The notes: a model not told the origin generated them from the sequence alone. Counted from the first letter of the stretch, positions 1 to 27,965 are shown. The stretch is 27,965 bases of DNA from Methanomassiliicoccaceae archaeon (GCA_031285205.1 JAITWO010000002.1:1-27965); one strand, 5' to 3'. Made by a program: numbers and translations.

Positions 1-141
1 GATCGCTTTTACGTTTGTCAGATATGTTGAAAAATTGGCTATTACCTGCACAGGATAGTTTCTTCGTGTTGTTGTGCCGTCGCCGAGCTGTCCACTGCTG
101 TTGTAACCACATGCCCATATGGTGCCGTCAACACCGTACAT
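1..141 (-). CDS. RCC1-like repeat protein, N-terminal fragment (gene continues past the window start)
   Basis: Absent from the ORF track because it runs off the window. Manual minus-strand translation from ATG 141-139 gives MYGVDGTIWACGYNSSGQLGDGTTTRRNYPVQVIANFSTYLTNVKAI. An in-frame stop lies upstream at 201-199. GTIWACGYNSSGQLGDGTT..R..PVQV fits the RCC1 blade consensus (G.vw.wG.N..GQLG.G.....P..v). It lies 53 nt downstream of the zinc-ribbon operon on the same strand. Confidence 0.45.
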   Translation of the reverse strand, partial: MYGVDGTIWACGYNSSGQLGDGTTTRRNYPVQVIANFSTYLTNVKAI

Positions 142-194
142 CGTTACCGTGTGTAATAGGATGATATCGGATCCTATATCCCGCCCTCTGTTTT

Positions 195-1676
195 TTAATC
201 ACGCTTTGCACCGCAGATGTCGCAGTACTTCGCTTCCGGTGGGTTCTCGTCGTATCCGCATGTGTAACATTTGCGAGGTTGCAACTTCGCGCCGCAGCCC
301 TTGCACACTTTCAGATCGATCTGATTCTCGAGGCTGCACGCAGGACATATCAGCCCTTTGACACGTATCTTCTCCACCGCTGCCAACGTTGAATCGTCGC
401 ACTTCCTTTCCTCGTTGTACACACGCACCTCATACTCGCCCATCTTTCCGGAGACATCCTCCATCGGCACCCAGTTATCTCCTTTCTCCAATCTCTTCCG
501 TAAGATGTGCTGTGAGGGGTCTGCGCCGGCAGTGTACAGGCCGACGAACGCGCCGCCCTGGGCCATCCTGCCTGATACGCCTTTCACCGTGATCATCTGG
601 TAGCCCGCATGCTGACTTTTTTCTACGGAGACGGTGACCGCTGTCTCCACATCCGCCGTGACAGAAAATGCTGCACTGGCAATGAGTGTTGTATCGTCCA
701 TGCGGCCGCTGCTGAACATCCGGACCTCATGATCGCCGCCCTGCCATGGCGCTATGAATTTGACCTGGGTGTACCCTCCTGTCTGTACATCCTCCGGGTA
801 CTGCTTCTGCGTATGTTCACTGTGGGGTGCGCCCGTGGGCACGAGGATCGCCACCGCCCCTTCCTTCTTCATCTGCTGCGTCAGCCCGATGACGATCGCA
901 TGGATGGTCTCGCCCCCTTCATATTTACTCCCGGCCGATATGCTCACGCCTGAGTATGGTACTTTCATTCCCTGAGGTCCGGCCGGCCGTGCCGCGGCCG
1001 CAGGCTGTGGCGCTCCCTGCCCTTTTAACATGGCCGCATATTCCGGAGGAAGCGATGCCAGGTATTCCGGGGGGAACATGGCCGCATATTCCGGAGGGAT
1101 GGCGGAAGGCTGTTGCGCTCCCGGACCTGCGCCGACAGTGGGTTGGGGAGGGGGAGATTGTCCCATCTTTCCTCCGCACTCGCCGCAGAACGTCACTTTC
1201 GTCTTGTTCATGTAGCCGCATGACTGACACTCGTATTTTGACGGCCCCGGCTGCGGGGCCGGGGGCTGCATCGCTGCCTGGTTCTTCATTATGGCCATCT
1301 GTTCCGGCGGGATCATGGACATGTATTCCTTAGGGATCATGGACATGTAATCCTGAGGGACTGCATCCGGCTGTTGTGTTCCAGGACCTGCGAAGGCTGC
1401 GGACGGTGCCGCGGCAGCTCCCCGCTTGCTTCCGCACCCTCCGCAGAACGCCGCCGATGCGTTATTTGTGTGCCCGCACGCCGGGCATTTGGCGGGTTGC
1501 TGCGCATCCAGCTTTCCGCCGCATCCGCTGCAGAACCTTGCCCCCGGCGTGTTGGTGTGGCCGCATGACTGACATTTGGCCGAGGGCTGTTCGATCTTTC
1601 CGCCGCATCCGCTGCAGAACCTTGCCCCGTCTGTGTTGCTGTGCCCGCATGCGGAACAGGTCAGGCTCATTGTCAT
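195..1676 (-). CDS. Zinc-ribbon array protein (6 ribbons, PPEY-rich linkers, 2 beta-rich domains)
   Basis: 493-aa ORF with six Cys4 ribbons: CSACGHSNTDGARFCSGCG, CQSCGHTNTPGARFCSGCG, CPACGHTNNASAAFCGGCG, CQSCGYMNKTKVTFCGECG, CPACSLENQIDLKVCKGCG, CYTCGYDENPPEAKYCDICG. Two beta-rich domains (aa ~243-340 and ~346-440) are paralogous to those of 1681..2625. Only a 4-nt gap separates it from the upstream gene. No TM segment or signal peptide seen. Confidence 0.8.
   Translation of the reverse strand: MTMSLTCSACGHSNTDGARFCSGCGGKIEQPSAKCQSCGHTNTPGARFCSGCGGKLDAQQPAKCPACGHTNNASAAFCGGCGSKRGAAAAPSAAFAGPGTQQPDAVPQDYMSMIPKEYMSMIPPEQMAIMKNQAAMQPPAPQPGPSKYECQSCGYMNKTKVTFCGECGGKMGQSPPPQPTVGAGPGAQQPSAIPPEYAAMFPPEYLASLPPEYAAMLKGQGAPQPAAAARPAGPQGMKVPYSGVSISAGSKYEGGETIHAIVIGLTQQMKKEGAVAILVPTGAPHSEHTQKQYPEDVQTGGYTQVKFIAPWQGGDHEVRMFSSGRMDDTTLIASAAFSVTADVETAVTVSVEKSQHAGYQMITVKGVSGRMAQGGAFVGLYTAGADPSQHILRKRLEKGDNWVPMEDVSGKMGEYEVRVYNEERKCDDSTLAAVEKIRVKGLICPACSLENQIDLKVCKGCGAKLQPRKCYTCGYDENPPEAKYCDICGAKRD
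972..1367 (-). repeat. Low-complexity P/A/Q/M linker with tandem PPEY and EYMSMIP motifs, inside CDS 195..1676
   Basis: Protein aa ~104-235 contains DYMSMIPKEYMSMIPPEQMAIM and IPPEYAAMFPPEYLASLPPEYAAML. At DNA level there is an exact 23-nt direct repeat, aacatggccgcatattccggagg, at 1027-1049 and 1075-1097 (48-nt offset). A 16-nt repeat, ggatcatggacatgta, occurs at 1310-1325 and 1334-1349 (24-nt offset). Confidence 0.6.
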
Positions 1677-1680
1677 TCCC

Positions 1681-2625
1681 TCAGAGCTTTCCGCCGCAGG
1701 TCCCGCAGAACTTCAGGTCGGGCGGGTTGTCGGCACCGCATTCTTTGCATTTGCCGGTTGCCATTTTCGTGCCGCACTCGTTGCAGAACTTCGGGTCGGG
1801 CGGGTTCTCGTGGCCGCATTTCGGACATGCCGGGCCTTTTACAGAGAACTTCGCTCTAGCCACGATATCCGATTCATTGTACTCGCCGTTGTCGATCCTG
1901 AACAGACGCAGCTCGAAATCGCCGGTCTCCTCCGACAGGTACATGGAAACCTGGTTGTCCCCTGCCTGCAGACTCTGCCATGTGACGTATGACGAATTGT
2001 CGGCACCCACACGATACAGGCCCAGGAATGCGCGGTTGTGCTCCATCTTCTTGGACACGCCGTTCACTGTGAATATCGTTTCGGTGTTCGGCGAGCACAC
2101 CTTCTTATCCAGTATGATGGACAGCGGCGACTCCTTTTCCGCCGTCGTCGAGAACGCTGCGCTGGAAAGGAGTGTCGAGTCATCCGGAGAACCGCTGCGG
2201 AAGAACCGTACCTCGTAGTTCCCGGCCTCGAACGGCGCCATCAGTTCGATCCTGGCACTCCCTGTTGATTCAGGGTACCTCCAGTCCTGAGAATCATGAT
2301 GGGGCGCCCCGACCGACAATACGGTCGCAAAGGCACCGTCATCCAGCATGCGTTGCGTCACCCCTGCCATGGTTGCGATCACCGCATCGCCGCCCTCGTA
2401 AGAACTCTTCTCCAGAGTGATCGTGACGCTTGCCAGCTGCGCCTTGGCGTCCGCCGGAGGAAGTCCGCACTCGCCGCAGAACTTCGCCGCCATCTTGTTC
2501 ACGTGACCGCATGCCGGACATGTGTACGTTGTCGGTTGTTCTGTTTCCAGCTTTCCGCCGCACTCGCCACAGAACCTCATCGTGTCCTTGTTCTCGTGCC
2601 CACATGACCTGCATGTTATCGGCAT
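1681..2625 (-). CDS. Zinc-ribbon array protein (2 ribbons, 2 beta-rich domains, 2 ribbons); paralog of 195..1676
   Basis: 314-aa ORF with four ribbons: CRSCGHENKDTMRFCGECG, CPACGHVNKMAAKFCGECG, CPKCGHENPPDPKFCNECG, CKECGADNPPDLKFCGTCG. The central domains align with the neighbour, e.g. GGDAVIATMAGVTQRMLDDGAFATVLSVGAPH...GNYEVRFFRSGSPDDSTLLSSAAFS versus GGETIHAIVIGLTQQMKKEGAVAILVPTGAPH...GDHEVRMFSSGRMDDTTLIASAAFS. Confidence 0.8.
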   Translation of the reverse strand: MPITCRSCGHENKDTMRFCGECGGKLETEQPTTYTCPACGHVNKMAAKFCGECGLPPADAKAQLASVTITLEKSSYEGGDAVIATMAGVTQRMLDDGAFATVLSVGAPHHDSQDWRYPESTGSARIELMAPFEAGNYEVRFFRSGSPDDSTLLSSAAFSTTAEKESPLSIILDKKVCSPNTETIFTVNGVSKKMEHNRAFLGLYRVGADNSSYVTWQSLQAGDNQVSMYLSEETGDFELRLFRIDNGEYNESDIVARAKFSVKGPACPKCGHENPPDPKFCNECGTKMATGKCKECGADNPPDLKFCGTCGGKL

Positions 2626-2637
2626 TTACATTCCTCC

Positions 2638-3411
2638 TTAAACTCTGCCTCCGCAGCCTCCGCAGAACTTCGTTCCGGGATCGTTCTGGAAGCCGCATGC
2701 CGAGCATTTTCCGCTTGGCGGGGCCGGAGGTGCAGGAGGTGCCGCCTTCAGGTCCAGTCCGCAGTTGTTGCAGAAGCGGACGTTGGGAGAATTCTTTGCG
2801 CCGCACTTCGGGCAAGATGCCTGTTCCATGTTCGCCCCGCAGTTGTTGCAGAACTTACCGGTTCCCGCCTGTTTGCCGCACTGCGGGCATATGGTCGTCT
2901 TGCTCTCGATCTTTCCGTCCCATACGACGGCGGTGGCCGCCTTCTCGTCGATGTTGCGCTTCATGGCACCAGCCGCGGCCTTTGCCACGTAAACTTCCTG
3001 CCTGGGGGCGCATCCTGTGCACAGTCCCGCATCCTCGTTCCAGCACTGGTCGCAGACGTAGTTGTTATCTCCGGGGCATTTGTGGAAGTGCTTCTTCGAC
3101 TCGTTCTGTGCTTTCACGAACGCATTCTCGTGCTCCTTGTGCCACTCCGGCGTCATACCCTCGAAACGCTCCGAGTATATGCTCGTTGTATCCGACGCTG
3201 CGTTGGCCGCCGTGGCCGTACGGCCGCCCACAAGGCTCCCGCCTATCCTGGCCAGCCCGCCGAATAGCTTGCTTGCCTTCTTCTTCTTGAATGTCTCCGA
3301 TTCTATGAAACTTGATTTGTACCCGTCACCGCAGGCGTCGCAGTTAAATGTGAACTGGAAGCCGGCCTCGGTACTGTTGTCGTTGTAATTCTTTGTGAAT
3401 GCCTGAAGCAT
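2638..3411 (-). CDS. Zinc-ribbon protein (Cys-rich N-terminal domain plus 3 C-terminal ribbons)
   Basis: 257-aa ORF. C-terminal ribbons are CPQCGKQAGTGKFCNNCG, CPKCGAKNSPNVRFCNNCG and CSACGFQNDPGTKFCGGCG, separated by a PPAPPAPP linker. The N-terminal ~190 aa has further Cys clusters (FNCDACG; HKCPGDNNYVCDQCWNEDAGLCTGC). Gaps are 1 nt to the upstream gene and 12 nt to the downstream gene. Confidence 0.75.
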   Translation of the reverse strand: MLQAFTKNYNDNSTEAGFQFTFNCDACGDGYKSSFIESETFKKKKASKLFGGLARIGGSLVGGRTATAANAASDTTSIYSERFEGMTPEWHKEHENAFVKAQNESKKHFHKCPGDNNYVCDQCWNEDAGLCTGCAPRQEVYVAKAAAGAMKRNIDEKAATAVVWDGKIESKTTICPQCGKQAGTGKFCNNCGANMEQASCPKCGAKNSPNVRFCNNCGLDLKAAPPAPPAPPSGKCSACGFQNDPGTKFCGGCGGRV

Positions 3412-3412
3412 G

Positions 3413-3793
3413 TTACTTCATCTCCTTCTTGTACATCTTAATAAGTACTGATTCGCCTTTCTTGATCGCTTTGCCGCATACCGTGCACTTCGTCAGTTCA
3501 AAGAACTGAAGCTCCCCGCACCGCTTGTTCTCGCATTTCACCAACAGGGACCTCCCGCATGCTTCGCATTTCCCGGAACCGACGAACGTCTCTGCCTTGC
3601 AAAGCGGGCAGTTCACCGTCAGCTTCCTGCCGCATCCCGAGCACAGTAGGTTTCCTCTCTCGATCGGCTTCAGGCAGTTCGGGCAGATGAACCCGAATGG
3701 GGTCCTGCTTCCGCATTTGGCACAATATTTACTGTCCCCGTCTATCCTCTCCCCGCAGTGTATGCAGGGTTTGTTGTATGTTGACATAATCAT
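3413..3793 (-). CDS. Small multi-zinc-ribbon protein (4 ribbons), first gene of the operon
   Basis: The ORF track gives 3413..3856. I trim the start to ATG 3793 (MIMSTYNK...) or 3787 because CAGGAGAGA (Shine-Dalgarno-like) lies immediately upstream on the minus strand (3794-3802). Ribbons are CIHCGERIDGDSKYCAKCG, CPNCLKPIERGNLLCSGCG, CPLCKAETFVGSGKCEACG and CENKRCGELQFFELTKCTVCG. Confidence 0.7.
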   Translation of the reverse strand: MIMSTYNKPCIHCGERIDGDSKYCAKCGSRTPFGFICPNCLKPIERGNLLCSGCGRKLTVNCPLCKAETFVGSGKCEACGRSLLVKCENKRCGELQFFELTKCTVCGKAIKKGESVLIKMYKKEMK

Positions 3794-3973
3794 TCTCTCC
3801 TGTCTGTATCCTCTTCTTCCTAAATCACCATGGACGTGTCCGTCTCCTTCGGCCATTTATCTTTTACTGTAGGAAAGGCACCAGGACGGTATTAGTGATT
3901 CTCTGTTTATAAAAATATTGTATATAAGGAATGGCACACAAACAACAAAATACATCATGTTTATGAGGTATGC

Positions 3974-4951
3974 ATGCTAGCTGATATCGCAGAGGCGCTG
4001 AAGGGAAAAAATAAGGCGGTCGTCGTCCACGGGAACGCCGACACGGATGCCGTCGGCTCCGCATACGCGATCGCGGAATGCTTCCCACCCGCCGTGATAT
4101 ATGCACCGGGAGGCGTGGACCGGGTTGCGAAGATCGTCACGGATAAACTGAACGTCACGGTGCTCGGGGAATGTGACCTCTCCGACTATGAACTGATGGT
4201 GGTCGTGGATACCTCATCACCGGAACAGTTCAAACCGGGAACCGTTCAGATACCGAAGGGAAGCGTTGTGATAGACCACCATACACGGACGGACAAATGG
4301 AAAGATATGATGTTCGTATGCGACGAGAGCAAGGTCGCATGCTGCGAGTTGGTCTATGACATAATACGTGCATCTGGTGCGGATCTGAAAAGGGATGTCG
4401 GCATGGCGCTGCTCTGCGGGATGCTGACCGACAGCGGCCACTTCTCATTCGCGAATACGCAGATGATGCGCACATTCGCAGAGATCATGGACATCACCGG
4501 CATAGGCATGGACGAGGCCATGGACTTCCCCCGTTCCGAAGTTGGCATGAGCGAGCGGATCGCCGTCATGAAAGGGATGGAGCGTTCCAGGTTCGACCGT
4601 GTGGGTGACATGATAGTTGCGGTGTCATACGGTGGCAGCTTCGAGGCATCGGTGTGCAAAGCGCTGCTCAACGCCGGTGCTGACGTTGTCTTTGTGGGTT
4701 CGCAGAGAGAGGACCAGTTCAGGCTGAGCGCACGCGCCGATCAGGATATGGTAAGGAGGGGGATACACCTCGGCGAAATAATGAAGGACATCGGCAGAGA
4801 GACGGTGACTGACGGCGGAGGACACTCCGGGGCCGCAGGACTGTCCGGCACAGGCGATGTCGAGGCGATGCTCCATATATGCATGCAACGGACGATGAAC
4901 GAGTTCCGGAAGATGAAGAAAGAGGGCTCAGATCTTACCCAGGCGCTTTAA
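3974..4951 (+). CDS. DHH-family phosphoesterase (NrnA/RecJ-like, DHH + DHHA1)
   Basis: Motifs VVHGNADTDAVGSAYA, VVVDTS, VIDHH and GGGHSGAAG (DHHA1 GGGH). GAGGT lies 5 nt upstream of the ATG. A/T-rich TATA-like sequence is present at 3906-3929. Confidence 0.85.
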   Translation: MLADIAEALKGKNKAVVVHGNADTDAVGSAYAIAECFPPAVIYAPGGVDRVAKIVTDKLNVTVLGECDLSDYELMVVVDTSSPEQFKPGTVQIPKGSVVIDHHTRTDKWKDMMFVCDESKVACCELVYDIIRASGADLKRDVGMALLCGMLTDSGHFSFANTQMMRTFAEIMDITGIGMDEAMDFPRSEVGMSERIAVMKGMERSRFDRVGDMIVAVSYGGSFEASVCKALLNAGADVVFVGSQREDQFRLSARADQDMVRRGIHLGEIMKDIGRETVTDGGGHSGAAGLSGTGDVEAMLHICMQRTMNEFRKMKKEGSDLTQAL

Positions 4952-5992
4952 TATCTCCTTTATGGCGCAGAACTCCTCCGGCCTCGTCTCGAAGTATTCG
5001 CGCACCGGCCCCAGTGTTCTTATCAGCCCGTCGGTGACGCCTTTCTTAAGGTCCATCGGGTGAAGTTTTCCGGAGAAGTACGCTTCGGCAATGTCGTTGT
5101 AATCGGTGAACGATACCGGCCCCCCGAACTTCTCCGGGCGGTCTATGTTCACTGTCCCGGTCCTCGGGAGCACAATGTGCCTGCACAGCATGAGCACCGG
5201 GTTCTCCTGTTCGGACTCCCTCTCAGGAGGACAGAATGCTTTGCCCATCTTCCTTTTTATGTCGTCATCCGTGTCATGGATGTTCACGCCGCTGTCCGGA
5301 TCGCTCTTTGACATCTTCGAGGCGGCAGGGTTCATCCTGTCCCCGCCTTTCAGCCCCGGGAGCAACGGGGTGTGCAGCGCTATCGGCTTCCTCCATCCAA
5401 GCTTCTCGGCGGCGTCCCTTGCCAGCATATGCGCCTTCCTCTGGTCCATCCCTGCGTACGCAAGGTCGATGTCCATCCTGAATATGTCGGCCGCCTGGAG
5501 TATCGGGTAGAACAGCTTTGAGGAGTCCACTTCCGCTTCGTCCTCCGAGCGGCCCATGATGGTCATCGCCCGTTTCACTCTTGACAGTGATGTTACCTTG
5601 GCTATCTTTATCACCGTCTCCCAGTACTTTATGCTGTCTAGCAGTTCGCTTGCGTACACATACTTGACTTTATCACGGGAGATCCCCAGCGCTTCGAAGC
5701 AGTCCTCCATGTAACCGGCGCATACTTTTATGTTGTCGATGCCGCCGCCCAGTTTGTCGTTTATGTATGCATGCCAGTCCGCCCAGTACACTGTGACGTC
5801 CATCCCTGCGTTCACGAGGTCGGATATCTTCGATGCGACCATCACCCATCCCAGATGGACAAGGCCGGACGGTTCGAAACCGATATATGCGGACGGATTC
5901 TCATTTTTTGATAACAATTCCCTGAGCTCGTCCTCGGAGATCAGTTCTTCCGCATTCCTCTTTATCAGCGATATCTTCTCTTCGATGTCCAT
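4928..5992 (-). CDS. tyrS: Tyrosine--tRNA ligase, archaeal type
   Basis: Near-collinear with my recollection of the Methanocaldococcus jannaschii TyrRS sequence: IKRNAEELISEDELRELL, YIGFEPSGLVHLGW (class I HIGH region), GMDQRKAHMLARD, KMSKS, RPEKFGG, LHPMDLK. Confidence 0.95.
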   Translation of the reverse strand: MDIEEKISLIKRNAEELISEDELRELLSKNENPSAYIGFEPSGLVHLGWVMVASKISDLVNAGMDVTVYWADWHAYINDKLGGGIDNIKVCAGYMEDCFEALGISRDKVKYVYASELLDSIKYWETVIKIAKVTSLSRVKRAMTIMGRSEDEAEVDSSKLFYPILQAADIFRMDIDLAYAGMDQRKAHMLARDAAEKLGWRKPIALHTPLLPGLKGGDRMNPAASKMSKSDPDSGVNIHDTDDDIKRKMGKAFCPPERESEQENPVLMLCRHIVLPRTGTVNIDRPEKFGGPVSFTDYNDIAEAYFSGKLHPMDLKKGVTDGLIRTLGPVREYFETRPEEFCAIKEILKRLGKI

Positions 5993-6020
5993 CTTATCAT
6001 CTTTGGTGTAATCTGCGACG

Positions 6021-6028
6021 TTATAAAA
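6021..6028 (-). promoter_or_regulatory. TATA-box-like element upstream of tyrS
   Basis: Minus-strand TTTTATAA spans about -36 to -29 relative to the tyrS ATG (5992). This spacing is compatible with a very short leader. Confidence 0.35.
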
Positions 6029-6221
6029 CGATATTGGCGTTCCGTGCCGTATTCGGCAGACCGATCATCCCTGAGGCTCGGACCGATGGTATCGTCCATC
6101 ATTCGAACATATCCGCATGCGTCCCCGTTCTTATGAGGAACAGGACCGGCTGATCCTGACACGATCCGAAGATCGGGCCTTCGTGTAATGTCTGGTTTTC
6201 AGCGGACGTAGTATAATTGTA

Positions 6222-7556
6222 GTGAGCGCTTTTTATCTGCGCCTGTGCACAGTGCCATCAGTGGAAGCGGAGATCATCGTGTTCGTGGCGATCATGAGCG
6301 CCGCCGGGGCATCGGCAGGCATGTTCTCGGGCCTTGTGCCCGGGATACATGTGAACACGTTGGCGTCGATGATGCTCATCCTCTACCCTTCGATGAATGC
6401 GACAATATCATCGTTCGCCGACCCTGCATACGTTCCCGTTCTGCTCTCATCGTGTATCGTATCCGCATCAGTGGTCCATTCGTTCGTCAGTTACGTTCCG
6501 TCTGTGTTCACCGGCGTGCCCGATCAGGATAACGTCATGAGCATGCTTCCCGGGCATCGGCTCCTGCTTGACGGGAAAGGGATGATCGCGGTCAGGGCGT
6601 CCGCCATAGGCAGCCTGATAGGAGGTATGAGCGCCGTGATGGTTGCGATACCGTTGCAGTACTTGATGCTCAACGGCCTCGGCGGATATTTGGAAAGTAT
6701 AACGTCCGTTGTGCTCATGATCGCCGTCGTCGCGCTTATCCTGAGCGAGACGACGCCGGGGAAATGGGGATATGCTGCCTCCCTGGTCCTGATCTCCGGG
6801 GCAATGGGGTGCATATGCATGTTCATGCCCGTCCCGTACCATGGTCTGCTGTTCGACGGTGAGCTCCTTTTCCCGCTGCTGACCGGTCTTTTCGGGATCC
6901 CTGTGCTGATATCGTCACCTTCCGGTGCCGAGATGCCTGAGCAGACCGACGATGACCGTCATCCCGTGTCCGTGTCGTCCGGACTGAAGGGTGTGCTCAC
7001 CGGCAGCGCCGTCGGGTGGTTCCCGGGGATCACGGCCACGGCGGGTGCGGCATTCACCAGATTGTTCATCCGCGAGGACAGGCCGGAGAGGTTCATCGCG
7101 TTGGTATCGTCCATCGGCACGGCGGCCGTGGTCTTTGCGCTGATCACCCTTTCCGTAAGCGGGAAGGGACGTTCGGGAACGATGATGGTGGTGCGTGAGA
7201 TACTCGGCGGAAGCATGACGGGACCCGCGGACGGCATATTCCTGTTGATGCTGCTCAGCGTCGCTGTCGCCTCTTTCATCGGATATCTTGCCGCCATACG
7301 GTCGGGGAGGGGCATGGCAGGATTCATATCAAAAGTGAACATGAAAAAGATGAACATGACGATCCTGGCCGTGATCGTCGTTCTTGTTCTGCTCATGACG
7401 GGGGCGTGGGGGATCGCAGTTCTCGCGATATCTGCGATCGTTGGGATGATACCGATCAGCGCCGGCACTGCCAGGGTCCACCTTTCGGGGTGCCTGCTGG
7501 TGCCGGTCCTGCTGATGCAGTTCGGGCTTGACGCGGCATTCCTGTCCCTGTTATGA
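6222..7556 (+). CDS. Polytopic membrane protein, TctA/DUF112-like permease (start uncertain: GTG 6222, GTG 6261 or ATG 6294)
   Basis: Hydrophobic throughout, with roughly 10-12 predicted helices by eye. It has two P-G loops resembling the duplicated TctA motif: GLVPGIHVNTLASMML and GWFPGITATAGAAFT. Confidence 0.5.
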   Translation: MSAFYLRLCTVPSVEAEIIVFVAIMSAAGASAGMFSGLVPGIHVNTLASMMLILYPSMNATISSFADPAYVPVLLSSCIVSASVVHSFVSYVPSVFTGVPDQDNVMSMLPGHRLLLDGKGMIAVRASAIGSLIGGMSAVMVAIPLQYLMLNGLGGYLESITSVVLMIAVVALILSETTPGKWGYAASLVLISGAMGCICMFMPVPYHGLLFDGELLFPLLTGLFGIPVLISSPSGAEMPEQTDDDRHPVSVSSGLKGVLTGSAVGWFPGITATAGAAFTRLFIREDRPERFIALVSSIGTAAVVFALITLSVSGKGRSGTMMVVREILGGSMTGPADGIFLLMLLSVAVASFIGYLAAIRSGRGMAGFISKVNMKKMNMTILAVIVVLVLLMTGAWGIAVLAISAIVGMIPISAGTARVHLSGCLLVPVLLMQFGLDAAFLSLL

Positions 7557-8489
7557 TCAGCGCCTGCAGCAGCGCCTTCCCTTGACCGAATCGTAGTACC
7601 ATTTGTCGTACTTGTAGCAGATGACATCCTTCTTTACGTAAGATACATCCTCCTCCGCCCCGGACGAGCAGCATCCGGCCTCTGCCTCCTCCAGCGCATC
7701 CTTTACTTCCGCGATCACTTCTTTTATCCTTGCGGTGTTCGTTACCGTTGTCTTCTTGACCTCGGTGATCGTCGCCTCGACCTCGGCCATCAGGTCCTTT
7801 ATGCTCTCCATGAGCTCGCTGACCTTCGCCGCTTCCGTTATGTTCGCCTTTCTGACGATCGTTATGGTCTCTCTCACCTCGGCGATCACTTCTTTTATCT
7901 CAGTGTTATCGATCATCGCCGGCTCCGTCTCCTCGATCGGCTCCGTCTCAGGTTTGTTGACGCTCTTCTTGGGCTCCGCCTTCTTCTGCTCCCCGATCTT
8001 GGCGAACGGTTTGCCGCTTGTCACGATCTCCCTGATACGCTTGTCCTGCCTGAGCTTGAAGAATAACATGAATGTATCAAAGGCGTCGACCGATGCAAGG
8101 ATGTCATCGTCGAATGACTCCCTCTTCCACGCGCCGTATCTCCAGTCGACAGCGTGCGAGTGCCTCAGGTCGCCCTTCCTTCCGTCGTACTCATATGCAC
8201 CCGTTATCTCACCCACGTTCAGGAGCCTGTCGGAACCCGCCCCGGGGACTATTACCAGGTCACCCACTTTCACTTTCGAGGAGAATGCGCGTCCCTGCAC
8301 GGACATCGTCGTTATCGATCCGTCGGGCTCGTTGGGGTATGCTTTGGCCATCAGCGCCATGAGCTCCGGCATGTCCGTCTTACCCGTTAAATTCGCGTTC
8401 AGGTTGCCGATAAGGAATATCCTGTTCTGATCGGCGAACTTGCCCTCGTATTCTCCCTTCAATCCTGCCCTGCATAGCCAAACTGTCAT
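7557..8489 (-). CDS. Hypothetical protein: N-terminal beta-barrel-like domain, IKEVIAEV coiled-coil repeat, Cys-rich tail
   Basis: 310-aa ORF with GGGAGGA upstream of ATG 8489. The N-terminus (MTVWLCRAGLKGEYE...VGDLVIVPG...NVGEITGAYEYDG...HAVDW) resembles, from memory, the N-terminal module of some Mrr-type restriction endonucleases, but no nuclease motif follows. An 18-nt repeat gcgatcacttcttttatc at 7711-7728 and 7882-7899 encodes the duplicated IKEVIAEV. The tail is CCSSG...CYKYDKWYYDSVKGRRCCRR. Confidence 0.6.
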   Translation of the reverse strand: MTVWLCRAGLKGEYEGKFADQNRIFLIGNLNANLTGKTDMPELMALMAKAYPNEPDGSITTMSVQGRAFSSKVKVGDLVIVPGAGSDRLLNVGEITGAYEYDGRKGDLRHSHAVDWRYGAWKRESFDDDILASVDAFDTFMLFFKLRQDKRIREIVTSGKPFAKIGEQKKAEPKKSVNKPETEPIEETEPAMIDNTEIKEVIAEVRETITIVRKANITEAAKVSELMESIKDLMAEVEATITEVKKTTVTNTARIKEVIAEVKDALEEAEAGCCSSGAEEDVSYVKKDVICYKYDKWYYDSVKGRRCCRR

Positions 8490-8765
8490 TATTTTTTTCC
8501 TCCCTGTGGTCTATATATATGCACTGTCGACGCCTTATAAATTTATTTTGCCGTTAACGCATATTTTCACCCGTTTCTATGATGGTGCGAGCACAAAAAT
8601 ATGGTTTAACGTGCCCGGTGCACCGTGTCGTGTCGCGCCGGCACTCGGGAATTAAACGGTGAATACGGGGCCGTACACGGGGCCGTGGTCGGTGCCGTGT
8701 ATCTGCCGGACCGCATCCCGCACCGTACCGATGCGCCTTTGCGCGATGTGAAGAACGGGCATTCG

Positions 8766-10157
8766 ATGACAAATAATAAAACATATGACGTGATAGAGGA
8801 GTTAAGGTTCCCACAGATGGCCGCAGCAGTTATGGACGTCGTATTGCAGCTGTTCGTGCTGCTTATTCTTGCAAAGATCATCGGAGGGCTCTTTGAAAGA
8901 TTCCATATGCCGAAGCTGATCGGCGAGATCATTGCCGGTGTCATCTTCATCAATATATTCTTCGTATTCCCGCAGCCGTTCATAGACCTCCTCGGCTTCG
9001 GCGGGGGGCCAGGCGGCGACCTTGACTTCGATATAAGCTTCCTGGAGATCATGGGCGAGCTTGGGATAATATTCCTGCTCTTCGCGGTCGGCCTGGAGAC
9101 GCGGTTCAGCGATATCAAGAAGGTGGGCAAGACGGCGACCTACGTTGCTGTCCTGGGCGTTGCCATACCGTTCGCCGGCGGGATGCTCTTCCTGTTCTTC
9201 GATAATGTATCGTTTGAGATCGCCCTGCTCATCGGCACCGCCCTGTTCGGTACGAGCACTGCCGTCGGCGTCGAGTGCCTGAGGAGCCTTGACGCCATGA
9301 ACTCCAACGAAGCGAAGATCATCGTCAGCGCCACGATCATCGACGATATACTGTGCTTGACGCTTCTGGGCATAATCATGGGCGTCATCGACGGCGGCGG
9401 CACCGCCAAGATGATCATCAACATCATCATCATAACGGCTTTCATACTGTCCATGTTCTTCTTCATATCCAAGGTCAAGGCGCTTGCGACCCGCAGGAAG
9501 CATGTTGTCAATAAGATCAAGAGCATGAGGAAGAAGCCGGCGGAGGAAGGCGCAGAGGCGGCACCCGCGAAGAACATGAGCGAGTTCAGCGCCCTCGGAC
9601 TTGCGATCATCGTCTGCCTCGGACTTGCGGCATTATCGACTAGCATAGGGCTTGCGGCGATAGTGGGGGCGTTCCTTGCGGGAATGATGTTCGCCGAATT
9701 CAAGGACACCGTACCGGTGGAGCACAATTTCAATATAATCACTTATTTCATGCTGCCGTTCTTCTTCATATGGGTCGGAATGGGGGTGCATCTTGATGCA
9801 CTGATCAATGTCACCATCCTCGGGATGCTCGGGCTCATGATACTCATCGCCGTCATAACGAAGTATGTCGCCGGATATCTGGGGGCGAAGTCCGGGAAGC
9901 TCACCAGGGATCAGGCCCACCTCATAGGTGTGAGCTTCATCCCCCGAGGAGAGGTTGGCATCATCGTGGCCACGCTGGGGATCAGCCGTTTTGTCTTCGA
10001 TCCCATGCCGGAGATGTATTCGGTGATAATCCTCATGGCGATACTCACGTCAATAATGACGCCTCCGCTCATGACCCATGCATGGAAGAAGATACAGAAG
10101 TCGCAGACCGCGATATTCACTGAACTCTTCCCTGAAAAGGGCAAAGAGGATATGTGA
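8766..10157 (+). CDS. Cation:proton antiporter (CPA2/Kef-NapA type Na+/H+ or K+/H+ exchanger)
   Basis: I trim the start from the ORF-track 8625 to ATG 8766 (MTNNKTYDV...). The upstream 47 aa are non-hydrophobic and Arg/Gly/Val-rich, and the family normally begins near LLILAKIIGGLFERFHMPKLIGEIIAGVI. Many TM helices, plus the typical LGLETRF and FIPRGEVG motifs. Confidence 0.85.
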   Translation: MTNNKTYDVIEELRFPQMAAAVMDVVLQLFVLLILAKIIGGLFERFHMPKLIGEIIAGVIFINIFFVFPQPFIDLLGFGGGPGGDLDFDISFLEIMGELGIIFLLFAVGLETRFSDIKKVGKTATYVAVLGVAIPFAGGMLFLFFDNVSFEIALLIGTALFGTSTAVGVECLRSLDAMNSNEAKIIVSATIIDDILCLTLLGIIMGVIDGGGTAKMIINIIIITAFILSMFFFISKVKALATRRKHVVNKIKSMRKKPAEEGAEAAPAKNMSEFSALGLAIIVCLGLAALSTSIGLAAIVGAFLAGMMFAEFKDTVPVEHNFNIITYFMLPFFFIWVGMGVHLDALINVTILGMLGLMILIAVITKYVAGYLGAKSGKLTRDQAHLIGVSFIPRGEVGIIVATLGISRFVFDPMPEMYSVIILMAILTSIMTPPLMTHAWKKIQKSQTAIFTELFPEKGKEDM

Positions 10158-10210
10158 CGCCGCCTGAATGTCCCTTGTTATCTGAATTGAATGATGTATG
10201 AGGATCTGCT

Positions 10211-10831
10211 TTACTTCTCGACGCTGCGTGCGAGCTCCTTGACCTGAACGATGCATTCCTTTATCCTCTCGAGGCTTCCCGAACGTGTGTCCAGTTTCAG
10301 TTTCAGGCCATCGGCCATATCTTTCGCCTTCTGATGATAGAACTCATCGTTCCCTATCCCGGAGTTTATGAAAAGGCAACGTTGATACGATTCGAACATC
10401 AGGTCGAGGAAGTACTGCGGCTCGTACCCTTCCGCAGAGTCCAGGTGGAACTGTTCTATCAGCCCGGGAACTCCCTGTACCGCCCACCCGGGGGACGCGA
10501 ACCAAGTGAACACACATTTCTTCTTCTCTTCTTTCACGCCGTCGGGGCTCAGCAGGACCTCTATGCAGTCGGCACCGGGCAGCATGACCGCCGGGACCTT
10601 GAACACATCTGTCACGCCCTGAAGGGACTGACATGTTGCGTATCCCAGAAGCACCGCATCCACTTCGCTGTGCAATGCGTTCACCTTCTCGATTATCAGC
10701 TTCTTCATCTCCTCCGCATGCTCGTGCAATGCGAACTTCAGATAATCGCGGTGAACGAAGTCCGGATCATCCTTTGTCAAGAATTCTATCTCATCCTTCA
10801 AAACTTCGCATGCAACGATACCTATCCTCAT
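10211..10831 (-). CDS. DUF1638-like protein
   Basis: MRIGIVACEVLKDEIEFL at the N-terminus is typical of DUF1638 (recognised from memory). Start is set at ATG 10831 because it forms an ATGA overlap with the stop of the upstream gene (10828-10831). Confidence 0.55.
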   Translation of the reverse strand: MRIGIVACEVLKDEIEFLTKDDPDFVHRDYLKFALHEHAEEMKKLIIEKVNALHSEVDAVLLGYATCQSLQGVTDVFKVPAVMLPGADCIEVLLSPDGVKEEKKKCVFTWFASPGWAVQGVPGLIEQFHLDSAEGYEPQYFLDLMFESYQRCLFINSGIGNDEFYHQKAKDMADGLKLKLDTRSGSLERIKECIVQVKELARSVEK

Positions 10832-11178
10832 GTCTCGCCGCCTGTCCATTTTTCATCATAGATGACGGAATTGTGCTTCGCCTTCTTCGCGTGCCGCTCG
10901 GACAACATCTCATATTCCATCCACACCGCATGCACCACCGCATTCGTCACCAGGCATACGAACCCTATCGCCCCTCTTATCTCCGGGTCATTTAGTTTGC
11001 TTTTGTAAAAGTCGGTAACGTCGGTAACGGTCAGGCCTTTAAGCTTCTTACCAAAGTCCTGTATCTTCTCGCAATCCGAATCAATATGCACATCAACGCT
11101 TCCTTCTTCGTTCATCTCCGCTGTTATCACATGTGTCTTCTCACATGTGTTCATCTTCACCTTGATAATTGATGTCAT
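10828..11178 (-). CDS. Hypothetical small protein (116 aa)
   Basis: Start is set at ATG 11178, preceded by GGAGAGGGA (minus strand, 11181-11189). It is translationally coupled to the DUF1638 gene. No motif recognised. Confidence 0.5.
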   Translation of the reverse strand: MTSIIKVKMNTCEKTHVITAEMNEEGSVDVHIDSDCEKIQDFGKKLKGLTVTDVTDFYKSKLNDPEIRGAIGFVCLVTNAVVHAVWMEYEMLSERHAKKAKHNSVIYDEKWTGGET

Positions 11179-11309
11179 TCTCCCTCTCCGTGCCTGATCT
11201 GCGCTCATATCGAATATTATCTATATATTGTCTGCTGTCCTGCCCGTTCTGACAGCGGATGTTCCTGCTGTGCCGTTGTGCATGATATCACGATGATCTT
11301 ACAAAAAGT

Positions 11310-11319
11310 GATTTAACAA
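11310..11319 (+). promoter_or_regulatory. TATA-like box GATTTAACAA, 30 nt upstream of the paralog-A ATG
   Basis: The same box and the same spacing occur upstream of paralog B (13908-13917). No Shine-Dalgarno sequence lies between box and ATG. The geometry fits a leaderless or near-leaderless archaeal mRNA. Confidence 0.4.
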
Positions 11320-11339
11320 CTGATATCATACAGGGCACC

Positions 11340-13853
11340 ATGGGTTACACAGAAGTCCCTGACACAGGGAAGATATTGGAGATCGCTAAGAAATATTATG
11401 AATGGGCGGAGCCGATGATCAAGGCCGGCAGGCCCCAGTTCAATAAGGCGGTCAACTGGAGCCCGAAGTTCGACGGTAAAAAGAAAGATCATAGGAAGGC
11501 CTCCTCCTTATCGTGCGATACCGCCATGGTGGGAACGCTCGGAGGGATGGGCACCATGACTGTGGCCCTGGCGTGCGCCGCGTTCGACCTGGCCTTCGAT
11601 ACCGTCAAGATATCGCAGAACCTTGGCTGCGCCATTGCGATATTCTGCGACAATAACGATGACCCTGACATCATCGCCAAAGAGAAGGAGATATACGAGG
11701 ATGCGGTGACGGTCCTTATCTATGCCCTCTCCCTATCAATGGTCGGTAGCATTCACACCGAAGCAAGCCTCGGTCCGCTTGTCGCCCTCGGCAATTTGTA
11801 TATGGATATGGAGAGGTACGAAGAGGCTAAGGAATTGTTCATGACCGCGCGCCGGATAGACGAATTGTACATGCCCGCACTGAACGGCCTCGCAGCATAC
11901 TACAAAGCAACGAACAAACCTCAGTTCGCCGTCATGATTAAGACCGCCGCGAAGAGCAACCCGACCACTCTCGGGAAGTCCCTGAACAAGATCGGTGAGA
12001 ACAACAAGAAGGCGGAAAAGATATTCAGAGAGGGGGCGGCCGCCAGTGACGAGGAACTTGAGAAAGAGATCGACAAGGCAGAGGAGATAGAGGCTCCCAA
12101 TTACGGGGACATCTTTGACGGCGTCGACCCGAAGAACGCCGAGAAGATGCGGAAGAACAGGAAGGATCTCAACAACAGGATGAAGATCAAGATCCCGAAC
12201 ATACACATACTCACTGCGTTCACGGACATCAACAAAGATAATCAAATCTCCGTCAAATGCGCCGCCGAAGCAGTATCTGATGAGCTCAAGCACCTGCAGA
12301 AATATATCAAGGCGTTATCTAGAGGGAGCGGGAACACGGCCGCGGACGCATTTGAGAATACCGGGATAGGTGATTTCAAGTTCATGGGCATGGACTTCCA
12401 TGAATTTATCAGGGATGCATCGAACAACCCTGCGAAATATGAGAACATGGATACTCGGGATGAGGTCCACCTCCGGACCGACAATCTGGACAAGTACATA
12501 AAAGAACTGAAGGACGGCCTCGGCGAGATAACTGCCGCCCGTCACGGCATGGAAGGAGGGGACAGATTCGGCAGAAAGTTCTCAAGGGCCGCCGCCAAGG
12601 CGAACCTGCTGTTATTCCCTTTCTCTCTGGACCCGTTGAAGTACGCCAATATGTGGGATGTGTTCATACAGCAGTGCAATATCCCGTTATATATCAAAAA
12701 GAAGGCCCTATTGGATGCATATATGATGGGCGTGATGAGAAAATCAAATGAAACGATAACGGACATACAGAGGAACTTTTCCAGAGAGTACGCGGAGATC
12801 CATGAGGCATACGACGCAAAGATGGAAGACCTTAAGGAAAGGTACGACAGAGAGGTGAAGGCATGCGGAGACAATTCTGGTTGCACTTCAGCGGCGGCCA
12901 AACGATATGAACTGAACCTGCACAAACTGCATCTGGAATATTATCCGCAGCTGAACCAGTGCACGAAGAGATACTGGCTCGAGGGAACGGCATGCGCCGC
13001 CATAATGTACGGGAAACTGGAAAGGAACATACCACGGATGTACAAGGAAGTGATGAAACATCTTGTGTACATCTCCGATGAGAAGGTGCGGGCCGAACAG
13101 GAGGACATGCTCGTTGGGGGCATAGCGTCAACCCTCACACATGCCATCGGCCTGGTGCTGAGTACGTACGGCGGAGGGGAGATACTAAGGATAGAGATGT
13201 GCGGATGCGACCCCGAAAGGATGGAACAGCTTACCAAGGAGCTGCAGAAAGAGAAGGAGGAGAAGGATGCCGAGATGCAGCAACGTCAGAAGGCGGCGGA
13301 GAACGCCTTTAAGAACGGCATCATAGATGAAAACTCCTCGTACTACAAGGACTATGTCAAAAAGTGGGAGTATGAGATCGACCTGGTCATTTTCAAATAC
13401 AGGTCCAATGATTATTTCACGACCGGGGATGTGAGCATCCCGACCCCGGTCGGCTCCATTGACGCTTCATCGTTCAGGAACAACATCACACAGGAGTCCA
13501 GAGTCAGTGCGGACGTTACGATCGGCGGGGAGATCGGGCCGGTGGAGCTCAAGGCCACTTTCGGGATCTCCGTCGCATGGGACGCGAACGGAAGGATGCA
13601 CCCGGAGGGATTCGACTTGCGGGCCGGACTTGAGGCGTCGACGGGCGTGGGTCCGCTGTCGGCCACGGCAGGCGTCTCGGCGTCCCTGGAGAGAGGCACG
13701 AAGGTGTATGGCGAGGTAACGTTAAGCGGGAACGATTATATCGATGAGATGAAGGAGCGGGCATTAGGGGAGGAGTTCGGAGGGCTGGCCCCCGAAATGG
13801 ACAACACCATCAAGCTGTGGACGGGGGACTACGTGATCACAGACAAGAATTAA
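11340..13853 (+). CDS. Large orphan protein, paralog A (837 aa): helical/TPR-like N-terminal part, coiled coil, beta-rich C-terminus
   Basis: Long ORF, collinear with 13938..16760. In the conserved block 13038-13118 versus 15678-15758 (MYKEVMKHLVYISDEKVRAEQED[M/I]LVG) I count 11 synonymous and 1 non-synonymous differences in 27 codons, which indicates purifying selection. TPR-like segment LVALGNLYMDMERYEEAKELFMTARRID. No catalytic, TM or signal motif recognised. Confidence 0.8.
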   Translation: MGYTEVPDTGKILEIAKKYYEWAEPMIKAGRPQFNKAVNWSPKFDGKKKDHRKASSLSCDTAMVGTLGGMGTMTVALACAAFDLAFDTVKISQNLGCAIAIFCDNNDDPDIIAKEKEIYEDAVTVLIYALSLSMVGSIHTEASLGPLVALGNLYMDMERYEEAKELFMTARRIDELYMPALNGLAAYYKATNKPQFAVMIKTAAKSNPTTLGKSLNKIGENNKKAEKIFREGAAASDEELEKEIDKAEEIEAPNYGDIFDGVDPKNAEKMRKNRKDLNNRMKIKIPNIHILTAFTDINKDNQISVKCAAEAVSDELKHLQKYIKALSRGSGNTAADAFENTGIGDFKFMGMDFHEFIRDASNNPAKYENMDTRDEVHLRTDNLDKYIKELKDGLGEITAARHGMEGGDRFGRKFSRAAAKANLLLFPFSLDPLKYANMWDVFIQQCNIPLYIKKKALLDAYMMGVMRKSNETITDIQRNFSREYAEIHEAYDAKMEDLKERYDREVKACGDNSGCTSAAAKRYELNLHKLHLEYYPQLNQCTKRYWLEGTACAAIMYGKLERNIPRMYKEVMKHLVYISDEKVRAEQEDMLVGGIASTLTHAIGLVLSTYGGGEILRIEMCGCDPERMEQLTKELQKEKEEKDAEMQQRQKAAENAFKNGIIDENSSYYKDYVKKWEYEIDLVIFKYRSNDYFTTGDVSIPTPVGSIDASSFRNNITQESRVSADVTIGGEIGPVELKATFGISVAWDANGRMHPEGFDLRAGLEASTGVGPLSATAGVSASLERGTKVYGEVTLSGNDYIDEMKERALGEEFGGLAPEMDNTIKLWTGDYVITDKN

Positions 13854-13907
13854 TGATGCTGCCTCGCATTGATCGTTTCGGGACCCCGGTGGTGAGGTGC
13901 GAGAAGG

Positions 13908-13917
13908 GATTTAAGAA
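13908..13917 (+). promoter_or_regulatory. TATA-like box GATTTAAGAA, 30 nt upstream of the paralog-B ATG
   Basis: Identical position and near-identical sequence to 11310-11319. This implies that paralog B has its own promoter within the 84-nt spacer. Confidence 0.4.
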
Positions 13918-13937
13918 GAGAGCATATATAGAAGATC

Positions 13938-16760
13938 ATGGACGGCGCACTGACCCTCGGTAACGAGAGAATATTGAAGATCGCCAAAAAATATTATGAT
14001 TGGGCGAAGCCGATCATCTCCCTCGGCAAGAACGAGTTCAAAAAAGCTGTAGATTGGGTCCCGGAGTTCGACGGCAGGAAAAATGATGTCGAGAAGGCCG
14101 GTACATTATCATTCGATACCGCAATGCTCGGAACCTTTCCCGGGACGGGGACCATAACTGTTGCCTTTGCGTGCGCCGCATTCGACCTCGCCCCCGAAAG
14201 CGTGGTCATGTCACAGAATCTGGGCTCTGCTATCGCACTGTTCTGCGACAACAGTCCCGACCTCAGCATCAAAGAGAAAAAGAAAGAGATATACGAGGAT
14301 GCGGCGGCGGTCCTGATCTATGCCGTCTCTTTGTCATTATCTGAAGACATGTACACTGAGAAAAGCCTCGGACCGCTGGTGGCCCTCGGCAATCTGTTCT
14401 TGGATATGGAGAAGTACGAAGAAGCGAAGCATCTGTTCACGACCGCACGCAGACTGGACGAAACATACATGCCGGCGGTGGAGGGCCTTGCGGCGTATTA
14501 TAAGGCTGTGAAGAAGCCTCAGCTTGCCGGGATGGTCCGTGAGGGTGCGAAGAAGAACCCCACCGGCTGCGGGAGATCGGCCAATGAGATCGATAAGAAT
14601 GTCAAAAAGGCCACCGAGATATCACAGAAAGGGGATGCCAACGAGGAGGAGATGGAAAAGGATATGGATAAAGCCGAAACGGTGGAGGCACCCAATTACG
14701 GCGATCTCTTTGACAGCATCGACCAGGCGACCGCCGCGAAGATCAGGAACAACAGGAAGGAACTGAACAACAGGATGGTCATCACCGTCCCGAACCTCGA
14801 CATACTTTTTCCGTTCACGGATATCACCGAAGATAATCAGATCTCGGTCAAATCTGCCGTCGCTGCAGTAGCTGAGGAAATACCTAAATTGATCAAATAC
14901 ATGAAAAGGCTCCCGATAGGAGCAGCGCACAGGGATGCGGACATACTCGAGAATACGGGGATCGGCGATTTTTACGTCAGGGGCATGAAATTTCATGACT
15001 TTATGCGTGATGCGGCGAACAACCCCCAAAAATATGAAGACAGTAAAATCAACGCAGAAGGCAAAATACGGACGGACAATGCCAATAAATTCATAAAGGA
15101 TATAAAAGACGGCATCGCTGAGACCACTGCCGCCCGTCACGGCATGGAGGGTGGGGACCGATTTGGAAAGAACCTGATGAGGACCGCCGCGAAGGCGGAA
15201 GCGGTGCTCTTCCCGCTGTCCCTGAATCCGTTCAAATATGCTAACGCATGGGATATCCTCCTCCAGCAGTACAATGCCATGCCCCTGATCAGAAAAAGAA
15301 CACTGCTTTTCGGATATATGGCCGAGATACTAAGGAAAAGATCGAAAATATTATTTGAAGTACAACGGAATTATCACAGAGAGTACGGTGAGATCAATGA
15401 CATATTCAAAAGAGAATTGGACGACCTTAAGGAAAGGTACCAAAAACAGATAGACATCATAAACAAAATGATAAGTGACTGTGATGATCAAGGATGCGGA
15501 CGTTGCAAGAGCTTATCAAAGCGGATAGATGATCTGTCCGATCAACATGAAGTGGATAAACATAAGTTGCATTTGAAATACTACCCGCAGCTCAATCAAT
15601 GCACGAAGAGATTCTGGCTTGAAGGTACCGGGGTCGCTATCGTAATGTACAAGAAACTGGAAAGGAACGCACCGCGGATGTACAAAGAGGTGATGAAGCA
15701 CCTCGTGTACATCTCCGACGAGAAAGTACGTGCGGAGCAGGAGGACATACTCGTTGGGACCATAGCGCAGAGTATCGCAAGCGCCATAGGGCTGGTCCTG
15801 GGGGCATACGGCATGGGAGAGATACTCAGGATCGAGCAGTGCGGATGCGACTTCCAAGCGACGGATGAGCTCGAAGAGAGACTGAAGAAGGAGAAGAAGG
15901 AGAAGGATTATGAGATGCTCATGCGCCAGAAGGCGGCACGGGACTCATTCAAGAGCGGTGCGGTGGATGAGAACTCTGCGTTCTACAAGAACTATCTCAA
16001 ACAGTGGGAATACTCGTTCGATGTCGGCTTTTTCAAATATAAGGTCAACGACCACTTCACCACGACCCATCTGAACATAGATCTCAAGCTTGGATCCTTC
16101 GACTACTCATCCTTTCAAAGCAATATCACGAAGGCAGGCAGTGTGAAAGCTGACCTCACTCTCAAATTGGAGAAACAGGGCGTGGATGTGAAGGGTGAGG
16201 CCACATTCGGCTTCACGTATGTCTGGGACAAGAACGGGAATCCTCATCCGGACGGTTTTGACCTGCGTGCCGGTCTTAAAGCAACGGCGAGCTTGGGGCC
16301 GATCGAGACTGAGATCGGCATATCTTCATCCGTTCGGGAGGGTTTCAACGCGACTGCCGGGGCAAAGGTCTCAGGTGAGCAAGGGCCGGTCAGTGCCGAG
16401 GTCGGTGTGACGGCATCCACTAAGGACGGCGTTGACGCGAATGCCGAATTAGTAGTTTCAGGAGAGTATGGGCCGGCCACGGGCGATGCAAAAGTATCAG
16501 TGTCCACTAAGGACGGCGTTGACGCGAGTGTCAGTGCCGAGGTTTCCGGCAGCAAAGGTCCCCTCCAGGGCGAGGCAAAGGCGTCAGCATCCCTCCAGGG
16601 AGGTGTGAAGGCGTCCGCCGAGGCCAAGATGAGCGGGAACGAATATATTGATGCGCTGAAGGAGGCGGCCTTAGGAGAGACGCTTGCAGAGAACATCTCT
16701 TTGCCAAATTTTGACCGTGAACTATGGGGCGGCGAGTACTCCTCCAAGGGCGATGAGTGA
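13938..16760 (+). CDS. Large orphan protein, paralog B (940 aa), with expanded C-terminal 29-aa repeats
   Basis: Collinear with paralog A. Shared blocks include ILxIAKKYYxWAxP, DTAMxGT, ACAAFDLA, NYGDxFD, ENTGIGDF, AARHGMEGGDRFG, YPQLNQCTKRxWLEGT, GEILRIExCGCD, DENSxxYKxYxKxWEY and GFDLRAGL. It is about 100 aa longer because of the repeats at 16371-16631. Confidence 0.8.
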   Translation: MDGALTLGNERILKIAKKYYDWAKPIISLGKNEFKKAVDWVPEFDGRKNDVEKAGTLSFDTAMLGTFPGTGTITVAFACAAFDLAPESVVMSQNLGSAIALFCDNSPDLSIKEKKKEIYEDAAAVLIYAVSLSLSEDMYTEKSLGPLVALGNLFLDMEKYEEAKHLFTTARRLDETYMPAVEGLAAYYKAVKKPQLAGMVREGAKKNPTGCGRSANEIDKNVKKATEISQKGDANEEEMEKDMDKAETVEAPNYGDLFDSIDQATAAKIRNNRKELNNRMVITVPNLDILFPFTDITEDNQISVKSAVAAVAEEIPKLIKYMKRLPIGAAHRDADILENTGIGDFYVRGMKFHDFMRDAANNPQKYEDSKINAEGKIRTDNANKFIKDIKDGIAETTAARHGMEGGDRFGKNLMRTAAKAEAVLFPLSLNPFKYANAWDILLQQYNAMPLIRKRTLLFGYMAEILRKRSKILFEVQRNYHREYGEINDIFKRELDDLKERYQKQIDIINKMISDCDDQGCGRCKSLSKRIDDLSDQHEVDKHKLHLKYYPQLNQCTKRFWLEGTGVAIVMYKKLERNAPRMYKEVMKHLVYISDEKVRAEQEDILVGTIAQSIASAIGLVLGAYGMGEILRIEQCGCDFQATDELEERLKKEKKEKDYEMLMRQKAARDSFKSGAVDENSAFYKNYLKQWEYSFDVGFFKYKVNDHFTTTHLNIDLKLGSFDYSSFQSNITKAGSVKADLTLKLEKQGVDVKGEATFGFTYVWDKNGNPHPDGFDLRAGLKATASLGPIETEIGISSSVREGFNATAGAKVSGEQGPVSAEVGVTASTKDGVDANAELVVSGEYGPATGDAKVSVSTKDGVDASVSAEVSGSKGPLQGEAKASASLQGGVKASAEAKMSGNEYIDALKEAALGETLAENISLPNFDRELWGGEYSSKGDE
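16371..16631 (+). repeat. Three in-frame 87-nt (29-aa) tandem repeats in the paralog-B C-terminus
   Basis: The units are SGEQGPVSAEVGVTASTKDGVDANAELVV, SGEYGPATGDAKVSVSTKDGVDASVSAEV and SGSKGPLQGEAKASASLQGGVKASAEAKM. An exact 25-nt core, tccactaaggacggcgttgacgcga, occurs at 16416-16440 and 16503-16527 (87-nt offset). Confidence 0.65.
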
Positions 16761-16842
16761 TCATTTATCGTCTTCCCTGACCGCAGAGATAAATACTCCT
16801 GATGGATTATCATATTGAAAAATATCAATGTGAGGGCCACAG

Positions 16843-17160
16843 ATGAACGATCGCTATATTGACGATGCACGTGTATTCAAAGCGTTCTGTGACGAGAACC
16901 GTCTGAAGATATTGGAGATGTTACAGAGCGGCGAGAAATGCGCATGCATACTCCTGGAACGGATGGACATATCACAGCCGACGTTATCGCATCATATGAG
17001 GATACTTTGCGACAGTGGGATCGTCGTTCCACGCAAAGATGGTAAGTGGACCCATTACTCGATAAGCTCTGAGGGACGCGATAACGCCATGGACCTTCTA
17101 TGCCGACTTACCAACCTCATACCCAACGGCGAATGCTGCACCGAGAGGTGCTTCGAATGA
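16843..17160 (+). CDS. ArsR/SmtB-family transcriptional regulator
   Basis: FKAFCDENRLKILEMLQSGEKCACILLERMDISQPTLSHHMRILCDSGIV is a canonical ArsR winged-HTH with a Cys-x-Cys metal-sensing-type site. GAGGG lies 6 nt upstream of the ATG. The stop overlaps the hgcA start (ATGA, 17157-17160). Confidence 0.9.
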   Translation: MNDRYIDDARVFKAFCDENRLKILEMLQSGEKCACILLERMDISQPTLSHHMRILCDSGIVVPRKDGKWTHYSISSEGRDNAMDLLCRLTNLIPNGECCTERCFE

Positions 17161-18158
17161 GCGATCGTTGCTGCGGGAACGATCCGGCGGGAATAATGAG
17201 AGCTGATACGGTCATGACATTCAGGGACCGCCTCGGTGCGCTGAAGGTGCGGTGCGGGATAGGACGCAACAATTACAAGGTAACACCCGGGCTGTATGCA
17301 TTGGGAAGTCCTGATGACAAGTCCGCAGTGTTCGTCAGCGCTAATTATAAACTAACGTTCGACAGCCTGCGGAAGGAGCTTTCGGGGATGGACTGCTATA
17401 TTCTGATATTGGATACGAAGGGGGTGAATGTCTGGTGCGCCGCAGGGAAGGGCACGTTCGGGACCGATGAATTAGTGAGTCGCATCGAAAAGACGGGGCT
17501 TGCGGGCATTGTGTCCCACAGAGAGCTCATTTTGCCGCAGCTCGGTGCATCCGGGGTATGTGCGCATAATGTAAAAAGGCGCACCGGCTTCGAAGTGATC
17601 TACGGCCCGGTGCGCGCATCCGATATCAAGAAGTTCATAGCGGCCGGGATGGATGCTGACGATGATATGAGGGCGGTCAGATTCACAACACGTGACCGTA
17701 TCGTCCTCGTGCCGATGGAGTTCATCCCGGCGATGAAGTTTTCTTTACCGATATTCGGGATACTTTTCCTTGCCAATATGATCCTCAGGGAACCTTTCGG
17801 TATAGAGGACCTTGCGACATACATGTGCGCTCTGGCTGCGGGCGCGGTCCTCACACCTGTCCTTCTTCCTATTATACCCGGAAGGGCGTTCTCGCTTAAA
17901 GGATGGATCGTAGGCATTCTGCTGACGCTGTTCGCAGTATGGCAATTCGGGTGGCTTCAGGATGACATCATCGTTGCATCTGGCTATCTGCTCCTTATTC
18001 CTTCGGTGTCCGCATACTTCGCGATGAACTTTACAGGTTCATCAACTTACACGTCCCCGTCCGGGGTGCTGAAGGAGATGAGGTTTGCCGTTCCATTCAT
18101 CCTCATCACCGTGATCATAGGATCGATATTGCTGTTCATAGGGAAGGTGATCGTATGA
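17157..18158 (+). CDS. hgcA: Mercury-methylation corrinoid protein HgcA
   Basis: The hallmark cap-helix motif GVNVWCAAGKGTFGT is present (N-V-W-C-A-A-G-K at 17427-17450, Cys codon 17436-17438, residue 94 from the ATG at 17157). The corrinoid-binding domain is followed by about 5 C-terminal TM helices. Start trimmed from the ORF-track 17100 to the ATGA-coupled ATG. Confidence 0.9.
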   Translation: MSDRCCGNDPAGIMRADTVMTFRDRLGALKVRCGIGRNNYKVTPGLYALGSPDDKSAVFVSANYKLTFDSLRKELSGMDCYILILDTKGVNVWCAAGKGTFGTDELVSRIEKTGLAGIVSHRELILPQLGASGVCAHNVKRRTGFEVIYGPVRASDIKKFIAAGMDADDDMRAVRFTTRDRIVLVPMEFIPAMKFSLPIFGILFLANMILREPFGIEDLATYMCALAAGAVLTPVLLPIIPGRAFSLKGWIVGILLTLFAVWQFGWLQDDIIVASGYLLLIPSVSAYFAMNFTGSSTYTSPSGVLKEMRFAVPFILITVIIGSILLFIGKVIV

Positions 18159-18439
18159 GATATATCAGGAACGTTGTAACGCTTCAGCTGGACGTAAAAA
18201 AATGCCTGGGGTGCAGGAGATGCGAGGAGGTCTGCCCGCACCGCGTCTTCGCGATGAACGATATGAAGGCGTCCATAAAGGACAGGGATGCGTGCATGGA
18301 GTGCGGCGCATGCGCTCTGAACTGTCCCACTCGTGCCATATCCGTGAAACCGGGTGTCGGGTGTGCAGCGGCGATAATAAAGGGGATGCTCACCGGAAAG
18401 GAGCCGAGCTGTGACTGCTCCGATGATGGTTGCTGCTGA
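18155..18439 (+). CDS. hgcB: Mercury-methylation ferredoxin HgcB (2x[4Fe-4S])
   Basis: Two C-x2-C-x2-C-x3-CP motifs (CLGCRRCEEVCP, CMECGACALNCP) and a Cys-rich C-terminus ending in a CC pair (SCDCSDDGCC). ATGA overlap with hgcA at 18155-18158. Confidence 0.85.
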   Translation: MRYIRNVVTLQLDVKKCLGCRRCEEVCPHRVFAMNDMKASIKDRDACMECGACALNCPTRAISVKPGVGCAAAIIKGMLTGKEPSCDCSDDGCC

Positions 18440-18599
18440 TCGCTCCGATGATCATGTGATCTGTCTTATTAAGTTGTAGAATATGAATTAGAGAGGCAGG
18501 AAAGGGAGCCGAAAGGGCAACATAGAACGGAGGATGTCATAGAAAACGGAAAAATAACGCAACATGTCACAAATACAGGTGAGCCGGTAGATATTAAAG

Positions 18600-18672
18600 T
18601 GGGCCTGTCCAGATTTGAACTGGAGTCAATAGCACCCCAAGCTACAAGGATACCAAGCTACCCCACAGGCCC
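18600..18672 (-). tRNA. tRNA-Pro (anticodon GGG), no encoded CCA
   Basis: Minus strand reads GGGCCTG-TG-GGGT-AGCTTGGTA-TCCT-T-GTAGC-TTGGGGT-GCTAT-TGAC-TCCAG-TTCAAAT-CTGGA-CAGGCCC-A. There is a 7-bp acceptor stem and a 5-bp anticodon stem. The anticodon loop has U33, GGG and G37. The T-loop is canonical TTCAAAT. One 13:22 mismatch occurs in the D stem. Confidence 0.85.
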
Positions 18673-18709
18673 ATGATGAAAGGGGGTTTGAATGAAAGGG
18701 TTTTGATGA

Positions 18710-18901
18710 TCAGCCCAGCGGCGAGATCTCTTCGATAAGGTTCGCATGCGAAATTATCATCCTGCGGCAGCAGTACCTCTCGAGACCGAGGTCATCGAGC
18801 ACTTTCTGCGGTGCCTCGCCCATCGAGACGCGCTTGACGTACTCGGTGTAAACACTTCCCACCACTTTGCCGCATGTGAAACATCTCACGGGTATTATCA
18901 T
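18710..18901 (-). CDS. rpoN: DNA-directed RNA polymerase subunit N (Rpo10)
   Basis: [15 protein letters not shown]...YCCRRM is the invariant RpoN/RPB10 zinc-bundle signature. The protein is 63 aa. Confidence 0.9.
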
Positions 18902-18910
18902 GCCATCACC

Positions 18911-19309
18911 TTAACGATACGACTTCTGCCTCTTGGCGCGTGCGCCGTGCCCCAGCGGGTTCTTCGGTAATTTCCTGCGGGTGTCGTTGATCACGAATGA
19001 CCTGTCGTAGGACCTGAACATCGCTTCAAGCTCATCATCCTTGAAGAAGTCGATGAGCCCTCTCGTGATCGCGGTGCGTATCGCTTCCGCCTGGCCCATC
19101 ACTCCGCCGCCCTGCACATTCACCGATATGTCCACCTTTGACGCTTTCTCCGCCGCCAGCCCGAGGGGCTCCTGTATCTTCAGCCTTGCCAGCTCCGGAC
19201 TGTACACCTCCAGCGGTATCTTGTTTATCGTTACCTTCCCGGTACCTTCTTTGACAACGGCCCTCGCTATGGCCGTCTTCCTCTTCCCACTTGTGTTAAC
19301 TGCGTCCAC
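18911..19309 (-). CDS. rps9: 30S ribosomal protein S9 (uS9)
   Basis: GKRKTAIARA...VQGGGVMGQAEAIRTAITRGL...ARAKRQKSYR; the C-terminal KSYR is typical of the family. Confidence 0.95.
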   Translation of the reverse strand: MDAVNTSGKRKTAIARAVVKEGTGKVTINKIPLEVYSPELARLKIQEPLGLAAEKASKVDISVNVQGGGVMGQAEAIRTAITRGLIDFFKDDELEAMFRSYDRSFVINDTRRKLPKNPLGHGARAKRQKSYR

Positions 19310-19313
19310 GGGA

Positions 19314-19733
19314 TCACCTCACATTAGAACCCAGGAATTTTGCAACGGCACCCAGGGTCGTGTATTTGCCGGTTCTCAATCTCATTGCCTCTTCGACCGT
19401 CTGCTTCTCGACGTCCTTGAACTGCTCCGGGAAGCCGACGAACACATGGATCCTCCTGTACGCCTCCCTTCCGGTGGTCGTGGTCCACGGGATCATCCCT
19501 CTGATCGTCCTCTTCAGCAGAAGGTCTGCGCGGCGCGGATAGTACGGTCCTTTCCTTATCTGTCCGCGGTCCACCTTTTCCTTGAACTGCGCGAACACCA
19601 TCTCCTTCGCCCCGGTGATGATCACATGCTCAGCGTTCAGTACGACTATCTCTTCGCCGTTGAGTATCCGTTCGGCGATGTTGCTTGACAGCCTTCCCAT
19701 GATGTGTCCTTTTGCGTCTATTACCGTTACCAT
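19314..19733 (-). CDS. rpl13: 50S ribosomal protein L13 (uL13)
   Basis: VIDAKGHIMGRLSSNIAERILNGEEIVVLNAEHVIITG...IRGMIP; conserved position upstream of S9. Confidence 0.95.
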   Translation of the reverse strand: MVTVIDAKGHIMGRLSSNIAERILNGEEIVVLNAEHVIITGAKEMVFAQFKEKVDRGQIRKGPYYPRRADLLLKRTIRGMIPWTTTTGREAYRRIHVFVGFPEQFKDVEKQTVEEAMRLRTGKYTTLGAVAKFLGSNVR

Positions 19734-19737
19734 GGGA

Positions 19738-20100
19738 TCACCTCATTATCCTGACGCCGGATCCCTTGGGGTTCTCTGCCATGAGATCCGCTATCGACAT
19801 CGTCTTTCCGCCTGCTGCAGCTATCGCCGTCTCGGCCTTCTCGGAAAAACTGTATGCCGCCACCGTCACTTTCTTCGATATGCTTCCTGCCGCTAACACC
19901 TTACCGGGGACTAAAACAACGTCCCCTGCCTCAGCGTTTCTGTCAAGCCTGCTCAGGTTGAGTTCGGCCCAGTTCCTCCGGGGTTTCTCAAGCCTTTTAG
20001 CAATGTCTCGCCAGATCGCAGCTCCGGTCTCTCTTTCCTTCGCCTTCAGATCGTCGATCAGGGCGAGGAGGTTCGGATCTGTTTTGAAGATTCTCTTCAT
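19738..20100 (-). CDS. rpl18e: 50S ribosomal protein L18e (eL18)
   Basis: Start trimmed from 20202 to ATG 20100 (MKRIFKTDPNLLALIDDLK...), giving 120 aa as is typical of archaeal L18e. VLVPGKVLAAG motif. Canonical L18e-L13-S9-RpoN gene order. Confidence 0.85.
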   Translation of the reverse strand: MKRIFKTDPNLLALIDDLKAKERETGAAIWRDIAKRLEKPRRNWAELNLSRLDRNAEAGDVVLVPGKVLAAGSISKKVTVAAYSFSEKAETAIAAAGGKTMSIADLMAENPKGSGVRIMR

Positions 20101-20336
20101 AGTCTGACTCTCCCGACATCGGGTAACGCTCCAATGAACAGGTTGTTTATAAACATATCGTGCGTAAAATAAGGACGGGCCCTTTTCCTCATGCGGCCGC
20201 ATTGCATATGCTCTTTTAAATATTGACCTGACCGTCCGCCGGCCGAGGGCACGTATCCATCGCCGTTCACATGTATGCGCGCCAATATAGTAAAATAGTA
20301 GCCCGAGATTTCGTTGTAGTCAGCCGAGGTGCGAAA

Positions 20337-21389
20337 ATGATAAGGTTTGGTCCCGCAGGAATCCCGTTGTCGTGTAAAGGTCGTACGTTGAAGGACGGCA
20401 TAGAAGATGTGCATAACCTCGGTCTCACCGCGATCGAGATACCCATGGTAAGGGCCGGTACCGTTGAACGGTATCCGGAGGAAGAAGAGATAGGATTATG
20501 CATCAGGGACCTCAAGGATGGTCTCGTCGTTGAAATAATACGTGATGATATGCAGATATGCGACCCAAAGGAGCCCATTGAGAGTGATGACATCCTGGTG
20601 ATGATGGCGTCCGGTGTCGCTGACTCGTATGCGTCCCTCATGCCCATAGGCAATATGGCGAAGAGGCTTGACGTGAAGGTCTCGATGCACACCCCGTACT
20701 ACATGGACCTGGGAAGCAACAACGAGCACACCGCAAGATGCCTCAACAACATAAGGCACGCCGGCATAATAACCAACGCGCTGGGAGGCGATGTCGTCGT
20801 GACCAACCTCGGACTGTACGATGACCTCAACAACACTGATGAGATAGACGCCAACATCATTGATAACGTACTTTCTATAATGGAATGGTGGGAGGACTCC
20901 GGGATCCGGACAAGACTGGGAGTGGAGATTACAGGGCGCATAGAGGCCTTCGGATCGCTGGACCAGGTGCTTGACCTCTGCGACAGGGTGGACGGCATCG
21001 TCCCCATCATGAATTTTCCGCATTATCATTCGAGGACGCGCGGCTCGCTCCTGACGGCTGCGGACTTCAAGGAGGTGCTGGATCAGATCTCACCCTATTG
21101 TAAGGACGGGATACACACGCTCTTCTCGGGTGTTGAGCACAACGACGGCAACGAGCGCCGCCTCACACCCATTAAGAAAGGGGATCTGAAATTCGAGCCG
21201 CTGGCTGAAACGCTTGCGGACATGGACCGTGATGTGACCGTCATATCCGGGTCGCCGCTGCTTGAGCATGATGCTATGTACATGAAGGTGATACACGAGC
21301 GTGTCCTCACCAAGAGGGTGGTAAAGGCGATGAGGGCCAAGAAGAAGGACGAAGCGACGACCGGTGGGACGTACGAAGAGGATGACTGA
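20337..21389 (+). CDS. TIM-barrel protein, endonuclease IV / sugar-phosphate isomerase-like (AP_endonuc_2 type)
   Basis: Start trimmed to ATG 20337, preceded by GAGGTG. MIRFGPAGIP...GLTAIEI at the N-terminus is typical of the family. It has a long internal insertion and a K/E-rich tail. The stop overlaps the PHI start by 1 nt. Confidence 0.55.
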   Translation: MIRFGPAGIPLSCKGRTLKDGIEDVHNLGLTAIEIPMVRAGTVERYPEEEEIGLCIRDLKDGLVVEIIRDDMQICDPKEPIESDDILVMMASGVADSYASLMPIGNMAKRLDVKVSMHTPYYMDLGSNNEHTARCLNNIRHAGIITNALGGDVVVTNLGLYDDLNNTDEIDANIIDNVLSIMEWWEDSGIRTRLGVEITGRIEAFGSLDQVLDLCDRVDGIVPIMNFPHYHSRTRGSLLTAADFKEVLDQISPYCKDGIHTLFSGVEHNDGNERRLTPIKKGDLKFEPLAETLADMDRDVTVISGSPLLEHDAMYMKVIHERVLTKRVVKAMRAKKKDEATTGGTYEEDD

Positions 21390-21925
21390 TGCCGTCGATC
21401 GATTATATCATAGATGCGGTTAAAGACGCTGTCGCCGCCGTCGACCCGAAAGCGGTGGATGAACTGATAGATAATATCATACACTCCAAGACCGTCTTCG
21501 TGTTCGGAGTGGGGAGGTCGGGGCTGGCGGGGCAGTTCTTCTGCGTCAGATTGGTCCAGATGGGCCTGGATGTGCATTTTGTCGGTGAGATGACGACGCC
21601 GATAATAACCAAGGATGACCTTACGATACTCATCTCCGGTACCGGAAATACGATGTCGGCCGTTCAGACGGCGAACATAGCCAGACGCATCGGTTCTAAG
21701 GTCATGGCGGTCACCGCCCGGGCTGATACGAAACTTGCGATAGCATCCGATTCGGTCATTCTGCTTCCGGAGGCCAGGGATAAAGAGAGATCAAAATATG
21801 CGCCGCTCGGCACCATATTTGAAAATGCGGCCGTCCTTTTCCTGGACAGCATAGTACCGATGATAATGGAACGCCTTGGGCTCACGGAATCTGACATGAG
21901 GAAGCGTCACGCCATCTGGGTGTGA
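21389..21925 (+). CDS. hxlB: 6-phospho-3-hexuloisomerase (PHI, SIS domain)
   Basis: VFVFGVGRSGLAGQFFCVRLVQMGLDVHFVGEMTTP...DLTILISGTGNT...KYAPLGTIFENAAVLFLD...RH matches archaeal PHI (MJ1247-type, as I recall that sequence) along the whole length. Confidence 0.85.
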   Translation: MPSIDYIIDAVKDAVAAVDPKAVDELIDNIIHSKTVFVFGVGRSGLAGQFFCVRLVQMGLDVHFVGEMTTPIITKDDLTILISGTGNTMSAVQTANIARRIGSKVMAVTARADTKLAIASDSVILLPEARDKERSKYAPLGTIFENAAVLFLDSIVPMIMERLGLTESDMRKRHAIWV

Positions 21926-22425
21926 TCCTCCAAGACCACCATCGATGCTTCCGTTGTGCCGTCAGCTGAGCCTTTGAATACCTTCATCTCTTCCTTCATC
22001 GGGTCTATGACCATCGCGAACCCCGTTTCTCCGAACGCCGCCTTATGTGTGCTCTTATCGGTCTCTGACATGAAGCACCCTATCCCCAGATGAGAATGGT
22101 ACCATCCTACTATCACATACTCGAAATCGAGGTTGTCCAGTGCATCGAACAGCGTCACCATGTCATCAGGGTCGAAACGCACGCTTACCTCGTCCGATAT
22201 GAGCGCCGACGTGACCGCTTTGCTCACTGTTGCGTAATACCCGCCGTCATCCCTGTACACATGCCCCGCCAGGAGTCCCATGACCTCCGCGTTCTCATTC
22301 ATCCCTTTCTCAGCGTGGTCAAGCATGTCGCATATCGCCCCCTCTGAGACAAAGATGTCGGCATTCACCGCCCTTCTGCGTTCGGGTATGTCCGCGGCCG
22401 TGTGCTGTGTTATGAGTGGCATCAT
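21907..22425 (-). CDS. JAB/MPN+ (JAMM) metalloprotease, Rpn11-like deubiquitylase candidate
   Basis: Glu in NAEVMGLLAG and the complete JAMM motif H-S-H-LGIGCFM-S-ET-D (H-x-H-x7-S-x2-D, 22057-22098). ATGA overlap with the E2 stop (22422-22425). Confidence 0.85.
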   Translation of the reverse strand: MMPLITQHTAADIPERRRAVNADIFVSEGAICDMLDHAEKGMNENAEVMGLLAGHVYRDDGGYYATVSKAVTSALISDEVSVRFDPDDMVTLFDALDNLDFEYVIVGWYHSHLGIGCFMSETDKSTHKAAFGETGFAMVIDPMKEEMKVFKGSADGTTEASMVVLEDHTQMA

Positions 22426-22910
22426 TTGCTCCCGAAGCTCACGTACGCATTAATCTTTGTCTCGTTGTCCATATAGAACCTTGATGATTCCATACATATC
22501 TCAAGACCGAACGGGTTCGATATGTTCGGACTTCCCACAAGATTCTCCACTGCCTTCATGAATGACAGCAGCGTGGAGCCGAATGACCACTTATCAAGCA
22601 GTTTTATGCAGACGTACCCTCCGTCCTCAGGCGGCATGATGTTCGGATGGAATATCGGCGTCTCCCACCTTGCCCTCGGCTTCTCGAAGGGATATTCCTC
22701 ATTTATCACCACTTTGTACCTGTGGTCCTTTATCTGCACCACCTCATCATCCGTCTTAGCGTATGCGGGAACATTGGTCATGTTCACGGTTATCTCTATC
22801 GGAAATGTCACCTTGTCCGGGTCGAACCGTATGTCCGACCCTATGTAGCCGGAGCACCTCTCCAGCTCATTGGTCAGTCTTTTTATCAGCACCGGTCGCG
22901 GAAGCCCCAA
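22422..22910 (-). CDS. UBC-fold ubiquitin-conjugating enzyme (E2)
   Basis: N-terminal helix RLTNELERC, PFEKPRARWETPIFHPNI (HPN at 22641-22649), catalytic-type Cys in DGGYVCIKLLDKW (Cys101, codon 22608-22610), then SPNISNPFG. The order and spacing match eukaryotic E2 core signatures. The ATG directly abuts the Ubl stop. Confidence 0.85.
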   Translation of the reverse strand: MGLPRPVLIKRLTNELERCSGYIGSDIRFDPDKVTFPIEITVNMTNVPAYAKTDDEVVQIKDHRYKVVINEEYPFEKPRARWETPIFHPNIMPPEDGGYVCIKLLDKWSFGSTLLSFMKAVENLVGSPNISNPFGLEICMESSRFYMDNETKINAYVSFGSK

Positions 22911-23150
22911 TCAGCCACCCTCCGGGTCCGGAAGAAGCTCCAGGACATCATCGTTGAGGATGTTCGCCTCCATCACAGTGTCTGTTGCCCTCAGCAGCGA
23001 TTTCCCTTTTCTGAGCACGTACGCCCTCGGATCCTTCTTCCAGAACTCCGCGGCGCTCTCTATTATATCATATACAGTCTCTTTCGGCCCGAGGTCCATC
23101 TTCAGTGTCGCGCCGAGCGTTGCGTTCTTTACCAAAACGTGTATCCCCAT
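22911..23150 (-). CDS. Ubiquitin-like beta-grasp protein ending in Gly-Gly-stop
   Basis: 79 aa: MGIHVLVKNATLGATLKMDLGPKETVYDIIESAAEFWKKDPRAYVLRKGKSLLRATDTVMEANILNDDVLELLPDPEGG*. The length, the strand/helix alternation and the terminal GG (22914-22919) immediately before the stop are ubiquitin/SAMP-like. It sits between the E1 and E2 genes. Confidence 0.75.
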   Translation of the reverse strand: MGIHVLVKNATLGATLKMDLGPKETVYDIIESAAEFWKKDPRAYVLRKGKSLLRATDTVMEANILNDDVLELLPDPEGG

Positions 23151-23152
23151 TC

Positions 23153-23923
23153 TTACTCCTCCTCATGATTCGCACATCTGTCATCCTTCTTTATCTCCAA
23201 TACGATCGTTTCACCGGACATCCCGTCATAGAACGCCGCGTTCCTGATGCATATGTCCTCCCTGCCGGACGCTATCTTGACCGCCTCCCGTATCTGCATG
23301 GCGGCTATCGCTGACGTTGTTGTTATCTCGGCGGCCATCTTCGGAACGTAAAAGACCGATCCGTTGCCGGTGCAGCTGAACCTTGTTTCCGCGATACCGT
23401 AATGCGACCTGTTCATGGAGCACTGAAGGCACGGCCCGTCCGGGAGGACGACCTGCACTTTACCGTACATCCCGTCCGTGCCTCCGTCCACGTACGGTAT
23501 CCTGTGATAACAGGCATGAGCATTCACGTGGAGCCTTGCAGATATATTGTCAACGCACCCTAAAATCATACTGAATTCATCCCAGTCGCCGATATCCTGT
23601 GCGAGTGTGCGCCTTGGTGTTATCGTCACCTCATGATCAAGTTCTGATGCACGCATCGCCAGTATATCGGATTTCATGCCTTCTTTTACATCCGATCCTC
23701 TGAAGAAGACGCATCTGTTGAGATTTGATGTTACGACGGAATCATTGTCCGCTATCGTGATATCCCTGAACCCGGACAGCACAAGGCACTTCACCGCCTC
23801 GTTCCCCAGGGCGCCCGCTCCGACGACAAGACATCTGGCCCTTCCGATCTTATCGATATTCACCCAATCGATCCTCTTCGATCTGTCGAAACGGTCCATG
23901 TCGTATTCCTTGGCTCTGATCAT
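23153..23923 (-). CDS. E1-like ubiquitin-activating enzyme (ThiF/MoeB/UBA family)
   Basis: RFDRS...IGRARCLVVGAGALGNEAVK (GxGxxG at 23804-23821), ITIADNDSVVTSNLNR, C-x2-C (CLQC) and a second Cys pair region. Start trimmed from the ORF-track 24163 to ATG 23923. The extension overlaps the convergently readable gene at 24054 and crosses an A/T-rich promoter-like stretch. TATTATAC lies exactly 30 nt upstream of 23923. Confidence 0.85.
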   Translation of the reverse strand: MIRAKEYDMDRFDRSKRIDWVNIDKIGRARCLVVGAGALGNEAVKCLVLSGFRDITIADNDSVVTSNLNRCVFFRGSDVKEGMKSDILAMRASELDHEVTITPRRTLAQDIGDWDEFSMILGCVDNISARLHVNAHACYHRIPYVDGGTDGMYGKVQVVLPDGPCLQCSMNRSHYGIAETRFSCTGNGSVFYVPKMAAEITTTSAIAAMQIREAVKIASGREDICIRNAAFYDGMSGETIVLEIKKDDRCANHEEE

Positions 23924-23945
23924 CTGTTCTAACAACGCCGCCGTA

Positions 23946-23953
23946 GTATAATA
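23946..23953 (-). promoter_or_regulatory. TATA-like box (TATTATAC on minus strand) 30 nt upstream of the E1 ATG
   Basis: It lies within the A/T-rich 23941-23990 divergent intergenic region. No Shine-Dalgarno sequence lies between the box and ATG 23923, which gives a leaderless geometry. Confidence 0.4.
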
Positions 23954-24023
23954 GGTATATCTATTTATATTTAGTATAATATTCATACTGTGCCGAACGG
24001 GGTGCCGACGCAGAACGGTAAAA

Positions 24024-24029
24024 ATATAA
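24024..24029 (+). promoter_or_regulatory. TATA-like box (AAAATATAA core) 30 nt upstream of ATG 24054
   Basis: It is the divergent partner of the E1 promoter. ATATAA starts at -30 relative to the 24054 ATG. Confidence 0.35.
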
Positions 24030-24053
24030 CCGCAGTGTGCATCCGTATGAATA

Positions 24054-24263
24054 ATGACCAGCCTTCCCGAGCATGGACACTGTGAGAACTGCGGCGACCC
24101 CGTACCGTTCGGCCAACACTTCTGCGATGACGATTGTTCCAAAGAATACAATACGGACATCAAAGAAGCAAAAAGGCTGGATAACAGGTTCTACATCATC
24201 ATGGCGGCTGTGCTCAGTGCTGTCGCTGTCGCCGCCGCCCTTGTCAAGATATATGTTCTCTGA
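24054..24263 (+). CDS. Small Zn-ribbon protein with C-terminal TM helix (DUF2116-like)
   Basis: HGHCENCGDPVPFGQHFCDDDCSKEY, then a basic stretch, then FYIIMAAVLSAVAVAAALVKIYVL. The pattern H-x-H-C-x2-CG...FC-x3-C followed by a TM anchor matches my memory of the archaeal DUF2116 family. Confidence 0.6.
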   Translation: MTSLPEHGHCENCGDPVPFGQHFCDDDCSKEYNTDIKEAKRLDNRFYIIMAAVLSAVAVAAALVKIYVL

Positions 24264-25053
24264 TCTGGCGCACCGTGCCTTTCACGTCGTGCACCCTTAC
24301 GATATCGGCGCCGTTCCTTATGCATTCGATCACAGACATCATACTCGCATCCTCCCTCCGCATGCCCGGGTATGCATACTGCAGGAACGACTTCATTGAT
24401 GTTCCGGTAAGCAGCGGATATCCTTTTCTGAACACTCTGAGGTCACTTATTATCTCGATGTTCTGCTCATACGTCTTGCCGAAGCCTATGCCCGGGTCGA
24501 GTATCATATTTCCCTTTTTTATCCCCGCGTCCGCCGCCCTTGCGCATGCATCGTCAAAGAATCCGGATATCTGTGCGATGACGTCTCCGGACATCGTGTT
24601 CATCTGCATGTTCTGTGGAATTCCATGCATATGCATTATGATCACCGGAACGCCGGCGGATGCCGCCACCCTGATCATCTCATCGTCCCTCAGTCCGCCC
24701 ACGTCGTTGATCATGCTTGCGCCGGCGTCCAGTGCCGCCTCCGCGGTCTCGTGGTTCATCGTGTCCACCGACACCGGGACATTAAGCGACGGTGCGGCCT
24801 CCCGTATCACATCCATTATCCTTGCCCTCTCCTCTTCCGGCGCCACCGGGACGGAACCTGGCCTTGTGGACTCCCCGCCCACGTCTATTATGTCCGCGCC
24901 CTCGTCCTCCATCTCAAAGATACGTTCCACAGCGTCCTTCCCCGAGTACCTCACCGTGTCAGAGAATGAATCGGGCGTCAGGTTCAGTATGCCCATTACT
25001 CTCGGCAACTCATAGGTTATCGTGTGTCTGCGGCATTCGGTCGGCGGGATCAC
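24244..25053 (-). CDS. folP: Dihydropteroate synthase
   Basis: MGILNLTPDSFSD, DIIDVGGESTRPG, SVDT, INDVGG, DPGIGFGKT and RVHDV are the canonical Pterin_bind/DHPS motifs. The GTG start at 25053 overlaps the stop of the upstream gene (GTGA). Confidence 0.9.
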   Translation of the reverse strand: MIPPTECRRHTITYELPRVMGILNLTPDSFSDTVRYSGKDAVERIFEMEDEGADIIDVGGESTRPGSVPVAPEEERARIMDVIREAAPSLNVPVSVDTMNHETAEAALDAGASMINDVGGLRDDEMIRVAASAGVPVIIMHMHGIPQNMQMNTMSGDVIAQISGFFDDACARAADAGIKKGNMILDPGIGFGKTYEQNIEIISDLRVFRKGYPLLTGTSMKSFLQYAYPGMRREDASMMSVIECIRNGADIVRVHDVKGTVRQIREHIS

Positions 25054-26144
25054 AGAAGTTCATCCGCCAGTTCCGTGAGGTCGACGACGCGCTTCGCATC
25101 CCCGGACATCCCGAACCTCAGGTTATTGACGCAGAACGGGCATGTTGTGATTATCAGGTCTGCGGACGCCGCCTCCTCGAGCCTCGCTTCAGCCATCATC
25201 TTCGATTCGTTCGGATATGCTGACCTGACGCCTCCGCCTCCGCCGCAGCAACGGCTTGTCTCCCTGTTGTTGGCCATTTCGGTGAACTCTATGCCGGGTA
25301 TCTTCTTTATGACGTTCCTGGGAGCGTCGTACACGTGCGCATGTCTCCCGAGGTGGCACGGGTCGTGGTATGTCGCCTTGACCTTCATCTCCTTTAACTT
25401 AAGGTCCTGCGCATCCAGGAATTCGGCCATGTGCAGCACTTTGAAAGGAACGTCCACGTACTTGGGATACTCTTCCTTGAACATCCTGTAGCATCCCGCG
25501 CATGACAGCACCAAAGTTTCGATGCCCTGCTTCCTTATCGCTTTGACATTGTGGTCCATCATCTTCACGACATCGTTATTGTCCCATCCTATGCGTTGCA
25601 TGACGCTTCCGCAGCATTTGCAGTCCGCCACCGTGTGATCCGTTCCCAGTTTCCTGAAGATCGACAGCGCAGCGTTGGTCGTCTCCGGTGTCCTGAATGT
25701 TGCCGAACATCCCGGGAAATACCCCACCTTTGCGTTCTTCGGCTTAACTTTCAGGCGCTGGACCATTGTGTCCTTCTCACCGTAGGGATTGCCGAAGTTC
25801 AGTATGTTCTCCGCCACTGCCTTGTGCTTCGGAAGTATGTGGCCGTTGCTCACGAGGTCTGCGCGGCACATCTCCACTATCTCAACGATATCCACCTTTG
25901 AGGGGCATCTGCGGACGCAGTCCATGCATGTGGTGCATGTGTATATGTTCTCTATTACCGACGCATCCGCCGGGATGTCCCCGGTCAGAAGGCCGTATGA
26001 TAATATCACCCTTCCTCTTGCCACCGATGAGTCCCATTTTATGGCCTTGAACGACGGACACACACTTTTACAGAATCCGCACATGGTACACACGTTCACG
26101 GCATTCTTCACCTTATCAAGATTTTTTATGCTGATCTTGCTCAT
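25050..26144 (-). CDS. (Fe-S)-binding protein, HdrD/GlcF/LutA-like (2x[4Fe-4S] plus two CCG domains)
   Basis: CTMCGFCKSVCP and CTTCMDCVRRCP ferredoxin motifs are followed by two Cys-rich CCG-type regions (PGCSATF...CCGS; DPCHLGRH...RCCGGGGG...CPFC). ATGA overlap with the larA-like gene. Confidence 0.8.
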   Translation of the reverse strand: MSKISIKNLDKVKNAVNVCTMCGFCKSVCPSFKAIKWDSSVARGRVILSYGLLTGDIPADASVIENIYTCTTCMDCVRRCPSKVDIVEIVEMCRADLVSNGHILPKHKAVAENILNFGNPYGEKDTMVQRLKVKPKNAKVGYFPGCSATFRTPETTNAALSIFRKLGTDHTVADCKCCGSVMQRIGWDNNDVVKMMDHNVKAIRKQGIETLVLSCAGCYRMFKEEYPKYVDVPFKVLHMAEFLDAQDLKLKEMKVKATYHDPCHLGRHAHVYDAPRNVIKKIPGIEFTEMANNRETSRCCGGGGGVRSAYPNESKMMAEARLEEAASADLIITTCPFCVNNLRFGMSGDAKRVVDLTELADELL

Positions 26145-27385
26145 TGGACCACCTTAGGTATCGTGACGCTTCCGTCCATCAATATCAGGATGCGCGCATC
26201 GGGTTTTTGTCTGAGCGCCTCGCTGACGGCATCGGCGACCGTATCGAACGGGCGCATGTTCGCCGAACTTATTAATCCCTTTTGCAGGTCCGTTACCGCC
26301 CATACCTCCGCCCATACCATTATCTCGGCCATCTTCGCCGCCTTATGGTATCCCAGCTTGTACTCCTTCCCAAGATCCTCAAGGACCTTCTTCGGGTCCC
26401 CGGACGACGACAGCTGGTCCAGGAACGTCGCGTGGCCTATGCCCTCCCTGCATTTTGATACCATCAGTATCTTCCCGCCTTCCTTCAGGGCCCATTTCCC
26501 GTTGTCCAGTGCTTTCTGCGACTGGTACAGGTCAACGTCCATCGGGTACGGCGCCACGGAGATCACCATGTCCGCCTTCTCCGGGACCGGGACGGAGAAC
26601 ACTTCGTTCGCCCATCCGACCGCCCTGTCGAACGCCTTGTGAAGATCTCCGGCGGCAACTTTGTAGATATCCTGATGGCGGTCCAGGACCATCTGTATCG
26701 AGAATATCGATTTTCCTTTGACCACTTCAAGGGCATCCATCATGTCCTCGTGGACCGGGTTCCCTTCAAGGACCAGCGACTGTGCCTCCATCTTCATCGC
26801 CAGTTTATGGTTCTGTTCCACTGTCTTGAATGATGCGACTCCCGGAAGGAATGATTTCCTGCCTCCTGTGTAGCCGGCGAAATAGTGTGGTTCGACACTT
26901 GTGATTATCACCAGGCGGTCTGCATCCACGGCGATCTTGTTCACTTCCATATCGGTGCCGTTCTTCGACCTTCCCAGCCGGACGCATTCCGATCCCTTGG
27001 AATCGTGGCAGATTATCCTGTCCTTCAGTTTTGCATAGTGGGCGCCGAACACGAAGCCGTATTCTTCCTGGGTCATGTCCCTATGCGTCCCCGTTGCGAT
27101 GAGGTATCTGGCATCCCTCAGGTCCATGCGTTCCGACAGTGCGTCCAGGACCTTCGCCGTCGGCGTCGGTCTGGTGCGGTCGTTCACTATGAACACCGTG
27201 TCCTTCCCTCCTTTGAGGAAATCAGAGAGCGAAGCGTAACCTATCGGGTTGTCGATGGCATCATTTATCACCTTCCCCGGGTCACCGCACCTGACGTCCT
27301 TCGGATAGAATATGCCGATCATGTTCTTATCGGGAACATCTATCCTCTGCGCCCCGTCCTTGCCGTATTTGATATCTATCTTCAT
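26141..27385 (-). CDS. LarA-like (DUF2088) nickel-pincer-dependent 2-hydroxyacid racemase/epimerase family protein
   Basis: NPIGYASLSDFL, VNDRTRPTP, SVEPHYFAGYTGGRKSFLPGVASFKTVEQNH and GGKILMVSKCREGIGH are collinear with my recollection of the lactate racemase LarA. Substrate not inferable. Confidence 0.8.
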   Translation of the reverse strand: MKIDIKYGKDGAQRIDVPDKNMIGIFYPKDVRCGDPGKVINDAIDNPIGYASLSDFLKGGKDTVFIVNDRTRPTPTAKVLDALSERMDLRDARYLIATGTHRDMTQEEYGFVFGAHYAKLKDRIICHDSKGSECVRLGRSKNGTDMEVNKIAVDADRLVIITSVEPHYFAGYTGGRKSFLPGVASFKTVEQNHKLAMKMEAQSLVLEGNPVHEDMMDALEVVKGKSIFSIQMVLDRHQDIYKVAAGDLHKAFDRAVGWANEVFSVPVPEKADMVISVAPYPMDVDLYQSQKALDNGKWALKEGGKILMVSKCREGIGHATFLDQLSSSGDPKKVLEDLGKEYKLGYHKAAKMAEIMVWAEVWAVTDLQKGLISSANMRPFDTVADAVSEALRQKPDARILILMDGSVTIPKVVQ

Positions 27386-27484
27386 TGAAATTATGACAGC
27401 GGCAGAGCCGTATTAATCATTTATGCCGTTCCTAAGAAAACATTATGACTGAAAGGTTTTTTTATGCGCATTCCGTTGTGAAAC

Positions 27485-27965
27485 CGTGGCATCACTGAAG
27501 GATATCGGGGAGCGTGCGCTCGTTGACCGTATCATCAGGAGTATGAAAGGTACCGCACATCTCGGGCCGGGGGATGATGCCGCCTGCGTTGACATAAACG
27601 GAGCTAAGGTGGTCATATCCACTGACATTGTCACCTTTGAGAGGCACATGGCCAAAGGATCCACGATGGAACAGTTCGGATGGCTTGCAGCGGCCGTGAA
27701 TTTCAGTGATATCGCAAGCATGGGGGCACGCCCCCTTGGAATTCTGACTGCGGTCTCCCTTCCGCCGGAGACGGATGAGGATGTGCTGTATGATATCGTG
27801 AGCGGCATAGACCAATGCGCCGAGTTCTGCGGCGCCGAAGTTCTGGGCGGCGACACGAAATCAGGTCACGGATCGGTGTGCGGCACCGCTGTCGGGATAT
27901 GCGAGCATAATGTGCTCACCCGCTCCGGCGCCAGGCTCGGGGACCTTGTCGCCGTCACCGGCTCC
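27485..27965 (+). CDS. thiL: Thiamine-monophosphate kinase (AIR-synthase-related fold), 5' part; continues beyond the window end
   Basis: Absent from the ORF track (no stop in the window). Manual translation from GTG 27485, with an in-frame TGA at 27479-27481 just upstream, gives (M)ASLKDIGERALVDRIIRSMKGTAHLGPGDDAACVDINGAKVVISTDIVTFERHM...AAAVNFSDIASMGARPLGIL...GGDTKSG. The GDDAA, STD, NxSDIAxMGA and GGDT motifs are typical of ThiL. The listed minus-strand ORFs here are its shadows. Confidence 0.8.

Follow-up and report, generated by a model that had tools for sequence, protein, structure and literature searches.

A putatively composite zinc-ribbon operon with a conserved G1-G2 pair in a Methanomassiliicoccaceae archaeon

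What might an operon do that encodes 17 zinc ribbons and nothing recognisably enzymatic? Generic zinc ribbons rank with the most common of the unexplained appendages found on bacterial and archaeal proteins, and the generic DZR/Zn_Ribbon_1 ribbon, which is appended by linkers to thousands of prokaryotic proteins, has to our knowledge no known role. Here, we analysed four genes with such ribbons, G1 to G4, in a window of 27,965 nucleotides (the whole stretch of DNA studied) from a Methanomassiliicoccaceae archaeon. A preliminary description of the window had proposed that the four genes encode a dedicated multivalent zinc-ribbon scaffold.

Layout, ribbons and other domains of the four proteins

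G1 to G4 are successive minus-strand ORFs and, as described previously, are separated by gaps of 1, 12 and 4 nt (Table 1). Every start is preceded by a Shine-Dalgarno-like sequence, and no terminator-like sites were found on the minus strand within 195-3856. While the longest G1 ORF begins at 3856, the start at 3787 (MSTYNKPC...) is preferred by NCBI and by the homologue alignment. At ~3905-3925, the intergenic region on the G1 side has TATA-like boxes rich in A/T (TTATATA, TTTTTATAAA), and this region is probably the promoter of the operon. At the opposite end, an RCC1-repeat gene begins 53 nt past the G4 stop; RCC1 was absent from every related locus examined, including after G3 in locus L087, and this gene is outside the conserved module.

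Table 1. Features of the operon and its flanks (window coordinates)
Feature	Position	Strand	Remarks
RCC1-repeat protein, start only	1..141	-	gene truncated by contig end
G4 ORF	195-1676	-	
G4 C-terminal double ribbon, residues 444-492	198..347	-	
G4 tandem beta-sandwich pair, residues ~238-441	354..965	-	paralogous to G3 pair
G4 N-terminal half, four ribbons and linker modules	1164..1658	-	
G3 ORF	1681-2625	-	
G3 C-terminal double ribbon, residues 267-314	1684..1827	-	
G3 tandem ~100-aa beta-sandwich-type domains, residues 58-262	1840..2454	-	internal repeat
G3 N-terminal ribbon pair, residues 5-56	2458..2613	-	
G2 ORF	2638-3411	-	
G2 C-terminal part, three ribbons	2638..2889	-	
G2 N-domain, residues 1-172	2896..3411	-	alignments, AF2 model
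G1 ORF	3413-3856	-	longest ORF; homologue-supported start 3787 or 3793
G1, four contiguous Cys4 ribbons	3413..3793	-	16 Cys
Divergent intergenic region, common to G1 side and DHH gene	3857..3973	-	

A regex count gave 4, 3, 4 and 6 Cys4 ribbons in G1 to G4, i.e. 17 in total, which together with the DZR scores below bears out the earlier count. Ribbons have two CxxC knuckles each, except that the fourth ribbon of G1 opens with C-x4-C, and the exact spacing C-x2-C-x3-N-x6-C-x2-C, said to be that of most ribbons, was found by regex in 11 of the 17. With the Pfam gathering cut-off as the criterion for membership, all four proteins match DZR (PF12773; 44.5, 44.4, 84.8 and 96.9 bits for G1 to G4, cut-off 27.3) and Zn_Ribbon_1 (PF13240; 30.1, 36.1, 67.9 and 66.8 bits, cut-off 25), and with DZR E-values from 1e-11 to 7e-28 the ribbon matches are not due to chance. 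By contrast, RanBP2/NZF (PF00641), the third family that had been suggested for comparison, is matched by G4 alone, through its last ribbon and with 21.0 bits at a cut-off of 27. The Trp two residues upstream of the first Cys that defines RanBP2 fingers is present in 0/17 ribbons; similarly, the T-F dipeptide past the first knuckle, which is the ubiquitin-binding feature of NZF fingers, is absent, and all ribbons read G-H/G-x there. Because PF00641 is matched below threshold and both Trp and T-F are lacking, we conclude that the ribbons are generic DZR/Zn_Ribbon_1 ribbons and not RanBP2/NZF fingers, in line with the preliminary description, which had noted a RanBP2 spacing minus the leading Trp, a generic DZR layout and G-H-x in place of T-F.

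No enzymatic Pfam or NCBIfam family and no TM helix were found in G1-G4 (the highest 19-residue Kyte-Doolittle window, 1.38, is short of TM-like), as had been stated. The PADLOC-DB 2.0 anti-phage defence models had zero matching families for G1-G4 and for protein X, the usual neighbour of G1-G2 elsewhere (see below). The picture of ribbons joined by Pro/Ala/Gln linkers holds for the linkers, which exist in G4, but had overlooked the G2 N-domain and the globular domains of G3 and G4; these non-ribbon domains total ~570 residues.

G1 is small and basic (pI 9.1), with 16 Cys in ~124 aa. G2 (pI 8.5) begins with a non-ribbon domain of ~170 aa that contains 7 further Cys and the conserved residues C24, C27, C112, C120, C123, C131, C134, W90 and W164. 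Every invariant column of a 120-sequence alignment (F5, N8, C24, C27, W90, C112, C120, C123, C131, W164 and others) is carried by the G2 of the window; position 115 is Asp and not Cys, as in many members, and residues 51-80 form a Gly-rich disordered loop, while the ordered parts reach an AF2 pLDDT of 82-92. This domain is probably a split two-metal module. It had no relatives in Pfam, NCBIfam or PDB sequences, and a Foldseek search with G2 against PDB and BFVD returned nothing at E<1e-3. In G2 there follow a double zinc ribbon (175-218) and, after a PAPP linker, a third ribbon (236-254). Most ribbons of the operon have a net charge of +1 to +3.

G3, by contrast, is acidic (pI 5.3). Its beta-sandwich-type pair bears the motif G..M..AF..Y..GA.H...G.YE.R.Y. 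The structure model of G3 is poor (pLDDT 46), and therefore the beta-sandwich assignment leans on the content of secondary structure and on MG2/SKICH matches that are below threshold. The 2x beta-sandwich-type core is common to G3 and G4, and G4 is an expanded paralogue of G3. In its N-terminal half, three ribbons (7-81) are followed by a P/A/Q linker and a fourth ribbon (150-168); the linker holds a threefold (I/L)P(P/K)E(Y/Q)xxM module, kept as LTPEQxAMIPPEQ in the orthologue P0143, and a second module, PPEY x3, lies after the fourth ribbon. At E<=1e-3, the beta-sandwich family numbers 1286 representatives, otherwise mostly in secreted bacterial surface proteins with SLH and LRR types dominating, and this membership suggests that the domain serves binding or structure rather than catalysis.

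Spread of the G1-G2 pair and the slot that follows it

A G1-like gene lies directly upstream of a G2-like gene, on the same strand, in 82/84 related loci, and the adjacency is kept though the flanks differ between loci. The pair is present in 213 of 185,579 species genomes, and its carriers are Methanomassiliicoccales and many gut Bacillota, Clostridia among them, with Bacillota in the majority. Every carrier seen is a strictly anaerobic inhabitant of guts or digesters; Bittarella massiliensis, Diplocloster modestus and Ca. Methanoplasma termitum are in culture. Across Archaea and Bacteria, identity is 60-73% for G2 and 46-68% for G1, and a neighbour-joining (NJ) tree has one Methanomassiliicoccales clade and another Bacillota clade. 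Our best explanation, which we hold tentatively, is that G1-G2 has been inherited within Methanomassiliicoccales and is common to gut Bacillota via an old inter-domain transfer. G1-G2 is a strongly conserved, uncharacterised pair and the only conserved pair of the operon.

In 51/84 loci, the gene following G1-G2 encodes protein X, an unrelated protein of 386-500 aa; with its profile, nothing was found in the window translated in all six frames. Of the X ORFs, 19/54 have a linker and ribbon at their end, and ~65% are without a ribbon. This third slot can also hold membrane proteins with a ribbon and DUF4870, or helical proteins with a double ribbon. By crude ORF calling and regex, a ribbon-bearing ORF is found at the +1 slot in 17/59 loci compared with 15/570 distant ORFs, i.e. 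a ~15-fold enrichment (odds ratio 15, p = 7e-11). Of six contexts that are informative, three independent ones have a G3-like gene directly after G2, at gaps of 5-12 nt: the window, L087 (order G1-G2-G3) and L089 (order G2-G3-X). Elsewhere, G3-like genes stand alone in L085 and L086 and a G4-like gene in L088, the G3-like P0130 and G4-like P0143 have no G1-G2 nearby, and none of the 84 genome loci bearing G1-G2 has the beta-domain. G3 is thus an optional insert.

Whether the four-gene set plus RCC1 is conserved had been raised as a check, and it is not, the pairing being conserved for G1-G2 only. Likewise, the possibility that the ribbon proteins lack any conserved co-occurrence is answered differently for the two halves of the operon: G1-G2 is syntenic, while G3 and G4 are variable and sometimes solitary. 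From this comparison of loci, the operon appears to be composite and not a single unit, with a G1-G2 core and lineage-specific G3/G4 add-ons. Of the dedicated multivalent scaffold, the absence of a catalytic domain stands, and the most parsimonious interpretation is still that of a scaffold or adaptor; that the four genes form one dedicated unit does not hold.

Possible roles of the ribbon arrays

We favour, with a confidence of roughly 0.4, a composite operon that encodes a cytoplasmic hub of G1 and G2, non-enzymatic in nature, together with partners tagged by ribbons. G1 and G2 would form an obligately paired unit, probably heteromeric, and the position after this core would be a variable slot, filled mostly by X and often by proteins with linker-borne generic ribbons. 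Here, the slot would hold G3, adjoined by its expanded paralogue G4, each predicted to display a tandem Ig-like beta-sandwich pair flanked by terminal double ribbons. The ribbons may be metal-stabilised docking units that tether accessory proteins to the G1-G2 hub, or every protein to one common ligand; the beta-sandwich pairs would provide a binding surface, and the extra G4 ribbons would raise valency. The solitary G3-like and G4-like genes and the ribbonless majority of X speak against a hub. Moreover, the generic ribbon is common in Bacillota, and clustering could therefore stem from shared regulation rather than docking.

Many zinc ribbons bind RNA or DNA, and the arrays, above all those of the basic G1 and G2, could do so; the cassette would then encode a factor associated with RNA or DNA, in which G3, G4 or X serves as adaptor or effector. 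The positive charge of most ribbons fits this alternative, and a ligand found throughout Archaea and Bacteria would account for the cross-domain conservation; individual ribbons from the G2 model can be superposed on the ZRANB2 finger, which binds ssRNA (3g9y, TM 0.79 over 27 aa, E = 1.9), and there are weak sequence matches to ribosomal zinc-ribbon proteins and PolD DP2. However, the structural matches are non-significant, no nucleic-acid-binding family is above threshold in Pfam or NCBIfam, G3 is acidic, and no replication, transcription or RNA-processing genes recur near G1-G2, and we regard nucleic-acid binding as unlikely, though worth keeping in view. We rate no higher the chance that G3 and G4 are functionally independent genes inserted here by chance, in which case the system would be G1-G2 only (with X elsewhere) and the 17-ribbon operon a juxtaposition. 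The G1-G2 loci without the beta-domain and the solitary G3-like and G4-like genes are consistent with this, as is the scarcity of the G3-like architecture (7 of the best 149 family representatives; 3/80 metagenome loci); by contrast, the recurrence of G3-like genes close behind G2, the enrichment of ribbon-bearing genes in this slot and the 4-nt G3-G4 gap, which argues for co-translation, point to a functional association.

A stronger form of the hub reading, in which the generic ribbon is a portable docking tag and G1-G2 a dedicated "ribbon hub" recruiting tagged clients, is doubtful. If true, the clients would include X, DUF4870 membrane proteins and, here, G3 and G4; the hub would be horizontally common to gut Bacillota and Methanomassiliicoccales; and a previously unrecognised protein-recruitment system would exist in Bacteria and Archaea.

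Zinc-ribbon and rubredoxin knuckles have a common fold, and the ~19 Cys4 sites might instead buffer or store zinc, or bind iron rubredoxin-fashion in a redox/oxidative-stress sensor or electron relay. While the strictly anaerobic carriers, the very high Cys density of G1 and a weak match to a miniaturised rubredoxin (5sbg, E = 0.24) would suit such a role, the Pfam rubredoxin profile has no match in the four proteins even at E<=1, non-Cys surface residues are strongly conserved, which is unusual for a storage protein, and no metal transporter or regulator recurs near G1-G2 (a ZIP/NikR pair occurs in L087 only), making this role improbable. Finally, an NZF-like service to the E1/E2/JAB/Ubl cassette 18 kb away, a link offered earlier as speculation, is hardly credible: although the JAB-E2-E1 cassette exists in the window, the spacing is RanBP2/NZF-like and individual ribbons can be superposed on the NZF fingers of TAB2 and Trabid (TM 0.74-0.83, E>2), the family match is one sub-threshold ribbon lacking Trp and T-F, ribosomal and transporter genes separate operon and cassette, and the link runs counter to the data because G1-G2 is predominantly a Bacillota pair and its recurrent neighbours include no E1, E2 or JAB families.

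A strictly paired conserved core that survived inter-domain transfer and attracts ribbon-tagged neighbours therefore offers a genetic handle on ribbon ligands, and the cultured carriers make the core approachable for this question. Moreover, three families of considerable size, those of the G2 N-domain, of X and of the beta-sandwich domain, lack a Pfam model and had no solved relative detected. Should the ribbons be docking tags, this would give meaning to many annotations that read "zinc ribbon domain-containing protein"; if not, the operon would be an ordinary cluster of uncharacterised metal-binding proteins.

Comparison with known systems

The ribbons share with DZR/Zn_Ribbon_1 the CxxCG...(K/R)FCxxCG knuckle pairs found on many prokaryotic proteins. 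These Pfam families cover the ribbon alone, without an assigned function, and leave out the G2 N-domain, the beta-sandwich pairs and the conservation of G1-G2 as a pair. With RanBP2/NZF (PROSITE PS01358), the spacing including Asn is identical in 11/17 ribbons and the zinc-ribbon fold is alike (TM ~0.8 over 24-31 residues, with non-significant fold-search E-values); however, lacking the leading Trp and T-F, the ribbons resemble this family and are not members of it. For the repeated domain of G3 and G4 (~100 aa), an all-beta structure is predicted, as in MG2, SKICH and Ig-like domains, with sub-threshold matches to MG2 (E = 0.33 for PDB 2p9r; 6/34 members match Pfam MG2, at best with E = 0.0019) and SKICH (3/34 members). 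Its family lacks a Pfam model, however, and the ribbon-flanked copies here are predicted to be cytoplasmic rather than secreted.

A precedent for a zinc ribbon docking to a scaffold is the ZnR domain of ZitP, which binds PopZ (PMC5182065): at the polar hub of alpha-proteobacteria, this N-terminal zinc ribbon docks on a cytoplasmic scaffold (PMC5182065). ZitP-PopZ differs from the operon in its MJ0042-type ribbon, its partner PopZ and its taxa, and the likeness is one of analogy only; by this analogy, we propose that ribbon-tagged partners might dock as the ZitP ZnR domain does on PopZ.

Operon layout and ribbon content

The window spans a contig of 27,966 nt belonging to a Methanomassiliicoccaceae MAG. 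The four consecutive zinc-ribbon genes G1, G2, G3 and G4 (in operon order) are separated by 1, 12 and 4 nt, and their ORF coordinates bear out the minus-strand block first proposed. The preliminary description had bounded this block at 195-3793; the layout stands, but homologues and the NCBI annotation place the G1 start two codons inside 3793, at 3787 (MSTYNKPC...). Each of the four starts is preceded by a Shine-Dalgarno-like sequence, no terminator-like site was found on the minus strand inside the block, and an A/T-rich TATA-like stretch lies within the divergent intergenic region 3857-3973. An Rfam search of the whole window matched no RNA family.

By regex, G1 to G4 contain 4 + 3 + 4 + 6 Cys4 ribbons, i.e. 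17, and 11 of these have the exact spacing C-x2-C-x3-N-x6-C-x2-C. Scores for DZR and Zn_Ribbon_1 lie above the Pfam cut-offs in each of the four proteins, and we assign the ribbons to these families on that basis. Of the two ribbon types originally considered, the generic zinc ribbon/DZR thus stands; by contrast, the likeness to RanBP2 fingers is confined to spacing, and the profile score, the Trp and the T-F dipeptide all fail for RanBP2/NZF. No TM-like segment was found in G1-G4, no enzymatic Pfam or NCBIfam family matched them, and the PADLOC defence models matched neither G1-G4 nor protein X (described below). In total, the layout, the ribbon counts, the Pfam scores and the lack of TM, enzyme and defence matches confirm the initial observation of a 17-ribbon operon in which most ribbons have the exact spacing with its Asn and nothing is recognisably membrane-spanning or enzymatic. 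The ribbons are not merely joined by linkers, as had been stated, because G2 has an N-terminal domain and G3 and G4 contain paired ~100-aa domains.

Coordinates of the zinc-ribbon genes, associated features and example X genes
Feature	Sequence	Coordinates	Strand	Remark
G1	window	3413-3856	minus	ORF
G2	window	2638-3411	minus	ORF
G3	window	1681-2625	minus	ORF
G4	window	195-1676	minus	ORF
G4 triple short repeat VPQDYMSMIPKEYMSMIPPEQMAIM	window	~1280-1376		residues ~101-132, follows a ribbon
G4 triple short repeat IPPEYAAMFPPEYLASLPPEYAAML	window	~1010-1100		residues ~193-221, follows a ribbon
RCC1-repeat protein (MYGVDGTIWACGYNSSGQLGDG...)	window	141-1	minus	N-terminus, first 47 codons
JAB/MPN protease	window	21907-22425	minus	
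UQ_con E2	window	22422-22910	minus	
ThiF-type E1	window	23153-24163	minus	
X	L001	8811-10046		example
X	L003	8838-10175		example

G1 and G2 form an obligate pair

G2 had 1756 database matches, the best 120 of which are full-length and 62-73% identical, and a scan of one genome per species gave 213 G2 loci. Carriers are Methanomassiliicoccaceae/Methanoplasma and, more numerous, Oscillospiraceae, Lachnospiraceae, Christensenellales, Family XIII and Coriobacteriia; they include the isolates Diplocloster modestus and Bittarella massiliensis. In a neighbour-joining tree of G2, Methanomassiliicoccales including the window form one clade and Bacillota another. The cross-domain identity of 60-65% implies that G2 has moved horizontally between domains while under strong constraint. 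G2 homologues also occur in L023, L028 and L058, MAG contigs with the labels Methanomicrobiales, Methanocalculaceae and Bathyarchaeia; these archaea-labelled sequences nest inside the bacterial clade, through either additional transfers between domains or mis-binning of the contigs. Phage and plasmid collections gave just one G2 match, to a single ribbon in an unannotated faecal phage (23% coverage, 38.7% identity, E = 1e-4), and an origin of G2 from phages or mobile elements was therefore dropped.

In 82 of the 84 related loci, which differ in their flanking genes, the gene immediately preceding G2 is of the G1 type; G1 is 46-68% identical to its homologues. We conclude that the G1-G2 pairing is obligate. 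The genes that recur further out encode LuxR-type regulators, solute-binding proteins and ABC proteins, and do not point to a function.

The G2 N-domain (170 aa) has seven further conserved Cys, most often eight in homologues. In an AlphaFold model based on a 120-sequence alignment, its ordered parts (pLDDT 82-92) are small beta-hairpins with CxxC knuckles and two long helices, and residues 51-80 are a disordered Gly-rich loop. Among PDB sequences, G2 had no significant match to the N-domain, and Foldseek with the G2 model against PDB and BFVD returned nothing at E<1e-3; individual ribbons alone aligned to small fingers (ZRANB2, Trabid, TAB2 NZF), at E>1.

The third gene is X, encoding an unrelated protein of 386-500 aa, in 51 of the 84 loci. 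At its N-terminus X carries a pair of PH-like repeats, and its C-terminal domain is conserved (E318, E347, R353, R385, H394 and W400 are invariant). No relative was found in Pfam or the PDB, and the window has no X gene. Where X is absent, the next gene often encodes a membrane protein with an N-terminal ribbon and DUF4870 (12 loci) or a helical + double-ribbon protein; in L060 a protein of the latter type replaces G1. Moreover, a low-complexity linker and one generic ribbon end 19 of 54 X ORFs and, by crude ORF calling, a ribbon-bearing ORF directly follows G2 in 17/59 loci compared with 15/570 ORFs further away (odds ratio 15, p = 7e-11). G3 (2+2 ribbons) and G4 (4+2 ribbons) match this ribbon-bearing pattern.

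G3, G4 and their surroundings

The tandem pairs of ~100-aa domains (beta-domains) span residues 58-262 of G3 and ~238-441 of G4, with invariant G, M, A, GA, G and G-E-R. A homologue search by word index, queried with the central domain of G3, recovered G3 alone; an exhaustive profile search gave 1286 representatives at E<=1e-3, 470 of them also passing E<=1e-10. The best matches are mostly tandem arrays in proteins whose N-termini look like signal peptides and which have SLH or BspA-LRR domains, i.e. predicted bacterial surface proteins, and ribbons are present in only 7 of the top 149 representatives. The beta-domain has no Pfam model; matches to PDB 2p9r (E = 0.33), Pfam MG2 (6/34 members) and SKICH (3/34) point weakly to MG2, SKICH and other Ig-like beta-sandwiches. 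The single-sequence AlphaFold model of G3 (pLDDT 46) was too poor for a fold search, and no profile search of PDB sequences, whether with G2, X or the beta-domain, had a significant match other than to ribbons.

The beta-domain is absent from all 84 G1-G2 loci, and G3-like genes are rare. L087, a sister contig of the window with the same DHH/TyrRS/TctA/NhaP flank, has G1-G2-G3 followed by a convergent ABC transporter; L089 has the order G2-G3-X, and L085 and L086 have a G3-like gene alone. A metagenome scan with full-length G3-like proteins gave mostly ribbon-only matches, the true relatives being only L090-L092. A G4 orthologue that shares all six ribbons and the PPEQ/PPEY modules stands alone in L088 and keeps the G4 triple repeats as LTPEQxAMIPPEQ. 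These repeats resemble PPxY-type short linear motifs. The RCC1 gene starts 53 nt past the G4 stop, lacks a signal peptide and is cut by the contig end; RCC1 was not found beside relatives of the operon genes. Since in relatives G3 accompanies G2 at some loci only, the G4 orthologue stands alone and RCC1 is not a neighbour, conservation of the four-gene set with RCC1, a possibility raised in the preliminary description, did not hold up: judged by gene neighbourhoods, G1-G2 is the sole conserved unit and the four-gene set is lineage-specific.

On the plus strand, 11340-13853 and 13938-16760 encode paralogous 837- and 940-aa proteins (55% identical) that match neither Pfam nor NCBIfam. In L088, the gene at 5237-7765 encodes an 842-aa orthologue (55% identity to the 837-aa protein) and lies divergently to the lone G4 orthologue, 236 nt upstream of it, which hints at a possible link of this family to G4-type proteins.

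Elsewhere in the window, a 310-aa protein (7557-8489, minus) has no Pfam match and hits PDC-S02, a candidate defence family of PADLOC, at E = 4e-31; its syntenic counterpart in L087 is annotated DUF8426. Genes for DUF1638, DUF6951 and CdhD-like proteins (10211-11208 and 17100-18158) and for Pterin_bind and HdrD-like proteins (24244-26144) are consistent with methyl-reducing methanogen metabolism and have no relation to the zinc-ribbon operon. A eukaryote-like ubiquitin cassette, here in a Methanomassiliicoccaceae MAG, consists of mutually overlapping or abutting genes for a JAB/MPN protease, a UQ_con E2 and a ThiF-type E1 (21907-24163, minus), the gap between E2 and E1 (22911-23150) being where the ubiquitin-like protein (Ubl) had been placed.

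Possible functions of the ribbon proteins

We infer, with a probability of about 0.4 for the reading as a whole, that G1 and G2 make a cytoplasmic complex. The ribbons would be docking units tying variable partners to this G1-G2 hub or to a shared ligand, the paired beta-sandwiches in G3 and G4 would be binding modules, and G4 would add valency. It is unlikely that the ribbons instead bind nucleic acid, a reading for which the basic pI values of G1 and G2 speak, as does the requirement that the ligand occur in both Archaea and Bacteria; equally unlikely is that G3 and G4 are independent neighbours of G1-G2. Zinc buffering or an Fe(Cys)4 redox role in strict anaerobes is less probable still. 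Finally, Ubl binding is very improbable and the speculated link to the ubiquitin cassette was rejected, because the ribbons fail as RanBP2/NZF fingers, most carriers are Bacillota and no E1, E2 or JAB family recurs near related loci.

The G1-G2(-X) cassette, X, the beta-domain and the N-domain of G2 all lack an annotation, the labels given being 'zinc ribbon domain-containing protein' or 'hypothetical'. Literature searches on DZR function or the G1-G2(-X) cassette found nothing relevant, and none was found on the G2 N-domain, X or the beta-domain. A known motif is the building block of this uncharacterised, conserved cassette, which here is accompanied by two lineage-specific accessory proteins. 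What makes it noteworthy is its conservation, its sharing between domains and the ribbon-tag pattern, the docking function being one that we purely infer. For the proposed G1-G2 hub, the interaction of the ZitP ZnR with PopZ, in which a ribbon docks to a scaffold, is a precedent by analogy only (PMC5182065).

Follow-up and report, generated by a model that had tools for sequence, protein, structure and literature searches.

Tandem copies of a rare protein with a predicted TPR-bearing helical head and amphipathic beta-hairpin array in a Methanomassiliicoccaceae archaeon

Here we describe two adjacent genes, A and B, in a window of 27,965 nucleotides from a Methanomassiliicoccaceae archaeon (GCA_031285205.1 JAITWO010000002.1:1-27965), the window being the whole stretch of DNA that was analysed (Table 1). 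A and B are tandem copies of a single gene and have since diverged. BLASTP aligns them collinearly from end to end with 464/836 identities (56%, E=0), and every identical block quoted in an earlier note on this DNA was found again. A matches a protein in a Methanomassiliicoccaceae MAG at 100%, annotated at both NCBI and JGI as a "tetratricopeptide repeat protein". The earlier note had raised decay of one copy to a pseudogene as the outcome that would count against its reading; both ORFs are intact, with no frameshift, stop codon or relaxed constraint in either. Whole-gene Nei-Gojobori values are pS 0.60, pN 0.26, dN 0.33 and dS about 1.2, which is near saturation, for a dN/dS of about 0.27. 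In 60-codon windows pN is below pS throughout except for one variable region, and codons differ at 192 of the 474 residues identical between A and B. The 27-codon block PRMYKEVMKHLVYISDEKVRAEQED[M/I]L differs by 12 synonymous and 1 non-synonymous changes; the single non-synonymous change had been counted correctly before, the synonymous ones as 11. The near-saturated dS, the dN/dS and the 192 codon-differing identical residues indicate that A and B are old and under purifying selection, in agreement with the earlier proposal that selection keeps both copies.

Table 1 Features of the A/B locus and of the neighbouring zinc-ribbon genes.
Feature	Position (nt)	Strand	Description	Basis
Gene A	11340..13853	+	837 aa, P0001; family member with minimal beta module	ORF and translation
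BRE/TATA-like element of A	11303..11319	+	AAAAAGTGATTTAACAA; GATTTAA core starts 30 nt 5' of ATG	
All-helical head of A	11340..12629	+	A aa 1-430	Family alignments, DSSP of model
TPR-like helix pairs of A	11760..11957	+	A aa 141-206	Sub-threshold Pfam TPR_1/TPR_2, family TPR matches, Foldseek
Four long helices of A	12651..13307	+	A aa 438-656	Secondary structure of AlphaFold2 model
Beta meander of A	13371..13838	+	A aa 678-833; 10 strands, antiparallel, amphipathic	AlphaFold2 models, dyad pattern
29-residue hairpin repeats of A	13608-13739	+	1.5 copies	
Gene B	13938..16760	+	940 aa, P0006; paralog of A, expanded beta-hairpin array	ORF and translation
BRE/TATA-like element of B	13901..13917	+	GAGAAGGGATTTAAGAA; GATTTAA core starts 30 nt 5' of ATG	
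B equivalent of TPR region	~14358-14555	+	Approximate	Ungapped A/B alignment there
29-residue hairpin repeats of B	16254..16646	+	B aa 773-903; 4.5 tandem copies	Self-offset analysis
DZR493, zinc-ribbon protein	195..1676	-	Five [ILF]P[PK]E[QY] motifs at nt 1038-1337; candidate partner	
DZR257, second zinc-ribbon protein	2638..3411	-		

An ATTTAA core lies at equal distance 5' of B and of the orthologues at loci L001, L002, L004 and L005, and the BRE/TATA-like element with its core 30 nt 5' of the ATG is conserved across six genes. An ORF search found no in-frame start codon further 5' of the annotated start, and together these two observations support the annotated ATG. From what is generally known of archaeal promoters, the elements are likely promoters of leaderless mRNAs, in which case A and B would each be transcribed from a promoter of its own.

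The AlphaFold2 model of full-length A (pLDDT 77.8) predicts a TPR-bearing helical head, four long helices and the beta meander. With the family alignments, it makes the five-part architecture proposed earlier essentially correct. The most conserved N-terminal block, ILxIAKKYY...FDG...NLG.AIA.F.D...EIY.DA, lies within the head. In A and B alone the TPR match is sub-threshold, at 17-20 bits for TPR_1/TPR_2 against Pfam cut-offs of 27-28 (the top quoted being 19.7 against 27.8), but at the family level it is clear. TPR_2 is matched in 22/38 family members (best E 1.2e-7), the family profile retrieves designed TPR proteins from PDB sequences at 1e-20, and Foldseek places about 150 residues of the full A model on consensus TPR proteins with a target-normalised TM-score of 0.72-0.76, with MamA also found. 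Judged from these profiles, the TPR-like unit at aa 141-206 appears clearly real for the family, as the helix pair noted earlier had suggested. It makes up about 8% of A; the other 770 residues have no match.

The helical middle that had been expected from the sequence is predicted as helices of 72, 63, 31 and 32 residues in A (438-509, 513-575, 581-611 and 625-656), which by their lengths would form a packed stalk some 95 Angstrom long. Family alignments show conserved motifs at their turns (NPxxYANxxDIxIQxxN, ISD(E)KVR and CGCD); Q444, N447, Y557 and D580 of A are invariant and C623 nearly so. Conservation of cysteines, which had been claimed for several clusters, is found family-wide for CGC only, while ACGDNSGC/DCDDQGCGRC falls in a variable, gap-rich region. 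The G/A/T-rich hydrophobic stretch is indeed present at about aa 60-85, but no 19-residue window in it reaches a Kyte-Doolittle value of 1.6, so a transmembrane helix is not expected there. Borderline windows occur only at aa 590-608 in A and 603-623 in B, where the bacterial members read have an amphipathic, polar counterpart of this helix. A transmembrane helix at either place (aa 60-85 or 590-611) was thus rejected, and neither protein has a signal peptide or a convincing membrane-spanning segment, as had been stated before.

The C-terminal amphipathic strands read earlier from the sequence are recovered as a module of about 10 strands. Modelled alone, it reaches a pLDDT of 73.2 with a core of 80-89. 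Its strands of 10-13 residues alternate strictly between hydrophobic and polar positions, with Val, Ala, Ile and Leu making up most of the hydrophobic face and aromatic residues scarce there, and in A the module terminates in a conserved strand, KLW.G.Y, in which W827 and G829 are nearly invariant. The module contains a 29-residue hairpin repeat with the consensus G[FV]D.....VSG..GP.........S.KD. Self-offset analysis of B gives peaks at 29, 58 and 87 residues, and the copies have diverged to 64-82% at the DNA level. The 87-residue insertion in B (alignment gap columns 1111-1197) consists of three extra hairpins, and across the family the hairpin number changes in two-strand steps from about 10 to about 18 strands. 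One subclade that carries signal peptides has [YF]-x-[FL] as the ending of its conserved last strand, at the extreme C-terminus. For this C-terminal part, conjectured earlier to be a beta-solenoid, a filament or a membrane-inserting module, the Foldseek comparison with the PDB proposed in the earlier note returned weak, barrel-like meanders: the best 50 matches are mostly outer-membrane barrels (chitoporin, FhaC, OprD/OccK, AlgE and BamA), none of them significant (E 0.038-0.3, TM-score about 0.3). One match, to a chondroitinase, raised an alpha/alpha-toroid lyase with a beta domain and was set aside, at a probability of 0.15, a TM-score of 0.14 and with helices far too long.

The absence of any recognisable domain apart from the TPR, asserted earlier, stood up to wider searches. 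Pfam and NCBIfam give only the sub-threshold TPR for A and B, and Pfam on 38 family members adds SLH and Cu_amine_oxidN1 fusions, each in single members only, and no barrel or porin family. PADLOC and PHROGs return noise for A and B (for PADLOC, JetB at E 0.008 and a ZorA coiled-coil tail at E 0.0018). Searches of PDB sequences with B and the family profile find TPR or nothing, the C-terminal profile finds nothing, and Foldseek with the full A model finds only TPR in the PDB and nothing in the BFVD viral structures.

The two proteins are not orphans, as they had been labelled, since homologs were found. A sequence search gives 14 close family members including A and B; beyond these two, 11 close relatives lie in Methanomassiliicoccaceae-type contigs. 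An exhaustive profile search gives 312 matches at E<=1e-3; tightening the cut-off leaves 105 (E<=1e-10) and then 71 cluster representatives (E<=1e-30), these last mostly bacterial. A contig profile search with a 15-sequence alignment found only three Methanomassiliicoccaceae MAGs and one spurious TPR match. From these sequences, the pair belongs to a previously undescribed, rare and predominantly bacterial family with one clade in Methanomassiliicoccaceae-type archaea, which answers the earlier question about its phyletic distribution. All examined non-archaeal full-length members except one, apparently truncated, carry an N-terminal signal-like hydrophobic segment (a 12-residue Kyte-Doolittle window of at least about 1.9) or a lipobox, and lipoboxes such as LTSC, LTGC and LTAC occur in many bacterial members. 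Neither was seen in the 12 archaeal database sequences, and the upstream copy at the archaeal locus L009 starts at the same conserved N-terminal block as other archaeal members.

Signal peptides, lipoboxes and the SLH and Cu_amine_oxidN1 domains mark the bacterial members as cell-envelope proteins. One of them, P0029, has an N-terminal SLH domain followed by a helical region and the C-terminal beta module. Its host looks like a monoderm relative of Clostridium: the nearest matches of the MurD at its locus, L014, are Oscillospiraceae sequences, and a sporulation gene is nearby. Neighbours at bacterial loci include SLH-protein or OmpA-like genes, and the latter suggest a subclade in diderms. In a neighbour-joining tree, arbitrarily rooted, B is basal to a clade of A and eight single-copy relatives. 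A transfer from bacteria probably brought the family to the methanogenic archaea of animal guts; the archaeal clade would have been acquired with loss of the signal peptide, the direction being drawn from the breadth of the distribution and from the arbitrarily rooted tree. Related MAGs are from guts, such as Th196 from that of Termes hospes.

Pairing is not a rule in this family. A single gene is present at 11/14 distinct loci (13/16 with the near-duplicates L003 and L012), comprising 6/8 archaeal and 5/6 bacterial loci: L001, L002/L003, L004, L005, L007, L008, L011/L012, L013, L014, L015 and L016. This answers in the negative the earlier question of whether homologs always occur in pairs. 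A second archaeon (L009) has a tandem pair that is 60% identical, with ends about 90% identical, and at the bacterial locus L006 a very diverged collinear paralog follows P0014 (hhalign 99.2%, E=5.6e-20). These pairs arose separately. An 811-aa protein downstream of P0036 (L013) was considered as a further paralog and rejected on comparison. No B-type orthologue was found among 5.8 billion clustered proteins.

DZR493 carries PPE[QY] peptides, including MIPPEQMAIMKNQ and LPPEYAAMLKGQ. In L001, L002/L003, L004 and L005 its orthologues are the immediate upstream neighbours of the family gene, in divergent orientation, and all orthologues that were found adjoin a family gene or sit no more than 10 kb away. 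Directly downstream of the L009 tandem pair is DZR259, which matches DZR257 in length, domain position and sequence. In the window, the DZR genes are 7.5 kb from A and B with seven unrelated genes in between. The adjacency could partly reflect inherited synteny, since L002, L003, L004 and L005 share a common aconitase-flanked block. A regular expression for the PPE motif, derived from the very sequences it then found, picked out only the DZR493 orthologues and bacterial P0036 when run over 174,000 residues of six-frame open stretches. The bacterial members P0036, P0041, P0045, P0051 and P0060 carry PP[EG] clusters at the N-terminus, and with an HMM built from the archaeal motifs alone the N-terminus of P0051 ranks first in 279,000 residues at E=0.33. 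The link between archaeal DZR proteins and bacterial N-termini is statistically weak; the PPE-like motifs fused in the bacterial subclade make the DZR proteins a candidate binding partner.

The reading we favour, tentatively and just short of calling it probable, is that A and B are tandem copies from a rare family of scaffolds or adaptors with a TPR head and a beta array for association. The predicted secondary structure suggests a protein in three parts: the TPR-bearing helical head, a four-helix stalk and, past the stalk, an amphipathic sheet of hairpin repeats. As a scaffold or adaptor, the protein would grip short helical peptide motifs with its head, the best candidate ligand being the PPE[QY]-type motif, which archaea present in trans on DZR proteins and a bacterial subclade carries in cis, N-terminally. 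The hairpin array, with small hydrophobic residues on one face, may serve self-association or attachment to a membrane or surface. Duplication would then have given two variants with unequal beta arrays that may co-assemble, in a family that needs no second partner. A point against this reading is that proteins extracytoplasmic in bacteria would have to retain their activity in the cytoplasm of an archaeon.

Ranking next, and unlikely, is a C-terminal array that inserts into membranes as a beta-barrel or pore, alone or oligomeric, either as a diderm outer-membrane barrel or as a pore-forming tip on the helices. The strict alternation in strands of 10-13 residues fits such a module, as do the barrels that dominate the 50 best Foldseek matches. 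Hairpin number varies here in two-strand steps, the mode of growth proposed for outer-membrane barrels, and the [YF]-x-[FL] ending of one signal-peptide subclade resembles the outer-membrane-protein beta-signal. Two membranes have also been reported for Methanomassiliicoccus luminyensis (PMC10673518). Against this, the fold matches are not significant (E 0.04-0.3), the module profile has no PDB match, the hydrophobic face is poor in aromatics, and many bacterial members have a lipid or SLH anchor instead of being released; some hosts, judged from the MurD and sporulation genes of L014, are apparently monoderm Clostridia, and archaeal members have no signal peptide to reach an outer compartment. 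Somewhat less probable is an obligate A+B heteromer, the two-component reading of the earlier note, in which the paralogs would assemble into one functional complex comparable to two-component toxins or paired structural subunits. Both genes are intact, under purifying selection and adjacent on one strand, pairs recur in L009 and L006, and an open amphipathic sheet requires a cover for its hydrophobic face. However, the beta arrays of A and B are six strands apart and would not match face to face, most loci hold a single copy, B has no orthologue and each gene has its own promoter-like element. A two-component system is not supported as a defining trait, and the pair is probably not an obligatory two-part machine, although in this organism A and B may form a heteromer.

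A role as a surface adhesin, a TPR-containing "eukaryote-like protein" that binds a host or partner, is improbable. The repeat proteins scored as adhesion factors in host-associated Methanomassiliicoccales include the TPR class, which tended to be more numerous in the host-associated clade, though non-significantly (PMC7883539). Signals for export and anchoring are present in the bacterial relatives, whose neighbours include SLH surface proteins, and the related MAGs come from guts. The archaeal proteins, though, lack a signal peptide, transmembrane segment or anchor, their start codon is corroborated by the conserved promoter-like element, and the TPR unit makes up only some 8% of the protein. 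We consider it more doubtful again that the family represents a new membrane-acting class of hairpin-tipped helical proteins, signal-less and derived from bacteria, with PPE-motif zinc-ribbon partners in termite-gut-type Methanomassiliicoccaceae. Were that so, the array would act from the cytoplasmic side, inserting into a membrane or coating it, or would contribute to the second membrane reported for some members of this wall-less order, and A and B would be rare candidates for a beta-barrel-type membrane protein in an archaeon. The least probable reading is a cytoplasmic defence or toxin effector that disrupts membranes, triggered by the zinc-ribbon protein as sensor. Genes around the family include a PDC-S02-like defence candidate 3 kb upstream of A and, beside the orthologues in L002, L004 and L005, toxin-antitoxin, Fic, nucleotidyltransferase and DUF4143 genes; repeated lineage-specific duplication and variable repeat number may also be typical of conflict genes. 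Neither PADLOC nor PHROGs gave a meaningful match for A or B, however, housekeeping genes surround the family in L001 and in the window, and the dN/dS shows no overall sign of diversifying selection.

An unannotated family of about 850 residues is now defined, with no coverage in Pfam, NCBIfam or the PDB beyond one TPR unit. The DZR neighbourhood and the common PPE-type motif provide a concrete partner hypothesis for two otherwise blank protein families, and the variable-number amphipathic hairpin repeat is a tidy model for the growth of a beta-sheet module. Also puzzling is the role that an envelope-protein architecture would have within an archaeon that lacks a wall. Its value at present lies in annotation and hypotheses, with no new mechanism yet.

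Several known systems resemble A and B in part. Like generic TPR proteins, A has the unit at aa 141-206, though that label covers little of the protein. The alpha-pore-forming toxins ClyA/Hbl/Nhe and XaxAB/YaxAB share the elongated helical build, with one tip formed by a small beta or hydrophobic element, and XaxAB and YaxAB are encoded as adjacent paralog-like pairs. However, A and B are about twice as large, have a TPR head, and carry their beta part as a C-terminal repeat array rather than an inserted tongue; co-occurrence of components is also not conserved as in XaxAB/YaxAB and Hbl/Nhe, and PDB sequence and Foldseek searches returned no ClyA-like fold or alpha-pore-forming toxin. The OmpM/SlpA tethers (SLH, coiled coil, barrel) recall P0029 with its SLH domain, helical region and beta module. 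In contrast, the P0029 host looks monoderm, no porin family is matched, and the helices are predicted to run back and forth in one chain, which would differ from a parallel trimeric coiled coil. The TPR-plus-beta-barrel proteins (PgaA, BcsC, PelB; AlgK/AlgE; Slam/DUF560) differ in several respects: there is no significant sequence or fold match, the module of A is limited to about 10 strands and lies beyond a long helical segment that parts it from the TPR unit, and no polysaccharide-synthase operon lies near the bacterial family loci. Some family hosts are Oscillospiraceae-like or archaeal, and archaea have no classical outer membrane. Unlike outer-membrane barrels, A, B and the other archaeal members have no Sec signal peptide, which is present in the bacterial relatives. 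The family nevertheless shares with the TPR-plus-beta-barrel proteins a Sec signal in its bacterial members, a TPR helical N-terminus and a beta-meander C-terminus, and its C-terminal module finds some of its best fold matches, all weak, in AlgE and other outer-membrane barrels.

The tandem genes A and B share a strand, are separated by 84 nt, and are collinear along their full length (BLASTP, 464/836 identities, E=0), with every shared block quoted in the earlier note recovered. Nei-Gojobori counting gave a pS of 0.60, a pN of 0.26, and a dN/dS of about 0.27, with dS near saturation, and different codons are used at 192 of 474 identical residues. Based on these values, the pair is old and each intact copy is under purifying selection, as the note had held from a 27-codon block; in that block we counted the same single replacement and 12 synonymous changes, where the note gave 11. 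The window belongs to the MAG of a Methanomassiliicoccaceae archaeon; each protein is 100% identical to NCBI/JGI entries, and the surroundings include archaeal ribosomal genes (S9, L13, and L18e) and methanogen-type genes. None of the bracketing DUF1638, DUF6951, ArsR, CdhD-like, or ferredoxin genes recurs beside homologs in other loci.

Features of the window and of loci carrying homologs
Feature	Position	Strand	Remark
Four tandem DZR genes (493, 314, 257, 147 aa)	195-3856	-	double zinc ribbons
DZR493	195-1676	-	double zinc ribbon
PDC-S02-like candidate defence protein	7557-8489	-	310 aa
DUF1638 and DUF6951 genes	10211-11208	-	bracket A/B on one side
BRE/TATA-like element of A	11303-11319	+	purine-rich stretch, then ATTTAA[GC]A
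A	11340-13853	+	ORF, 837 aa
Hairpin units of A, 1.5	13608-13739	+	29-residue repeat
BRE/TATA-like element of B	13901-13917	+	purine-rich stretch, then ATTTAA[GC]A
B	13938-16760	+	ORF, 940 aa
Hairpin units of B, 4.5	16254-16646	+	29-residue repeat
ArsR, CdhD-like protein, 2x[4Fe-4S] ferredoxin	16843-18439	+	bracket A/B on other side
tRNA-Pro (GGG)	18599-18672	-	between ferredoxin gene and ribosomal-protein cluster
JAB/MPN	21907-22425	-	
UQ_con/E2	22422-22910	-	
79-aa ORF	22911-23150	-	ubiquitin-like protein with Gly-Gly tail, ending PDPEGG*
ThiF/E1	23153-24163	-	
Toxin-antitoxin/nucleotidyltransferase/Fic/DUF4143 genes	L002 5287-6125; L005 9903-11537; L004 4769-5656		flank DZR and family genes

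Elsewhere, the window holds a complete ubiquitin-like conjugation cassette (21907-24163, reverse strand). In PADLOC, its E1 is a weak match to the E1-E2 and BilD models (E about 1e-8 to 3e-6), and the remaining three genes have none. Residues 1-204 of the 310-aa candidate defence protein match PADLOC PDC-S02 (E=3.8e-31); it has no Pfam match, and Glu/Lys-rich repeat sequence makes up the C-terminal half, which ends in a Cys-rich tail.

No in-frame start codon lies upstream of the archaeal start, and a GATTTAA core sits 30 nt before the ATG in A, B, and the orthologues of four other loci (L001, L002, L004, and L005). On both counts, the archaeal start codon appears to be real. By the standards of archaeal promoters, the element looks like a BRE/TATA box for leaderless transcripts. 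Since it precedes both genes, a separate putative promoter is assigned to A and to B, and neither protein has a predicted export signal. This suggests that the promoter-like element was duplicated together with the gene and that the transcripts are leaderless.

Among 5.8 billion clustered proteins, a word-indexed search returned 14 family members including A and B, three of them named by their source as Methanomassiliicoccaceae MAG proteins; database annotation among the 14 never goes past “TPR repeat protein”. Searching 1.84 billion representatives exhaustively with a profile gave 312 hits at E<=1e-3, of which 105 reached E<=1e-10 and 71 reached E<=1e-30; generic TPR proteins were a growing share of matches weaker than ~1e-20. 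In nearly all full-length non-archaeal members, 40-200 residues precede the conserved block, and these N-termini are signal-peptide-like or contain lipoboxes (LTSC, LTGC, LTAC, LSGC, and others); P0019, whose start looks truncated, is the sole exception. An SLH domain is added in one member and a Cu_amine_oxidN1 domain in one. The non-archaeal loci are bacterial, with SLH surface proteins, an OmpA-like protein, MacB/FtsX, LacI, the sporulation gene YunB, and NAD-dependent DNA ligase, and the MurD adjoining the SLH-fused member has its closest sequences in Oscillospiraceae. All 13 archaeal sequences start 6-10 residues upstream of the conserved ILxIAKKYY block and none has a hydrophobic N-terminus, in line with the absence of a signal peptide noted earlier for A and B. 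We are confident that A and B arose by an old tandem duplication within an undescribed family of mainly bacterial exported envelope proteins, whose archaeal clade lacks export signals. Less certainly, transfer from bacteria to archaea is the most parsimonious reading because the bacterial family is broad and the archaeal clade single, on a neighbour-joining tree that is arbitrarily rooted.

The bacterial member P0036 belongs to an extended series of genes on one strand, most of them unannotated (L013, 1784-17639), that includes OmpA-like, DUF3108-like, LRR, and MORN-like proteins and could encode an envelope complex. The 811-aa gene of this series is not a family paralog.

Counting the near-duplicates L002/L003 as one, six of eight archaeal loci carry a single family gene (L001, L002/L003, L004, L005, L007, and L008), as do five distinct bacterial loci. 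A tandem pair (837 and 828 aa) is present in L009, which comes from a MAG of Termes hospes gut. Its two copies are 60% identical to each other, with ends about 90% identical, and only 37-40% identical to A, which indicates an independent duplication or gene conversion between them. In L006, P0014 is followed by a very diverged collinear paralog cut by the contig end (4400-6844, forward strand; hhalign 99.2%, E=5.6e-20, 688 columns, about 20% identity); it has the Cys cluster RCRGNNCIDCRK where B has DCDDQGCGRC. B is basal to a clade of A and eight single-copy relatives in the arbitrarily rooted neighbour-joining tree, and has no orthologue among the family members found. Tandem duplication is recurrent in the family, and since most loci are nonetheless single-copy, pairing is not a family property. 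The feature in the earlier note was thus accurately described and is real and conserved, while its orphan status and obligatory pairing do not hold.

AlphaFold2 modeling of A from a 13-sequence alignment (mean pLDDT 77.8) predicted an all-helical head (aa 1-430) with TPR-like helix pairs at aa 141-206, then four long helices (438-509, 513-575, 581-611, and 625-656) and ten beta strands (678-833). These strands form a predicted amphipathic meander, consistent with the alternating pattern already seen in the sequence, and the meander was recovered in a separate model of the final 226 residues (24 sequences, core pLDDT 80-89). From the helix lengths, we infer an antiparallel bundle of ~95 Å whose opposite ends would carry the head and the beta module. 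Invariant polar residues lie at the helix ends: NPxxYANxxDIxIQxxN (431-447), Y557, Y568, and ISD (578-580). The five central strands alternate strictly, with Val, Ala, Ile, and Leu on one face (mean hydropathy 2.2-2.9) and Ser, Thr, Asp, Glu, Lys, and Gly on the other. The 87-residue “insertion” of B is three additional 29-residue hairpin units (G[FV]D...VSG..GP...S.KD); the repeat DNA copies are just 64-82% alike, so this expansion is not recent. In other members the beta region spans about 160 to 250 residues. The beta module is thus an extendable hairpin array, which speaks against a compact soluble barrel of constant size.

In L001, L002/L003, L004, and L005, the gene directly upstream of the family gene, in divergent orientation, encodes a double-zinc-ribbon (DZR) protein (341-493 aa) that is orthologous to DZR493 of the window. 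The DZR493 orthologues have in common their zinc ribbons, an unannotated ~100-residue beta-rich domain present twice, and linkers rich in Pro and Gln in which motifs such as MIPPEQLEMIKSM and LPPEYAAMLKGQ recur; all those retrieved lie next to a family gene or no more than 10 kb away from one. Just downstream of the L009 pair is a 259-aa DZR protein that agrees with DZR257 of the window in length, domain position, and sequence. In the window, a distance of 7.5 kb with seven unrelated genes separates A from the four DZR genes, whose products have no transmembrane segment; of these, DZR493 and DZR314 each carry two copies of the beta-rich domain between ribbons. In the related archaeal contigs L002, L004, and L005, the DZR and family pair is flanked by toxin-antitoxin (PhdYeFM/ParE-YoeB), nucleotidyltransferase, Fic/Bro-N, and DUF4143 genes, a hint that the neighbourhood may be variable or mobile.

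A bacterial subclade (P0036, P0041, P0045, P0051, and P0060) carries 2-4 very similar motifs right after the signal peptide (LPPEYIKMLEK, IPPEALEQIKRML, LPPGYLEQLKK). A motif regex was run over the open stretches of all six frames (174,000 residues), and its matches were confined to DZR493 orthologues and this bacterial group; an HMM of the archaeal motifs alone ranked the P0051 N-terminus best of 279,000 residues (E=0.33). Because a motif found on the DZR neighbour in one group and in cis in the other can be likened to a gene-fusion (“Rosetta stone”) link, the PPE-type motif is a lead as a candidate ligand of the head domain.

We tentatively propose a peptide-binding scaffold, in which the head would engage the PPE-type motifs of DZR proteins and the amphipathic hairpin array would serve self-association, or membrane or surface attachment; this is possible, and still doubtful. 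A membrane-inserting barrel or pore seems rather unlikely. The best 50 Foldseek matches of the C-terminal model are mostly outer-membrane beta-barrels (chitoporin, FhaC, OprD/OccK, AlgE, and BamA), at E 0.04-0.3 and a TM-score of about 0.3, and they reflect the shape of a curved antiparallel meander rather than homology. A resident outer-membrane barrel as a general role also sits poorly with the Oscillospiraceae-like and archaeal hosts.

The two-component system of the earlier note would imply an obligate A:B heteromer. Both copies are maintained in the window and most loci have one, and we judge this reading unlikely; a heteromer within the window's own organism is possible. A surface adhesin could be pictured for the exported or SLH-fused bacterial members and hardly for an archaeal clade lacking export signals, making it quite improbable overall. 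A defence effector is very improbable, with a candidate defence protein in the window on one side and no PADLOC match to A or B on the other.

Beyond TPR, A and B have no match in Pfam, NCBIfam, PADLOC, or PHROGs, and PDB sequence searches (single sequences and profiles) and full-model Foldseek returned TPR proteins alone, with no match among viral structures; the note's statement on recognisable domains agrees with this. The family is new to annotation databases, and nothing in this analysis points to a new kind of mechanism. Its nearest analogues in architecture are the TPR-plus-barrel exporters PgaA, BcsC, and PelB, the SLH-coiled-coil-barrel tether OmpM, and the elongated helical pore-forming toxins, and it does not qualify as a member of any of them.

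Follow-up and report, generated by a model that had tools for sequence, protein, structure and literature searches.

[quoted passage not shown] The question is raised by four adjacent genes in a 27,965-nt window (the whole stretch of DNA analysed) from a Methanomassiliicoccales (Thermoplasmata) methanogen, whose closest relatives come from termite guts. A preliminary description read them as a complete cassette of an E1, a GG-ended Ubl, a UBC-type E2 and a JAMM protease, and domain searches, structure prediction, PDB comparison and comparative genomics support that composition. On the basis of sequence and of analogy with characterised systems, we consider it likely that these genes are a vertically inherited chromosomal operon whose products attach the Ubl covalently.

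Gene organization and genomic context

The four minus-strand reading frames claimed in the preliminary description are all present (Table 1), as are the motifs it quoted for E1, Ubl, E2 and JAB. The 2-nt gap between E1 (stop TAA, 23155..23153) and Ubl (ATG at 23150) was confirmed, as was the ATGA at 22425..22422 that is common to the E2 stop and the JAB start. The Ubl stop (TGA, 22913..22911) directly adjoins the E2 start at 22910 as described, but the E2 start codon is TTG and not ATG; it is backed by the conserved homologue N-terminus MGLP.. The E1 start is likewise backed by orthologue N-termini (MIS(A/V)KEYD), and an alternative start at Met9 (23899) was rejected because that Met is unconserved in orthologues. 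A Shine-Dalgarno-like motif (GAGGAGG) lies 5 nt upstream of the Ubl start, and GGAGGGTGG, formed from the PEGG codons of Ubl, is an SD-like motif for E2. Abutting or overlapping stops and starts of this kind, with SD-like motifs, would couple the translation of the four genes. At its 3' end the JAMM gene overlaps a convergent SIS/PHI gene by 19 nt.

Table 1 Features of the Ubl cassette and its putative promoter
Feature	Coordinates	Strand	Description
E1	23923..23153	minus	ThiF 2e-41, 256 aa
Ubl	23150..22911	minus	79 aa, C-terminal PDPEGG-stop; AlphaFold beta-grasp
E2, UBC-type	22910..22422	minus	UQ_con 8e-13, 162 aa, TTG start
JAMM protease, Rpn11-like	22425..21907	minus	JAB 1e-14, 172 aa
Putative archaeal TATA box TATTATAC	23953..23946	minus	30 nt upstream of E1 ATG

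The TATA-like box reported upstream of E1 is also present, and an equivalent TTTATA-type box is kept at approximately -32..-24 in orthologous loci (L001, L004, L005, L008, L015, L018 and L020). A promoter function of TATTATAC is putative; its distance from the E1 ATG suggests an operon transcript with a very short leader or none, starting about 25 nt downstream of the box. GC and GC3 of the cassette match the neighbouring values, no T5 run occurs within it, and its composition is native.

A motif scan for the E2 signature had matches in 243 species genomes. The top 80 of these all belong to Methanomassiliicoccales/Thermoplasmata, and about 75 of the 80 keep the order E1-Ubl-E2-JAB, far beyond chance. 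Across the 80 related archaeal genomes examined the cassette occupies the same chromosomal spot, by genes for SIS/PHI, AP_endonuc_2 and ribosomal proteins, and this position is shared by the order and by Ca. Sysuiplasma superficiale. The latter genome has the same macro-synteny, with the cassette adjoining the same AP-endonuclease-2-like gene and the L18e-L13-S9 operon. Gene fusions further link the cassette parts to one another, either joining Ubl to E2 with GG at the joint (P0157, P0200, P0206) or E2 to JAMM (P0147, P0166).

No RING ORF was found in or beside the cassette, either in the window or in the inspected orthologous loci. The earlier view of an E3-less cassette, placed between housekeeping genes in a methanogen-like archaeon, is borne out by comparative genomics. 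Two neighbouring genes were considered as E3s and rejected. One, a possible cryptic E3, encodes a DUF2116 treble-clef Zn-ribbon/TM protein (24054..24263, divergent from E1), which stays with folP when folP is elsewhere (L012, L035) and is missing upstream of E1 in Methanomassiliicoccus-type loci; both patterns argue against an E3 role. The other, an additional gene that separates JAB from PHI in L064-type loci, encodes a 392-aa signal-peptide/TM protein without relevant features.

Predicted activities of the four proteins

Profile searches of the kind the preliminary description proposed placed E1, E2 and JAMM above the Pfam gathering cut-offs (ThiF, UQ_con and JAB, respectively). The E1, which contains RFDRS, GAGALGNE and CLQC, matches PF00899 (2e-41) over residues 22-250 of 256, so that no room is left for further domains, and its orthologues are of similar length (about 250-260 aa). 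It is a minimal ThiF/MoeB-type enzyme with a single adenylation domain and without a ubiquitin-fold domain (UFD), a separate Cys domain or a rhodanese domain. Its best PDB matches are the active adenylation domain of eukaryotic Uba1 (4.9e-21), then NAE/UBA3 (1.7e-17) and MoeB (4e-14). Residues kept in at least 95% of 74 orthologues are R14, G35-E42, D59, D61, S66/N67/L68/R70, K84, D125/N126, C165/C168, the crossover-loop Cys C184, and C250/H253.

The Ubl, which ends in ...LLPDPEGG-stop, had no significant family match by sequence; Pfam gave just a sub-threshold TUG-UBL1 hit (0.012) and no ThiS/MoaD match. The AlphaFold2 model (pLDDT 91.1) has the order beta-beta-alpha-beta-beta, and the Foldseek PDB top matches are ubiquitin, NEDD8, SUMO, Hub1 and C. 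subterraneum Ub (CsUb), all with prob 1.00 and query TM of 0.79-0.88 (0.86-0.88 for CsUb). The beta-grasp fold proposed earlier is therefore supported, and according to this confident model the protein is a ubiquitin-type modifier.

These two proteins bear on the possibility that the locus is a sulfur-carrier system (MoaD/MoeB, ThiS/ThiF or SAMP/UbaA dual use) in which the Ubl is thiocarboxylated and not conjugated through E2. The uses under such a reading would be molybdopterin, thiamine or tRNA thiolation. The size of the E1 is that of MoeB, it scores on the NCBIfam ThiF, MoeB and UbaA models, and its Zn-binding CxxC and crossover-loop Cys are typical of MoeB/Uba4-type enzymes. However, the scores fall far under every equivalog cut-off (ThiF, 102.6 versus 275 bits; MoeB, 83 versus 266; UbaA, 68 versus 450), the rhodanese domain is absent, and the structural neighbours of the Ubl are ubiquitin, NEDD8 and SUMO. 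In addition, a UBC E2 and a JAMM with apparently intact catalytic residues are co-conserved with the Ubl, predicted to be translationally coupled to it, and in relatives fused within the cassette. A standard MoaD/MoeB operon, the outcome that the preliminary description had set against its own reading, is not supported by the NCBIfam cut-offs or the Ubl structure, and we regard a sulfur-carrier system as improbable. The E1 and Ubl of a conjugation cassette may still have a second, SAMP-style role in sulfur transfer.

The E2 contains FHPNI, Cys101 and SPNISNP, with the HPN triad at residues 88-90. PF00179 (UQ_con, 8.4e-13) matches it at residues 63-144 only, and phmmer aligned it to Ubc9 (4.3e-9) with HPN and Cys placed on FHPN and Cys93. 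For the AlphaFold2 model (pLDDT 89.1) the top 50 Foldseek matches are all eukaryotic E2s (prob 1.00) at modest TM (0.45-0.66), which together with the partial UQ_con match indicates a divergent N-terminal third. At least 95% of 79 orthologues share H88, P89, N90, C101, W108, P128 and N129. Pfam, AlphaFold2 and Foldseek favour the UBC fold, and phmmer the alignment of HPN and Cys with an E2 active site.

The JAMM protein has the catalytic Glu (Glu47) and the intact H110-x-H112-x7-S120-x2-D123 of the MPN+ motif, as the preliminary description stated. It matches PF01398 (1.3e-14), and its best PDB matches are PSMD14/Rpn11 (5e-12), C. subterraneum Rpn11 (CsRpn11, 2e-9) and then CSN5. Against the haloarchaeal desampylase equivalog of NCBIfam it scored 47.5 bits, below the cut-off of 130. 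In at least 95% of 75 orthologues, E47, H110, H112, C117, S120 and D123 are unchanged.

At least 95% of 76 Ubl orthologues contain PDPEGG. Tails of 1-10 residues follow the GG in 53 of 78 orthologous Ubls, and 24 terminate at GG; the invariant PDPEGG combined with variable tails marks GG as the functional end. The earlier statement that no processing is needed thus holds for the source genome's Ubl and not for its tailed relatives, for which the JAMM is probably both the processing enzyme and the deconjugase. In one locus (L063), loss of HxH from the JAMM coincides with a Ubl that terminates exactly at GG.

Proposed reaction cycle and cellular role

The conserved residues are consistent with a functional E1-E2 thioester cascade, for which experimental precedents exist in Caldiarchaeum (PMC5654768, PMC6043591) and in Bil (10.1101/2023.09.26.559546). 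In the source genome the Ubl would emerge from translation with its GG already free; in most relatives a tail of 1-10 residues would have to come off first, the most plausible enzyme being the co-encoded JAMM, as CsRpn11 does this for CsUb and BilC for BilA. The MoeB-sized E1, presumably a homodimer with a structural zinc bound by Cys165/Cys168/Cys250/His253, would adenylate Ubl Gly79 with ATP-Mg and then load the Ubl on the conserved crossover-loop Cys184. The Ubl would be handed to Cys101 of E2, where Asn90 of HPN is expected to stabilise the oxyanion. From the conserved residues and by analogy, we infer both the E1~Ubl thioester and the recruitment of E2 by an E1 that has neither UFD nor Cys domain. 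In such an E1 the E2 must dock straight on the adenylation domain, as in BilD:BilB. The E2 would then place Ubl on lysines of cellular proteins without a cassette-encoded E3, with targets chosen either by the E2 directly (Ubc9-like or Bil-like) or via an unlinked E3, and the Rpn11-like JAMM would remove the tag.

The acceptor might instead be something other than a protein lysine, such as a membrane lipid head group (Atg8/Atg3-like), a sugar or a metabolite. This idea draws on the conservation of an E3-less cassette back-to-back with a SIS/PHI sugar-phosphate isomerase gene (73 of 80 loci) and a xylose-isomerase-like TIM-barrel gene (67 of 80). Since these neighbours are encoded on the other strand, the association may reflect no more than synteny. 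Moreover, the E2 has the canonical HPN/Cys site for lysine aminolysis and matches Ubc9, Rad6 and Ube2S better than Atg3/Atg10, and the protease is an Rpn11-like JAMM isopeptidase. We thus think a non-lysine acceptor unlikely, at about the level of the sulfur-carrier system.

We consider a housekeeping function, in regulation or proteostasis, the most likely role of the cassette. The preliminary description had also allowed a defence role as in BilABCD, in which a structural protein of an invading virus would be tagged. Bil is likewise assembled from these four components without an E3, and its DUB processes the Ubl in advance (10.1101/2023.09.26.559546); in a PADLOC scan for Bil/CBASS membership the E1 gave weak matches to E1-E2/BilD models (best 6.8e-9; BilD 1.6e-6). 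Against this, PADLOC had no match to the other three proteins (Ubl, E2, JAB), even with the threshold relaxed to E<=1. The E2 is unrelated to E. aridi BilB by BLASTP, hhalign of the E2 family against that protein gave a probability of 0.4%, and the canonical HPN of the E2 differs from the Cys/His of BilB. An IMG/VR scan with the E2 alignment detected no relatives among 2.9 million viral contigs. The fixed synteny beside housekeeping genes (about 75 of 80 genomes, and Sysuiplasma), the native composition and the PADLOC and viral negatives together argue for housekeeping rather than defence, which we consider very improbable, slightly more so than either of the other two alternatives.

Relation to known systems and significance

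The cassette belongs to a known kind of system, and its parts are already annotated; the E2 orthologues, for example, carry the name 'ubiquitin-conjugating enzyme E2'. No publication devoted to the Methanomassiliicoccales cassette emerged from a literature search, which returned passing mentions: a Methanomassiliicoccus JAMM is touched on in PMC4453063, a Thermoplasmatota E2 clade appears in 10.1101/2023.07.25.550441, and E3-less Ub-E1-E2-JAMM operons are described in PMC6043591.

The Caldiarchaeum/Asgard operon (Nunoura 2011, PMC3082918; Hennell James 2017, PMC5654768; Fuchs 2018, PMC6043591) comprises Ub, E1, E2, small-RING E3 and Rpn11. It shares with the present cassette a GG-ended tag of the ubiquitin-type beta-grasp fold (CsUb ranks among the top structural matches), a UBC E2 with HPN and Cys, and an Rpn11-like JAMM (2e-9 to CsRpn11). 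The tail that most Ubl orthologues carry resembles the 9-aa pro-peptide of CsUb, which CsRpn11 cuts off. Here, however, the RING E3 is missing from the window and the inspected loci, the JAMM gene lies within the operon, and the host is from a euryarchaeal methanogen lineage and not TACK or Asgard. Cluster I/II E1s have an inactive Rossmann domain, a Cys domain and a C-terminal Ubl/UFD (the multidomain form is described in the PMC5654768 supplement), in contrast to the 256-aa single adenylation domain.

A closer likeness is to the E3-less Ub-E1-E2-JAMM operons of the JAMM-3 group (Fuchs 2018, PMC6043591) or Cluster III (Hennell James 2017 supplement), with Ubl, UFD-less E1, E2 and JAB, no E3, and a JAMM nearer Rpn11/CSN5 than JAMM-1/2. 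The E2 and E1 here differ in scoring best on eukaryotic proteins, not on bacterial defence-type ones. The available parts of the text of Fuchs 2018 and Hennell James 2017 do not name Methanomassiliicoccales, so that the likeness is by description; 'Methanomassiliicocc' is also absent from the PMC5654768 supplement.

Type I/II BilABCD likewise combines E1, E2, Ubl and JAMM DUB without an E3; its E1 has no UFD, its Ubl is structurally ubiquitin-like, and its DUB trims residues past the conserved Gly. The differences are an E2 without sequence relationship to BilB, three of four proteins without a PADLOC match, a 256-aa E1 where BilD has IAD, AAD and CYS domains (about 450-position model), and a fixed core-genome location where Bil occupies sporadic defence islands. 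Sampylation (SAMP1-3 / UbaA / HvJAMM1) also pairs an archaeal GG-ended Ubl with a MoeB-type E1 bearing a crossover-loop Cys and a JAMM deconjugase, but lacks an E2, whereas a conserved UBC E2 is an integral part of the present cassette. Its E1 and JAMM score far under the UbaA and desampylase equivalog cut-offs, and the Ubl is nearer ubiquitin than MoaD/ThiS.

Among solved structures, the E2 has its best sequence match in Ubc9 proteins of the SUMO pathway (4e-9), a likeness only marginally above that to Ubc13, Rad6 and UbcH10, and which may be meaningless. Ubc9 can modify targets without an E3, and this offers a functional model for the E3-less cassette. Unlike in the SUMO pathway, the Ubl is not SUMO-like by sequence and the E1 is not of the heterodimeric Aos1/Uba2 type.

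A broader and doubtful proposal is that an entire euryarchaeal lineage uses UBC-E2 tagging as a vertically inherited housekeeping pathway of ancient origin that needs no E3. This lineage may comprise Methanomassiliicoccales and Sysuiplasmatales, with related cassettes in Theionarchaea-like genomes, and the cassette may have stood beside the L18e-L13-S9-RpoN operon since before those orders split. If so, E2 cascades would be no speciality of the TACK/Asgard-eukaryote line, and a distinct minimal form, in which a MoeB-sized E1 charges E2 without a UFD, would have its own cellular targets, open to study in cultivable gut methanogens.

If active, the cassette would be among the simplest E2-containing ubiquitin-type cascades (256-aa E1, 79-aa tag, 162-aa E2, 172-aa isopeptidase and no E3). 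It bears on how a UFD-less E1 passes Ubl to a canonical UBC E2, which substrates an E3-less archaeal E2 modifies, and whether the origin of E2-based tagging predates the Asgard/TACK lineage or lies outside it. The order includes cultivable methanogens of human and animal guts, such as Methanomassiliicoccus luminyensis, which makes these questions directly testable. Given the conserved PE|GG end (Glu77), GluC digestion should leave a standard K-GG remnant, so that existing di-Gly proteomics reagents are applicable.

Gene organization, expression signals and protein identities

The preliminary description had placed genes for an E1, a ubiquitin-like protein (Ubl), an E2 and a JAMM protease (JAB) in one coupled minus-strand unit, and all four reading frames were present at exactly the positions it claimed. 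The junctions were likewise as described: 2 nt separate the E1 stop from the Ubl ATG, the Ubl TGA is immediately contiguous with the E2 start, and the end of E2 overlaps the start of JAB in an ATGA. The E2 start codon, reported as ATG, is actually TTG, and initiation at this position is confirmed by the N-terminus MGLP(R/K)PVL conserved in homologues. The E1 start is supported because orthologues begin with MIS(A/V)KEYD and an internal Met is not conserved.

Positions of the cassette and of other features discussed in the text (window unless another locus is named)
Feature	Position	Strand	Description
Zinc-ribbon genes	195-3856	minus	Four consecutive genes; 493, 314, 257 and 147 aa
837-aa ORF	11340-13853	plus	Sub-threshold TPR matches only in Pfam
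940-aa ORF	13938-16760	plus	No Pfam match
S9	18911
L13	19314
L18e	19738
ORF372	20271
PHI	21389	plus	SIS/PHI sugar-phosphate isomerase
JAB-PHI overlap	21907-21925		Convergent 3' ends, 19 nt
JAB (JAMM)	22425..21907	minus	172 aa; Pfam JAB (1.3e-14)
E2	22910..22422	minus	162 aa; TTG start; Pfam UQ_con (8.4e-13)
SD-like motif of E2	22911-22925		Within the Ubl 3' end
Ubl	23150..22911	minus	79 aa; C-terminus LELLPDPEGG-stop
E1	23923..23153	minus	256 aa; Pfam ThiF (2e-41)
TATA-like box	23953..23946		TATTATAC
DUF2116 protein	24054-24263	plus	69 aa; C-terminal TM helix
MPN-like protein	L063 6449-6880		143 aa; MAG UBA593
E2-JAMM fusion P0147	L081 460-2508		Metagenomic relative
Ubl-E2 fusion P0157	L082 259-1008		Metagenomic relative
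P0176 and RING neighbour	L085 383-5684		227 aa and 1459 aa

The TATA-like box noted 30 nt upstream of the E1 ATG was recovered, and orthologous loci have a box of the TTTATA type equally far upstream; the position of this putative element suggests that the operon mRNA would be leaderless or have a short leader. No internal T5 run was found on the sense strand of the cassette. The Ubl gene is preceded by the SD-like motif GAGGAGG, and the SD-like motif of the TTG-initiated E2 (GGAGGGTGG) is made up by the codons for the invariant Ubl C-terminal P-E-G-G (CCGGAGGGTGGC); one set of bases encodes the reactive end of Ubl and also holds the likely ribosome-binding site of E2. The convergent 3' ends of JAB and PHI overlap in the window by 19 nt, which might allow antisense or termination coupling, and a similar overlap, with about 13 nt of coding match, occurs in the closest loci (L001-L006).

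Among solved structures, the E2 was most similar to Ubc9 (4e-9) in an alignment that brings FHPN and the catalytic Cys into register, and the top 50 structural neighbours of its confident AlphaFold2 model (pLDDT 89.1) were all eukaryotic E2s (prob 1.00, TM 0.45-0.66). Together with the UQ_con match, these results bear out the proposed UBC-type E2, although its N-terminal third is divergent, given the modest TM values and a Pfam match confined to residues 63-144. The sole Pfam match of the Ubl, TUG-UBL1, was sub-threshold; its likewise confident model (pLDDT 91.1) is a beta-grasp fold, and at query TM values of 0.79-0.88 its top 50 PDB neighbours were ubiquitin, NEDD8, SUMO, Hub1 and Caldiarchaeum Ub. 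The JAMM protein was closest to PSMD14/Rpn11 (5e-12), followed by C. subterraneum Rpn11 (2e-9) and CSN5, and scored under the cut-off of the NCBIfam desampylase model. The E1 best matched the active adenylation domain of Uba1 (5e-21), along with NAE, with MoeB/ThiF behind (4e-14). The E1 fell under every cut-off of the NCBIfam equivalog models ThiF, MoeB, UbaA and MoeZ, and there is no rhodanese domain. Together with the ubiquitin-like character of the Ubl and the conservation of E2 and JAMM, this disfavours a role purely in sulfur carriage.

At least 95% of the orthologues (74-79 per protein) retain, in the E1, R14, GAGALGNE (35-42), D59, D61, SNLxR (66-70), K84, D125/N126, C165/C168, C184 (in the crossover loop, 'CTG'), TTT201-203 and C250/H253. 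The corresponding residues are H88, P89, N90, C101, W108, P128 and N129 in the E2, E47, H110, H112, C117, S120 and D123 in the JAMM protein, and W37, G49, L53 and P74-D-P-E-G-G79 in the Ubl.

Ubl tails and gene fusions

The Ubl had been described as made conjugation-ready, which holds for the window, where it ends at GG-stop, but not for most relatives. Across 78 orthologous Ubls, 24 terminate at GG-stop and 38 have a single residue beyond GG (R, A, S, F, V, I, N or C). In another 15 the tail runs to 2-10 residues (e.g., GGCRWGSPRRFC, GGFSGPPY and GGGNGTA), and the last sequence is disrupted. A GG that does not vary, with a freely varying tail behind it, is the hallmark of a pro-Ubl. The tails parallel the CsUb pro-peptide of Caldiarchaeum, which is cut off by CsRpn11 (PMC5654768, PMC6043591), and the BilA tail of the bacterial Bil system, which is cut off by BilC (10.1101/2023.09.26.559546). 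In one MAG (UBA593), the gene in the JAB position encodes an MPN-like protein whose HxH...S..D metal site is gone (GRYRAEPRSGC replaces GWYHSHLGIGC), and the Ubl of the same genome stops exactly at GG, a single case supporting processing by JAMM.

When 1.84 billion representatives were searched with a profile, 3219 matched at E<=1e-3, 25 of them at E<=1e-30. These relatives include naturally fused Ubl-E2 proteins in which GG marks the joint (P0157, ...LIPDPTGG|ANLPEDLL..., P0200 and P0206; joint motif PDP(T/V)GG), other Ubl-E2 fusions without GG, and E2-JAMM fusions that measure 534-682 aa and have long tails of low complexity (P0147 and P0166). In a Theionarchaea-related cassette the genes run JAB-E1-Ubl-E2, and the Ubl has a 19-aa tail beyond GG. 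The four functions are tied together by such fusions and rearrangements. Between the P0157 fusion gene and the JAB gene lies a gene for a 213-aa TM protein of no assigned function. P0176, a Ubl-E2 fusion without GG, adjoins a protein with a Prok-RING_1 domain, and the pair may represent an E2/E3 of a different, non-cleavable architecture.

Distribution and inheritance of the locus

Over 200 close homologues of the E2 were found, and wherever a source is named it is Methanomassiliicoccaceae, Methanomethylophilaceae, Ca. Methanoplasma termitum, Methanomassiliicoccus sp. or Thermoplasmatales archaea. Several homologues are already annotated as 'ubiquitin-conjugating enzyme E2'. With one genome per GTDB species, the E2 signature IFHPNIMxP was found in 243 genomes. 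The best 80 of these are all Methanomassiliicoccales/Thermoplasmata except two bacterial-named bins, and the nearest of them (72-80% identity) are termite-gut MAGs. By tblastn with the window proteins, these 80 loci contained E2 (n = 80), Ubl (n = 78), JAB (n = 77) and E1 (n = 75), as well as the convergent SIS/PHI (n = 73) and an AP_endonuc_2-like gene (n = 67). The order E1-Ubl-E2-JAB on a single strand was invariable among the matched genes, and absent genes were mostly where contigs end.

The bins labelled Eggerthellaceae (L068) and Anaerovoracaceae (L075) carry the full locus in archaeal synteny (LarA-CCG-folP-cassette-PHI-ORF372) and are most likely mis-binned Methanomethylophilaceae contigs. 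Two 'uncultured Thermoplasmatales' loci (L073 and L074) keep Ubl-E2-JAB, with transketolase genes upstream in place of E1 and a class I LysRS gene downstream; their E1 is presumably encoded elsewhere. The DUF2116 'probable treble clef' zinc-ribbon protein, divergent from E1 and adjacent in 38 of the 80 loci, was rejected as a cassette component because it follows folP when folP is elsewhere (L012 and L035).

Ca. Sysuiplasma superficiale, from a different Thermoplasmata lineage, has the same cassette (Ubl ending ILPDPEGG-stop) adjoining the AP_endonuc_2 gene and the L18e-L13-S9-RpoN genes; the window counterparts of this neighbourhood are S9, L13, L18e, ORF372 and PHI. In GC and GC3 the four genes match their neighbours, and 2.9 million viral contigs yielded no relative. 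Given this synteny, native composition and lack of viral relatives, the cassette is most likely a core locus of long standing that has been inherited vertically, rather than part of a mobile island. This fixed location also disfavours anti-phage defence of the Bil type, for which PADLOC gave nothing for three of the four proteins and hhalign against BilB a probability of 0.4%. A housekeeping use is favoured by how the cassette is distributed, by its synteny and native composition, and by its absence from viruses and from defence models.

Predicted conjugation pathway and known systems

Judging from the genes, the cassette probably constitutes a working Ubl-conjugation cascade. The operon would be co-transcribed with coupled translation, and the Ubl would be ready-made in the window genome and trimmed by JAMM in most relatives. 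The MoeB-sized E1 would adenylate the Ubl and move it onto Cys184, from which it would be handed to Cys101 of the E2 and joined to lysines without a cassette-encoded E3, and the Rpn11-like JAMM would take it off again. As the E1 lacks a UFD, the E2 would have to contact the adenylation domain directly, and the BilD:BilB structure offers a model for such binding. An acceptor other than protein is little supported, the sole point in its favour being that the sugar-isomerase genes beside the cassette, encoded on the other strand, are conserved.

The cassette is predicted to work like the Caldiarchaeum/Asgard ubiquitylation operons, but lacks two of their defining features, a RING E3 in the operon and a multidomain E1 with UFD. 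By its described features, rather than by member lists, it fits among the more loosely defined E3-less Ub-E1-E2-JAMM operons ('JAMM-3', PMC6043591; 'Cluster III', PMC5654768 supplement). Searches of a literature library for an account or test of the Methanomassiliicoccales cassette found only passing mentions: one identifies the M. luminyensis JAMM with Rpn11 by orthology (PMC4453063), the other concerns a deep-branching Thermoplasmatota E2 clade (10.1101/2023.07.25.550441). The cassette is real and was read correctly, but it is less novel than first held, being of a known kind with parts already annotated or mentioned. What is added here is its conservation, probably by vertical descent, at a fixed locus across the 80 related genomes examined, the pro-Ubl tails in most relatives, and the natural Ubl-E2 and E2-JAMM fusions.

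Elsewhere in the window, two long ORFs have little or no Pfam assignment, and the four zinc-ribbon genes, each with a double-zinc-ribbon domain (DZR/Zn_Ribbon_1/DUF7577), form an apparent tandem paralogue array about 18 kb from the cassette.
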